A stretch of DNA of 58,887 nt, the filler included, from Platydemus manokwari (taxonomy: Eukaryota): assembly GCA_037951405.1 (NCBI GenBank). It is 5 parts of 5 records of this genome, joined end to end, with 100 filler letters (N's around TTAATTAATTAA, not from the genome) between each part and the next. Parts side by side here need not be neighbours in the genome. Positions count along the whole stretch, not along the records: positions 47,428 to 58,887 come from JBBMOY010664429.1; 4 more parts are not named here. The stretch is one strand, 5' to 3'. Shown here one piece after another: positions 1 to 58,887 of this stretch. How positions within the stretch are numbered: position 1 is the stretch's first letter; the number at the start of each line of letters is the position of its first letter. Below the pieces are notes generated by a model, which saw nothing but the letters and a program-made list of their open reading frames with translations, did not search any database and had not been told where the DNA came from. The translations under genes were made by a program, and so were the position numbers.

Positions 1-1211
1 AATAAAGTATGAATTTTTGAAATATTTATAAATAAATTTTAAAGATAAAATATTAAGTTTTGAATTTTTATTTAAGATTACCAATATTTAACATGTCTGC
101 ATTCTTGAATTAATTAATTAAATCAATACCATAGACTTTTTATTTTAAAAAATGTGAAAGAACAGTAATTTTTATAATTAAAATAATGTTTATCTTTAAA
201 ATATTATTAAAATGAATTTCCTTTTACAATCAATATCAAGATAAATAGTAGAAATCAGTAGAAATTTAGATTTCAGAATATTAAATCGAATATTAATATC
301 GAAGAATGCATGAAGTGAAAATATTGGTAGTCTCAGTAAGAAATTTGAAATCTAATGTTTAACCTATAGATTTGAATCAACACAAACAACTCCCAGTGTT
401 GACTCAAACCAAGACATTTTTTAATATTATAGTCATTCTGATGTTGATTAGAAGAAATCTTTGACAATCATTTAAATAGAATAATATGCATATATGTATA
501 TGCTTTTCTGTGACATCAATAATTAATGTTTACATTCATATTTTTCGTCAATGTAGAAACTGGCTAATAAATGGTAAATATATCAAGTTTCCAATTCACA
601 TTATCAATAAGTCTGACGATTACAGTGGGCTCCCAAGCCAACTATTGTTGCGATATTTTATTTAAAAATTTTATACTTTTGGGCCTTATGTCGTGTATAA
701 TTTTCAAACGATGTGAATTTTATTATTTTTACTATCACTGCAAGATTAACCAGTCTCGTGAGTTCTTATTAAGGTCACAAATGTAATCGACCTTATAAAT
801 TTTGCTTCTCGCTTCGCACAACTTTATTGTATGGAGACAATAAGTGTGCAAATTAAGATACGATTGATTATTTATTTGATATTAATATTGATCAATCTCA
901 ATCAATGCATCTCTATTCCTATTACGTACCTTTAACACCAGATTTGTTGATTTTAAACATTTCCCAAACCTCAGTTGAATCTTTAAAAATATTATTAACC
1001 ACAAGTTATTATTAATGCTACTTAAAATTAAAATTACTTCACAAATAAATAGTAAAGCAAAAGTCAGGTTTAAACTCCAAAATATGTTATCATTAAAATA
1101 ATAACAGTTGATAGCAAATTATACGAATAACACTGATAGAATGATTCTTGCAATTTTATAATTTGTGGCAACAATTGGCTTAACCTTTTTGGTTCCAGTA
1201 TTATTGGCCTT

Positions 1212-1365
1212 TGTAAGTCACTACTATTTCATAAAGGACACATTGGAAACTGACTGAAAAGTCACAATGCAAGATTACATATTTAACTAAAATTATTTTG
1301 ACAAATTAATATCTTGAAATTTACAAAATCTTTTAGATTTGTATTCTTATTATTAAATCCTCACA
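1212..1365 (+). repeat. Short solo-LTR-like element, copy 1
   Basis: TGTAAG...CCTCACA flanked by GCCTT/GCCAT. Confidence 0.65.
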
Positions 1366-2261
1366 GCCATTTCGTAGCATCTGACAAAATCAATTTCAAG
1401 ATTGACCAGAGCCTCATAAACAAGAAATAGAATAGATTTTAAAATGTTATCTTACATGGATCGCTGATCCAGTTCTGAAACTGGGCATAAGCATATTTTC
1501 GATCATCGGCATGGACAATCTTTTCTCTTGTATGAGCTTGTGAAAACATGGTATCATTGCATAATTATGCAGTGTTTGTGGCTTGTTAACGTAGCAGTAA
1601 TTATTTCATTGTTATCTGCCCACTAATTTTGTTCACCTGCCCTTATATCGGACTTGATGATACGAATACCAGAATTTATTATGACAAAGAAAAATTATCT
1701 ATTATTAAATTTATTCTCTTCATTTAAATTGATCTAAATATTCCAGATATGACTATTTATATAGCTGGTATTTTTCATACCATAATTTATTTTTATTATC
1801 ATAAAGATATCTTTTTAAGGGTTATTTATATTATTCAATTTTTATTAGGATTTGTTTTATTTGTTTTAATGGGTGCTTTGATGGAAATTTATTTTAAAGT
1901 ATATTGCATTTTTAATCGGGTTTTCTTTCTGGAATTGATAAAGTCATTTTTTGAAAATTTTCAATACATAAAAAATATTGTGGATTAACATAAAAATAAA
2001 ATATTGCGAATATTCCTTATTATACGTTAATAATAATTATTATTAATATGTATACCTTAAAACACCAAATTTATATATAAAATATTTTTACTCATCACTA
2101 CATAATAAAACAAGTTTTTTTCCATAATTGTCAGAATATTGTCTTTAATTGATCCTTTCAAATTATTAACAATCCTCAAACCCCAACATATTAATAATCG
2201 CTATCAACTTTATTCATCATTGTTTATATATTTATATCTATTCATTATTTTTATCTTTGTT

Positions 2262-2541
2262 AGAAAAACCTACAGAGAATTCCGAGATAAATTTTATTGA
2301 TTATAGTTGCAGGGAATTAATATCAAATTCTAATAAACTGCAATTGGTATGGAGTAAATTCTTACATATTGGGATTTTTATTATAGATTCGTGATTAGAA
2401 ATGTAATGTTTCAGTAATTTATTAATTTAGTTGTAGAAACCATAATGAAGTCTTGATTTTGTGAATGAAGGATTTCATATATCATTAAGGATTTACAAAT
2501 ATCATTATCTTGTTGATTTTGATAGTGTCTGAAATCAAATA
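2262..2541 (+). repeat. About 280-bp dispersed repeat, copy A
   Basis: Close reverse-complement match to 6384-6666 (e.g. TACAGAGAATTCCGAGATAAATT and GGTATGGAGTAAATTCTTACATATTGGGATTTTTATT). Confidence 0.9.
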
Positions 2542-3379
2542 AATACTATTGGTATTTGAAATCAAATACAAAAATATGGATTCAAAATATGTCAGCAAAC
2601 TCCAATTACTATTGGTGTCATTTACCCAGGTGTTACATCAAATACATCAATGAACAAATTTTCAAATGATGGATTGATTTGCTATCCAATCCTGATGAAT
2701 ATAATATGATCTATCGATATCTGCTTGTTGGCATTGCCAGTTTTCCAATCAACGAACCTTTATTATTCTGTCTTATTTTTATTGCTTTTAGATTTCATAG
2801 GGAATTTAACTTCAGGATAACATTTTAAATACCGCCAATCTTCCTTTCTTAATAAAGATATATAAAACATATAATTAATTATTTAATAAGTATAATATTT
2901 TATATTTCTATTGTTGTTATAAATATAAATTATTGTAGTTTATCTTATTTTGATATTAATTATTCTTATTGTTTTACTATTACTATAATTTCCTTTATTA
3001 ATATTGTATTTTTTATTTCTTAAAATTATAATAATGAAAAAATAAATTATAATTATAAAAATTTATCGATTTTTTAATTTCATAATTTTTCAAGAGTAAA
3101 TTCTCTTTCTTCAAATATAATATCGAGATTTTAATTGGCAAACTGTTTTAGTGGAGTTGATCATGTGAATCTGAGTGTTAATATCTCAATAAACAATTCA
3201 TATTTTCTTATTCGGTCTATTTCAGCAACATAATCATTAAGGAAACACTATCACTTTTATTTTGATAATTGAAATCAACCAAGCAATTGTTTTTGAGATA
3301 AATTATAGATTATTGTTGTTCTTTGAACAAATTTAATTCAATTTTCATAAGAAAATCAATTCATTTCCAAAATAAAAAT

Positions 3380-3620
3380 CAAAAATATCAACTAAATCAG
3401 TAAATTTTAATTTCAAGTGTGTTGGTTGTAAATTGTAAGTAAGTCTTGTCAGTTGATATCTGATAATTGGTGTTTCTTATCAAATTTAATGTTTGATAAC
3501 CTCCAATAATGCCCCTCGATATAATAGTTTTAATTTAGAGAGTAGATGTTTTGTTGCAATGACCTTGATATGATGAATCCTTGATTTTGTTTTGATATTT
3601 CAATGATTGTGAATAATTAC
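3380..3620 (-). mobile_element. Possible decayed non-LTR (CR1/L2-like) RT fragment
   Basis: Minus-strand KHLLSKLK..YRGALL resembles H..LL.KL..YGI.G. The match is weak. Confidence 0.3.
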
Positions 3621-6165
3621 GATACGGTTTATTTCTCGGATGAATAAATAACCATAACTTATGAATATAATATTTTATATTCATTCACGCGTGACTCTTT
3701 AATTTAATAATCCGTCTTCATAGTGAACAGGCTATGGTTATAAATTTTATCTCTTATTTCGAAAAATTTCATTTTATTATTATTTTGATATTATATTAGT
3801 TGGATACAATTATATTACTGCATTTTCTACACATTGAAAATCAAAGTAATCCTATTGATAAAACAGTCACAAAAAGTATTCTTTCAGATGGAAATATTAA
3901 ATAAATACAAAAGGAAAAAACTGTATTGGAATAGTTGATTTTATTATGGTGTATCATGATTTTTTATGGTTATTTTCATCAGTGACAGCTTCCTGCTCTA
4001 AAGCTGTTATTGTCCTCAGAATCTCACTAATTCCTTTACATTTAAATTTTCATTATGATACTACAGAGTAATTGAATTGACGAATTTTGACGTTTACTGA
4101 CTGAATGAGTTGATTTGAAAATGATTTATGCGAAGTAGTTTGAAATTTTAAATGCTCTATTTTAGTCATTCTGCTCTGCCTTGTAATTGTTATTTACTAT
4201 GCATGTAGTAATTGATTTCTTCTTTTATGTTTTTAGATTAAATTATTAATCTTTATGCTTATTTTATTCTAACCATATTATTTATGGGGGAAATAAAAAG
4301 GGGTTATTGATTTTCATTTTTGTTTTATTACTATTAATAGAGCTAATTAAAAGTGAATTTACAAATGAAAGCTGAATGTTCCATTCGTGAATTTTGCAAA
4401 ATACGCATTATCCGAGTACATCATTCTAGTTTGCTTTGTTTTTGATATTCATTTAACAATAATAATTCTTTGTTTAATATTTATTGGAGATTTATTCGAT
4501 GACGTCCGTGGACAGACTTTTTGGTTTCAGTGCTGTTCATTTTTAAGATCCGCATGTTTTCTGAATCGATGTTGTGTTTCTCTAAACGTGACATTAAACT
4601 ATCGCAATGCATTACTAACTCAAATTAAGCTGTCGTTACATGACTTGCTCAAAAACACCTACTTATTCATTCTATCTAATTGATCTAGTCGATCCACATT
4701 CCATGCTTTGATATTGATAATTTTGTAATTGAACTAGAAAAGTTCTCAATGTATGTTAATGATATGCTTTAGGGTCTTATGGTTTATTTTGATTTTATTA
4801 TTATTGAATTTGCTTGATCGCTATCCACGTCTTTATCAGTCTGTAGAATTCGTCTGATCCTCAAGTAGTATTTAGACCTAGTTTAACGTTGTTATTTCGC
4901 CCTAACGCTCTCAAATTATATGAAGATGGTGAAAAGACGTAGATACTGATTTATTTAATTGAAACCTTATCAATACCTCTATTATTGTCTCAATTTTCTC
5001 CAGTAATTTTATCAGTCTCTTTCTTTACTTATTTTTATCCCATATTATTTCCAGAAAGGTGATGAATGATAATTAATGTATTAATTATTAAATTGGAAAT
5101 GCTAATTGCCGACTGCCTGGTTGTTAACAACTCGTTTAATATATAAAACGTTTATTGCAAATGATAAATAAACAAATAGAATACTTTTATATAGCTATTA
5201 TGTAATCGAGACTAATATAAATTACTACTTTTATACAATGATTTCAATACTACTTATATTCACTCAAACATATCAATATGCAATTCAGGGTAGTCGATTG
5301 TAGATCAACAAGCCCACTCGTAGATATTGAGGAAGTGTCTATCACAACAAATTTGAGCTTCGCTCGATAAATAGGATGGTTATGGTGACATAGATATTTT
5401 ATATGTAATTTTACACAACTTATCCTACTTTACTTTCAGAAAATTTCCATTCTTTTTCTGTGAATTTACAGGTCATACAAAACTGGTTGGCTTGAAGAAA
5501 TGGCTCTGCTGGCAAAAAACGATTGAATTTTCTGTCTTCTCTCAGTTAACGGGCTTAATGGTTTCCAATTAATGGCCAAAGACATTGATTGTTAATTCCT
5601 TATATACTAGGTTGGTGAGTCAATAGAACATAACGGTCTTCAATTAAAAATGCGGGCTGCATTTCCATATTATTGTTGTTAATTTTCTCATTTAAATGAA
5701 ATTTATTTTCATCTGGTTGTTGTTGTGCGGGTTTAATTATTCTCAGGATAATTGATCTAATTTTATTTAATTGTAATATATTTAGTTGGCAACTGAATAA
5801 CAAGTTTAATTATTATTAAACTTATTTATTCCACTCATATTAATTTTAATATTAATTTAAGATTTTCATAAAATCATAAGTAATTACCATTTATTTATAT
5901 GATATTTAAATTTACTATTAAAATCATTATAACTATTACCAACTAAAATCATTATCTTATATAACTATCGCCTATTCTTATTTGGAAATTATTAATTTAA
6001 CTTTAAAATTTCAGAATTATTGCACATTGAAAAATAAAGATAAAGACTTAAAATATTAGTATTCAAAATTTCCATGTTTACATTCACTAATAAAAATTAA
6101 CTACTTCTATACATTGATAGTCATTAAAAATTTCATGTAATTGCCAATTTTTTCGCAATATTAAA

Positions 6166-6349
6166 TGTGAGAATATCAATTTGAATTTATATTGAATTTA
6201 GATTGATATTAAATTTTATTTGATATTAGATTTTATTTGATGTTAAATTTTATTTAATTTGTTTAAATAATTGTTTTTGAATAGAATTGAATGTCAAGTC
6301 TGATCAGTTCGTTTTCGATGCGTTTTTTATAAAATAATAGCGGCTTACA
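6166..6349 (-). repeat. Short solo-LTR-like element, copy 2
   Basis: On the minus strand TGTAAGCCGCTA...TTCTCACA, with a perfect 5-bp TSD TTAAA on both sides. Confidence 0.8.
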
Positions 6350-6383
6350 TTAAAAATAATTTAAAATGAATCCATATTTTTAT

Positions 6384-6666
6384 ATTTGATTTCAGACACT
6401 ATCAAAATCAACAAAACTTATTTTTTCTGAAAGAATGATATTTTTAAATCATATTGATATGAAATCCTTCATTCACAAAATCAAGACTTCGTTATTGTTT
6501 ATATTAATAAATTACTGAAACATTAAATTTCTAATCGAGAAACTAAAATAAAAATCCCAATATGTAAGAATTTACTCCATACCAATAGCAGTTTATTAGA
6601 ATTTGATATTAATTCCCTGGAACTATAATCAATAGAATTTATCTCGGAATTCTCTGTAGTTTTTCT
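6384..6666 (-). repeat. About 280-bp dispersed repeat, copy B (inverted)
   Basis: Reverse complement of 2262-2541 with small indels. Confidence 0.9.
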
Positions 6667-7749
6667 ACTAAAAACAAATCAATTAAACTTTCTATTTCTA
6701 AAAATTTCGTGGCAACAAAATAAAAATCGTTACAATTCTTTGAAAATTTTCTTCTTAAAAATAAAACATTTACGTGAAATTAATAAGAAATTGTGAATTG
6801 TTGAAAAAAAAATGTTGAAACGGGTGTCCAAAATAAATGTCCTTCGAATTGGAGATAATTTTAATTGACAGACGCTTTGTAAAACGGTTTTATATTTCAG
6901 TAACTATTAATTTTGAATTTCATTTAGGTTAATTATTAGCAGTACGGTATTGGATTTATTAGATATTTTAATGATGAATATGCCAATTTCTATTTATAAA
7001 CAACATAGATAATACTCTCATTAATGTCAGATTATCAATGAATGTGTCTGTAAATCAATCCAATGCACTTCGTTAAGAATTAAGATATGAAGTGATATAA
7101 TGTTATTTTCATTTTATTTTGTATCGAAATCCAATGATGATAAGTCATTTATTGCAATCATAAAATTAAATCGATAACATTTAATTAAAATCCAGTCATA
7201 TTTGATTGAGATCGACCAGTCAATGAAGATCAGAATCTGAAAATTTGAGATTGTCATTATAATTGGATATAAGCTTATTAAAGTTATTTGATAATAATTT
7301 TCGAATCACAAAATTAACAATTCTCATTATTTATTCTGTCGAATCCCTTGAGGAATAATTCATACATAAACCTTTCATTCAATTCATCAACCGTTTTGTT
7401 TTGTGACAATAAAAAATGTAATTATTTATAATATTGAAAACCGAATGAAAATTTAATAACAATATAATTAAATCGAAATGTAATTTGTTCGATGGGGATA
7501 ATTATAATCGATGTAATGAAACATATTGAATTGATTTACTCCCTTTATTTAGTACAGTGGTTTAATGAGTTGTCTTTTATTCAACAGATGAGTTCGATTT
7601 CCCAGTAAATTTATTCTCAATTTAATTAACAATAGAAAAAAACACTAAAAGCTAATAAATATTTATTGCTTACACTATAAGCACAGTGAGTTTAATTCCA
7701 TAGTAATATAAAAACATTATGATGACCGACACAAGGGCAACCGACCCCT

Positions 7750-7830
7750 TGTAAGCCGCTACTATTTTATGCAACACGCATTAAAAACAAATTGAAAAGT
7801 CATCGATACCAATTTATATTTAAACACAAT
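7750..7830 (+). repeat. 5' fragment of the same TGTAAG family
   Basis: TGTAAGCCGCTACTATTTTATGCAACACGCATTAAAAACAAATTGAAAAGTCA, interrupted at 7831. Confidence 0.7.
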
Positions 7831-8870
7831 TGTAAGGGTTATTATATCTTGATATGTCTTAATATAATAGTGTGAGTCCCTGTTCTACCGGTTGAAGCGC
7901 GATGTCAATCCGGTAGATGTTTGTAAAAAATCAATAACACAGTGACTAATTATGATATATTTAAACTTTTAGCACAAATAACAAATTAAATCCCTTTTTT
8001 ACAACTCGTTTGAACTTCAAAAAAATCACTTTTATTTAAGCTCAACAATCAATAACTCAAATTTAGCAACCAGACAATTTAAGAAACAATAGGATTCAAC
8101 TAGGAAAGACTCAGATACTGAACTTCCTTTGTGTTGATATTAATATAAAATTTAATATATATTTTACAATATGGGCAGGTACTTCAAATATTTTTTCTCT
8201 TTAAATATTCGCATCTTTTTCTTCCCTTTCCGCTTTTTAATAGTTTTATATTTTCGACTTATTACTTTTCCTGCTTCCAAGAGTTTTCTAAGCTAAAGTT
8301 GCTGTTAGATATTTGTTGGTGTGAACGAATTTTGTGATTATCCATTCGTTATATAGTATTTTCTAGGACGGATTCTGAATAACCATTTTTTTGTTTATTG
8401 TTTTCATTTTTTTCCTATTGAATTTTAAAATTATTTTACAAATCCGTCTACATTAATAATTTTAATTTATTTTTAACCCATATTATTAATTTGATTTTCT
8501 TCTTTCGCCCACAATTTAAAATTAATAATTTATATTATTATTATTTATGGAGATTATTTTATTATTTATTATCTCGTCCAATTATTATTATTTCTTATGG
8601 GATTTATTATTAAAAAATTATTTCCTTTTTATTTATATCATCAATTTTTTCATGATTTTAATATTATTATTTCTCATAATTTTTTCTAAAAATAATTTTT
8701 TCCTTATTATTTCAAAAATATAATTTTCTGCGCTTTTATAATTTTTCATTGTTTTTATACAGTAACCTTTACAAGTAGAATTTTCAAAAATTTTACAAAT
8801 AAATCAAATAAATCATGCAAGAATTAATCACAAAGCAGTCAGATGTTCATTACTCGTTCATATCGACTTT

Positions 8871-8992
8871 CTACTTGGATTGTAGGCTTTGATCGAAGGC
8901 TGATTGGAGTTTGGGTTTAATCTTATGGTCTGCTGAAGATAAGGATCCTTCTGTGGACATTGATGCTGACATTGATGACATTGATATTGATC
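8871..8992 (-). CDS. Candidate further exon of the exchanger (Ser-rich loop continuation)
   Basis: A good acceptor (ttgtcttgctcgacAG) matches the phase-1 donor at 12858. It reads GSISMSSMSASMSTEGSLSSADHKIKPKLQSAFDQSLQSK and then TAG. GC content is higher than the flanks. Confidence 0.4.
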
Positions 8993-10878
8993 CTGTCGAG
9001 CAAGACAATTATATAAACAAATTAATATAATTTTATTTAAAATCTGAATAAAATTTTTAAAAATTCTCACACCCTTCAAGAACTACTTAAGTATAAAATT
9101 TTAAATATACAAAAAAATTATGTTACACTTTAGACTGAACTTTTCGCTGAGAAATTCTATGCAAATTTTACATCAACTTTAGGTTAATCTTTTTACTATT
9201 TAATATTTCTCATAATATTTCTACATAAATCGTAAGCAATTTTCCTAACATAACATGCATTCCTGAAATTTAATCCAGAAATCTTTTACTTAATCTTCGT
9301 TTTCTCGATTTCAATATTTGTCCATCTTTTTTTGTATTTTTTTGGCGAATTGACTTTATTTATACACTTATTCTAAGCCCTCAATTCACCAATATTTATT
9401 AATTATTTAAATTTAGAATTCTAAATTGTTTATTGGTTTTTAGGAATTGGTTTTTAAACATTTATTTGCACTAACCCATTCATTTCTCATTATTTATGTG
9501 GCTATGAGGAAGATTTTCTTATTGGAGTTAATTTTTCTTTAAATAAATAATTTATAATCATTGTTTATAAAGTTTTTTAAACTTTGCTCTTTTAAAATTA
9601 ATAATAACCGTTTTTTGTAGGCTGAATTGTAGCTTTATCTAATTAAGTTTATTGACTTTAATATTTATTTGTTTACTTAAATAGCAAACATTTACTTTTT
9701 AGATCACACAATAAAACAAACTCAGAATCAAAGACATCATTAAGTATTATATAATCAGTTTGTCTGCTGGTAATCCAGTCTGATTGATTGAATTGATTTT
9801 TTATTATTTCTAAAATCGATTTTATTGTTCGATAACGAAACTCACCAAATCAGAATCAGTAGAACTGTGATGAACCACCCAGAACGATGAGATTCGTCAT
9901 TCGTTTATTGGTTTCATTGGAGTTTAAGGATAAGGATTTATTACGATAAGAAAAAATGCTGGGTAAGATGAGTCATTTCAAGAAACAAAATAAGCAAATG
10001 AAGATTCTTTCGCAAAGAGTTACCGTCCATAAAAAACTGCCTATTCTTCAGACTGTGTTGCAAGTGTTAGCTATTTGTTTAAAGTTTTACTCTAGATTTA
10101 CTTCTATCTCTTATATCAGTGGTACAATTTAATATTCGTTACATACTGTAGGGGTGCAATAATTTAAAATCAAAATCCATTCACAGGGTGTTTATTTCAG
10201 GGTTTTTTTTATCGTGATTTTTGAATGATTTTTGACAAATTCTACAGAAGTTGTTGAATAAGTTATATATTACAACAGGGGAAGGTGGAGAAATATTGAC
10301 AGTGATGCTAAGATCCTCAGAAACCTAGATAATCAAAATTCTATTTGATATATATTAAGCCTAAGATTCCATCAATTATGATGTCACGTAATATACTTAT
10401 TTATTGTGTTCAATTTTAATCTAACCGTGTGCCAATTTATTAACCATTTAAGAAAGAGAGAAATACGAATTTCCCTAGAAATAAGTAAATAAAGCCCACA
10501 TTTACAAGGCATTTCAAATGGATCTCACCATTTGCTTCAATTTCATATTGTATTTTGTCAGTTTTTCAATAGCAATTAAAATAATTTTAATAATAATAGC
10601 TATACTGAAAATAATAATAACAATATTAATAATAGCAGAAACAATAATATACAACAATATAAGCGGTTATAATAAAAACATTTGTGTTTTATTATTTTCT
10701 ATTTCATATCAAATATATTTTAGAAAAATTATAGATTTTCACTGACTGCGCTGCAAGTTCAATATTAAATTATTTTGAAAAACAATTATATTGAAGACAA
10801 CTATAGCGATTTAATTTTCATTTTTGATTTTTAATAAAACATGATAAGAAAATTTATAATCAATAAGTTATGAATATT

Positions 10879-10978
10879 NNNNNNNNNNNNNNNNNNNNNN
10901 NNNNNNNNNNNNNNNNNNNNNNTTAATTAATTAANNNNNNNNNNNNNNNNNNNNNNNNNNNNNNNNNNNNNNNNNNNN
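10879..10978. other. Assembly gap with artificial six-frame-stop linker (also at 20622-20721, 37746-37845 and 47328-47427; 10-N gap at 33105-33114)
   Basis: An identical 100-nt N44-TTAATTAATTAA-N44 block occurs four times. Confidence 0.98.
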
Positions 10979-11227
10979 TGATATTAAACAATCAAATTAC
11001 TGTGTTTTAATAATGCCTTCTCTCGCTCGGCTTCTAAAATAAAAAATTATCCATCAAAATGTTGAAGATTTAAAGTTATTCAATTCAAATAACGTGCAAA
11101 TAATAATGATATTAAATAATGCTAACACAATATTATTATGAAAATCATAATTAATAATAATAATAAAGTTCCCGTCGATTTTTTAAATGTTTTTAAAACC
11201 TAATTTTGAATAAAAATTAATTAAAAA

Positions 11228-12250
11228 ATAATGTATCCTCCTGTGTTGTTTACATCTTTCCACCAACGTATACTAAGATTCTTAATATCTCGTTGATAGA
11301 AATGTAAACCCGGTTTTGAAATGAAAAATTCACCCAACCAAGCTTTCAATTCTGCAATTGTATCGAACGAAGTTACGCACATAGCATTTGAAACGAATCG
11401 AAAGAAATAGAAATCGGTGAGTATAATATTGGGAGACTACGGTGAATGCAGCAGTAATTTCCAGGCATGCGTTTGAATAATTTCTTTGTTCGTTATTAAC
11501 CATCATCAAAAGAACTCCATGCTTCCAATTAGGTCTTTTCTTTTGAATAGCTATATTGAGTTGGTCCAAATGTTAAAGACAGACTTCCGCGTTGACCTTT
11601 GGGTTCCGTTTAAACCATCAATGATGGATAATCCATTTAAAGTCCCATCATGAACACTACATCTTTTTACAAGAAAGAATATCTTGTTTCACGTGCGGTG
11701 TCACTTGTTTACCGGGACTAAGTCTCTCATTTGGCTTGCTTCATATGGGTGAGCAAGCACCATTTTTCGCTACCAGTAACAATTCGGTATAGAAATCGTT
11801 GCTTTTGTCCATGAGTTGGGGAGTGAAGAAAAAGCAAACCAACGAAGGTTGTGACTCGTCAATTTTTGTAATTACTTAAAGTATAACGAACCAAAGGTTC
11901 ACACTTATAAACCTTTCCCATCGAATAGCAATGGTTCTCTATGATATTGTGGGGACATTTTAGTTTCCTTGTCGTTTGACGCGAAATTTAATGCAAACGT
12001 TGGCTTAATCGCTCTTCGTCCAACTCAACTGAACGGTCCGGACTAGTCGTGTCTTTACGGTAATTTTTCATTTTTGCACTTTTCACGCCAATTGCGAGTG
12101 ATTTTATCAACTGTGACATCCTTTCTACACACAGTAAAAAATATCTGGAGCCTCTTCAGAGGTCTTAGAATCTTGAAAAAAGAACTCAAAATAGTCATTT
12201 TTACCGACTTGAAATTTAATTTTAATGATCGGAAAATTAACATAAATTAA
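11228..12250 (-). mobile_element. Mariner (DD34D) transposase pseudogene in an exchanger intron
   Basis: Motifs FLYRIVTGSEKW, WDFKWIIH, LDQLNIAIQKKRP and HSP*SPNI..TDFYFFR (equivalent to HPPYSPDLAPSDYHLF), plus the C-terminal FYQRDIKNLSIRW...GGYI. Multiple stops are present. Confidence 0.9.
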
Positions 12251-12857
12251 ATCGAATAAAAAAGCAAAACATAGGTTCCGATAGAACGAAACAACTTCCT
12301 TTGAATGATTTAGAACATGCAAAAAAATTAATGATGTGCGGAATGTTAAAATTAAAAAACGGCAGGAACGTAGTTGTCAACCTATTATTATAGTTAGCAC
12401 TTTAAATAATTATAATAGATACACATATTATGTTTAAGCCCTTTTATTTGGGAACTGAAAATGAATGAGTAAAATCCACATTGACCGCATATATGAGTGT
12501 AAAGAATATTTACGAATGAAATCATACGAAATATTGTTTTCGTAATGCTGTTATAACTTATAATTGATTTATGGAAACCAGAAAATATAGTTATAAAGGC
12601 TGTATCTATTACATTAATATTTGTTATTTATGTCAATTTTATACTAAATCTATTTTTCATTTTAAGAAATTAACTTATTGAGACTACATTTTATAAATAA
12701 ATCGTCTAAGTAATCCCATGAATTTATTCAAATAACTTGTCTCTCTAATAGACAGTGACCATGGTAATTTTTGCAAGATTATGTTGAACGAGGCTAAGTC
12801 ATTCATAAAAGATGTCCAGACTTTTAATTGATATGACTTAAAAATGACAATATTTAC

Positions 12858-14542
12858 CTATTATAAATTTTGCAAAAGATCCCATCGGCCTGTGACTTGT
12901 GGACTTTTTCGCAATCGCTCTAGAATACTTCTTTCCGGAAACGTTACTTCTGGTCGTTGCATGACTAATACTAGATTTTGTTGAATACTTTCGATACTTC
13001 ATTGCGTCAGTATGCTTATGATATCGGGGGATGTCTACAAAATCCCCAGCTCCTGCATAGCTGAAGGATAAATTATCGTGACCTTGCCGATAATCGTATT
13101 TCAAGCTGACTGATCGAGGAATGTTCAAGTTGTCTTTATTCTTAGAAAGCGGAATATTATATCCTATTTGTAAATCACTTTTGGCACTACTCTTTCTATT
13201 TCCAAATTTAATAAAACGCTTGGCATTCTCGCTATTTTCACTTCCAGCAGTCGATGGAATTGAATGTTTATAGTGGGTTTTTGAATGATCACTCGTTGAT
13301 GGGACATTCAAGCTAATATGTGGAATGTTCAGTTCAGCTTTAGAACTTTTTTTTCTATGAACACCACGATAAGAATATTTCACATAATGTCTGTTATGGT
13401 TGTGATTATGCAAATTGGCGTGGTCATAACCAGTAGTGAATGGAAATGATGCTTTCACACCAGAACTGTCGTCGGTTGAAGCATCTATTGGATGGAAATG
13501 TGGACTTAGATATTCATTTTTCGAACTCCCTTTTCCAGTTCCGGATGATTTTGTAGTAGAAACACTGTTTTGGTGTGGAAGTTTCAATTCATTTTTCGAA
13601 CTATTTTTACTGTCGAGTGGTGGCTGATTGAATTGGACGTAAAGTTCAACGTTGCCATCTTCATCGTAACTCAAATTATCGAATCCACCAATCGATGGAA
13701 TAGATATACGAACATCGGGTTTCCAATTATCGTCAGTTGGATTCGAAATTGTAATTTCTGGATTTGCACTTGCTTTATGCTTTTTCAAAGACATCTTTTT
13801 CTTGACATACAATAAACGTGAGATAACGGTTACCAAAATGTAAGCAAGATAGATCAATAGGAATACTAGGATAAATAAATAAATATATAAATAACTACAA
13901 AAGTAAATAAATTAATAAAATAAAATATTAAAAAAATATAATATATTAATGATATTGAAAGATTACATTTAGGCGATTGAAAGCTAAATTTAAATTTCTT
14001 TTTGTTTTAAATAAGGAATAACAATAAACAATTTTTAAACTGGCTAATTCAAAACAATCTTTTATTAAATAAATTTGTTAGTTTACTAAATTATAATTCT
14101 AATCAAGAAAATCTTTAAAATTAATCATAAAAGAAACTTAAATACTTGGAGTGGGTTTATTTCCGTTTATCACATTAATTTATCGACACCATTGTATTAT
14201 ATATTACAAATTGAACATACTTATTGATGACCACAATTCGATTTGCCTTCTTATAAAAATGACCATCACCCACAAAAGACCAGCGAAATAGAAAATTACG
14301 TCTTTCATAATTGGCCTGTGCATCAATTCAAAATTAACAAGAATAACGATTATCCCGGCTGTTATTGAATTTACAAATATACCACCGCCTGAAAATAATA
14401 AATAAATATCAATAATTTACTTCTTATTACCTATAACAGATCCAAATGATAAGCCCACATTAGGAGTCGGTCCTGATGTTACTGCCGATAAAGAGCTAAA
14501 CACATCCGGTGCTCCATTCCCAAGGGCTAATAAAGTGACACC
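12858..14542 (-). CDS. SLC8B1: Cation/Ca2+ exchanger, NCLX/CCX type; partial gene with exons 14542-14431, 14388-14221 and 13865-12858
   Basis: The spliced translation gives the alpha-1 repeat GVTLLALGNGAPDVFSSLSAV, then GGGIFVNSITAGIIVIL, PIMKDVIFYFAGLLWV and IFLLIYLAYILVTVISR, followed by a long hydrophilic loop (ORF 12838-13857). GT-AG introns are phase-consistent. The 5' exons and the alpha-2 half were not found. Confidence 0.85.
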
Positions 14543-14979
14543 CTAAAAAGAATTTATTCAAATCACATTATTCTTAGCATTTCGTTGATACCAAAGGAAT
14601 TTTTATTTATATTGCTCTGCATTTATTAAGGAATTATTATTAAACAACAAATTTTTGCGTAAAGGTGAAATTCAAATCACAGAATTAAAAATTGTTATAC
14701 TCAAGCAACAAAATTTCCATCAATATTAAATATTTGGAAATTTTCTATCATTTTAAAAATATCTTTACTTTTCCTGCAAAATTCGACGAATTTATGATAT
14801 TTTCTAATAGAATCCACTAATCAATATCTCAAAATTTCCATATTCTAGCCAGACGACAATCGATCTCAAACTCAAGAATATATGAAACAATTTTAGAGAC
14901 CGTAAAGGTGCTTTTTTCTTTACCAAGCATGTTCTTTAATGAATAATTGTGTAAAATATTATAGTAATAATAAATATTT

Positions 14980-15250
14980 ATCTTTTATTGGTAAACGAAT
15001 TTGAAGAAACAGCTTCACATATATTAATAAACATCAATCAAGAAGTCGTCAGTAAATGCTATTCAAGCTTCAGGAAACGATGCAACCTCTGTTTGGAGCA
15101 AGATGGTGAACATTTTGAACAGTTTACCGTTGTTTATTCTTACTGTTATTGTGTTTTGTTTTGCGTTAAACTAACTCAATACATTTGATTTGTTTTTAGT
15201 GTTGTTTTATTTTATTTTTAGAGACTGGGACTCATGAATCGCACGATATA
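14980..15250 (+). mobile_element. C-terminal fragment of a Tc1/mariner-superfamily transposase
   Basis: INQEVVSKCYSSFRKRCNLCLEQDGEHFEQ matches the typical R...C....G.HFE terminus of these transposases. Confidence 0.7.
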
Positions 15251-16414
15251 TAACGATTATTGATTGTACTGACCATTTAAAATATAGAATAATGATAATA
15301 TATGAAAAAATTTCAGGCAGTTCACATCAAATATAGAAGAATAAATCATTTTGGTTTAAAAAAGTAGCTTGTCAAATTTTTCATAAAATATTCAAAGATC
15401 ACCGCGGAACAATTGGGTTGTCAGGTTGTGCCTCATCAAATGAGTATTTTTTTGAAAAAAATTTCGATTTGTTGGATGTAAAGAATTGCTCAAAAATTAA
15501 GATTTATAAAATTGACTTACGTTATAACGAATGTCAAAATGGAATACAGTACAATCTTGGTTACCACGTAAATAAGAAAGAAAATAGTTTCGATTGAATT
15601 GAATGATAAAGTGAATCTAGAACACTATGGTGATGATTATGATCGGAGATGTTTTATTTTAAATTTAAGATTCAAGCTGATAAAAAGATTTTAAAAAATT
15701 AAAATACATTTAAAAAGAACTTCAAAAAAATTTAAAATACACTTACATCAATACGTCACTTGATTGGATTCTCTTGAATTGATGGTGTTTAATATAAATT
15801 ATTATGTACAAGATTATAATTATAAATATTCCACTGAAATTTACAAATATTAGTGAATAAATTTATTGGTTATCTGTGGTGATGGTTTCAATTAATAGAT
15901 ATATTATCGAAAATTATATAATTTAATAATATAATATAATAACTTCAATCGTAATAACATAACGTAATAACAATATAATAACAAACATATCATTATAATC
16001 GCGGGTCTATTTATACTTGAAATATTTCAATGAAAGATTTAAGAAATTTAACTTTATATCGAGATTAATGAAGAACATTCTCGTTAAAATTGTTATGTAA
16101 TTTTTCATTTAATCTCTTATCGTGCTTTGTAATTCTTACAATCATATTTCAGAAACAACCACAATAATCGTATTGTATTAAAAATTAAAACTCGACTGAG
16201 ATAAAATATAAATCAATTAAAAAGTTCTGTGATGAAACAGTGGATTATCAGATAAAATTTTAATCAAATTCACTAAAAAATTATTATGGGAAGTTGTTCT
16301 AAATATTCACAAGACAGTTGATGAATAATTTTACAAAATTCATATCATATTGATAAGTTTAATAACGATAAAAACCAGCATCAATTTATTCGATTCAATA
16401 AATAGAATGATAAC

Positions 16415-16975
16415 TGTAAGCTCCTACTATTTTTATCAAGCACATGTCTTTCTCAGAATATAATCCAAATGCGTGGTCAATATGTAAGCCTCTACTAATT
16501 TATCAAGCTTGCATTGAAAAAAAACTTAAGTCACGACATCAAATTATCGATTTAAAAACAAATTTTAAACAAATTAATACCTTTCAAATTAAAATTTTTA
16601 AATCTTTAAAATGTTGTATTGCAGCTTATTTCTCTATCGAATTCTCCACATATTTACCAAAATTAAAATTTCTATTTCTTCTTTCTTCTTTAAATCTTTT
16701 CTATTTTTTATATATTTTTCATAAATGTTCTATCCGTCCTTTCTATATCTTTTATACATCTGTTCTATATCTTCCTCCTCTTCTATATTTCCATGCCATA
16801 GACTTTCTGATTATCGAATCAAAATACGTAATCACCACGTAAGCCTCTACTATTTTATCAAGTCTGCATTGAAAACGAACTGAAAAGTCACGATATCAAA
16901 TTATCAAATTAAAAGCACTTATTTGAACAAAAAAATATTCTTTAAATTAAATTATTTTAAATCCTAACAATCACA
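16415..16975 (+). repeat. Cluster of three direct copies or fragments of the TGTAAG family (starts at 16415, 16483 and 16838)
   Basis: Repeated GTAAGCCTCTACTA.TTTATCAAG, followed in the second and third copies by TGCATTGAAAA...AAGTCACGA.ATCAAATTATC. Confidence 0.75.
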
Positions 16976-18477
16976 AATATGAAGTTTTTGAAATTCATCA
17001 CATCAAACAAATCTATAAAAATGAATCTTTTAATATTAAATAAAATTGTCATTGGTTTTAATTGCCTCAAATCATCAAAACCTGTCATTCGAAAGGAAAA
17101 GTTGAATGAGCTCAATTTGTTCCCTCATTGAGCGATATCGCAACCATTGACCGTTTATAAATCTTAAAAATGAAAAAAAAAACGAATCAAATGATTTATC
17201 AATTGTCCGCCAGACTCATTTATCTATAATATATTTTTTGGATATGAGAGAGATATTTCTTTTCTTGTGAGGGAATTGTCACTGATCGATCATTATTCAA
17301 CCGATAGATGTTAATTATTTTTAAGGGAATTATATTATCATATATTATCATTATACCACTTCAAGTTATTAGTTAAATGAGTTATTAGTTCAACTGGGAC
17401 TCACAACCGATCAATGAAAATTTATGAGAGCAACTCGTCGAATATCAGAAAACACGCGACAAAATGAATGATTATTAGAAAATAATTATGAAATATTTCC
17501 ATATTTTTCACGTAATCATATTTGATATTAATGTGAACTTAATAAAATAATTGATTGGTGGCAGATATATTCAGAAATATTTCAAAAAACAAAACAAGAT
17601 CGATCAATGTATTTAAAATTTTCTGCAGACACACCCACACATCGCACGTATCTGAATTAGCTTCAACAAGGCGACAAAGTGTCCAGAAAATATTTTACAG
17701 CTTAAAAGCGTGCTTGGTGGTGGTTCTTTGTTGAATTATTTAGTGAACATGAAGCAATGTTTTTCAAATTAGAATGCAATATAAAAGGAAATTGCAATAA
17801 ATCAAACTTATCAAGCAATTTACTCTAGGGAAAAATTTTAAATATGGCTCCAAATTTCTAATCCGGAAACATCTCGCTGTATGAGTTAATTAATAATTGG
17901 AGTGTGTGTGTGATAATATAGAACATAAAGATTGTAAGCATTATATTCATACAAATTGAAAAATATTTAAAAATAACTGTAGATTTCGATAATCATTCGT
18001 TATTTTGACTTTATCTTCCAGACCAACTATTTTATTTATACTTCTATATCGTTGAACTATCTATTATTTAAATAGAATTGAAGCGATAACATTCGAATTC
18101 TCTTAGCAAAAATAGAATTCATTTGGAGGTATTATTGAAGAGATATCTCACTTTGTTAGAAAATAACATAGACGAATCTCATAAAAGTTTCATTGAAACC
18201 CATATTTCAGAAAATGTTCTGCTTTATCATTTCTACTAGCTGATAATTCATTGTTGCCATGTTTACAAATCATATCAAAGAAATCAGCATATATATTTTG
18301 CTGTATGTTTAAGCAAAAGTTTAATTTCCATTTTCGATCACGACAATTCAGTATTCTCAAAAATTATCCTAACATCATAATCTAGTAATGCATTATATGA
18401 TATTATATTTTAATTTGTTGAATCAATATCGATTATGATATTAATTATTTCAAATAATCCAACAAATAATATGAATA

Positions 18478-19395
18478 CAGTCGGACCACGTACACTATCG
18501 GTTTTTGGGGCAAAAATTTTAAAAAGTCGATTTTTCTATTCTGTCGTGATTTCAAGGAACCTCAGTTTGTGTCATTTATGAAAAAAATATTATAATTATA
18601 TTTTGGTGTTTTTTGAATTTATACTGGTTAAAAATAATGTATTTTTTGAATTGTTTTATAAAGCATGAAGAAACTCACTTATGATGACAGGTTACAAATT
18701 GCAAAATTTCTCAAACAAGGAAAGATGTCAGAAAGGAAGCTTTGTATTAAGTATAAAACTAGTAAAGAAACTATTTCAATGACGAAGAAATTACAAACGA
18801 TGTTGAAATTTCGGATGTTTTAAAACAATTAGTAAAATTAAAGGAAAATATTCGAGTATTTAGTTCGGATTATTTAAAAGAATTTTATGCATTCAGAGAA
18901 AACACTTTTGAATGATATTAGAAAAGTTCGTTGTTAGCTGCTACTGTTTTATAAAAAAACGCATCGAAAACGAACTGAAGCTACTCGACATTCAATTCTA
19001 TTTTAAAGACAATTATTTAAACAATTAAAGAAAATTTAATTTCAAATTAAATTCAATATAAATTTAAATTCAATGAAAATTTAAATTCAATATAAAATTA
19101 AATTCAATGAAAATTTAAATTCAATATAAAATTAAATTCAATTTAAAATCAAATTCAATACAACATTAAATTCAATATAAAACTTAATTCAATATAAATT
19201 AATTTCTATACTAATTCAAATTGAATTCAATTTGATATTCTCACAATCGTGAAATGAAAACTGCCGATTTTTTGATTAAAAAAATAAATGCCTTTATCAT
19301 GAAACTTATTTATTTTACACCTAAAGTCCTTTGTTAATGTTTACCCCCAAATGTTTACTTCATCAAAAATGGTTCCTCAAATCGGAGTCCGACTG
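18478..19395 (+). mobile_element. Internally deleted pogo/Tigger-type DNA transposon
   Basis: Termini are TA|CAGTCGGAC...GTCCGACTG|TA. ORF 18665-18823 (MKKLTYDDRLQIAKFLKQGKMSERKLCIKYKTSKETIS) is a CENP-B/psq-type HTH. The DDE domain is absent. Confidence 0.85.
18932..19245 (+). repeat. TGTAAG-family element with an expanded 17-bp internal tandem array, nested in the pogo element
   Basis: TGTTAG...TTCTCACA flanked by TTCGT/ATCGT, with internal (AAATTCAATATAAAATT)n at about 19040-19230. Confidence 0.8.
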
Positions 19396-20929
19396 TAGTA
19401 ATTTATTCAAATTTATTGATAATTAATTACTTTTTAAGAATAATAATAATAATCTATCGATAATCATTCAATTATATATTTTAAATTAAAAAAATATATT
19501 TTAATTCGTTCATTAATTATTTAAAATATATTCTCAGAATCAACATGATTTGGAGAACATTTGAAACGACAGATGTACATCATCTATCAAAAACTGACCG
19601 AAATATTTGAAAATCTCAAATCTATACTTTAATGAATTAAAAATATTTTTACTAAACAGTATTATCGATATAATTCATTCAATAACTTCAATATTTCTTA
19701 TCAATGCCAATATTTTCATGGACAAAATCCTCACCCAAAACAACAATCATTAACTTGAGTCGATTTTATCTTATAAAAAACACAAAACCAAAATTATATC
19801 TTATCAATATAAAAGTTATGAAAATTGCATTTCATGATTAAAAAGTAATTTTAAACAAATCAATTCCACTAGGAATGGTGGAGATATTTTTGGACAGTTT
19901 CAGATAATTTTAGAATTATTGATTCAACAGTAAATTCAACAACAAACAACGCAAAAAAAATCTTTCTAATAATTACAACAAATAGAAATGCATTAGAATA
20001 ATTATTAATGGGTTTTTAAGAAATGTTGTCTCTAATTTTTGAAATATTTCTTTCAAATAAAAGAAAATTACAATTTTTTTATCAATTTTTCAGATGAATC
20101 CATAATACAAGTGAGGAGAAACAGAATTGAAATAGCGTTAAAATATTTATGAATCATCATCATCATCACCATCGTCATTCTTGCAAAAAGGGAGAGAGGA
20201 TCGAAGACAATTTAAATTGCTGCATTGAATCGTATTTCTCATACTTTCTTTTCAAATCTGTCACTTTTCATAATCGATATCCTTATTCGCTTAAAATACA
20301 ACCCATGCTTCATGTTTATAAATGAATATTTTGATTGATTTGATCGACTGATCGAGATTATCAAACCAGTTTGTAGAAAGTAAACATGTCGTTTGTTGTA
20401 ATATAAAAAGTTTTGGCTAAAGAAAACCAACCTTGGAATGCTTAATATTTTTGTGATAAACTTTTAAATTTTAAACCTTCAAATATCTCTAAAAATCGAT
20501 AATATTCAAGGCTATCATGGAGAAATAAATGCGTTTTATCAAATTATATATATATTAGGTGTATAACCTTAAAATTTCGGTTTTTTTTGAAAAATATTTA
20601 TTTATTTAAAGTACATTTTGCNNNNNNNNNNNNNNNNNNNNNNNNNNNNNNNNNNNNNNNNNNNNTTAATTAATTAANNNNNNNNNNNNNNNNNNNNNNN
20701 NNNNNNNNNNNNNNNNNNNNNTGATATATTATACAGTTTGATTATATTATTAATTATTTATGTGTCAATGCATATCACCATTATAAATGGTAAAGCAAGC
20801 TTAAAATAAAAGTTATATTTGACATTTCCTACAATTACAAATTAAAATAATAAAAAACTGAAATTTAAATATTTGACATATGGAATACAACAAACTATAA
20901 ATTTGAATTGTCATTCAATGTTATTTTAA

Positions 20930-21350
20930 CGATCCTGGGTGACTAGTTTATGTAATGTGGCTATTAACCATTAGACAAATCGTGGATGTCATCAACTAAC
21001 GTGGTCCACAGTAAATTTCAGTGTACATCAAACATTATGTATATCATGTGATGCACCTACTTTAGCAGAGTTACTATAAATTTAACAATGAAAAATCACT
21101 TTGGAGATAATTATTTGCATTATGATTATGTGTAACGATATTTTCAAAAGGTGTTTGTTTGTTGATATATATATGCTAATTATTTGATGGTTAAAACAAT
21201 GTAATGTTCCATATGGAATTATTATTAAACTAAAGTTTTACTGATAACAATGGTGTTCATTGTCCTTGAACTATATGTCAAGTCCAAAGTTCTTAGTATA
21301 ACCACTAGTAGAGAAGTTTATAAAAGAGGTTCAAGATTGTTGATTGTTCA
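20930..21350 (+). mobile_element. Possible highly decayed Gypsy integrase fragment
   Basis: A *RGPQ segment (resembling SDRGPQF) and MVFIVLELYVKSKVLSITTSREVYK resemble the integrase core. The match is weak. Confidence 0.35.
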
Positions 21351-21521
21351 GCTTATTTGTCTGTTAAAGATTAAATTTCTTATAAGAACCTGATTTCTGA
21401 TTGTTTATATACACCATAAATTATTTATACATATTCTTAAATAATTAGTTGATTTTAAAATTGTTTTATATTTAATGTAGCCAAATTACTGCATAATTAC
21501 TAAATTATAATTTTAAGGAGT

Positions 21522-22316
21522 ATGGTTCGCAATATTTTTCACAGAATATTAATCTTATCATGGAAAAATTATAATTACGCCCTAGCATCTAAACCTCTTT
21601 TAACTCAATCATTAACCACGGGTAAAATTTATCATTTCATACTTTTTAGTGTAATTTTTAGGTGTAATAATGGCTTCTGGTGATGTAATTGCTCAGTTAA
21701 GTTTTGAGGATCTCAGTAAATATGATTTAAGAAGGAATATAAATTTTTTTATTATCGGCACTTTTATTATTGTTAGTCAACTTCATGATATTGATATTTA
21801 GCTTACTGTTACAGGGACCATGGTTGAGAATTTGGTATAACTTTGCAAATAAAAATATTACTGGCAGCCCAACTATAAAGGCAATTAAAATGGTCTGCAT
21901 TGATCAAGTAAAAACTTTTTTCTAGTGTTGCTATTAACTTTGAATGTTTTAGTCATGCATGGCACCATTACTCATTGGAACGTTTATTATAGTGTATGGT
22001 TTGTTCAATCGAGAAAGTGTTTTGGAAATCAAAAACAAACTTAAAAATGACTATACAAATATTTTAATCAATAATTACAAAGTAAATACCAAAATACTTT
22101 AAAAAGTACAATCAGGAATTTTATATTTAGATTTGGCCAGCAGCTCAAATGATAAACTTTTATTTCGTACCTATTCATTTTAGGTTAAATATATTTTGTT
22201 ATCAATATTTTCATTTTTGCAATTTCAGAGTTTTGTTTGTAAATGTTTTTTCGGTGATCTGGAATACTTATTTGTCCTTCGCTATTAATAAAAAGGACAA
22301 GATTGATGAACTTTGA
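21522..22316 (+). CDS. MPV17: Mpv17/PMP22-family mitochondrial inner membrane protein; 6 exons (21522-21621, 21662-21771, 21815-21907, 21953-22081, 22131-22183, 22229-22316)
   Basis: The spliced protein contains KPLLTQSLTTGVIMASGDVIAQ, GPWLRIWY, KMVCIDQSCMAP and NYKIWPAAQMINFYFVPIHFRVLFVNVFSVIWNTYLS, all hallmark Mpv17 motifs. All introns are GT-AG and about 40-50 nt. Confidence 0.95.
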
Positions 22317-22416
22317 AAAATTTTTAGAAATGAAATCGAGTATTTGTTTAAATAAATCAAAATCGACTTATTGTTATTTATCTTATTTACAAATAATTTG
22401 TTATTTGAAATTTAAA

Positions 22417-25400
22417 ATGAACTTCAGTGAATTAAATATCCTTTTGTTTCAATATATTAATATCATTTTTATGTTAAATAATAAAATTATTTTTTCATAA
22501 CTAATTTAAAATACTGATTAAATATCCATCGGTGTTTCCATATCAATTAGCAAATGAAATACAGATTGATTCTTTTCGCGATGTAAAAAAGGTTAATTTC
22601 GTATATAATATTATAAATCATATTAGGTGTACTATACGACTAAATCTATTGTTATTAAAGCACCCACTGGTTCTGGAAAGACCGTTATATTTGAAGTAGC
22701 GATTCTTAAATGTTTATTGGAACATCCAATAACTATTGAAAACTTTTTAATTATCTACGGTAGTTATTTTCATATTTTAGTATTTGTTGAATAATTTATT
22801 AAATTGTTGATATTAATAAATTTAATTGGGTTCTAGTTTTTGTGTGATTGAAAACTATTGATAGTAATACATTTGTATTATAGTTGCTCCATTAAAATCT
22901 CTATGTCATGAAAGATTCATATCTTGGCAAGAAAAGTTCAGAGATTTCAATATAAATGGAATCGAGCTGACCGGAGACATGGACATTGAATTTGATTTAT
23001 CTACAAATAAAATAATTTATACAACTCCCGTAAGATTGAATCACAAAATTGTTTTAGATCGGGAATCTATTTTTAGGAAAAAATGGATTCCATTACAAGA
23101 CGACGAGAATGCTTTAGTGCGAATTTTGATAACGTCAAACTCGTTTGTTTGGATGAAGTAAGTGAAACGAATAACCTAACTTATACGAATCATTACTCAT
23201 AGATCCATACAATAAATGACAATTCTAGAGGAGCAACATTAGAAATTGTTGTTACTCGATTGAAATACCTGACGAAAGGTCAAGCAAGATTCATAGCACT
23301 GTCTGCAACTATTGGGAATATGTTGGATGTATTTATAAATGTTTCTTATTTTACTTTTTAATATCATCAAACTTTAATGCTATAATAACTACTTACCGTG
23401 TGATTGACTATATATATATATATTCAATATTTATTTCATACATTTCCACTGTCAATAATTTATATGTTGTTTATCTAGTTCGTTGAATGGTTCTCAATTA
23501 AAGATAAGGATTGTTCTTCTTATGAGTAACTTTATATTATCTATTAATTGACAATTTAACAGTGTTTTAAAGAATGGCTGATCAGAATCGACCAGTCAAG
23601 TTATCCACTCATTTACTTGCATATCCAAAACCAAGTTGGAAATCTTGGTTTCAATTCGACAACATTCTTAATCACAAAATTCCAGACTTAATCTCTAAAT
23701 ATGCCGATAAGAAGCCTGTTTTAATTGTAAGAATAAAAGTCAATTAATTAAATAAATATATTTGAATGAAATATATAAATTATTAGTTTTAAAAATTACA
23801 AATCTTTTATTTATGTATAATATATTTTTGTTTATTTGTAAACAATAAATAGAATTCCTTCAAAGACGAAGTATTTATTTCAAACAAAATAGTTGGCACA
23901 GTCACTGTGGTGATTTGTTAAAATGGTCAAATGAGCGAATTTTGAAATAATCGATTCAAGATCCTGATCGTTACTGAAACATAAAAAGACTACTTATTGA
24001 AATTTTCAATGATTCAATAAAAAAATCAATATAGCACTTAATCTATTAAAAATATTGATTATTATTATTAAGGGTCTTGATTTAAGTCAAAATATCAATT
24101 ACGATTAAAATGCTTATTTTTGTTAAATAATATTTGATTTGGAATTCATGTTTCCCAATGTGTGTCTGAAGATATATTGAAAAATTTCCTCAGACAATAC
24201 GAACTCTATAAGCTACAAATTATTCAGATATTGCTCAAATGATTTTCATTTATTTTCTTCCTGACTGTATTCTTGTTTAATGAAATAATTTTCAGTTTTG
24301 TATGACCCGAAAAAGCGTTGAACAATTGGCTCGATTTTTAGTTGATCACATAACTTTTCATTTAATTCCTGACCAACTTCAGCAACTTGCCTTAATCAGT
24401 CAAAAGATATCAGATGAAAAATTAAGAGGCATAATTATTACCAATTTCATAAATTTTGTAATCATTCTTAATAAAGCTTGCGTAATTCGTGGTGTTGGAT
24501 ATCATCATGCTGGTATTTCTATGGAGGACAGACGAATAATTGAAAATACATATTTGACTGGTGTGTTACCAGTTTTAAGTAGTTTTATTTTCACATTTCA
24601 TTTTTATTTATGTTTCCTAGCATCTACTAGCACGTTAGCTATGGGTGTCAATCTACCTGCACATCTTGTCATTATTAAAGGAATACGTAATTGCAATATT
24701 GGTTCCGAAGAAATTTATTCACCAAATAAGATCTTACAAATGATTGGTCGAGCTGGAAGACCTGATGTTTGTCAATTTTATCATTATTATTTGTTGACGA
24801 CAATCGAAATATAGTTTGACTGCAAAGCGACCGCCATAGTCATGACAAGCTCTGATGACGAGGTGAGCAACAATTTAAATGGGTGAATGATAAACTATTT
24901 TTAGAAATATTTATATTGATAAAAACATGTATATTATTCGTTTGCAGTCCTTAGTTATTTAAGCCACTTTTATGTTAATGGTACATATGGTGATCGATAT
25001 TTTGCGTTTTTCAATATAGTTTCAGGATTAGTTTGATTTTGAGTCAAGTTATTTTCTTTTATTCGCAATATCTATCATGTTATTTAAACTGGATTATTTT
25101 TTAACATTATTTAAACGACATGGAATTTGAGCAATTTTCCAATACAGTATAAAATATACCTCAGTTTTGTATGTATAAAATTTTTATATAATTCTTTATA
25201 TTATTTTATATAATTGAATAAGTGAAAAACAAAGTTTGAAAAAGTCACGAAAATTTGAAAAAAAATTATTTTCAATGAAAATAACTTTTGAAAAATAAAT
25301 AGTTTCACTGAAATTGTTGTGACATTATAAAATGTGTAATTTGTTTTACATTTTTCTCTTATTGTACACGAATTACATGACAAGTCTTGTCTAAAATTCT

Positions 25401-28400
25401 GTTGCAATGGATGATGCTAATTCTTGATCTATTTGATATATGCATTGTTGCAGAAATTTAATGTTTATATTTTTTCGTTTTTATTTTTAGTTAGAAACAA
25501 GAAAAGTTTTGCAATTATCTTCTGACATAATTGAAAGCCAGTAAAAATTTTGTTATAAAATATTTATTAATGAATTGTTATCGGTTACAGTTCAGTTTGA
25601 TTTCATATATTTATCAAGCTATTTAAAAATTAACTATTTTCTCTTCTAGGTTACATTTATATCTCATTGGTCATCTAAATACAGAGATAGCTATTCGACC
25701 ATTGACATCTGTTAATGAAATTTTGAATTGGATTCAAGAAACATTTTTTTATATTAGATGTCTCAAAAACCCAAGCTATTACGGTATTGAATAGCTTGTG
25801 TAAACATGTTAACATTTAATTAATTATAACATTATTTGCTGAGAGATGTTTAGATTTTTGTAGATATCTAGATATCTGTAGATAAATCTTAATTTACAGT
25901 GGGTCTTGGATTGTGAAATATAAGATTTAAACAAAGAGTCTGATTGGCTAGTGAATATTAGAATTTATGATTTAAAAATCTGAGTTAACAATAAGAATAG
26001 AAATCGTGCTCAATGAAAATAACCAAAATGGGTTCTAATAAATTTATTGTTAAAATAATTTTTAACTGTAAACCTAACTCAAGCTTTAGTTGATACTATA
26101 GTGTATTAAGGCTTATTGAGTGAGTTATGTATCAAATTTAGTTATAATCTAGAGGTATTTTCTCCATTATTGTCTAATTAATTGATTGTGTTATTTATGC
26201 CTCCTAAACTTAGACTGGATTATGAATATTCGTGACTGTTTTTAAACTAGACTGAATTTTACTCACTATTGCATTTATAATATGACTTCTTGTGGCTTCT
26301 ATTAGTAATATCAATTCTGGTGGTTGAATTAATCTTGGTCTTGTTATTCTCTTGCTACTTAAGATACTCAACTGAATTCTAAGATTTTCGAAATTTAACA
26401 AAATTGTCAATTTTTAAACTTTTAATAATTTAGCCATTATTATTTCTATATTAATTGACCATGTCTTATTTAATTTATTAATTTATTGGTATTGTTACTT
26501 TTGAGATTTGAATGTATTCTGTTCTTATGACCTTCTCCGATCTTCAAATTGTACTGACACTGACCACGTCTAATCAGTTCTACAGAGTTCTAATGACCCA
26601 CTGATATTTTTTATTTATAAAATTTCAATGTTTTTATAATTTCTTTAAATCTAAAAGTATAACTGGTTATCAGTTTAAATTAGATCGAATTTTCACAATT
26701 TTTTATCAAGGGCTTTCAGAACAAGTGGGATTGAATGAGATAACAGGTAAATTTAAAAATCTCTAACGAAGCGTCTTGAAAAACATTCTAGAAATGATCA
26801 TCAACCAAATTAATCAACTTTCCCAATGTAATCTCATCAATAATTATTACCAGATCAACAAAATTGAATCAACTGGTATCATCAAGCGATTCAGTTTAAT
26901 ATGATATTATTTATAAATTAAGGATATGGTCAACTGATGACCAGGTACTTTTTAGAATTCCAAACAATGCAAGCTATACAATTTCTTTCTAGTTTTGAAA
27001 CTTTGAATAGCTTGGTAATTTCGTTTATTTAACATATTAAAATTTTATTATTATATAGATTGAGTTTGTATCTAATTGTTCAGAACTTAGTGAGATTAAT
27101 TTGAGATATAATGAACGAGGCCATATGAATAGTTTAAATAAACATAGGGGTCCTTATAAATTAAGGTAATTTTAACTTTATTTTAAAGAAACTTATCCTA
27201 ACACCTTTAATAAAATTGCTTTTACTAGAATTTTTTTTAAGACGAATGGATAAACTTGTAAAGGATAGACAAATCAGTCATTAACTGTAATAATTGTTGA
27301 GTAAATTTGTAGATTTTAACATTTTCATATTCGTTTACTTAGAGAACATAACCTTCTATAATATTCGTTATTGCACTGTTTCAGAAATGTGTAATTTTAT
27401 AGTAATTTATTAATATGTATGATTACTGTATCAGCAGAATACCAAAGGTTTTTTATTAATTAATTGATTGAACTTTATTTTCTTAAAATTAATCTATCTA
27501 TTTTGTATCGTATTTGAGAATAAAATGCCCGACTGTAAATGTGAAAATTACAAGAGTATTTACAAGGAAAGGTTCAGTAGAAAAATATTCATTTTTAAAA
27601 AAAAATTATTTAATGACGTTATTTTAAGCAATCTTTAGAAAACAATGACGTAGAAAATTTTTAGTGGTTATATGGAATTTAAAAATGTTATTCTTAAATC
27701 TGTATTTCAAAAATCTGTTTGATTTTGTTTGATAAAAATTTGATTTCTTTCTTTTATAATTTTCTGGATTGAATATCATTTTGACGAGCACATTAATCAT
27801 TAGAATATGTATATTAATTAATAATTTCCACAAAAATTACTTTTTCTGATAAAACCAATTTCAAAATTGTAAAAATTTAACGATGAATTAAAATTAAAAA
27901 GATGTAAAATACCAATTTGATTTATGTCCTGTAACCTTTCGATTCGTTTTCAATGTGTGGTTTATAAAATAGTAGCGATTTACAAAAGCAATCATTATCT
28001 AGACATTATTATTATTATTTTTCACCAATATACTTCATATATTCAACAACCAGATTTTTTCTGTAAAAAATATTTGTTGTGAATTTCTCATTGATCTTCG
28101 ATCAGCGTATCTCTAATCTTAAAATTATTTAAATCTTTTTGTTTCATAACCATTTGAGAGTTATTTATAATTTTTTGTGATTAATTTACGGCTTATAACT
28201 TAATTTGATGAAACTTATACTTCAAATTCCGCTAGGGCCGCAGAAACCTAAGTTGTTTGTATTAAATAAATTTGAGTATATGATATAACAATTAGTCGAA
28301 TAAATAAAATTTATTTATACTATGGCAATATTTATTACAAATGTGTGAAGTGATGAGTTTTTTGAGAGACACTGTTGTCTTGAAAATGTAAAACAACTAG

Positions 28401-31400
28401 TGTTAGAAACTACTACCACGCAGCTCTGGATGAAAAAGAAAGTGAGGAGAATGTTAAAATGACGTAAAATATTCCTTTGATCCTGTTAGTTAGTGATTAA
28501 CAATTAAAAAAACAAGTTATCAATTAATTTTTGTGCTGTTTTCGTATTTCCATCATCCGCACTGTGATTGGTTGATTTTTTCGGTGATTTATTGTTTTTA
28601 CTGTTATTAATTTCCTGGTATAGGTTACCGCAGTGATGTGTGAATCGCTATGGTGATATATATGTTACTACGGTGACTTAATTGATTACATTATTAATAT
28701 AGATTATAATTATTTTGGTTATTAATGTTTACTATTCATTCTATAAGTATAGATTGGTTATTTAAATTACATATACTTATAATTTATAATTATCTAAGTA
28801 ACATTTTCTGTTAACATGTGTTAATAAAAATTTTTGCTTATTTAACTTTAAGCTAAACAATTTAAATAACATACTATACAGTAAGATATAATTGTAAGCT
28901 ATTAAGTTATGAACTCGAATAGTCTTTCTGATAGTATATTATAATTAAATCAAGGAACTCAATTAATTATGTAGATATGTCCTTATCGTCATTTATTGTT
29001 TTCTTTCGAACTGGAAATATACAATGTGTTACTATGTACCCTTAAATTATACTGTGTCCCCTTATATTCTATGTTTCCTTGCAATATATAGTTTCGCATC
29101 AATTAGAAATAAAATTATGGAAAAAATATCAGACTACTGAAATTACCAATTGTGAAGAATCATAATATTATATCAATCTAGATTTCCTATCAAAGGACGG
29201 ATTGTAAATTCATCAATGAAGATTAATTGTTTAATCCAAGCCGTTCTAAGTTGTCAAGAAATAAATGATCTCTCTCTTAGACAAGATGCTGACAAAGTAT
29301 TTCGTATTGGATTGAGAATCTTGAGATGTATGATTTCTTAATATTTACATATTTATATCAATGTATCAGGTATTCATGATTATTGGTTTCAATATTCTGA
29401 GTGTTCAAATACTTATAATACTATTTTAAATAGCACTTTAATGAAAAAATGTTTTTCATCGAAAATTTGGAATAATTCCTGGTTAGTATCTCGCCAATTT
29501 CCAGATATCGATTCAAATGATGCATTCCAACTCACAAACGCTGGATTTCACACTCTTAATAAATTGGCTAATGCCAAACCGCATGTAATTGAATCTGTAG
29601 GTTACTTGTTTTCATAAATATATTTTAAATACAGAATTGTTTTAAAAATAAGTTTCGATACGATAAAATCTTGAATTTTAAATTTAAGGGGATACATATA
29701 TGGATTTTTAAGGGCATGAATTAGTATATATATATAAGTATTATTCCACTCATTAATTTTTATAATTAAATGGTTTAAATGTAATTGTTCACTCTATTAA
29801 GTTTGGAACTAATCAAACTCAACTTGATCCCACCAATAAACATAGTTTGGACCTATTAGGTTAGAAGCATGAATTCGTCTATCCAAATATTTTTCCGTGA
29901 GTTGAAGATCTTGTTGTAGTAAAGCCATGACATCGATCATCACAGAAGCTTTATCATGGATCTCTTGAAGCAAAGAAAAGGGATAACTTTTGAGACACAA
30001 GTTAATTTTGAGAATATGGTGAACAGAATATTTTGAAATACTAAGATTCTTAGATACATTTTGAGTCACTCGTTGTATTCACAATATTAGAATCTGCACT
30101 AACTTTATTGTTATAATTTTCATTACAATGTTTGTAGTATGCTTTTTCTCAACAATTCCAGTAGATCCAAGTCTCAATTAAATCATGAATTGACTTGCGA
30201 TCGATTGAAATACTATAAAACTTTTCGAAAATATTGGAACACTTCAAGACGGTTTCCTGTTTTATGAAATTCTTTACAATAAGAATACGCTTTTTAATCA
30301 CTCGACGTCATTGCAATATTGAAATTGAATATATGCACATTAATCAAACAATCATTAATCAAAAAAGCGTAAACTTTAAATTAAGTAGACATTATTGTGT
30401 TATACCGAATCCTATTTTTAAATATTGAATATATTCATGTATATTTTACTTAAGGAGTTCACTGTGGAACAAGTTATATATCGACAATAATATATGAGAT
30501 ATTTCTATATCTTAATTAGAACTTTACTCTAGATTTTGTGTAAACAAGCTCCATTTGGTCAAAATTTGATTGATTTGGCTTGCGGTTTTCCGAAGTATGA
30601 ATTAGTGGTTGAACAAGTTTGAACACTAGAATAATAATAATTTTTCACAATTTGTATTAGATCGGTGATATTGAATACGTACGTTGTTCTCTAGAGATAT
30701 CTGTTAAAAGAACTCGACAAAAATTAAATGCATATTTAAATGAGTGATCAAAAATTTGCTGGTGATGCTATGATCATTCTCATCGGAGATGAATGCAACA
30801 AAGTACTTCTGAAATCCCGAATCATGTAAATAACATTATTCGTTGAATTATTATATCTTATTTGAATTTCGTTCTCTATGAAAAAGTTCTTTAATTGTTT
30901 TGAATTTAGTCATAAAAAGTTAATCTTTAATATTATTTGATTAAATATTTTGATATATTAAATATAATTTTTCCATAAAATATTTATCCTATTCAATAAC
31001 GCTATCATCGGTTGTATGAATATCTAAGCTTTTATAACAAATTTAAAACATTTTATTTTCAATACCACCATAAAGGAAAAGCGTATAATAAAACAAATTA
31101 AATTAACTCCCCTTTTCTCATTTAGGAATAATCAAGTAAATAATGGTGCCACTTGGAAAGTACAGGTTGACGTTACGAAAGCCTCTAAGGAAGGTTATTT
31201 GAATATCGATTTGATCAGTGAATCATATGGTGATTTCAAAATTTTAATTATTTAAATTATTAGTTTTATTCTCAGTGGGATTTGATATCCAAACCAGATT
31301 CCAACCAACTTATTTACATCGTACCGATATAACAAATTTTCATCAGTCAACAACACTCACTCCTCACTTCGGTTTAGAAAATAGAAAGGAAAGATTAGAA

Positions 31401-32883
31401 AAATCTGAAGATAAAAATGGTAATTATCCGCTTATCAATACAATTGACACAAGCACTTTTTCTAAAAACTATTTATTTTTGTACATGATATTTTTGTTTA
31501 TTACATAGTTAATATTTGTGTGAGTTATTAACATTACGAGACATATGTTAATAGTAAGAATCAAAATTCAATAATGACTTAATTTACATCAACTTACAAT
31601 GTTAAATATAAAATTATACCTTTCTAGCTTCTCTGTTTAAACTGTTCATTTGAATAATACACTATTTAGGAATAAAATATCTCAAAATTTGTCGCAAATT
31701 GATTAGGAAGGAAGTATTTTGAATAAGAAACAAGACAAACTATTATTTACTCAATATCTAATTTTTATGCTCTTGAAATCAACATGATTTCAATTAGTTA
31801 AGTTTTATTACATGTGATTCGTGTTATTTTTCAGTTAGATCACGATCCCCAATATCTAAGAGAAAAGATAGTCAAAAAAGCACACCTTCCATAGTTAAAC
31901 CACATGTGTTTTCCTGGAAGACTTGGGTTGCCAATAAAGAAAAGCAGAAAACTATAACATATTCTTTACCTAGCTCAGATAAGAACAAATGCTGCGAAAA
32001 TATTCTAGTAAATTCTGCTCCTCATTTGCAAGATCAAAACAGTTCATATAATGCATCTCATCCAGCTCGAACATTTAATAATGAAAATCTTAATGATTCT
32101 ATTGTTTGTGATTCGTTTTTTACTGACAGTGCGGATGAAGAATTGAGTCAAATGGATCTTACCTCAATTGAAATAAATAAAGAGTTTACTGATAGCATTA
32201 AGAAAATCGAATCAATTGAACATGTCGTCAAACCTAAAATTTATCTGGAAAAAAACCATGCAAATGAAATACACCAAGAAAATTCAATGTCTTATTCACC
32301 TTTAAACTTTGAGTCTATTTCAAACACATCAATAACATTACCGTGTAACGAAAATTCCCAAATTGTTATTGATGGATCAATTATTTCCGATTCATTGCTT
32401 AATGACAGCGCTGATGAAGAATTGAGTCATATGGATCTAACATTATTTGAAATTGACACAGTTAATACAGGAGCTCACAATAAAATCGAGGAAATCGATT
32501 CCATCAAACATGATATACTGTCTGCAACTTATCTCAATACAGAAAAGGTGAATGAAGAATATCAATTAAAATCCGACTCGTATTCTGCATTGAACTCGAG
32601 ACACATAACCAATACTATCAAGACCCAAAGTGATGATCAAATGTCTCAAATTGCCCCAACTATTTCCTCAAGAAATAATATTAATATTCCACTCTTAATA
32701 CAGCCTCATGCTGATCTCTGCAGTACAGGCTGGCATGATTTGTTTGATTTCATTACTCGACGTTTCCTCATCAAGCATTCTAAAGGTTGGTTTATTGTAT
32801 TCAATTTTTTCAACTCAATTTTTATTTATTCATTAAATGTAAAAAGGTATAAGGATTCAAAAGTAACCAATTATCAAAAATAA
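22417..32883 (+). CDS. HFM1: HFM1/MER3 meiotic Ski2-like DExH DNA helicase with Sec63 domain; about 25 exons
   Basis: Spliced motifs include APTGSGKT (22627-22759), APLKSLC, ELTGD, TTPEK, LDEIH, RGATLE, LSAT, RPVKL, GYHHAG, TSTLAMGVNLPAHLVIIKG, QMIGRAGRP, IESQLH...HLNTEI and TFFYIRCLKNPSYYG. The Sec63 region (FPIKGRI...KINCLIQA, PFGQNL, LISESYVGFDI) then joins in frame to ORF 31906-32883. The 3' end is uncertain (possible donor at 32786) and there is one frameshift near 30740. Confidence 0.92.
22436..22514 (+). other. U12-type (minor spliceosome) AT-AC intron, HFM1 intron 1
   Basis: The 5' site is ATATCCTTTT, a branch-like TTTTCATAAC lies at 22492-22501, and the terminal AC is at 22513-22514. 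Removal joins MNFSEL in frame to MIKYPSVFPYQ. No AG acceptor exists between the upstream in-frame stop and exon 2. Confidence 0.85.
29632..30430 (-). mobile_element. Internally deleted Tc1/mariner-superfamily (DD37D-like) element in an HFM1 intron
   Basis: Imperfect inverted ends (ttttaaaaataagtttcgata versus the reverse complement atttaaaaataggattcggta) flank an HTH segment VSKNLSISKYSVHHILKINLCLKSYPFSLLQEI. Confidence 0.7.
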
Positions 32884-35838
32884 TGTATATGATTTAAAAT
32901 ATATTAGATTAATAGGAATTCAAGCTTAAAATACAAAAGTTTTGTTAAATTATTACATGCTTTAAGGATGTGATAAATATATTCAATTTCGTCATATGAA
33001 AAAATGTTAGGCTAAGTATTAAATATGTTATGGAATTATGTGTTATCTTAGTGGTCGTAGAAGATAGCAAGTATTGAGAACTATACTACTAGAAATGTTA
33101 TATANNNNNNNNNNGAACTTATTTTCATACACTGCTTTCAATTAAAATTGAATATGACGTGGATAAGTTATAAATGTAATTCGATTAATGAGACACTCGT
33201 AGTGATGTCTTTAAATATCAGAATAAATACAAAATTAATAAATAACTATAAAGTAAAATACAAATGCTATAGAAATTTTATTTTGGAAAACGAAGATATT
33301 CAAAAGCAAAATAGAATAAAAACAATAATATTTCCAATATCCGATGCGTCACAAGTGAGTTATCGGTAGTCCTATGTGGCGTGGAATTCAATGAGTTTAA
33401 TATAAATCCAATCAACAATCGTTTAAAGTTAATTGAAATTTTATGAAAGTTAAAGTAAAATAATTTAACCGAATCGTTAATAATCAGTAAAATCCTTCCC
33501 TCCACACAATTTTTTAATCTCAAAAATGTAATTATCAAATATAGTTCCAAATAATATTCGCAGCTTCTCTGTTAAACTAATATGTTAGTAGATTTAATTA
33601 ATCGATTCGACGTTTAATACTAATTGAAAAGTTACCCTTAATCAAGTAAAAGTCTTGTTATCGTCTTTCGTGTATAAACCGTATTGTCACTTTCATATTT
33701 ATATCACTTTATCCGTGGGCGCCTCCGATATCTATATCTTTATTCTCACTATAAATTTTCACATAAAATGTTTGATTTTTGTCATTTTAATTATTATTTT
33801 CAATTTCTTTATTATTAGTATTTTATTATTTTATTTTTATTACCATTATTTTACTTCTTCCCTTCCAATTTTTTATTATTATTTTCTTGTTATTATTTAT
33901 TATTTTTTCATATTTAACATTTTCTTATGAAGGCCATCTTTATTCACCCGAGTCTCCATAGATAAAAATAAGAATAATGGATCGCATAAAGATAAAGATA
34001 ATAAGGTGTTTGTAACCAAATTGTCAATTGTAAAACAAAATCAATTGGATTAATTAATGAGGTTATTAGAGCAATCAGTTGTTCAGTGGTAGAAAATGAA
34101 TGAAAGTAAATGATAAAAGACAAAATGGTAGAGATCGTTTGTAGTTGGTTATTGAACTAACATAAGGACCTATATTGCAACTTCATTTAATAAATTATGT
34201 TTCTATCAAAGTTTTGTTACCGAAATACATTCTGTGTTAAAAATTGTAAGAAACATGAAATGTATAAATTATAGCTATTTTTGTTTTCATGCAATATCTC
34301 TATGCTGCGATCAATGTCAACTATTGTCAATTATAAAAGATAAAATTCAATTTTAAAACGAAATTAGAAAAATTACATTATCAAGAATTCTTTCTATTGA
34401 TGTACCATCAGTTTACAAGAAATAAGTGAAAAATAAATTTGTTATATTTGCTCAATTTTAACTTTAAAATTTGTTAATTACAACAGAATACATTATTTTA
34501 ATGTCGACATTTGAAATATTCAGTACATTAAGCACTTCCTAACCATCATTCCATTTTGAATAATCCAGCAAAGATGATATTAATTTGTTATAAATTAATT
34601 ACAATAATTCATTAAAAAATGAATTCATTATTTTAAGAATTCAACATAAATAATTTTACAAAAATTTTTTTACTAATTTTAAATTCAAATTTACATTAAT
34701 TTTAATCCGAATTCTATTGAGAGCTTTTACTAAATGAGATAATTTTCAATTCGAAATGATTATGCATATAACTTATTTATAATCAAAATCGCTTCCAGGT
34801 AAAAAAAACTAAACTACCGGAAAGAACTATAAAAACCAATAGTGGCGTTAATAGATTTATGAGGTTGTATGTTTCATAATAAGTTTCTCAATTACAGTGA
34901 TGGGTCAAAAATAATAATTTGTAAATTAGGACTTATTATTACTATTTGCTATAGCTAAATTAATGATTGAACATTACCAAACAAGAAAACAAGCCTTGAG
35001 TATTTTTCTTTATTATTTCGAATTTGCTATCAATAAGCTTTCACACAATTTTTTTCTTATTATAACCTAGAATTTGCATTTGCTTGGAATGAATTCGATA
35101 ATTCAGAATTTTTTTTTTACTATTTGAATATTTTTTACTATTTTTTTTTACTATATTGCAAAAAATTTTTAAGTTAAAGCATCTAAATCAATTTATAAAT
35201 TCATCATTTAAAAATTATAAAATTAGATCAATAGAAATATTACAAATAAATCACAATTTTGATGATCTTAATTTAACCTTAGTGAGTCTCTTCTTTGCCG
35301 ATGCTTTTTGAAAACGTAACTTAAGCCACGTTAATCACTACACAAGGTATCTAAAGAATGGCAGAAATAGATATTAATGCAGTTGTTTTTTATGCACTAG
35401 TTTATTTTTCATATTTATATTATAATTGTTTGTTAAAATCATAAACCCAAATCTTGAAGCATAAAAGTAATTTGGATTCTTAGAATTACCATAACCGTTT
35501 GCACTGCATTATATCGTCAAGTAGCAAACCTTAATTTCGATGAACTGAATTTTTTAAATTTTTAGGTCATATTTAAACTAATATTTAAACAAGTTAAAAT
35601 GGTATTTAATGAATTTTAATTTTACGGTAAACTCATCAAATTCAGGATTTATGGTAACTTATTTTAAATATTTTTCTAATATATACAAATTACATATTAT
35701 ACTTTCATATAAAAATTTAACTTATACGAATACGTTAAATCAAATAATACCATTTATATTCAGCAAATACCGAAACAAATGAAGAATGAAATGGAAGAAA
35801 GCATCATCGAATTTTCATTAAATATATTGTTTTATCGT

Positions 35839-37012
35839 TTACATCAATATTTGAAGACGGAAGTGTTGTTGGAAATTACTGTAACGACTGTTTCTTAACT
35901 GAATGTAACGAGCTTCCAATGTTTTGTATTTCTTTTCTTGTGGTGTCATTGTTACTGGTTTAGCCAATTGGCCATATTTACCACATTTTACAAGACTCAT
36001 CTTAGCTTTATCAACTCCACTTGTTATAGCCAACCGATTTGTGTTGGATAATCCATTAAGATTTTGTTTAAAATAAACTTTCATGTTTCTATTTCCAATA
36101 CGTTTCCCATTTGGTAAAACAGCTTCAACCTGCATATCATTACCCTGAAAATATTATATTTAGTCAACGATTATTATCATTTTATAAGCATTTCAATTTA
36201 TACAAACTAATTTTATTATACACCCAGCAAAATAATTAACATTAAATTTACAATTGAATCACCAAGATTGGATACGGGCCTCGGCAAATCACTATAAAAA
36301 TCAGCTAGATCATCCCCATTACTTTCTAAATGAAAGTATAGTTGCATATGATTTAAGTCAAGCATGTGGTTCCTGACGCTATGGCGGTCATCGAATTGCT
36401 TATTACATTGAAAGCAAACATTATATTCATCCACTAAGGATGTTAAATATTCCATAAGTCCATCTAAATTGGAAATGTAATCTGGATATGGTAAATTAAA
36501 TTTATGTTTCTTCTTCATATGATCTAAATTTTTCTCTACTGTGTCAGAAGAAACATTACAATAAAAGCAATCAACAATACTAAGTGGTTTCACAACTTTC
36601 TCATCCTCCTCACTTTCGCTTTCCTCAATATATTCAACAATCATTCCTTCTTCTATTTCACTTTCGTTGATACTTTCACTCTCTGCTTTTAAATTTACAT
36701 CTTTCGATGACTTTTCCAGATGTTTTTTAGACTTCAAATGATTTTCGTACGTGTTAGAAGATTTAAAAACTTTATTACAGCAATGGTAATCTTTCTATAT
36801 AAAAAAGTAGACATCGTTTAAATATTAAAAATTCTAACCGGTGGAATTATTTGGTTAATCGAAATCAATTCATTTTGCTTAGCTTTGAAATCTTCATAAG
36901 TTATTGACTTTAAACCTACAGTTTCACGTCTTAAATTGTATATATGCCATTCAGATTTCACATGTTGTTTAAGATCAGGACATTCAAATTTACATACTAA
37001 GCACTTGTACAT
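35839..37012 (-). CDS. ZNF622: ZNF622/Rei1/Reh1-family C2H2 zinc-finger 60S maturation factor; 3 exons (37012-36839, 36794-36252, 36144-35839)
   Basis: Motifs include CLVC...HVKSEWHIYNLRR, NKVFKSSNTYENHLKSKKH, CFYC...NLDHMKKKHKFNLP, CFQC...VRNHMLDLNH, LPNGKRIGNRNMKVYFKQ and the C-terminal NFQQHFRLQILM. Confidence 0.93.
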
Positions 37013-39182
37013 CGTTTAATTTCTATAAGTATTATACAAACAAATTTAATAATAATACTTATTTAAGCTTAATATTAACATTTAATTGGAATTTTAGGGT
37101 TATGTGAAGAGATATTTTGATTTAATCTTTATATTTTTAAATTTTGCTTATGAGTTAATTTTGTAATTTAATTTTATGTATATTGTCTCAAAATTTCAAA
37201 TAATCCTTTATTTTTATATGCAAATTTAATTTTATATCATAATTGTATGAGTTAATTTTTCTTCATTGCTAGGAGTAAATGTCTCAGTATTGTGGATTCA
37301 TGAAGCACATTGAATAGTAAACAGTATTATGTTGACAACAGTTTTAAGATATCCAATAAACTTAAAAATTGTTTACTAATACACACCAAGATTTAATTTA
37401 TTTTCATCCAGTAAATATTCTTTGTAGGATAGTCACAAATCGATTTTGAATTGAAAATGAGTATCAATCGTAATAACAATAAATTTTATATCATAATGCA
37501 CTCAAAAATATTTGTGTTCAATTCTATGAAATTTTGTTTATCAATTTGAGAGAATAGTTTTAATCAAGTTTTAATCCCATCATTTCTTTTATTTTCAGCA
37601 TTGTTATCTATATAAATCTTTGATTCTGTAAATTTATATTTTTTGAATTATAGTAGACATGTTTTTATAAAATAATTTAATAAAACCCATTAATTATTAT
37701 CAAAACCCGATATTAATATTAACAAATTAAACCCATTAAATTTATNNNNNNNNNNNNNNNNNNNNNNNNNNNNNNNNNNNNNNNNNNNNTTAATTAATTA
37801 ANNNNNNNNNNNNNNNNNNNNNNNNNNNNNNNNNNNNNNNNNNNNTTAAGTTACAATCACATTATTATTATTTTCATAAATATTATTAAATTTATTATCA
37901 TTGAACAATTTAAATGTTGTTGAACATTTTCTCAAAGTGGTATTTAAGTTTTTTCTTAACTTTTTTCTTAACTAAAATTAACCAAAAATTAATGAGAGCC
38001 CACGAACTGGTTAGTGAAATAAGTATCATTATTTAGTAATGAGTTATTAATCACCAACAATATCAACATTCTCATATTCATTTAACAATTATCACATCAT
38101 ACTGACACACTGCATTAAAAACAACATTTAAATTATTAACATTGTTTTTGAAATACTTTGAGAAATTTATCAAATTCTTTTTTAATAAATCTTCGACATA
38201 CAAATGTTTTTGTATTTATTGAAAGATGTTTACCATTAAAAGCAACTCTAAAAATGTAGGAGAAGAATTTTTAAAAAATTATAAATGTCCAAATTAATTC
38301 GACAGAAAACAAAAAAAATTTCACAGGTTTAAATTTAAAAGGAGACCAAAATTTACTCAATGATAAATTTGTGATGTAATAATTATGTTATGTAATTGAT
38401 GAATATAAGCTTTTTCAAATAACTTATTTATTGTTTATGCTATGAGCTTATTAATAAAAGCTTTTAAAAAATTTTCAAACAAATATTTATTATTCATCTT
38501 AAAAAAAATCTTTGATATCATATTTCGGGTCTTCATATTAAAACGTCTTAGAAACCATAAATAACACGCTATAGTAATAGATGGTCCGTACAGTCTTATT
38601 GTAATATTATAGTTGGTCTTTAAAAATTCAAGAATTATTCAGCAACGCCTTCTGTTAAACATAAACCAAACTTCAGTTAACATGATGAATGTGATGTAAA
38701 CTAAACAGAGCATTAAATTAAGTAAAATATAAGTCCAATAATTAATTATTTGATCCTTTCCTTATTTATAAGATGTTAATAAGAATTTAAAAATTCAGCA
38801 TTCCCTAAATTTTCAACTTAATCCTTACAAACTCGACATTAAAATATTATCTATTTTATAATTTGAACATTAAACATGTTTTTTTATTTGATAAAACTGA
38901 TCAAATTAAAAGAAACCAAATAAATATTAAGATTAAATGAAAATATAAATACACATATTTTCATTACTAACAAGTAGATTCAAGTAATATTAATTCAATC
39001 GATGCTTTGTTTGTTTAAATAAATTATTATCACACAACAAGCAACACAAAGATTTAAAAAATTATAAATTTGCTATTTAGATAACTTTTGCGAATTTTAA
39101 TAGTTCTGTATAAAAACAGTTCAAGAAGAATAATCACTATAATTATTATTTATTGTCAACTCAATATCATCAAGATCAGGAT

Positions 39183-42100
39183 ATGGCTTATCCCCGCTCA
39201 CGATCAAATAACAGCTCGTATTCATCTCGAGAATATTCGTACAAATCTCAAGCAACAAATGATCAGCTTATAAATGATTCTCCATGGAAAAATGATAGCT
39301 CGTTTTCATCACCGCGAACCAATACTCGTTTTCATACAATGTCGTCTAATAAATCACCTAATACTCCCAACACAAATTTCTCTTCTAACTTTTATACCAT
39401 GAAAGAGCCAGATTTACATTGGCAAATCAATAATCCTTCGTCCGAGATTCACACTCGTGGTCGATCGAATTCTCCAAGCTCAATTTCTGGGAGCCACCGG
39501 ATAAATGCTTCTTCTCTGCCTCATCCGATGAATGAAGATCGAGATCAATTCTCAATTTTTGGATCTTTCAGAAAACAAAGAAGCGAGATTCGGACAAATT
39601 CTCACCGTCAGGAAATCTCTGAACGTCAAATAAGCGATTATCACAACTTACCCGTTAAGCAACAGCCTCAGCAACAACAAGTTCCTACAATCAATCTATC
39701 AACAAATTCTCAACTGCCCGTCAATTCTGAACTGCATTCATCCGGTTATTTCACTCCCAATTTGAAAAGCCATACAAATACACTGCTGGAATTGCTTAAC
39801 ATCGACGAGGTCGATAGCAAACCCACACGAATCAAACCTCTAGCGATGACCATCAGACCAGAAATTCAAAAGCCAAATATCACCAACTCACCACAGCAGA
39901 GAGAACCGGAGGAAATCCATTCGCCAGACGTTGGAAAAATCGAAATTCCACTTTTGAATCAAGAGCCTCTCACCAATGAACCGCCATCGAAAGATCAAAA
40001 CATTGAACGACTGAATAAGAATCTCGACAAAGCCAACGCCAAAATCAAATCACTCCAACACCACAATGAAGAAATGCAAAAACATTTGAAAAATCTTCTC
40101 ACCGAACGCAAACAGCTCATCAAACAAATCGAAAACATCGAAATCGAAGAAATAATCGAAGAGGAAGAAGTGCAAAAAGCCAAAGGCAATAAAAGTCCAA
40201 AACAAGACAACTCCAATCATCAGCCGATCGTGACGGTGAAAACCGACGACAACACCGTCGACAAGAACCGAATAACAATGTCCGATGTGCCAGCACTGGT
40301 GTTGAATAATTATCGGAAAGAAATCATCGAACAGGAGAGAGAAAAAATGGAATTGGAAAAACGAACTCTCATCGAAACATTAAACATCCAATATCAACAG
40401 CAACTCCATTCACTGAAGCGTGAACATGAATCACAGCGTGTCCCAGTCAAGCATGTCTCGATAATGAGTGGCGATAAGAAGAAATTCAATCAAACTGGTT
40501 CCGAAGTGGATTTTTCCCGATTAAAACCCGCTATGAGAACAATCGCTACCAATTTTCAACCCGTAACATCGACCAAGGAATCACAAAACGAATCGAGAGA
40601 AGTGAATAAAAAATTGGCCACAGATACCTACAAATCATTTCAGAGCCATATCAAACGATATCAACTGAAAACCACCAATTCACAAGAATCCATTTTCAAA
40701 CGCATTGCAAATTCCATCGAATCCAACAACCCAACGGAATTGTCGTCAATAATCGGCGAGATGATGTTCAAACCGTCTCGATCTGTTGAAATCACTGCGA
40801 GACCATTGATGATACCGAAACAATCGCAGACTAATATCGTTGAAGAACCACACTCGAAAATTGCCAAGGAAACATACAGATCATTCAAAAACCATATCAA
40901 AAAAAATGAAACCGTGACAACGAAATGGCATGATTCAGTCTTAGATCGTTTGGTAAATTCTTTGCATAACAACGATTCGGAAGGTCTGGCACGGTTGGTG
41001 GAAGAACTCTTATTCAAACCAACCAAATCGATTGGCATCAATTCCGTTCCGACCAATTCTCATAAGATAACTCAAACACATCACCATAATTTTGGCAATG
41101 CTATTTTTGAAACCAATATCCTTGCTGATAAACCAACAGTTGAGAAATTATCTAAATCGATTGCTGTCAGTCCAACTTTGGTCCATAAAGGAACTCAGCC
41201 AGAAGAATCGTATTATTTCGAAACCGGAACAATGACAGATCATATCTTCTATCGTAGCCAAGGTGTTATGACAGCTGGTGATTACATAAAATCTGCCACT
41301 TCACCGCAATTCGATACTGAGTCGTATGTGACTAAGAGTTCTAATATTTCCAAACAAACCAAATCACAGACCATTATCATTCAGTCGGAATCCTTCAATA
41401 ATCCTTCAAATGGAGTCAATAATTCAAAACTGGAAGAAAGAACAAATTCTCAGAATCATAATAAGATTCGATCAACCATGCCTGAAAAAATATACCACGA
41501 GAAAATAAACGATCAAGTTTTCAAGGATTCAAAAGATGTGAGAAACATCAAGACGAATTTAAATGAAAAGTCTGAATCCAATGAGAAAAAAAATTCCTTT
41601 AGCTCGTCTGGATCCAAGACACCAAAAGAAGTTGAAATAAAAAGTTCTAAGACATCCAAGCATTCTAAGAGTGATCCTAAACAAATTGTAGAAGTATCTG
41701 AACAGAAAATCGAGGAAACGGTTCAAATTCTAACTGCTCACGTTGATAAAGACCAGAAACTAAAAGAAGAAACGGAAACGATGGTGGAATGTTGGGAAAC
41801 TATATCAACGTTAAAAGATGGAAAACTAATCGAAAAAAAGGAGAATTATCGGGATAAATTAATTAGTTCAGATCCGGATGAAATACTCAAACATCTCGTA
41901 TCACATACTCATGATCATCATCCAAATGAAACGTCTCCAATAAATGCTGCACTCACATTTTCACTTCTTTCTGGCAAGGATTCTACGAGTGTATCAACGA
42001 ATCTGATCACTGAATCAACAAAACATCCTGACAATGAAGGCATCAATATTCCTATCATATCAAAGATGGATACAAATTCGAACTTGTCACTTCAGTCAAA

Positions 42101-45100
42101 TTTATCATTTACCATTCCATTATCCAAAATCGATGAGTCAAATCCTACAAGTCCTGATTCAAACCCTTTAGAAAAGATTGAGGATATTAAATCACAAAGT
42201 CACATGTTTAAAGATGAGAGACAACTCGCCCCTGATAATATTAAGCATATTCCCATAGGAATTTCTGATAAAAAATCGATCGGTGAATCGTCTGGTCAGT
42301 ACAATGAATTCTATGAGAATAAAACCAATATTTCTACTGATTCGTCAAAGAATAAACCACAGATACATAATGTTGGCATGACTTCCGAATTTACCGAAAA
42401 TGCCAACAAAAAGCATCCTAATTTATCATCACCCAATGCAATATGGAATTCAATAAACGAAAACGATGACGTTGATTCGATTCCCGCACATGGATTTAAG
42501 CATCTGGATTCACATGCACCGAAATACCAATATGGTAACAACATCTCAACTAATATGGGAAAGGAATCCACAGAATCTGTACAGTACCATACCGAAAGAA
42601 TAGAATACAAAACATGTGTTATCAGTGAATCTTCAAGAGGAGTCGGAAAAGAAATCGTCAGTCCAGTCAGTTCTGGGTCATTTGAAAATTCCTACAATAA
42701 ACCTCAAACTACTTCATCTTCAAATATATCAATTTCTCAAACTTTAGATGGGAATTTTACGAAACGTTTAGAAAATCGAGAATCAATTCAATCGAACACA
42801 TTCAAGGATGAGAATGACAGAACCTTTTCACCATCAATGTCATCTCACACACACCAAACTAGTTTTTGTAAAGATTCGACTGATAATTCAAATCGTCAGT
42901 ACAGTGAAGGTTTCGAGTGTGACACAAGCACGTCTTTAGACTCATCAAAAGTTTTCTCAAAAGGAGGAATCAATATTCCAATCAACTTGGACTATTCATC
43001 ATCAAGTACTCCTTTGACTGATAATATGGAAAATAGTTCGTCCAAATCTCCAAATATTGGTTCAAGCCCATTAGAGATTCTTCATCACATAAAATCGAAT
43101 GCATATAAGGAAAGGAAATTCGTTCCCACCAATACCGCTCACACGTTCTCAATAAGTTCTGGTAAAGAATTCACTGATGGATCGTCTCGACAATACAGTG
43201 AAAGTCATGAATCTATGTCTAACAGGACCTATCAATCATCGAAAGATATAATAAAAGATGTTCCCATTGATCCAATGAATTCTAGAAGAAATCTTGAAGA
43301 GAGATCCGAGACAAATTCATTTTCAAGCTTTTCCATGTCACCACAAAATGTCTTTGTAAATCCTTCAAAAAACATCGCAAATTTGAAAGCAGACGTAAAT
43401 CGTGGTGATGATAAACGACAATTCACACCTAGTAATGTTAGTCATACATTTTCTAAGATATCTGGTAAAGAATCCAATGATGGGTCGTCTCGGCAATACA
43501 GTGAAAGCTATGAATTCAAGACCAACAAGACCTTTCAATCATCGAAAGATACAGTAAAAGATGGAATCAATGTTTCCATTGATCCAATAAATTCTAATAG
43601 AAATCTTGAAGGGAGATCCGAGACAAACTCATTTTCAAGCTTTTCAATGTCACCACAAAATATCTTTGTAAATCCTTCACAAACAAACGAAAATTTGAAA
43701 GCAAATATAAACATAAATCGTGGCGATGATAGACGACAATTCATTCCTAGTAATGTTACTCATACCCATTCTAAGATTTCTGGTAAAGAATCCACTGATG
43801 ATTCCACTCGGCATTACAGTGAGAGTTATGAACAGCAAACAAGTATTTCTGTCACTTCATCGATGGGAATGCCTCATGAAACCATTAGCATTCCAGTTCA
43901 TTCTGACTCTTTCAACTATTCGTCTACGAAATCAAACATCAGCTCATCAACGATTCCCATATATAAAAGTTCGGGAGATATAATTTCATCGAAATATGAG
44001 AATATCTCGAAAATTGTAACTCAAATGCCTGTTGTAACTACAGAATATGTGACAGCAATCAGTGAAGAAATTAGCTCCCATGGCAATGGATCCTTTAGCA
44101 CCTGTGAACGAATGAAAACAAACTCTTCCGATAATAATTATAAAACACAAGGTTCCATTGGGATTATAAGCTCGCCGCTTTCAGCCGCATCTTTCTCTTC
44201 CAAATCAAGCAGTTCTACGCCAAGACAAATAATTTCAAAGAAAGAAACATCTAATTCCCATTCACATTCCCGACATAGAGACATTCATATTAAATCCAGC
44301 TCTTCGAGTTCTAAACCAACAGTGATTAGAAGATCGATAAAAGTCCACAATCCACAATCAACATCATCATATCAAACAGAAAATGTCAAATTATTTCATC
44401 AATCTTCACAAGCAGAACACTGGAGAACTCAAAAAATCAATCCAGATGGTACTGATAATAACTCGGCATTCATTGGATCAGGAAGCAGTGCGTTTTATCC
44501 AATAATAGATCAGAATAGGACAGCGTCATCGAAAATGGATGACAATGTGAACAACTTAGAGTAATTGATTTTATCTTTATTGATTTTCTATTATTTTAAA
44601 TAAAATTATCTAATTTTCTATAAACAATGATAAATCAATGGTTTATTGAATTTCTAATAACGTATAAATTCATCCGAAATCATTAAATTGTATTTGGAAT
44701 ATTGGAATGAACGATTTTCGATAAACTTTTTAAAAGAAGCTTCAAGATTAACGGAATACAAATCATTTTATACATTATATAATAACAATGATGTCATCAT
44801 AGATTTTATGAATGAAAATTATCGTTTAGGCTTTCAATTAATATAATGACCAGATGCTATACTGATGGAATGTAATTGATATTCTCGCTTAATCAATAAA
44901 ACAGTGACCTTGAGTTAATAAATTGGCATTTATTGTTAATAAAATATTTACTAAAGAACTTTTACAGATACACACGCACAGACACACACACATTAAGTTT
45001 TTGATATGGATTTGTGTTTCACTTGTAATGTGTGCGTGTACGTGTGTGTACCTTTAATTTATTGTTGTCGGGTAGCCTGAATTATTTGTTTAAAGCACAT

Positions 45101-46396
45101 TCTAATGTGTTTTCATTGAATTTAAATCAAATAAGTTTATTGATTTTCAGAATCATTTCTAAATGATGTATCAATCGTCAACAAACATCATCAATAAAAT
45201 TTTGGTATTAACAAAATAAGTAACTGAGCGGTGGCAAATGTTACTGTGATCATTTTGCATTCGAAAAATGATAAAAAGAAAAGTTTTTTAAGATTTGTGG
45301 AGTCAGACTGCAACCCAGATTTTTGTAGGCACGTTTTGTGGCGACGTTTTGGCTTATTGAGATTGATTATTGAAAGGAAAATAAATAAATAAAAGCTTGG
45401 TTGATAGATAAAACTATAATGGTATATCAAAAGTTATCTGATCAATATTTTCAGACGATTTTAGCTTTATTGTGTTGATTTTACCTGGGAGCTTTCTACG
45501 TTTTTAAGGATTCTGGTTTTTTAAGTAATAAAGAGAATTATTAAAAAGTTTCTTCAAATGTTTTAAAGCACTCCACTACTCATACGACAACCATGTTCGG
45601 TATTTGAAATCATTTCTCTGTTATAGAATACTGTTGCCGGAAAACATCTTCCAATTCGCCAGTCAAGTGTTGGTATGGCTGAATACAAATAAATATTGTT
45701 CGATCAATGATATCGAAGATATACCCACAGAATTGGTATTGTCTTATTGATTGGTGTCAGATTTATTATGTATTGATTAATCCAGATTGAAGCGAGTAAC
45801 ATTCTCACAGATTGGTGGGTAGATATGGTAGTGAAATTGAATTTCAGCCAGTTGGCTTCAACTATTCAATATTTAATGTCAACATTCAGTAAGAATTTTG
45901 TGAGATTTCTCGTCACAAATCGTGATCAACAGGTTAGATCATTACTGAATGGAAGATTAGGAAATAATTGACATTGATTCAGGGAAATACATGCCTTCAT
46001 TATATAGTCGGTCATCAGTGTTGGGAATCGTTTTCTGTTCTCTTTGCCACCGGTTTCGTCGATCCAAATATTTACAACGTCCAAGGTTTCACAGTATTGA
46101 TGCTAGTAGCGACCTTGCAGGTTTCCGATGAGATTCTGGGAGCTCATATTCGCAGATTGACTTACAATGCCAAACTAAATCTCCAATCAAAAGAACAAGG
46201 TCAAACAGCTCTTTACCTAGCAGCATTGCACAATAATGATAACACAATCACTCTGCTTTCATCTCTTGGAGGCGATATCAATATTCCAGACAATGATGGC
46301 AACACACCTCTTATGGTTGCAGTTTCTAAAAATAATGTCAGGGCGGTTAAAGCTATCCTCGCTATCCCCAGTGTTTTAATTGAATTACAGAACAAG
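39183..46396 (+). CDS. KANK: KANK-family ankyrin-repeat scaffold protein; giant exon to 44560, then exons 45627-45735, 45786-45932 and 45983-46396; terminal exon not found
   Basis: The 1803-aa ORF has a coiled coil and KANK-like RSVxV/KSIGI motifs, and ends at a phase-2 GT donor (44561) that splices in frame to exon 45627. The C-terminus DWWVDM...FLVTNRDQQGNTCLHYIVGH...NVQGFTVLML...QSKEQGQTALYLAA...DNDGNTPLMVA matches the KANK ankyrin region. The first ATG is at 39183; the true start may be upstream. Confidence 0.8.
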
Positions 46397-46429
46397 GTTA
46401 ATCATTTTAATTATTTTTACTCATCGTCG

Positions 46430-46540
46430 GTAATAATAATAAATTATAATGAATAATAATAATTATTATTATTATAAGTAATAATTATAAATAATAATTA
46501 TAAATAATAATGAATAAATAATAATAATAATAATAATAAC
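46430..46540 (+). repeat. Degenerate (AAT)n microsatellite
   Basis: Visible AAT/ATT runs in the KANK intron. Confidence 0.9.
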
Positions 46541-47999
46541 ACAAAAATGTCCGGAATTACGAGATCAGAGCTTTTAAATTTTGGAACAATGAGACTTAAC
46601 TGATTTCATTGATTTATCCATTCTCAAGGCTCATTGAAGAAATTCGAAAATAGGAGAACTCACAAAATATTTTTATATTCAATGGCATCACCACGGAAAC
46701 CAAACCTAATAAAAATATTAAAAATATATTCTAGAAAAAAATTAAAAAGTACCTTACCGTGATTACCTTCTGAATTTTTTTTGTTTTATTTGTTGTACGT
46801 AATAAATTGGTATTAAATAGTGTATATCGAATACTCTGTCTCAAGAATGATGATTTTCAATAATAGACTTATTCCAATATTTTATCAGTCAGTGAATTTC
46901 CGAAACACGTTTCCAAACATAGTAATTTTCATCATTTTAATTTTGATTTATTATTTATAATATTATTGATTTTATTGTGCTTGTTAGTAAGTGAAAATAT
47001 TCATATCATATACTGTTGGTATAAAGGTAACTGATATTAATGTTGGTTTGGTGTTCAATCCGATATTGATGAGTAGATAAAACTATTAAACAAGTACATC
47101 AATAGGCCTAGTGCTGTGGATTCAAATGGTTGGTTCAGCAGATGCTAAAATCAATAAACATTATAATTAATTATTGTACTTTTTCTTACAATTTTTATTG
47201 ATCAGTGTTAGTTACCAAAATTTCTGCATTTCTAATATTCAAATCAAATCTCATATTAACAACAGAACAAAAAATCTATTTGCCAATACATCAATTTTCC
47301 AATATATTTAAAATATTAAATTTAAATNNNNNNNNNNNNNNNNNNNNNNNNNNNNNNNNNNNNNNNNNNNNTTAATTAATTAANNNNNNNNNNNNNNNNN
47401 NNNNNNNNNNNNNNNNNNNNNNNNNNNATTTTCAGTATATTCATACTAAGGGGTGCATTGACAAACTTTTAGCACACAAATTCAAAGTTAAAAATAATAT
47501 TTAAAATGAAGTTGATTTTCAGTTTACCATTTTCAATTTACCAAAACTACTCTAGAAATTTATTGAAAACATATTTTTATATATAAATATTTTATTATTG
47601 TTTTTTTAATATTGATTACAATGTTGCAATTTTTTCTGTGGTTATAAACTCTGTTTAACTAAGCATTTACAGAACATGTAATTATTTTCAAAATTAATTT
47701 ACTTAGTAGTGAGATTGAGTTAAGTTAATGTTATGAGATTGTGGGTATTGAATCGAGATAAACATTTCTGTACTTCGATTTTATCATTTCAACTGGTTAC
47801 AATTGAGTTTTAGAAATTGAATATTGCTGAGTGAGATGAATTTCTGCAAAAAGAAAAATAAAGTTGCACCTTGGAACCTTTGTTTTGACACTTTGAACAT
47901 TTGCATACCTACACAGCCAAACAGGCAATCAGCCAATCACAATGAAGTTAGATGGTAAATTACAATTAGAAAAAGAGGCATACCTACACAAAACATACT

Positions 48000-48243
48000 T
48001 GTAGGGATTGACAAATTTCACTAATGTAATAAATTAAAAACGCCGTAAGAACACAAAAACAATTATAAAATCAAAATATGATACAATGACACAAAAAATA
48101 CACACAGGTCTCAAGTATAAAAATTGATGTCAAGGTGGACAATTGCTAGTTGAAAGTCAAGTTTGGGTTAAGATTTTGCAGTTCGTATATTGATTAATAC
48201 ATCTTCGTATTGGAGTAAGTTACTTATTGTTACTTACCCAACA
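48000..48243 (+). repeat. Putative 5' LTR of the env-bearing Gypsy element
   Basis: It starts TGTAGGG and ends CCCAACA (6/7 inverted match) with an internal TATAAAA at about 48116. It is followed by a PBS-like TGGTGAGC at 48250 and then gag. No second LTR is available for confirmation. Confidence 0.5.
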
Positions 48244-48336
48244 ATTAATTGGTGAGCTCTCATTCGAACATCAGAGAACCAGGATTCAGGGAATCAATCC
48301 TCTTCAGGTCAATAACAAATTCAACACCAGATGTGA

Positions 48337-49122
48337 ATGGTTTCACAAGCCGATTTTCCTAGTTGCCAAAAGCTTCTTGTCGAACAGTACGGTGGAGACC
48401 TAATTAATTTTGTAGATTTTATGACGGATTATTTTATATGTGCTTCCGCATACAGTTGGACTGAAAGGACGACAATCCAAAGACTTCCTCTTTACTTAAA
48501 AGAAGCAACAAGAGATGTCTACAACCAAATCGACAGACGAAACATTGTCCAATCGACAGTAATAAAAGACACCTTATCAGAGAACTTAATTAGTGGTGAC
48601 GTTGGCCGCATTATCTGTTAAAAATTTTTCCACACATCGCAGAAACTGTAGGTGTTTTTGTTAACACTTGAAGAAAAAGCATTGAGACCGAAATCGGATT
48701 GGCCAGGACAAACGAGAAAAGTGGTTGAGTATCAATTTTTGAAATGAGTCACATCAGTACAGCACTCAAGATAGTCGATTATACCACCTAAGATGAACTC
48801 ATAAAAAAAGCTATGGGAGTGGAAATTAATTCCACATAAATAATTCGCTAGCATGTCACATGCCACCGAAACAGATTTTCTTCTATGGGTAAAATTGAAA
48901 GGCCATCACCCACAAAATCTATCGATAATAGCGGTCCAAAATCCACCCGATCATTCACAAAATATCGTCAATCGTCGGTCAGCGACTCCAAAGAAGCAGC
49001 TAGGGGTGACATGCTTTAAATGCAATCGCATTGGACACTATGCCAATCAAAGCAAATTTGCATTTGCTAGTGAGAATCTATCGAAACCTCGAAGTAGTTC
49101 CATTTCGAAAATTGAATTTTAG
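48337..49122 (+). pseudogene. Gypsy gag relic
   Basis: The segment QYGGDLINFVDFMTDYFICASAYSWTERTTIQRLPLYLKEATRDVYNQI fits the Gypsy capsid pattern, and a CX2CX4H knuckle follows (last Cys lost). Confidence 0.8.
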
Positions 49123-49779
49123 TGAAATAGTGAAAACTTTGGAAATTATCAAGGAAAATATATCAATGTTTTGTAATTTGAGTGAGTTAATATATTTGTT
49201 AGTACCTTATATAGAACAATGTTTACTTATTAATTCTACTTTCATTAGTATTTTAAGGTTATGTGGAAAAGGAAGGTTTAAATCTATCTCAGCGTGAGAT
49301 CAGTTTGATGAAATCAGGAGTCGATATGGAGAATGTCAAAGACCATCGGTGTACAAAGGTAAAGAAAATCAGTTGAAAGATTTCGGAAAAGTTGTGAAAC
49401 GAAGCAGTTATTATTTTATCATATTGTGGTCAAAACTTAGATGATGATGGATATTTGTTGAATTACGGATGTGTTTCCGGAAAAGCAATTAAAATTAATG
49501 TTAAAGTTCATTACGAACAAGGCATTGTTAATGACAACGTAGAATATGAACGAACCAATTTGCATAAAAATAATGTTACGTACAGCATTCAAGATGCAGC
49601 ATTTAATTTCATAAAGGTTTTGATACTTCTAATAATAATAAAAATTATACAGACTTTGTTATTAAAAAGGAAAATATGTAATTTCATGAAATCGAACTAA
49701 TTAATAATAAAAATAAAATATATTTAATAAAATCAAAAAATAAGAAAAGTAAAATATTAAGAAGTGGAATGTTATCCTT

Positions 49780-51788
49780 AAACTTGGAGCAAAGCAATAA
49801 GTTTTATGATGATGATAATGATATTTGGTATCGGAAATGAGGTTAGAACTTTAATTGCTTATGATTCCTCTAAAACAGAAATGTGACAAATTTATTAATT
49901 AATGAATACAACGGAATGGCTAGAAGCATATCCGATGCAAATCTCTAGTGGAGAAAATGAGCATTATTTTTTATATCAGGAATCGAATTTTATTAATGTG
50001 CAAGTAAAAGAATGTTTCGCTAAGAAGACAATTTTTGTTTTCATTATGGTAAATGGAGTCATATCGTTGATCATGATGAAGGCGATCCTCAGACCATTAG
50101 CTATAGACACTGACAACTGTGAAGTAGCTTTTCAAACGAAAATTAAAAATAGACATCGAAAATTGATTATCTGCAAAAAGTGGCTACATCATGAAAGAAT
50201 CCATTGCAGTTAGAGGCTCTGTAACAGGCCATGGAGAATGTAAAGGAGAACTATATAAATTTTCTGGACAAATTGTCGATAAAGATGTAGTGATGGAAGA
50301 ATATCCCTTCGAAATACGACAATGGTAAGGTGTATTTGATGTACTGAACGGTCAAATGCAAACTCATCCATTCTGTAACTCAAAATACATAAGTTGCCAA
50401 ATAGATGAGTCAGTATTAGTATATAACGTAAGGTCACAAGACCATAATTTGGTATTTTTAAAAGAAACTAATTTAATGGAAGTTAAGGGCGAAAGAGTAA
50501 ATGAAGTTATTTACAACTTGCCTTCCGATCGAACACCTAAGGGCAAGATAAAGGCTATTTCAGTAAGAAGGAAGCGAACCTCAAACGTTTTGATATCAAC
50601 TTGATTGAGGAAGGAATGCGCTTTAAAAGAAAAGACAGTTACCAAACGTGGTAAATTAGTGTATCAGACCAACTATAAAGGTCTTTATGTATCGAAAACA
50701 AAACCGGAAAGTGGTAAGGAAAAAGTTCACAACGGTGATATAAAGTTAACACAATATTTTAGTAATAAATTAGAAAATTTCATTTCGGTCAAAATATAGT
50801 TGCTAATATGCATCAAGAAGTTATATTAAATGATTGCAAACTAATCCGTGAAATTCTTCGCAATATAACAGCGGTGGTGTTTACAAAGCCAAATGCAGTA
50901 GCGCCTATGCCTGTTGTCGAAAATGGAATATTTGGTTGCGTTTTAGATGAAGCACTATATAGCTACAGATGAAAGGGAATCTCAGTATAAATAATGAAAC
51001 ATGAAACATGCTTAAACGAACTACCAATCAACGTCGAAAGAGAACTATATTTCATGGAACCGATAACTCGAATCATCTTGGAAGAAGAAACGAAACAAAT
51101 AAGGATTTAGAATGCAGACATATTTTAGCACCGCTATACAGCTTAACACTCGATCAATGTATTGTGCCACCAAACAGAAATATAGGTAAACCATCTGAAA
51201 AATTAAAACTAACTCAATTGAAATACTGAATAAATTTCACATCTCTAAATAATTTATCTGCTACTGGAATGTATTCACCAGAGGGCTTGGAGGAAGCCAA
51301 ACGTAACCTACGTACTACTACTATTCCCATTAAAGAGAGAACGCATAATAACCAAAGGGAAGCTTTCAAGCCAATTACGAATACTTGCTAGATCCAGATC
51401 ATTACAAAAAGCAACTCTAAACACCATGCGAAAAATTTGGATAAAATTCATATTCTTCGGACTAGCCTGTGCTGGACTGATAGAAGTTTTATTAGCACAA
51501 GTACCATATACTTATCGTCTATATAGCATTGTAGGAGGTTCGTGGGAATTAATTTTAGGTTGTATCCCATTCTTAGCTAAATTTTTTATAATCAATCATC
51601 AGTATGAAGAAATGAATAATATTAAATCTAAAATGAGAAATAAAAGGAAAATAAGATTTAGTACATCTTTGATTTCAGAGGATACTCTACTAAATGAAGA
51701 AAATAATGATTTTAACTCAAGGGTGATAAAAATATTATCACAAATTCAGATAAATCGATACCAAATTTGGAAGACTAGGGAACATTAA
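49780..51788 (+). pseudogene. Chuvirus-like (class III, gB-type) envelope glycoprotein relic
   Basis: Collinear motifs across frames: hydrophobic signal then LIAYD; FLYQESNFINVQVKEC; HYGKWSH; GSVTGHGECKG; FCNSKYISC; YQTNYKGLYV; DIKLTQYFSNK; NDCKLIREILRN...KPNAVA; TCLNELPI...FMEPITRII; LSATGMYS; and the membrane region WIKFIFFGLACAGL...GGSWELILG. Confidence 0.8.
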
Positions 51789-51805
51789 AACTAGGGCGTT
51801 TAGAA

Positions 51806-53068
51806 ATGGAAAACAAATCACGTTTTAATGATTTATTTTTACCACCAACATTTAAACCACCACCACCATTTTACCATTTAACTGAATTAAAAGAGATGAA
51901 ACCAATTTTAAAGGAAATCCCAGAAATAAAAAGAATAAATTGGGGTGTAGAGAGAAGAAATCAGCTTGGGATACCTAGCTCACATGCATGTATGACATTC
52001 GGATATAAAGGCCGAACAATTTCAACACGGATGACGTTAAATAACAGGCAGGTTGACGAAATTATTGACTTAGGGTCAAACATCATTATAGTATCAAGGG
52101 ATTTCTACCACAAAAGGAAGAAGAAAATGTAGTTTGGGGAGAAGAAAGCATAAAACAATATCAGGTAGGAAGGACTATTGTAAATATTGGAATGACTGGT
52201 AAAACAATGTAACACATTGTGCTTATAATGGATCATTGCCCATTTAAATGTCTGTTAGGAATGGATATGCTAGAACGACTAGGAAACAGTATTAGATTTT
52301 CTAACAGGAAATCTTGTCGAAGTAACGTCTAGAAAATTAATGTATAAATCTAATGAAGTATATTTAGATAGTATGTTAATTATACCACCACATTCAGAGA
52401 TCGTATATTAGGCTAGCACACCTGAAACAGAAAAAGAATGTTTATTATTCGAACCAAAATAACAATTCATACAAAAATATGGAATACCAGTTTGTAATGA
52501 ATTAGTATTGATTGACAATCAAAAGATTCCAGTTAGGTTATATCTAACTTTGAAAATAAAATGGTGACACTTGGAGTATTATAAACTATATATGATATTG
52601 ACCCGAATATTAGGAAATTACCAACAGAAAATTATGATAATATAAAAATTGACAGTGAAGTTTTAAATGAAAATCAAAAATTAAAATTGTTAATTAAATT
52701 ATATAGTGATATACTAGCTAAACATGAATTCGATGTAAGTAGGACTCACGTGGTTGAACATGAAAACCATTATTACCAGGTAAGAAGACCCCAATCGGAA
52801 TGAGATCGTACTGTATACCGTACGCGCACTTGGAAGAAAGTAAAAGATATAAACAACAAATGCTTGAAAATAGCATAATAAGACCTAGTTTTTCCGCATG
52901 GGGATTACCAGTGGGTGTTGGTGAAAAAGAAAGATGGTAATATCATATGGTGTGTGGACTATCGAAAATTAAACGCAGTCACTAGACGAGATACATATCC
53001 ATTGACCCTCCTACAAATTATTTATAATAAAAAGGAAATTTGTTCAACTATTGACTTAAACAAAGGGC
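51806..53068 (+). pseudogene. Gypsy pol relic (protease, spacer, N-terminal RT); truncated
   Basis: A degenerate D-x-G protease site is followed by the LLGMD motif and QMLENSIIRPSFSAW, KKKDG, CVDYRKLN and DTYPL. Similarity ends at about 53068, before YxDD. Confidence 0.85.
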
Positions 53069-54599
53069 TTATTCCCTGAGTTTCATTGCTCACATTTTCT
53101 GGTGACGAACTAGTTCGATTCAATGATCAATAATTAAGACACTTATTCTATCTTGAAATTAATCATTCGATGAAATTTTGAAATAATTCTTGTTGATAGA
53201 TTTTTATTCATTAAATATACGTATTGTAATTTCCAAGTTCTTTATATATTGGAGAGTTGATTTTCTTGTACTTAGATCTCTAAAAAAATTATACATAATA
53301 TATATATATATAAAATAATAATGAAATAAATTTCAAATTTTTTTACTTTTATATCAAGCACTCATTATTGCTCATTGAAATTCCTCTGCCCGGGAGGTGA
53401 CGGCAATCTAAAAAATGAAATTAAAAAAATAAATATACAAAAAAGATCATTTTATATACATAATTGGCTACACAGTAATACAGCCGCTATAACCGATCAA
53501 TCAGAACTAACATGGATCTAGGATTTCAATTTGACAAAATACATGGCTACACTACGACAATTACAGAGCCTCAGAAATTAAAATACCGATAAAAAATTCA
53601 TCAAAGGTAACTTTAGTAAATTAGACCACATATTTTTTTTCTATATTTTGCTTAAATTCTATACAAATTAACTTTTATACCCTCTGCTTTTTCCTTAATG
53701 ATGATTGTTCCAGTAAGAAAATGTGGCGAATATTAATATTTTTTTTCATAACCTATTTTTGTCAATTTACCTCTTTCAGTTCCTTTCATGAACTGTCGAT
53801 TCTTTTTTCACTTGATCGGAAATTTCTTTTATCCATTTAATACAGTTAAATATTTCCTTTTCTAATATTTGATTTTCCTTATTTTTGATTGTAAAGTTTA
53901 AATCTATTTATATATGCAAATAATTTCGATATGAAAAACCTACAACTGTGCTATTGTTATAATGAATAGAACAAGAAATCGTTGACTGGTATAGTTTAAT
54001 TCTCAATACAATAATTCTTATTATCTTCTATTTATTATGGGTTAATTAATTAGTGCAATCTGTTTTAGCACTTTATGTTCATTAATAGCCTCATATTTAT
54101 ATTATCATAAATACCATATTAAATTCTCATTTTTATTTAACTCTTCGGATGTTTCTATTATTATGATTGCCAATAGTACTCGAATTATTCTTTTGGACTT
54201 ATTGATTCCACTTGACTAATTTGTGTTGTTATTCTTTAACTTCTTGACTTAAGTTAGTTTTCTACCGACATTTTAATTTCTTCTTTAATTGATTTTCCAC
54301 TAGATTATGTCTCTGCAGAAAACCTGAATGACAGTTAAATCGAATATTCTTAGCCAATGTGCTCAGGTTTAGTGATTGTGTTTTGTTAATTGAGTTTTTG
54401 CTTTTTTGGTTGTCTACACATTGTATATTTTATAGTAATTTTATTTATATTTTCTTAATTTTATAAACATTTTTTTGTTTTTTTGCTATTACCTGATATA
54501 TTCTGTTTATTTATTTCATTAATTTATTATCCTACTTCAAATAAGGGAAAATAAAAATTCGATCTATTCATGATAGTGGTTTCAACGTCTTCTCGATAA

Positions 54600-57500
54600 A
54601 TTAATATTCAAATATCATATTCATAATATCTCTTGAAATTAATAGTATGCATGTTATATATAACAAAACTCCAAAACTCCATTAATTGAAAAATTAATTC
54701 TGAATATTTAAACAAGCATCTCAGATATTATCTAACTTTCCTATATCATTGTTTTTGAAGTTATCCTCATCCACTCAATTCTTCTAGTCTTCTTCGTGGT
54801 AATCAAGAACCAGTTGATGCGGATTTAGAATTTCAAAATTCTATATCCGTTCTCTATTGCCATGTGTGGTCCTTTCATCATTGAAACTTCCTCCCATCAG
54901 CAAAAATATGACTGCTTGTGGTTTCCGTGCAGAATCTGCTTAAAGTTATGACAACTGATTTTAGATGCTTTTCTGTTTCTTTGATGATCCGGTTATGATA
55001 GCTTGTTTTATTTAACCGCAATGCAGGCATATAAATTTGACTTCCAAATATGTTGTTAAAGGCGATTATCGAATTGAACTCTGATACACTGTGTTAATAC
55101 GAAAATACAAATCATAAGGTTGTTTCTCTGATGTCAGCATAGTCACTATCATGTCCCGAACCGTTTTGATCATTCTTTCAGTTAAACCATTAGCCTGATG
55201 TTGATATGGTGAATTAAATTAATGTTTTATTTTAAAACCTGTAGCTAATTCTCATTGTTTTATCTTCAAAACTTGCTACTATCGATGAGTATTGATTTTG
55301 TACAACCGTACCTATAAATCCAACAAATTATAATTGAATTGGTTATGCTAGCATCATCTTGTCCAGTAATTGGTATTAAATTTAACAATTTATCGACTAT
55401 CAACAATAACTAATAAATGCTACGTTCTGTTTTTAAATTTTTCAAAATGAACAACATCAACAACGATTTGTTTGATAAGGTTGAGTTCTTTTCGTGGAAT
55501 CTTAAATTCTTTTCTTCCAATGATTTGAACCTTTTACGTTATACAAATTTCACATTTTTGAATTGCATGCTCCAAGCCATGATTAACTACTAGTAAATAT
55601 TCTGAATATAATTAACCAATTTATTACTGTTAATATGACTCAACTCTTCATGGAGCTATTTTGTTAATTTCTGTGAATGTGATTTTGATATAACAATTAA
55701 TTTGTTTTCATTCTCATTTTACGCCACAACCTCTGCAAATAGCGCGTACTTCTCTAAATGCGGGAAATATTTATTTTTCTTTATAGCTGAGTTGACTAAA
55801 GATTCCAATTTATATAGCCATTTTTAAATAAAACTGATATTGGTATCAGACCGTTGGATTTTTCTTAATTCATCGTTACTAGTAATTGGGTGATCAACAA
55901 CATTGATTAATCGAGTTTTGGACTTGCACATAATTTTGATAGCACAAGTGTATTTCCATGATAATTCGCTTACGATACAGGAAATAGAAATTGAATCTCA
56001 ATAAGTTTGTAAACCAAGTTCAAAACTGAAAATTTATCTTTTTAATGGTTTTTCTCATATCCGTCAATGCTTTGTGATTAATTCGAGCTACAAACCCTTT
56101 ACCAATTAAATAATGTTAAAAATGCGTAATAAATTCGTCTACAACCAAAGATTTCTTTCTCATAACGTAATAAACTTTTTCTTGACTTTTAAGCGTTTTA
56201 GAAGTGTTAGCATTTATTTTCATTTTCTTTACTATCCATCTGAGTCTTGCATGATGTTTCTCAATTGTTCTTCCATAAGCCAATATATCGTCCAGATAAA
56301 CAAGAATAATTTTATAAATTCGAATTCTGAAATTTGTATTCATGAACTTCTGAACATTTATTGGAGCAGTACAAATTCCAAAAGCCAATCTATTAAAACA
56401 AACTTTCTTGTCCTTGTGCTGAAAACAGTTTTTGAATTGAAATTTTTAAGCTCAACTCTATAGAGTACGCATAACATAAATCTATCGTTAAAAAAACTAT
56501 TGCATAATTTTGAGAATCCAGTAACTCTTGAATACCTCATACCGGAAAAGAAAATTTTTCGGTTTGTTCATTTAATTTCCGAAAATTTAGGCAGATTCTT
56601 AGTGATCCATCCTTTTTGGAAATTATTACTAATGGTGAATTTCAATGGCTTATATATCGTGCAATGACATCATTTCCTAAAAGATTTTCTATCATATCTG
56701 GATTTTGTTCTCGATTTATTAGTTACAGTTTAGGATTTTGTGCAAAGATTCAAATTTAATTTGTATCTCGTGCTTTATCAGGTTTGTTAGCCCTTAGTCA
56801 CATCGAGAATCCATAGAAATGGAACCATTTTTTGAATACACTTTCTGAATGAAATGTGATTACTAACAGCAATGCTCTTAATCGCTATTTCAATTTTATC
56901 TTCATCACTGTGCTTCCTGTATACATGCGTTGTATTGATCACTTTCATTCGATTTCATATTCCGTATTTCTTCAATATATCGATTCCATCAATAAATGCT
57001 GGTGAAATTTATTTTACCACAGTAATGTCCATAAGAATGTATTTTATTTCAGACTATCTTTTCCACGCAATATTGGAATTTATCAGAAAAATTATGAAGT
57101 AATTTTAGTTAGGACTTCTTGATATGAGAATTTCCAATAAGTTCCAAGTTTTCTCTATTCATTACTGTTATTGATTCTCATCACATTTCGATCTTTTCTC
57201 CATTGCATTCCATCAGTCTCTATAGTTAACCATCTACCTTATACATCTTCAGACAACTCTTCACATCTCACTCTTCTAGTCCCAATCTATTTCTTGCTTT
57301 TAAATATCCTAAGTGAGTCATCTTCACTGCTAAGATTGACGGAAGAGGTTGGTACTAGTTTTTCATCTTCAGATGATAAATCATTCAAATCTCAACTTGT
57401 TCTTCAATATGTATGTTAAGAACTCTATTTGAACGATCATCTTTGTATTTCTTGATTAAATAACATTCTCTAAACGAATGCCATACTTTATCGCATGCCC

Positions 57501-58330
57501 TGAATTTATCTTGAATTGAGCAATTAAACTTCTTATTTATAATTTGTCTACAACAAAAACAAATTCCGAACTTCAGAAATTCATTTTGTGGTGTTGGTTT
57601 TCCTCTGTACAAATTATAAAACTTAATGGAAATCATCTTTATTTATTGTTGCTTTCTCTTGTTCGGTGATGTTGTTACTATGAATTTCAAAATATCTCCT
57701 GGGATCATTTCATTTTCTATTTGAATTGTGCTTAGATTAGATCCTTTTCGACATTTCTTACACGATATCTCTGAAACTGTTCTGATTTTTTCTTAAGACA
57801 TTCGAATAGCTCTACCTAACGATATTCATGGGATTCATTAGATTATTTTTTCCATATTAATGGCCATATGTCTCTATTCTGCTCTCATTTGTCATTGTTG
57901 GATCCAATATAAAAGATTCTTTGACTTTGTTGCTTCGCAAAACAAATAGACTTGTGATTTCCTCTATTGGTATCTTTTCTAAAACCTCTGACTAGTTTGC
58001 TTACAGTAGCTCATAGCTTCTATGTATATATATCAAGGTTTGTTACACAAGCATGTGGCTTTAATGCCATCACCAAACCATAAATAGAACTCTATCATCG
58101 ATTGGCGCATATACACGACAGATCTATTAAAGGAATGAGATCTTGGAGGTGGATACTTGTCTTTCGTAGTCGGTAGAATTATGTACCTTATTCTTTTTAA
58201 TGATCATTCCAATGATCTTTGTTTCTGTTTCTGCTTTATCTTTCGGCTGCTGATGCCGCTGTGACTTGATTATCGACTTTGGCATTAAGTTAACGCGTAA
58301 TATTGTGATTGAAAATTATAATTTTGATAT
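54600..58330 (-). mobile_element. Second degenerate Ty3/Gypsy element (gag-PR-RT-RNase H-integrase), no env seen
   Basis: Two knuckle-like motifs (CFCC..., ACDKVWHSFREC, ~57460-57565), RT MAFGICTAP...VYLDDILAYG (56116-56388), RNase H-like KGFVARINHKAL (~56065-56100) and integrase SPYQHQANGLTERMIKTVRDM (~55150-55213). Boundaries are approximate. Confidence 0.85.
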
Positions 58331-58887
58331 TCAGCGTTATTAAACATACATAACAAGGTTGTACCATAGAGGGATGTACTTTATCAATAAAATTTCTTTA
58401 ATACAGATTTCAAAATGTTATCCTTGGTGGGTTATTCTTTATGGCTTTTGTATTATTAATGATGATCTGTTTTAGAAATTGTTAAATGTTTGGTTATTTA
58501 TGTAATTATTTGTTTGGCTTATAATATGTGAAGAAATCTCTTCGAGTTTTTAATTTCTTTTGCTTTAGATTTGACTATATTTTAGCATATTAGACTAAAA
58601 CCCATTTTTTCGTTAATTCCGATTTTTATTGGAATGCATTGACATTTATATTGATTTTCATGAAATTTTAAGATGGAATTTCAGCAATTATTTTTATTTT
58701 ATTACTTAAAACGACGATCGACTTGTGTGTATTGTACATTTTTCTGAGGTAATTCTGCTTTATATCCGAAAATTATTATTTGGCTACGTTATACTCAAAT
58801 TTTTAATTTTTCTTGATTTATTTACTTTCCTTTTTATTATAAAGTGAATTGTTTTTTTGCCTGATTGACTTTCAAATTCATTGATTA

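Follow-up and report, generated by a model that had tools for sequence, protein, structure and literature searches.

Does this locus hold a Ty3/gypsy retroelement in which a gB-like envelope glycoprotein (env) is built in between gag and pol, and would such an arrangement be new? The window, as the whole stretch of 58,887 nt that was analyzed is called here, carries on its + strand the order gag, zinc knuckle, ubiquitin-like piece, gB-like glycoprotein, protease (PR) and the first half of reverse transcriptase (RT). Apart from the ubiquitin-like piece, this is the series given in the initial annotation, and homology and profile matches for each part uphold it. The gag-env-pol arrangement is real but already in print for flatworm elements, which the decayed copy closely resembles. 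Its possible novelty, raised earlier, is ruled out by planarian Burro elements, in which, as published in 2019, env lies in frame between gag and pol (PMC6431247), and by the catalogued GAG-ENV-POL errantiviruses of nematodes, bryozoans and flatworms, whose env is of gB type (PMC13524379). With a probability of about 0.88 we interpret the locus as a decayed, 3'-truncated Ty3/gypsy LTR copy with a gB-like env between gag and pol, which is a member of the planarian-type GAG-ENV-POL lineage already in the literature (compact relatives of Burro, Smed errantivirus 1/2 being nearest) and sits in a host that is likely a flatworm. The element is dead, and its kind is known. Its parts are the following.

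48000-48243, + strand: candidate 5' LTR, unproven (TG...CA, 6/7 inverted termini)
48250-48261, + strand: primer-binding-site (PBS)-like tract starting TGG, ca. 90 nt upstream of gag
48379-48717, + strand: decayed gag, capsid region
49009-49050, + strand: degenerate CCHC zinc knuckle
49350-49508, + strand: remnant of a likely ubiquitin-like domain
49788-51641, + strand: decayed gB-like (class III) envelope glycoprotein gene
51872-52287, + strand: env-to-protease spacer and decayed aspartic protease
52337-52764, + strand: PR-RT linker common to env-bearing relatives
52803-53070, + strand: N-terminal part of Ty3/gypsy RT, end of the copy

The gag remnant was recognized by tblastn to the N-termini of env-bearing relatives (P0017, E 6e-7; P0053, E 9e-5) and by a gag profile built from three relatives (iE 3e-12). 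The zinc knuckle scored 20.9 bits against Pfam zf-CCHC, for which the cut-off is 20.8, and is without its last Cys. Between gag and env, the position it has in relatives, the ubiquitin-like piece was found with a profile from four relatives (12.5 bits, iE 4e-5; next match -0.9 bits). None of 60 shuffled windows reached 12.5 bits, the maximum being 3.8. The ubiquitin name itself comes from weak leads, a Pfam ubiquitin match in P0053 (E 0.03) and Atlas scores of 0.80-0.82. This remnant had been overlooked initially. The element profile search gave nothing above shuffles for the helical domain that precedes the ubiquitin-like domain in relatives, nor for a Bcl-2 remnant, and an Atlas search with the ORF at 49398-49697 returned no usable match.

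The env gene survives as five pieces; its frame changes at least four times, and it carries eight in-frame stops. It matched Pfam PF24664 with 63 bits (E 1.8e-17, cut-off 27). Four of the five pieces match this family in profile order, covering positions 6-125 (E 4e-4), 321-422 (E 1.6e-13), 424-491 (E 7e-6) and 521-608 (E 0.024); the fifth (50170-50796) has no Pfam match and is colinear with relatives at 27-33%. Colinear tblastn matches of env to env-pol polyproteins reached E 2e-67. The N-terminus is hydrophobic, and hydropathy indicates a C-terminal membrane stretch. The sequons NTT, NIT, NFT and NLS, the C-terminal hydrophobic stretch and the DYRKLN/YPL motifs of RT were all found as annotated. 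The proposed series of glycoprotein motifs held in part: GECKG, CKLIREILRN, CLNELPI, PITRI and WIKFIFFG are present, but the sequence reads IAYDS instead of IAYDC, YFSNK instead of YxNxK, and GMY instead of GIY. In place of CGxxSH we found YGKWSH, in another frame, and the description as Cys-rich was overstated (13 Cys in 607 aligned codons). Domestication of env is ruled out, as the gene is broken.

Similarity to class III fusogens, one of the tests that the initial annotation had set for its reading, was found both at the profile level (the 63 bits to PF24664) and by structure prediction for a relative. The predicted model of the P0014 env (pLDDT 77.9, pTM 0.56) gave herpes gB in all 40 rows listed by Foldseek, with a best E of 5e-14; TM-scores to gB were ca. 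0.2-0.35 by query length, and the fold is that of the relative and not of the window. Hydrophobic peaks flank the ectodomain on both sides in P0014 and P0081. As modeled on the relative, the env is a gB-like class III protein, predicted to be bounded by a signal or membrane segment at one end and by a transmembrane helix at the other.

Downstream of env, the spacer and aspartic protease were detected by tblastn to P0029 (E 1e-10) and by a protease profile (iE 5e-7 and 0.007). The PR-RT linker matched a profile of the linkers of four relatives (iE 6e-9 and 1e-8), which gave no comparable match on the neighboring env-less element; it sits where Burro has a dUTPase-like domain, a name that for the window comes from position and the paper alone. 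This family-shared segment was likewise missed at first. The RT piece, DYRKLN...YPL, is of gypsy type and fits positions 2-93 of 211 of the relatives' RT profile (iE 4e-14 and 5e-5). PR is followed by RT in the window, and the complete PR-RT-RH-IN series is present in relatives P0013, P0015, P0027, P0043, P0078 and P0081. The closest solved structure to the P0081 pol is Ty3 Gag-Pol (E 2e-128). The relatives' pol is Ty3-like, and the Pao peptidase family, which we take to be a marker of BEL/Pao, is absent from their Pfam matches.

The copy ends inside RT, a 3' truncation that the earlier description did not include, and a profile search gave no + strand match for RNase H or integrase. From gag to the start of RT it spans only ca. 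4.5 kb. All parts are decayed. PMC13524379 requires intact ORFs for an element to be listed as intact; here env is broken by stops and frame changes, gag and pol also contain stops, and RT is truncated. At the 5' side, the termini of the annotated LTR-like segment fit an LTR, but the LTR was not confirmed: a TG...CA-type terminal signature occurs at 294 places on both strands of the window, so that a call based on it is no better than chance, and a second copy of 48000-48243 is absent from the window. The missing second LTR is expected after 3' truncation. The PBS-like tract matches, by eye, 10 of 12 letters of the PBS listed for Macrostomum errantivirus 2; the window contains no tRNA gene for comparison.

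A phmmer search with env gave 67 matches, and in seven of the nine best a protease follows env in the same chain (E<=0.001). Sixteen proteins, mostly long phmmer matches, were scanned for domain order. Env is followed by PR in 10 of the 16 and the chain continues through RT and RNase H in five; a gag mark lies upstream of env in three, and env downstream of RT or IN was found in none of the 16. P0029, which shares 63% identity with the window along 78 aa at the C-terminal end of env, continues from env to PR without a change of frame. For the gag, ubiquitin-like piece, PR and PR-RT linker of the window, the matches are in each case to these same env-bearing relatives. Judged from these sequences, env is integral to the family, since env and then protease stand in one chain in 10 of 16 scanned relatives. 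The earlier proposal was right in that the lineage is Ty3/gypsy and has, upstream of pol, a class III (gB-like) fusogen as an integral part. In relatives env and pol share one chain. Further searches were less productive: the P0014 env gave 5 matches, a word-based search of proteins that started from a single env piece 0 of 56 candidates, and a search for related loci via single proteins 0 of 40 pattern matches in JGI metagenomes and none in IMG/VR.

A glycoprotein phylogeny had been suggested as a check. In trees with 16 sampled glycoproteins of 570-860 aa, only one named virus being among the sampled rows, two window env pieces were placed separately. A split with 100% SH-aLRT support put both together with the retroelement envs, apart from the sampled glycoproteins. 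The label chuvirus-like is correct at the family level (PF24664), but the env groups with retroelement envs and not with the sampled chuvirus-like glycoproteins.

That another gypsy lineage captured a gB-type fusogen separately, and merely resembles the planarian elements, appears highly improbable. Although GAG-ENV-POL elements are not one clade (PMC13524379), the window env retains 42-47% identity to Smed 1/2 despite decay, against 32-38% for Smed 1 or 2 versus Smed 3-6 in the alignment rows shown, and the ubiquitin-like piece and PR-RT linker lie at Burro positions (PMC6431247). Even less probable is a mosaic of different elements' pieces, nested or mis-assembled side by side. The region is a graveyard in which a second decayed gypsy on the - strand faces the element, and the stretch occurs in only one public run, possibly the source of the sequence, with no RNA run listed; yet there is no N gap from 47428 to the window's end, the parts follow one another in the same order and at the same spacing as in intact relatives such as P0081, and the - strand neighbor has no real DNA match to the element (one 18-nt match). 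The idea that the - strand pol is the element's own inverted 3' half was rejected: that pol contains the same RT stretch over again, and it has no real DNA match to the element. Least probable, and already largely refuted, is the independent insertion (EVE) of a chuvirus glycoprotein into an ordinary env-less gypsy copy: PF24664 is a Monjiviricetes fusion family, the 570-860-aa glycoproteins among the weaker matches include one from a thrips virus, and in arthropods the EVEs of Jingchuvirales are often found among gypsy fragments (PMC10084718), but the best matches are env-pol polyproteins, with which both window env pieces group at the 100% SH-aLRT split, a close relative reads env into PR in frame, and the gag, ubiquitin-like piece and linker that flank env have their matches in this family too.

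For a planarian-type GAG-ENV-POL element, the ancestor would have encoded a single polyprotein, Gag - ubiquitin-like - Env - PR - linker - RT - RH - IN. Its Env ectodomain would enter the ER by way of an internal signal sequence, while the C-terminal membrane helix would bring PR-RT-IN back to the cytosol. The cuts in the chain would be made by signal peptidase and by the protease of the element itself, and budded particles would likely fuse with neighboring cells through the Env trimer. The window copy is incapable of any of these steps because stops and frame changes occur throughout and half of RT is missing, as are RNase H, integrase and the 3' LTR.

A flatworm is the likely host, and an insect host is improbable. 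The ZNF622 exon gave best matches of just 34-35% identity, which do not inform on the host. We consider it unlikely that the planarian Smed-type single-polyprotein enveloped gypsy lineage is represented here in another animal phylum. A non-flatworm host would make the element more important: it would imply an older origin of the lineage or envelope-mediated transfer between phyla, and would conflict with the host-congruent picture of PMC13524379. With its host named, the decayed copy would be one data point on how widely the planarian-type GAG-ENV-POL lineage is distributed. Movement between cells via a gB-type env is a question for the whole kind, of which naturally intact, multi-copy members are already catalogued, and cannot be addressed with a decayed copy.

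Anakin, attributed to Dezordi et al. 2020, is reportedly a BEL/Pao element with a chuvirus glycoprotein in mosquitoes, and nematode and bryozoan GAG-ENV-POL errantiviruses are said to have been described by Sacco et al. 2022. Anakin and the Jingchuvirales G EVEs (PMC10084718) have the same glycoprotein superfamily, PF24664, as the window env. Anakin is BEL/Pao, whereas pol here is Ty3/gypsy, and the env stands apart from sampled insect and viral glycoproteins. A Jingchuvirales EVE would be expected to fall within a group of virus glycoproteins and to have no tie to pol; the trees and the env-PR fusion in relatives place the window env otherwise. The nematode and bryozoan errantiviruses have the same gB type with env upstream of pol, are placed in other pol clades (PMC13524379), and by eye are unlike the window env in the domain I-II rows shown.

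In the planarian giant gypsy Burro/GYPSM1, a gag with CCHC knuckle is followed by a ubiquitin/SUMO-like domain, then by an env (with mononegavirus glycoprotein matches) and PR, and a further domain separates PR from RT (PMC6431247). In the window these positions, before env and between PR and RT, are filled by family-shared segments whose domain names come from weak matches or the paper. Burro ORF1 is ca. 4,900-5,100 aa with MATH, BIR, BCL2 and ankyrin cargo (PMC6431247), whereas the window element is compact, a Bcl-2 profile gave no match, and the element ORFs scanned gave no MATH, BIR, BCL2 or ankyrin Pfam match. Decaying Burro fragments have been noted for Dugesia japonica (PMC6431247).

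The nearest known elements are Smed_errantivirus_1 and _2 of Schmidtea mediterranea (Platyhelminthes C1a, HSV/gB-type), which have the same gene order and env type (PMC13524379). They are intact, with 45 and 215 copies, whereas the window copy is decayed and truncated. In an ungapped hand count on one env domain only (domain I-II, window 50170-50493), 51 of 108 residues were identical to the Smed_errantivirus_2 row shown and 45 of 108 to that of Smed_errantivirus_1. The best stored database match over the same 108 residues reached at most 39/108 (36%), versus 47% for Smed_errantivirus_2. QTHPFC occurs in both Smed rows shown and in no stored match, and the motifs QTHPFCN and GKWSH are common to these rows and the window env. 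For this one domain, as far as the published rows extend, the window env has the sequence type of the Platyhelminthes C1a clade.

AT-rich and eukaryotic, the window carries host genes interrupted by introns. Three-frame translation of its plus strand between 48000 and 53200 revealed a heavily decayed Ty3/gypsy element with the following features:

48000-48243, plus strand, candidate 5′ LTR (starts TG, ends CA, 6/7 inverted terminal letters)
48397-48717, plus strand, gag (iE 3e-12, profile made from relatives alone)
49009-49050, plus strand, zinc knuckle (Pfam)
49350-49508, plus strand, segment between gag and env, likely ubiquitin-like (12.5 bits, profile made from relatives alone)
52031-52287, plus strand, protease (PR; profile match)
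52337-52764, plus strand, PR-RT linker (profile match)
52803-53070, plus strand, reverse transcriptase (RT), positions 2-93 of 211 (profile match)

The gag-env-pol order proposed in the initial annotation is real: zinc knuckle, env matching PF24664, protease and RT follow in series on the plus strand, and no assembly gap lies inside the element. Since profile searches gave no plus-strand match to RNase H (RH) or integrase (IN) in the window, the copy is 3′-truncated. It is non-functional. For the LTR-like segment noted initially, terminal letters and position fit, but its terminal signature occurs 294 times in the window (both strands counted) and a second copy of 48000-48243 is absent from the window. 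At 48250, 3′ of this segment, a TGG-starting tract agrees by eye in 10 of 12 letters with the listed PBS of Macrostomum errantivirus 2. By position, the LTR is a plausible but unproven candidate.

The env gene is preserved in five pieces, all colinear on the relatives' proteins (tblastn, E to 2e-67) and separated by at least four frame changes (tblastn). The Pfam family PF24664 (Monjiviricetes fusion family) matches four of the five with profile order kept (spans 6-125, 321-422, 424-491 and 521-608 of 653), and env read as one frame with X at stops scored 63 bits, where the cut-off is 27. Among the 607 codons of the aligned segments, 13 encode cysteine; 8 stops and the sequons NTT, NIT, NFT and NLS are also present, all four sequons as originally described. 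Several members of the motif series reported with them are exact, but IAYDC, CGxxSH, YxNxK and GIY are altered in form.

A phmmer search against 1.84 billion representatives returned 67 matches, six with E < 1e-30, and 16 of the 67, mainly long ones, were scanned for domains. Env precedes an aspartic protease in a single chain in 10 of these 16; the chain continues through RT and RNase H in five, a gag mark lies upstream of env in three, and env downstream of RT or integrase was found in none of the 16. Env-PR fusion occurs in seven of the nine best phmmer matches; of the other two, P0017 has a weak PR match (E 0.002) and P0014 terminates just past env. Two cluster members, P0078 and P0081, have the complete env-PR-RT-RH-IN series in one chain, and the best solved-structure match of P0081 is Ty3 Gag-Pol (E 2e-128). 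At the C-terminus of env the closest match is P0029 (63% over 78 aa), in which env continues into protease without a change of frame. On sequence comparison, the flanks of env belong to the same family as the env-bearing relatives, and it is colinearity with the relatives that makes a mosaic of pieces improbable.

Several protease copies per chain were seen in the env-bearing P0011, P0015, P0078 and P0081 (up to seven Pfam stretches in P0078), and P0013, P0015, P0078 and P0081 carry an extra hydrophobic-flanked region beyond integrase. NCBI lists P0013, which is a complete animal retroelement polyprotein (env-PR-RT-RH-IN), under a Flavobacteriaceae MAG, a label that likely reflects host contamination of the MAG bin.

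The score of the 49350-49508 segment compares with a maximum of 3.8 bits in 60 block-shuffled windows, none of which came near, a figure somewhat favoured by the choice of the four relatives' segments for the profile after a likeness had been seen by eye. Two weak leads point to ubiquitin (Pfam E 0.03 in the relative P0053; Atlas 0.80-0.82), and the segment is likely ubiquitin-like. The Bcl-2 and helical domains of the relatives gave no profile match above shuffles in the window. Weak Bcl-2 matches (E 0.001-0.2) stand immediately upstream of env in P0012, P0014 and P0053, as in the giant planarian Burro elements; the window copy is without them.

In the relatives, gag or env is joined to pol in a single chain, and hydrophobic peaks flank the ectodomain on both sides. 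In the intact ancestor, Env would have been translocated via an internal signal sequence, and a membrane helix would have put pol back in the cytosol. Cellular and element proteases may then have cleaved the chain, and a gB-like trimer may have merged budded particles with other cells.

The class III fold was examined on an AlphaFold2 model of the env-bearing relative P0014 rather than of the window env (39-row alignment, pLDDT 77.9, pTM 0.56). All 40 matches listed for the model were herpesvirus gB. The TM-scores were low: the best match (E 5e-14) had 0.34 by query. For env trees, cluster members and host proteins were left out beforehand; 68 stored proteins matched the P0014 env, 33 with wide coverage were retained, and two window env pieces were placed separately. 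Both pieces group with all 11 PR-fused envs (split SH-aLRT 100%), opposite 16 glycoproteins of 570-860 aa that include two proteins from beetles and one from a negative-strand virus of thrips. The chuvirus-like character assigned to env holds for the PF24664 match but not for the tree position. The trees, which were quick and midpoint-rooted, with a flagged long-branch join and one named virus sampled, speak against a recent chuvirus capture of env and give no date.

Other features lie elsewhere in the window. A second decayed Ty3/gypsy pol (55099-56850, minus strand; RT iE 5e-19, RNase H, integrase) is placed tail to tail with the element, and the matches there belong to this separate pol. 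It shows no real DNA match to the plus-strand element, no env match upstream within the window, and a possible gag remnant near 57400-57600. A plus-strand host gene at 39114-46456 (a 1,816-codon open exon, then ankyrin repeats) is presumably KANK-like from its layout. DEAD/helicase-C exons at 22868-29617 (plus strand) resemble HFM1/MER3, and a ZNF622/Rei1 exon lies at 36216-36794 (minus strand; best matches only 34-35% identical); introns look short, ~45 nt by eye. A 165-nt inverted pair (94%; 2265-2429/6500-6664), a small repeat dispersed in both orientations (1213, 7751, 16484, 16839) and a tandem array of a 17-nt unit (19015-19234) are likely MITE or DNA-transposon remnants. The four 100-nt gaps (10879-10978, 20622-20721, 37746-37845, 47328-47427), each N44 + TTAATTAATTAA + N44, are an artificial six-frame-stop linker, not biology.

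The gag-env-pol structure is real, its kind is already published, and this copy is dead. A flatworm host is likely, given how close env is to Smed_errantivirus_1 and _2 and given the host-congruent clades published for such elements; an unlikely alternative is that this lineage lives in an animal outside the flatworms. PMC6431247 gives the Burro order as Gag, MATH, ubiquitin/SUMO-like, BCL2, env, PR, dUTPase-like and RT, and PMC10084718 concerns Jingchuvirales EVEs of arthropods. According to PMC13524379, HSV/gB-type GAG-ENV-POL Ty3/gypsy elements occur in Nematoda, Bryozoa and Platyhelminthes, with nine flatworm rows tabulated (six from Schmidtea mediterranea), host-congruent clades and an entry mechanism stated as unknown. 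Against the env rows printed there, an ungapped hand count over window positions 50170-50493 gave 51/108 identical residues for Smed_errantivirus_2 and 45/108 for Smed_errantivirus_1, both published gB-type elements of S. mediterranea, compared with 39/108 for the best stored database match.
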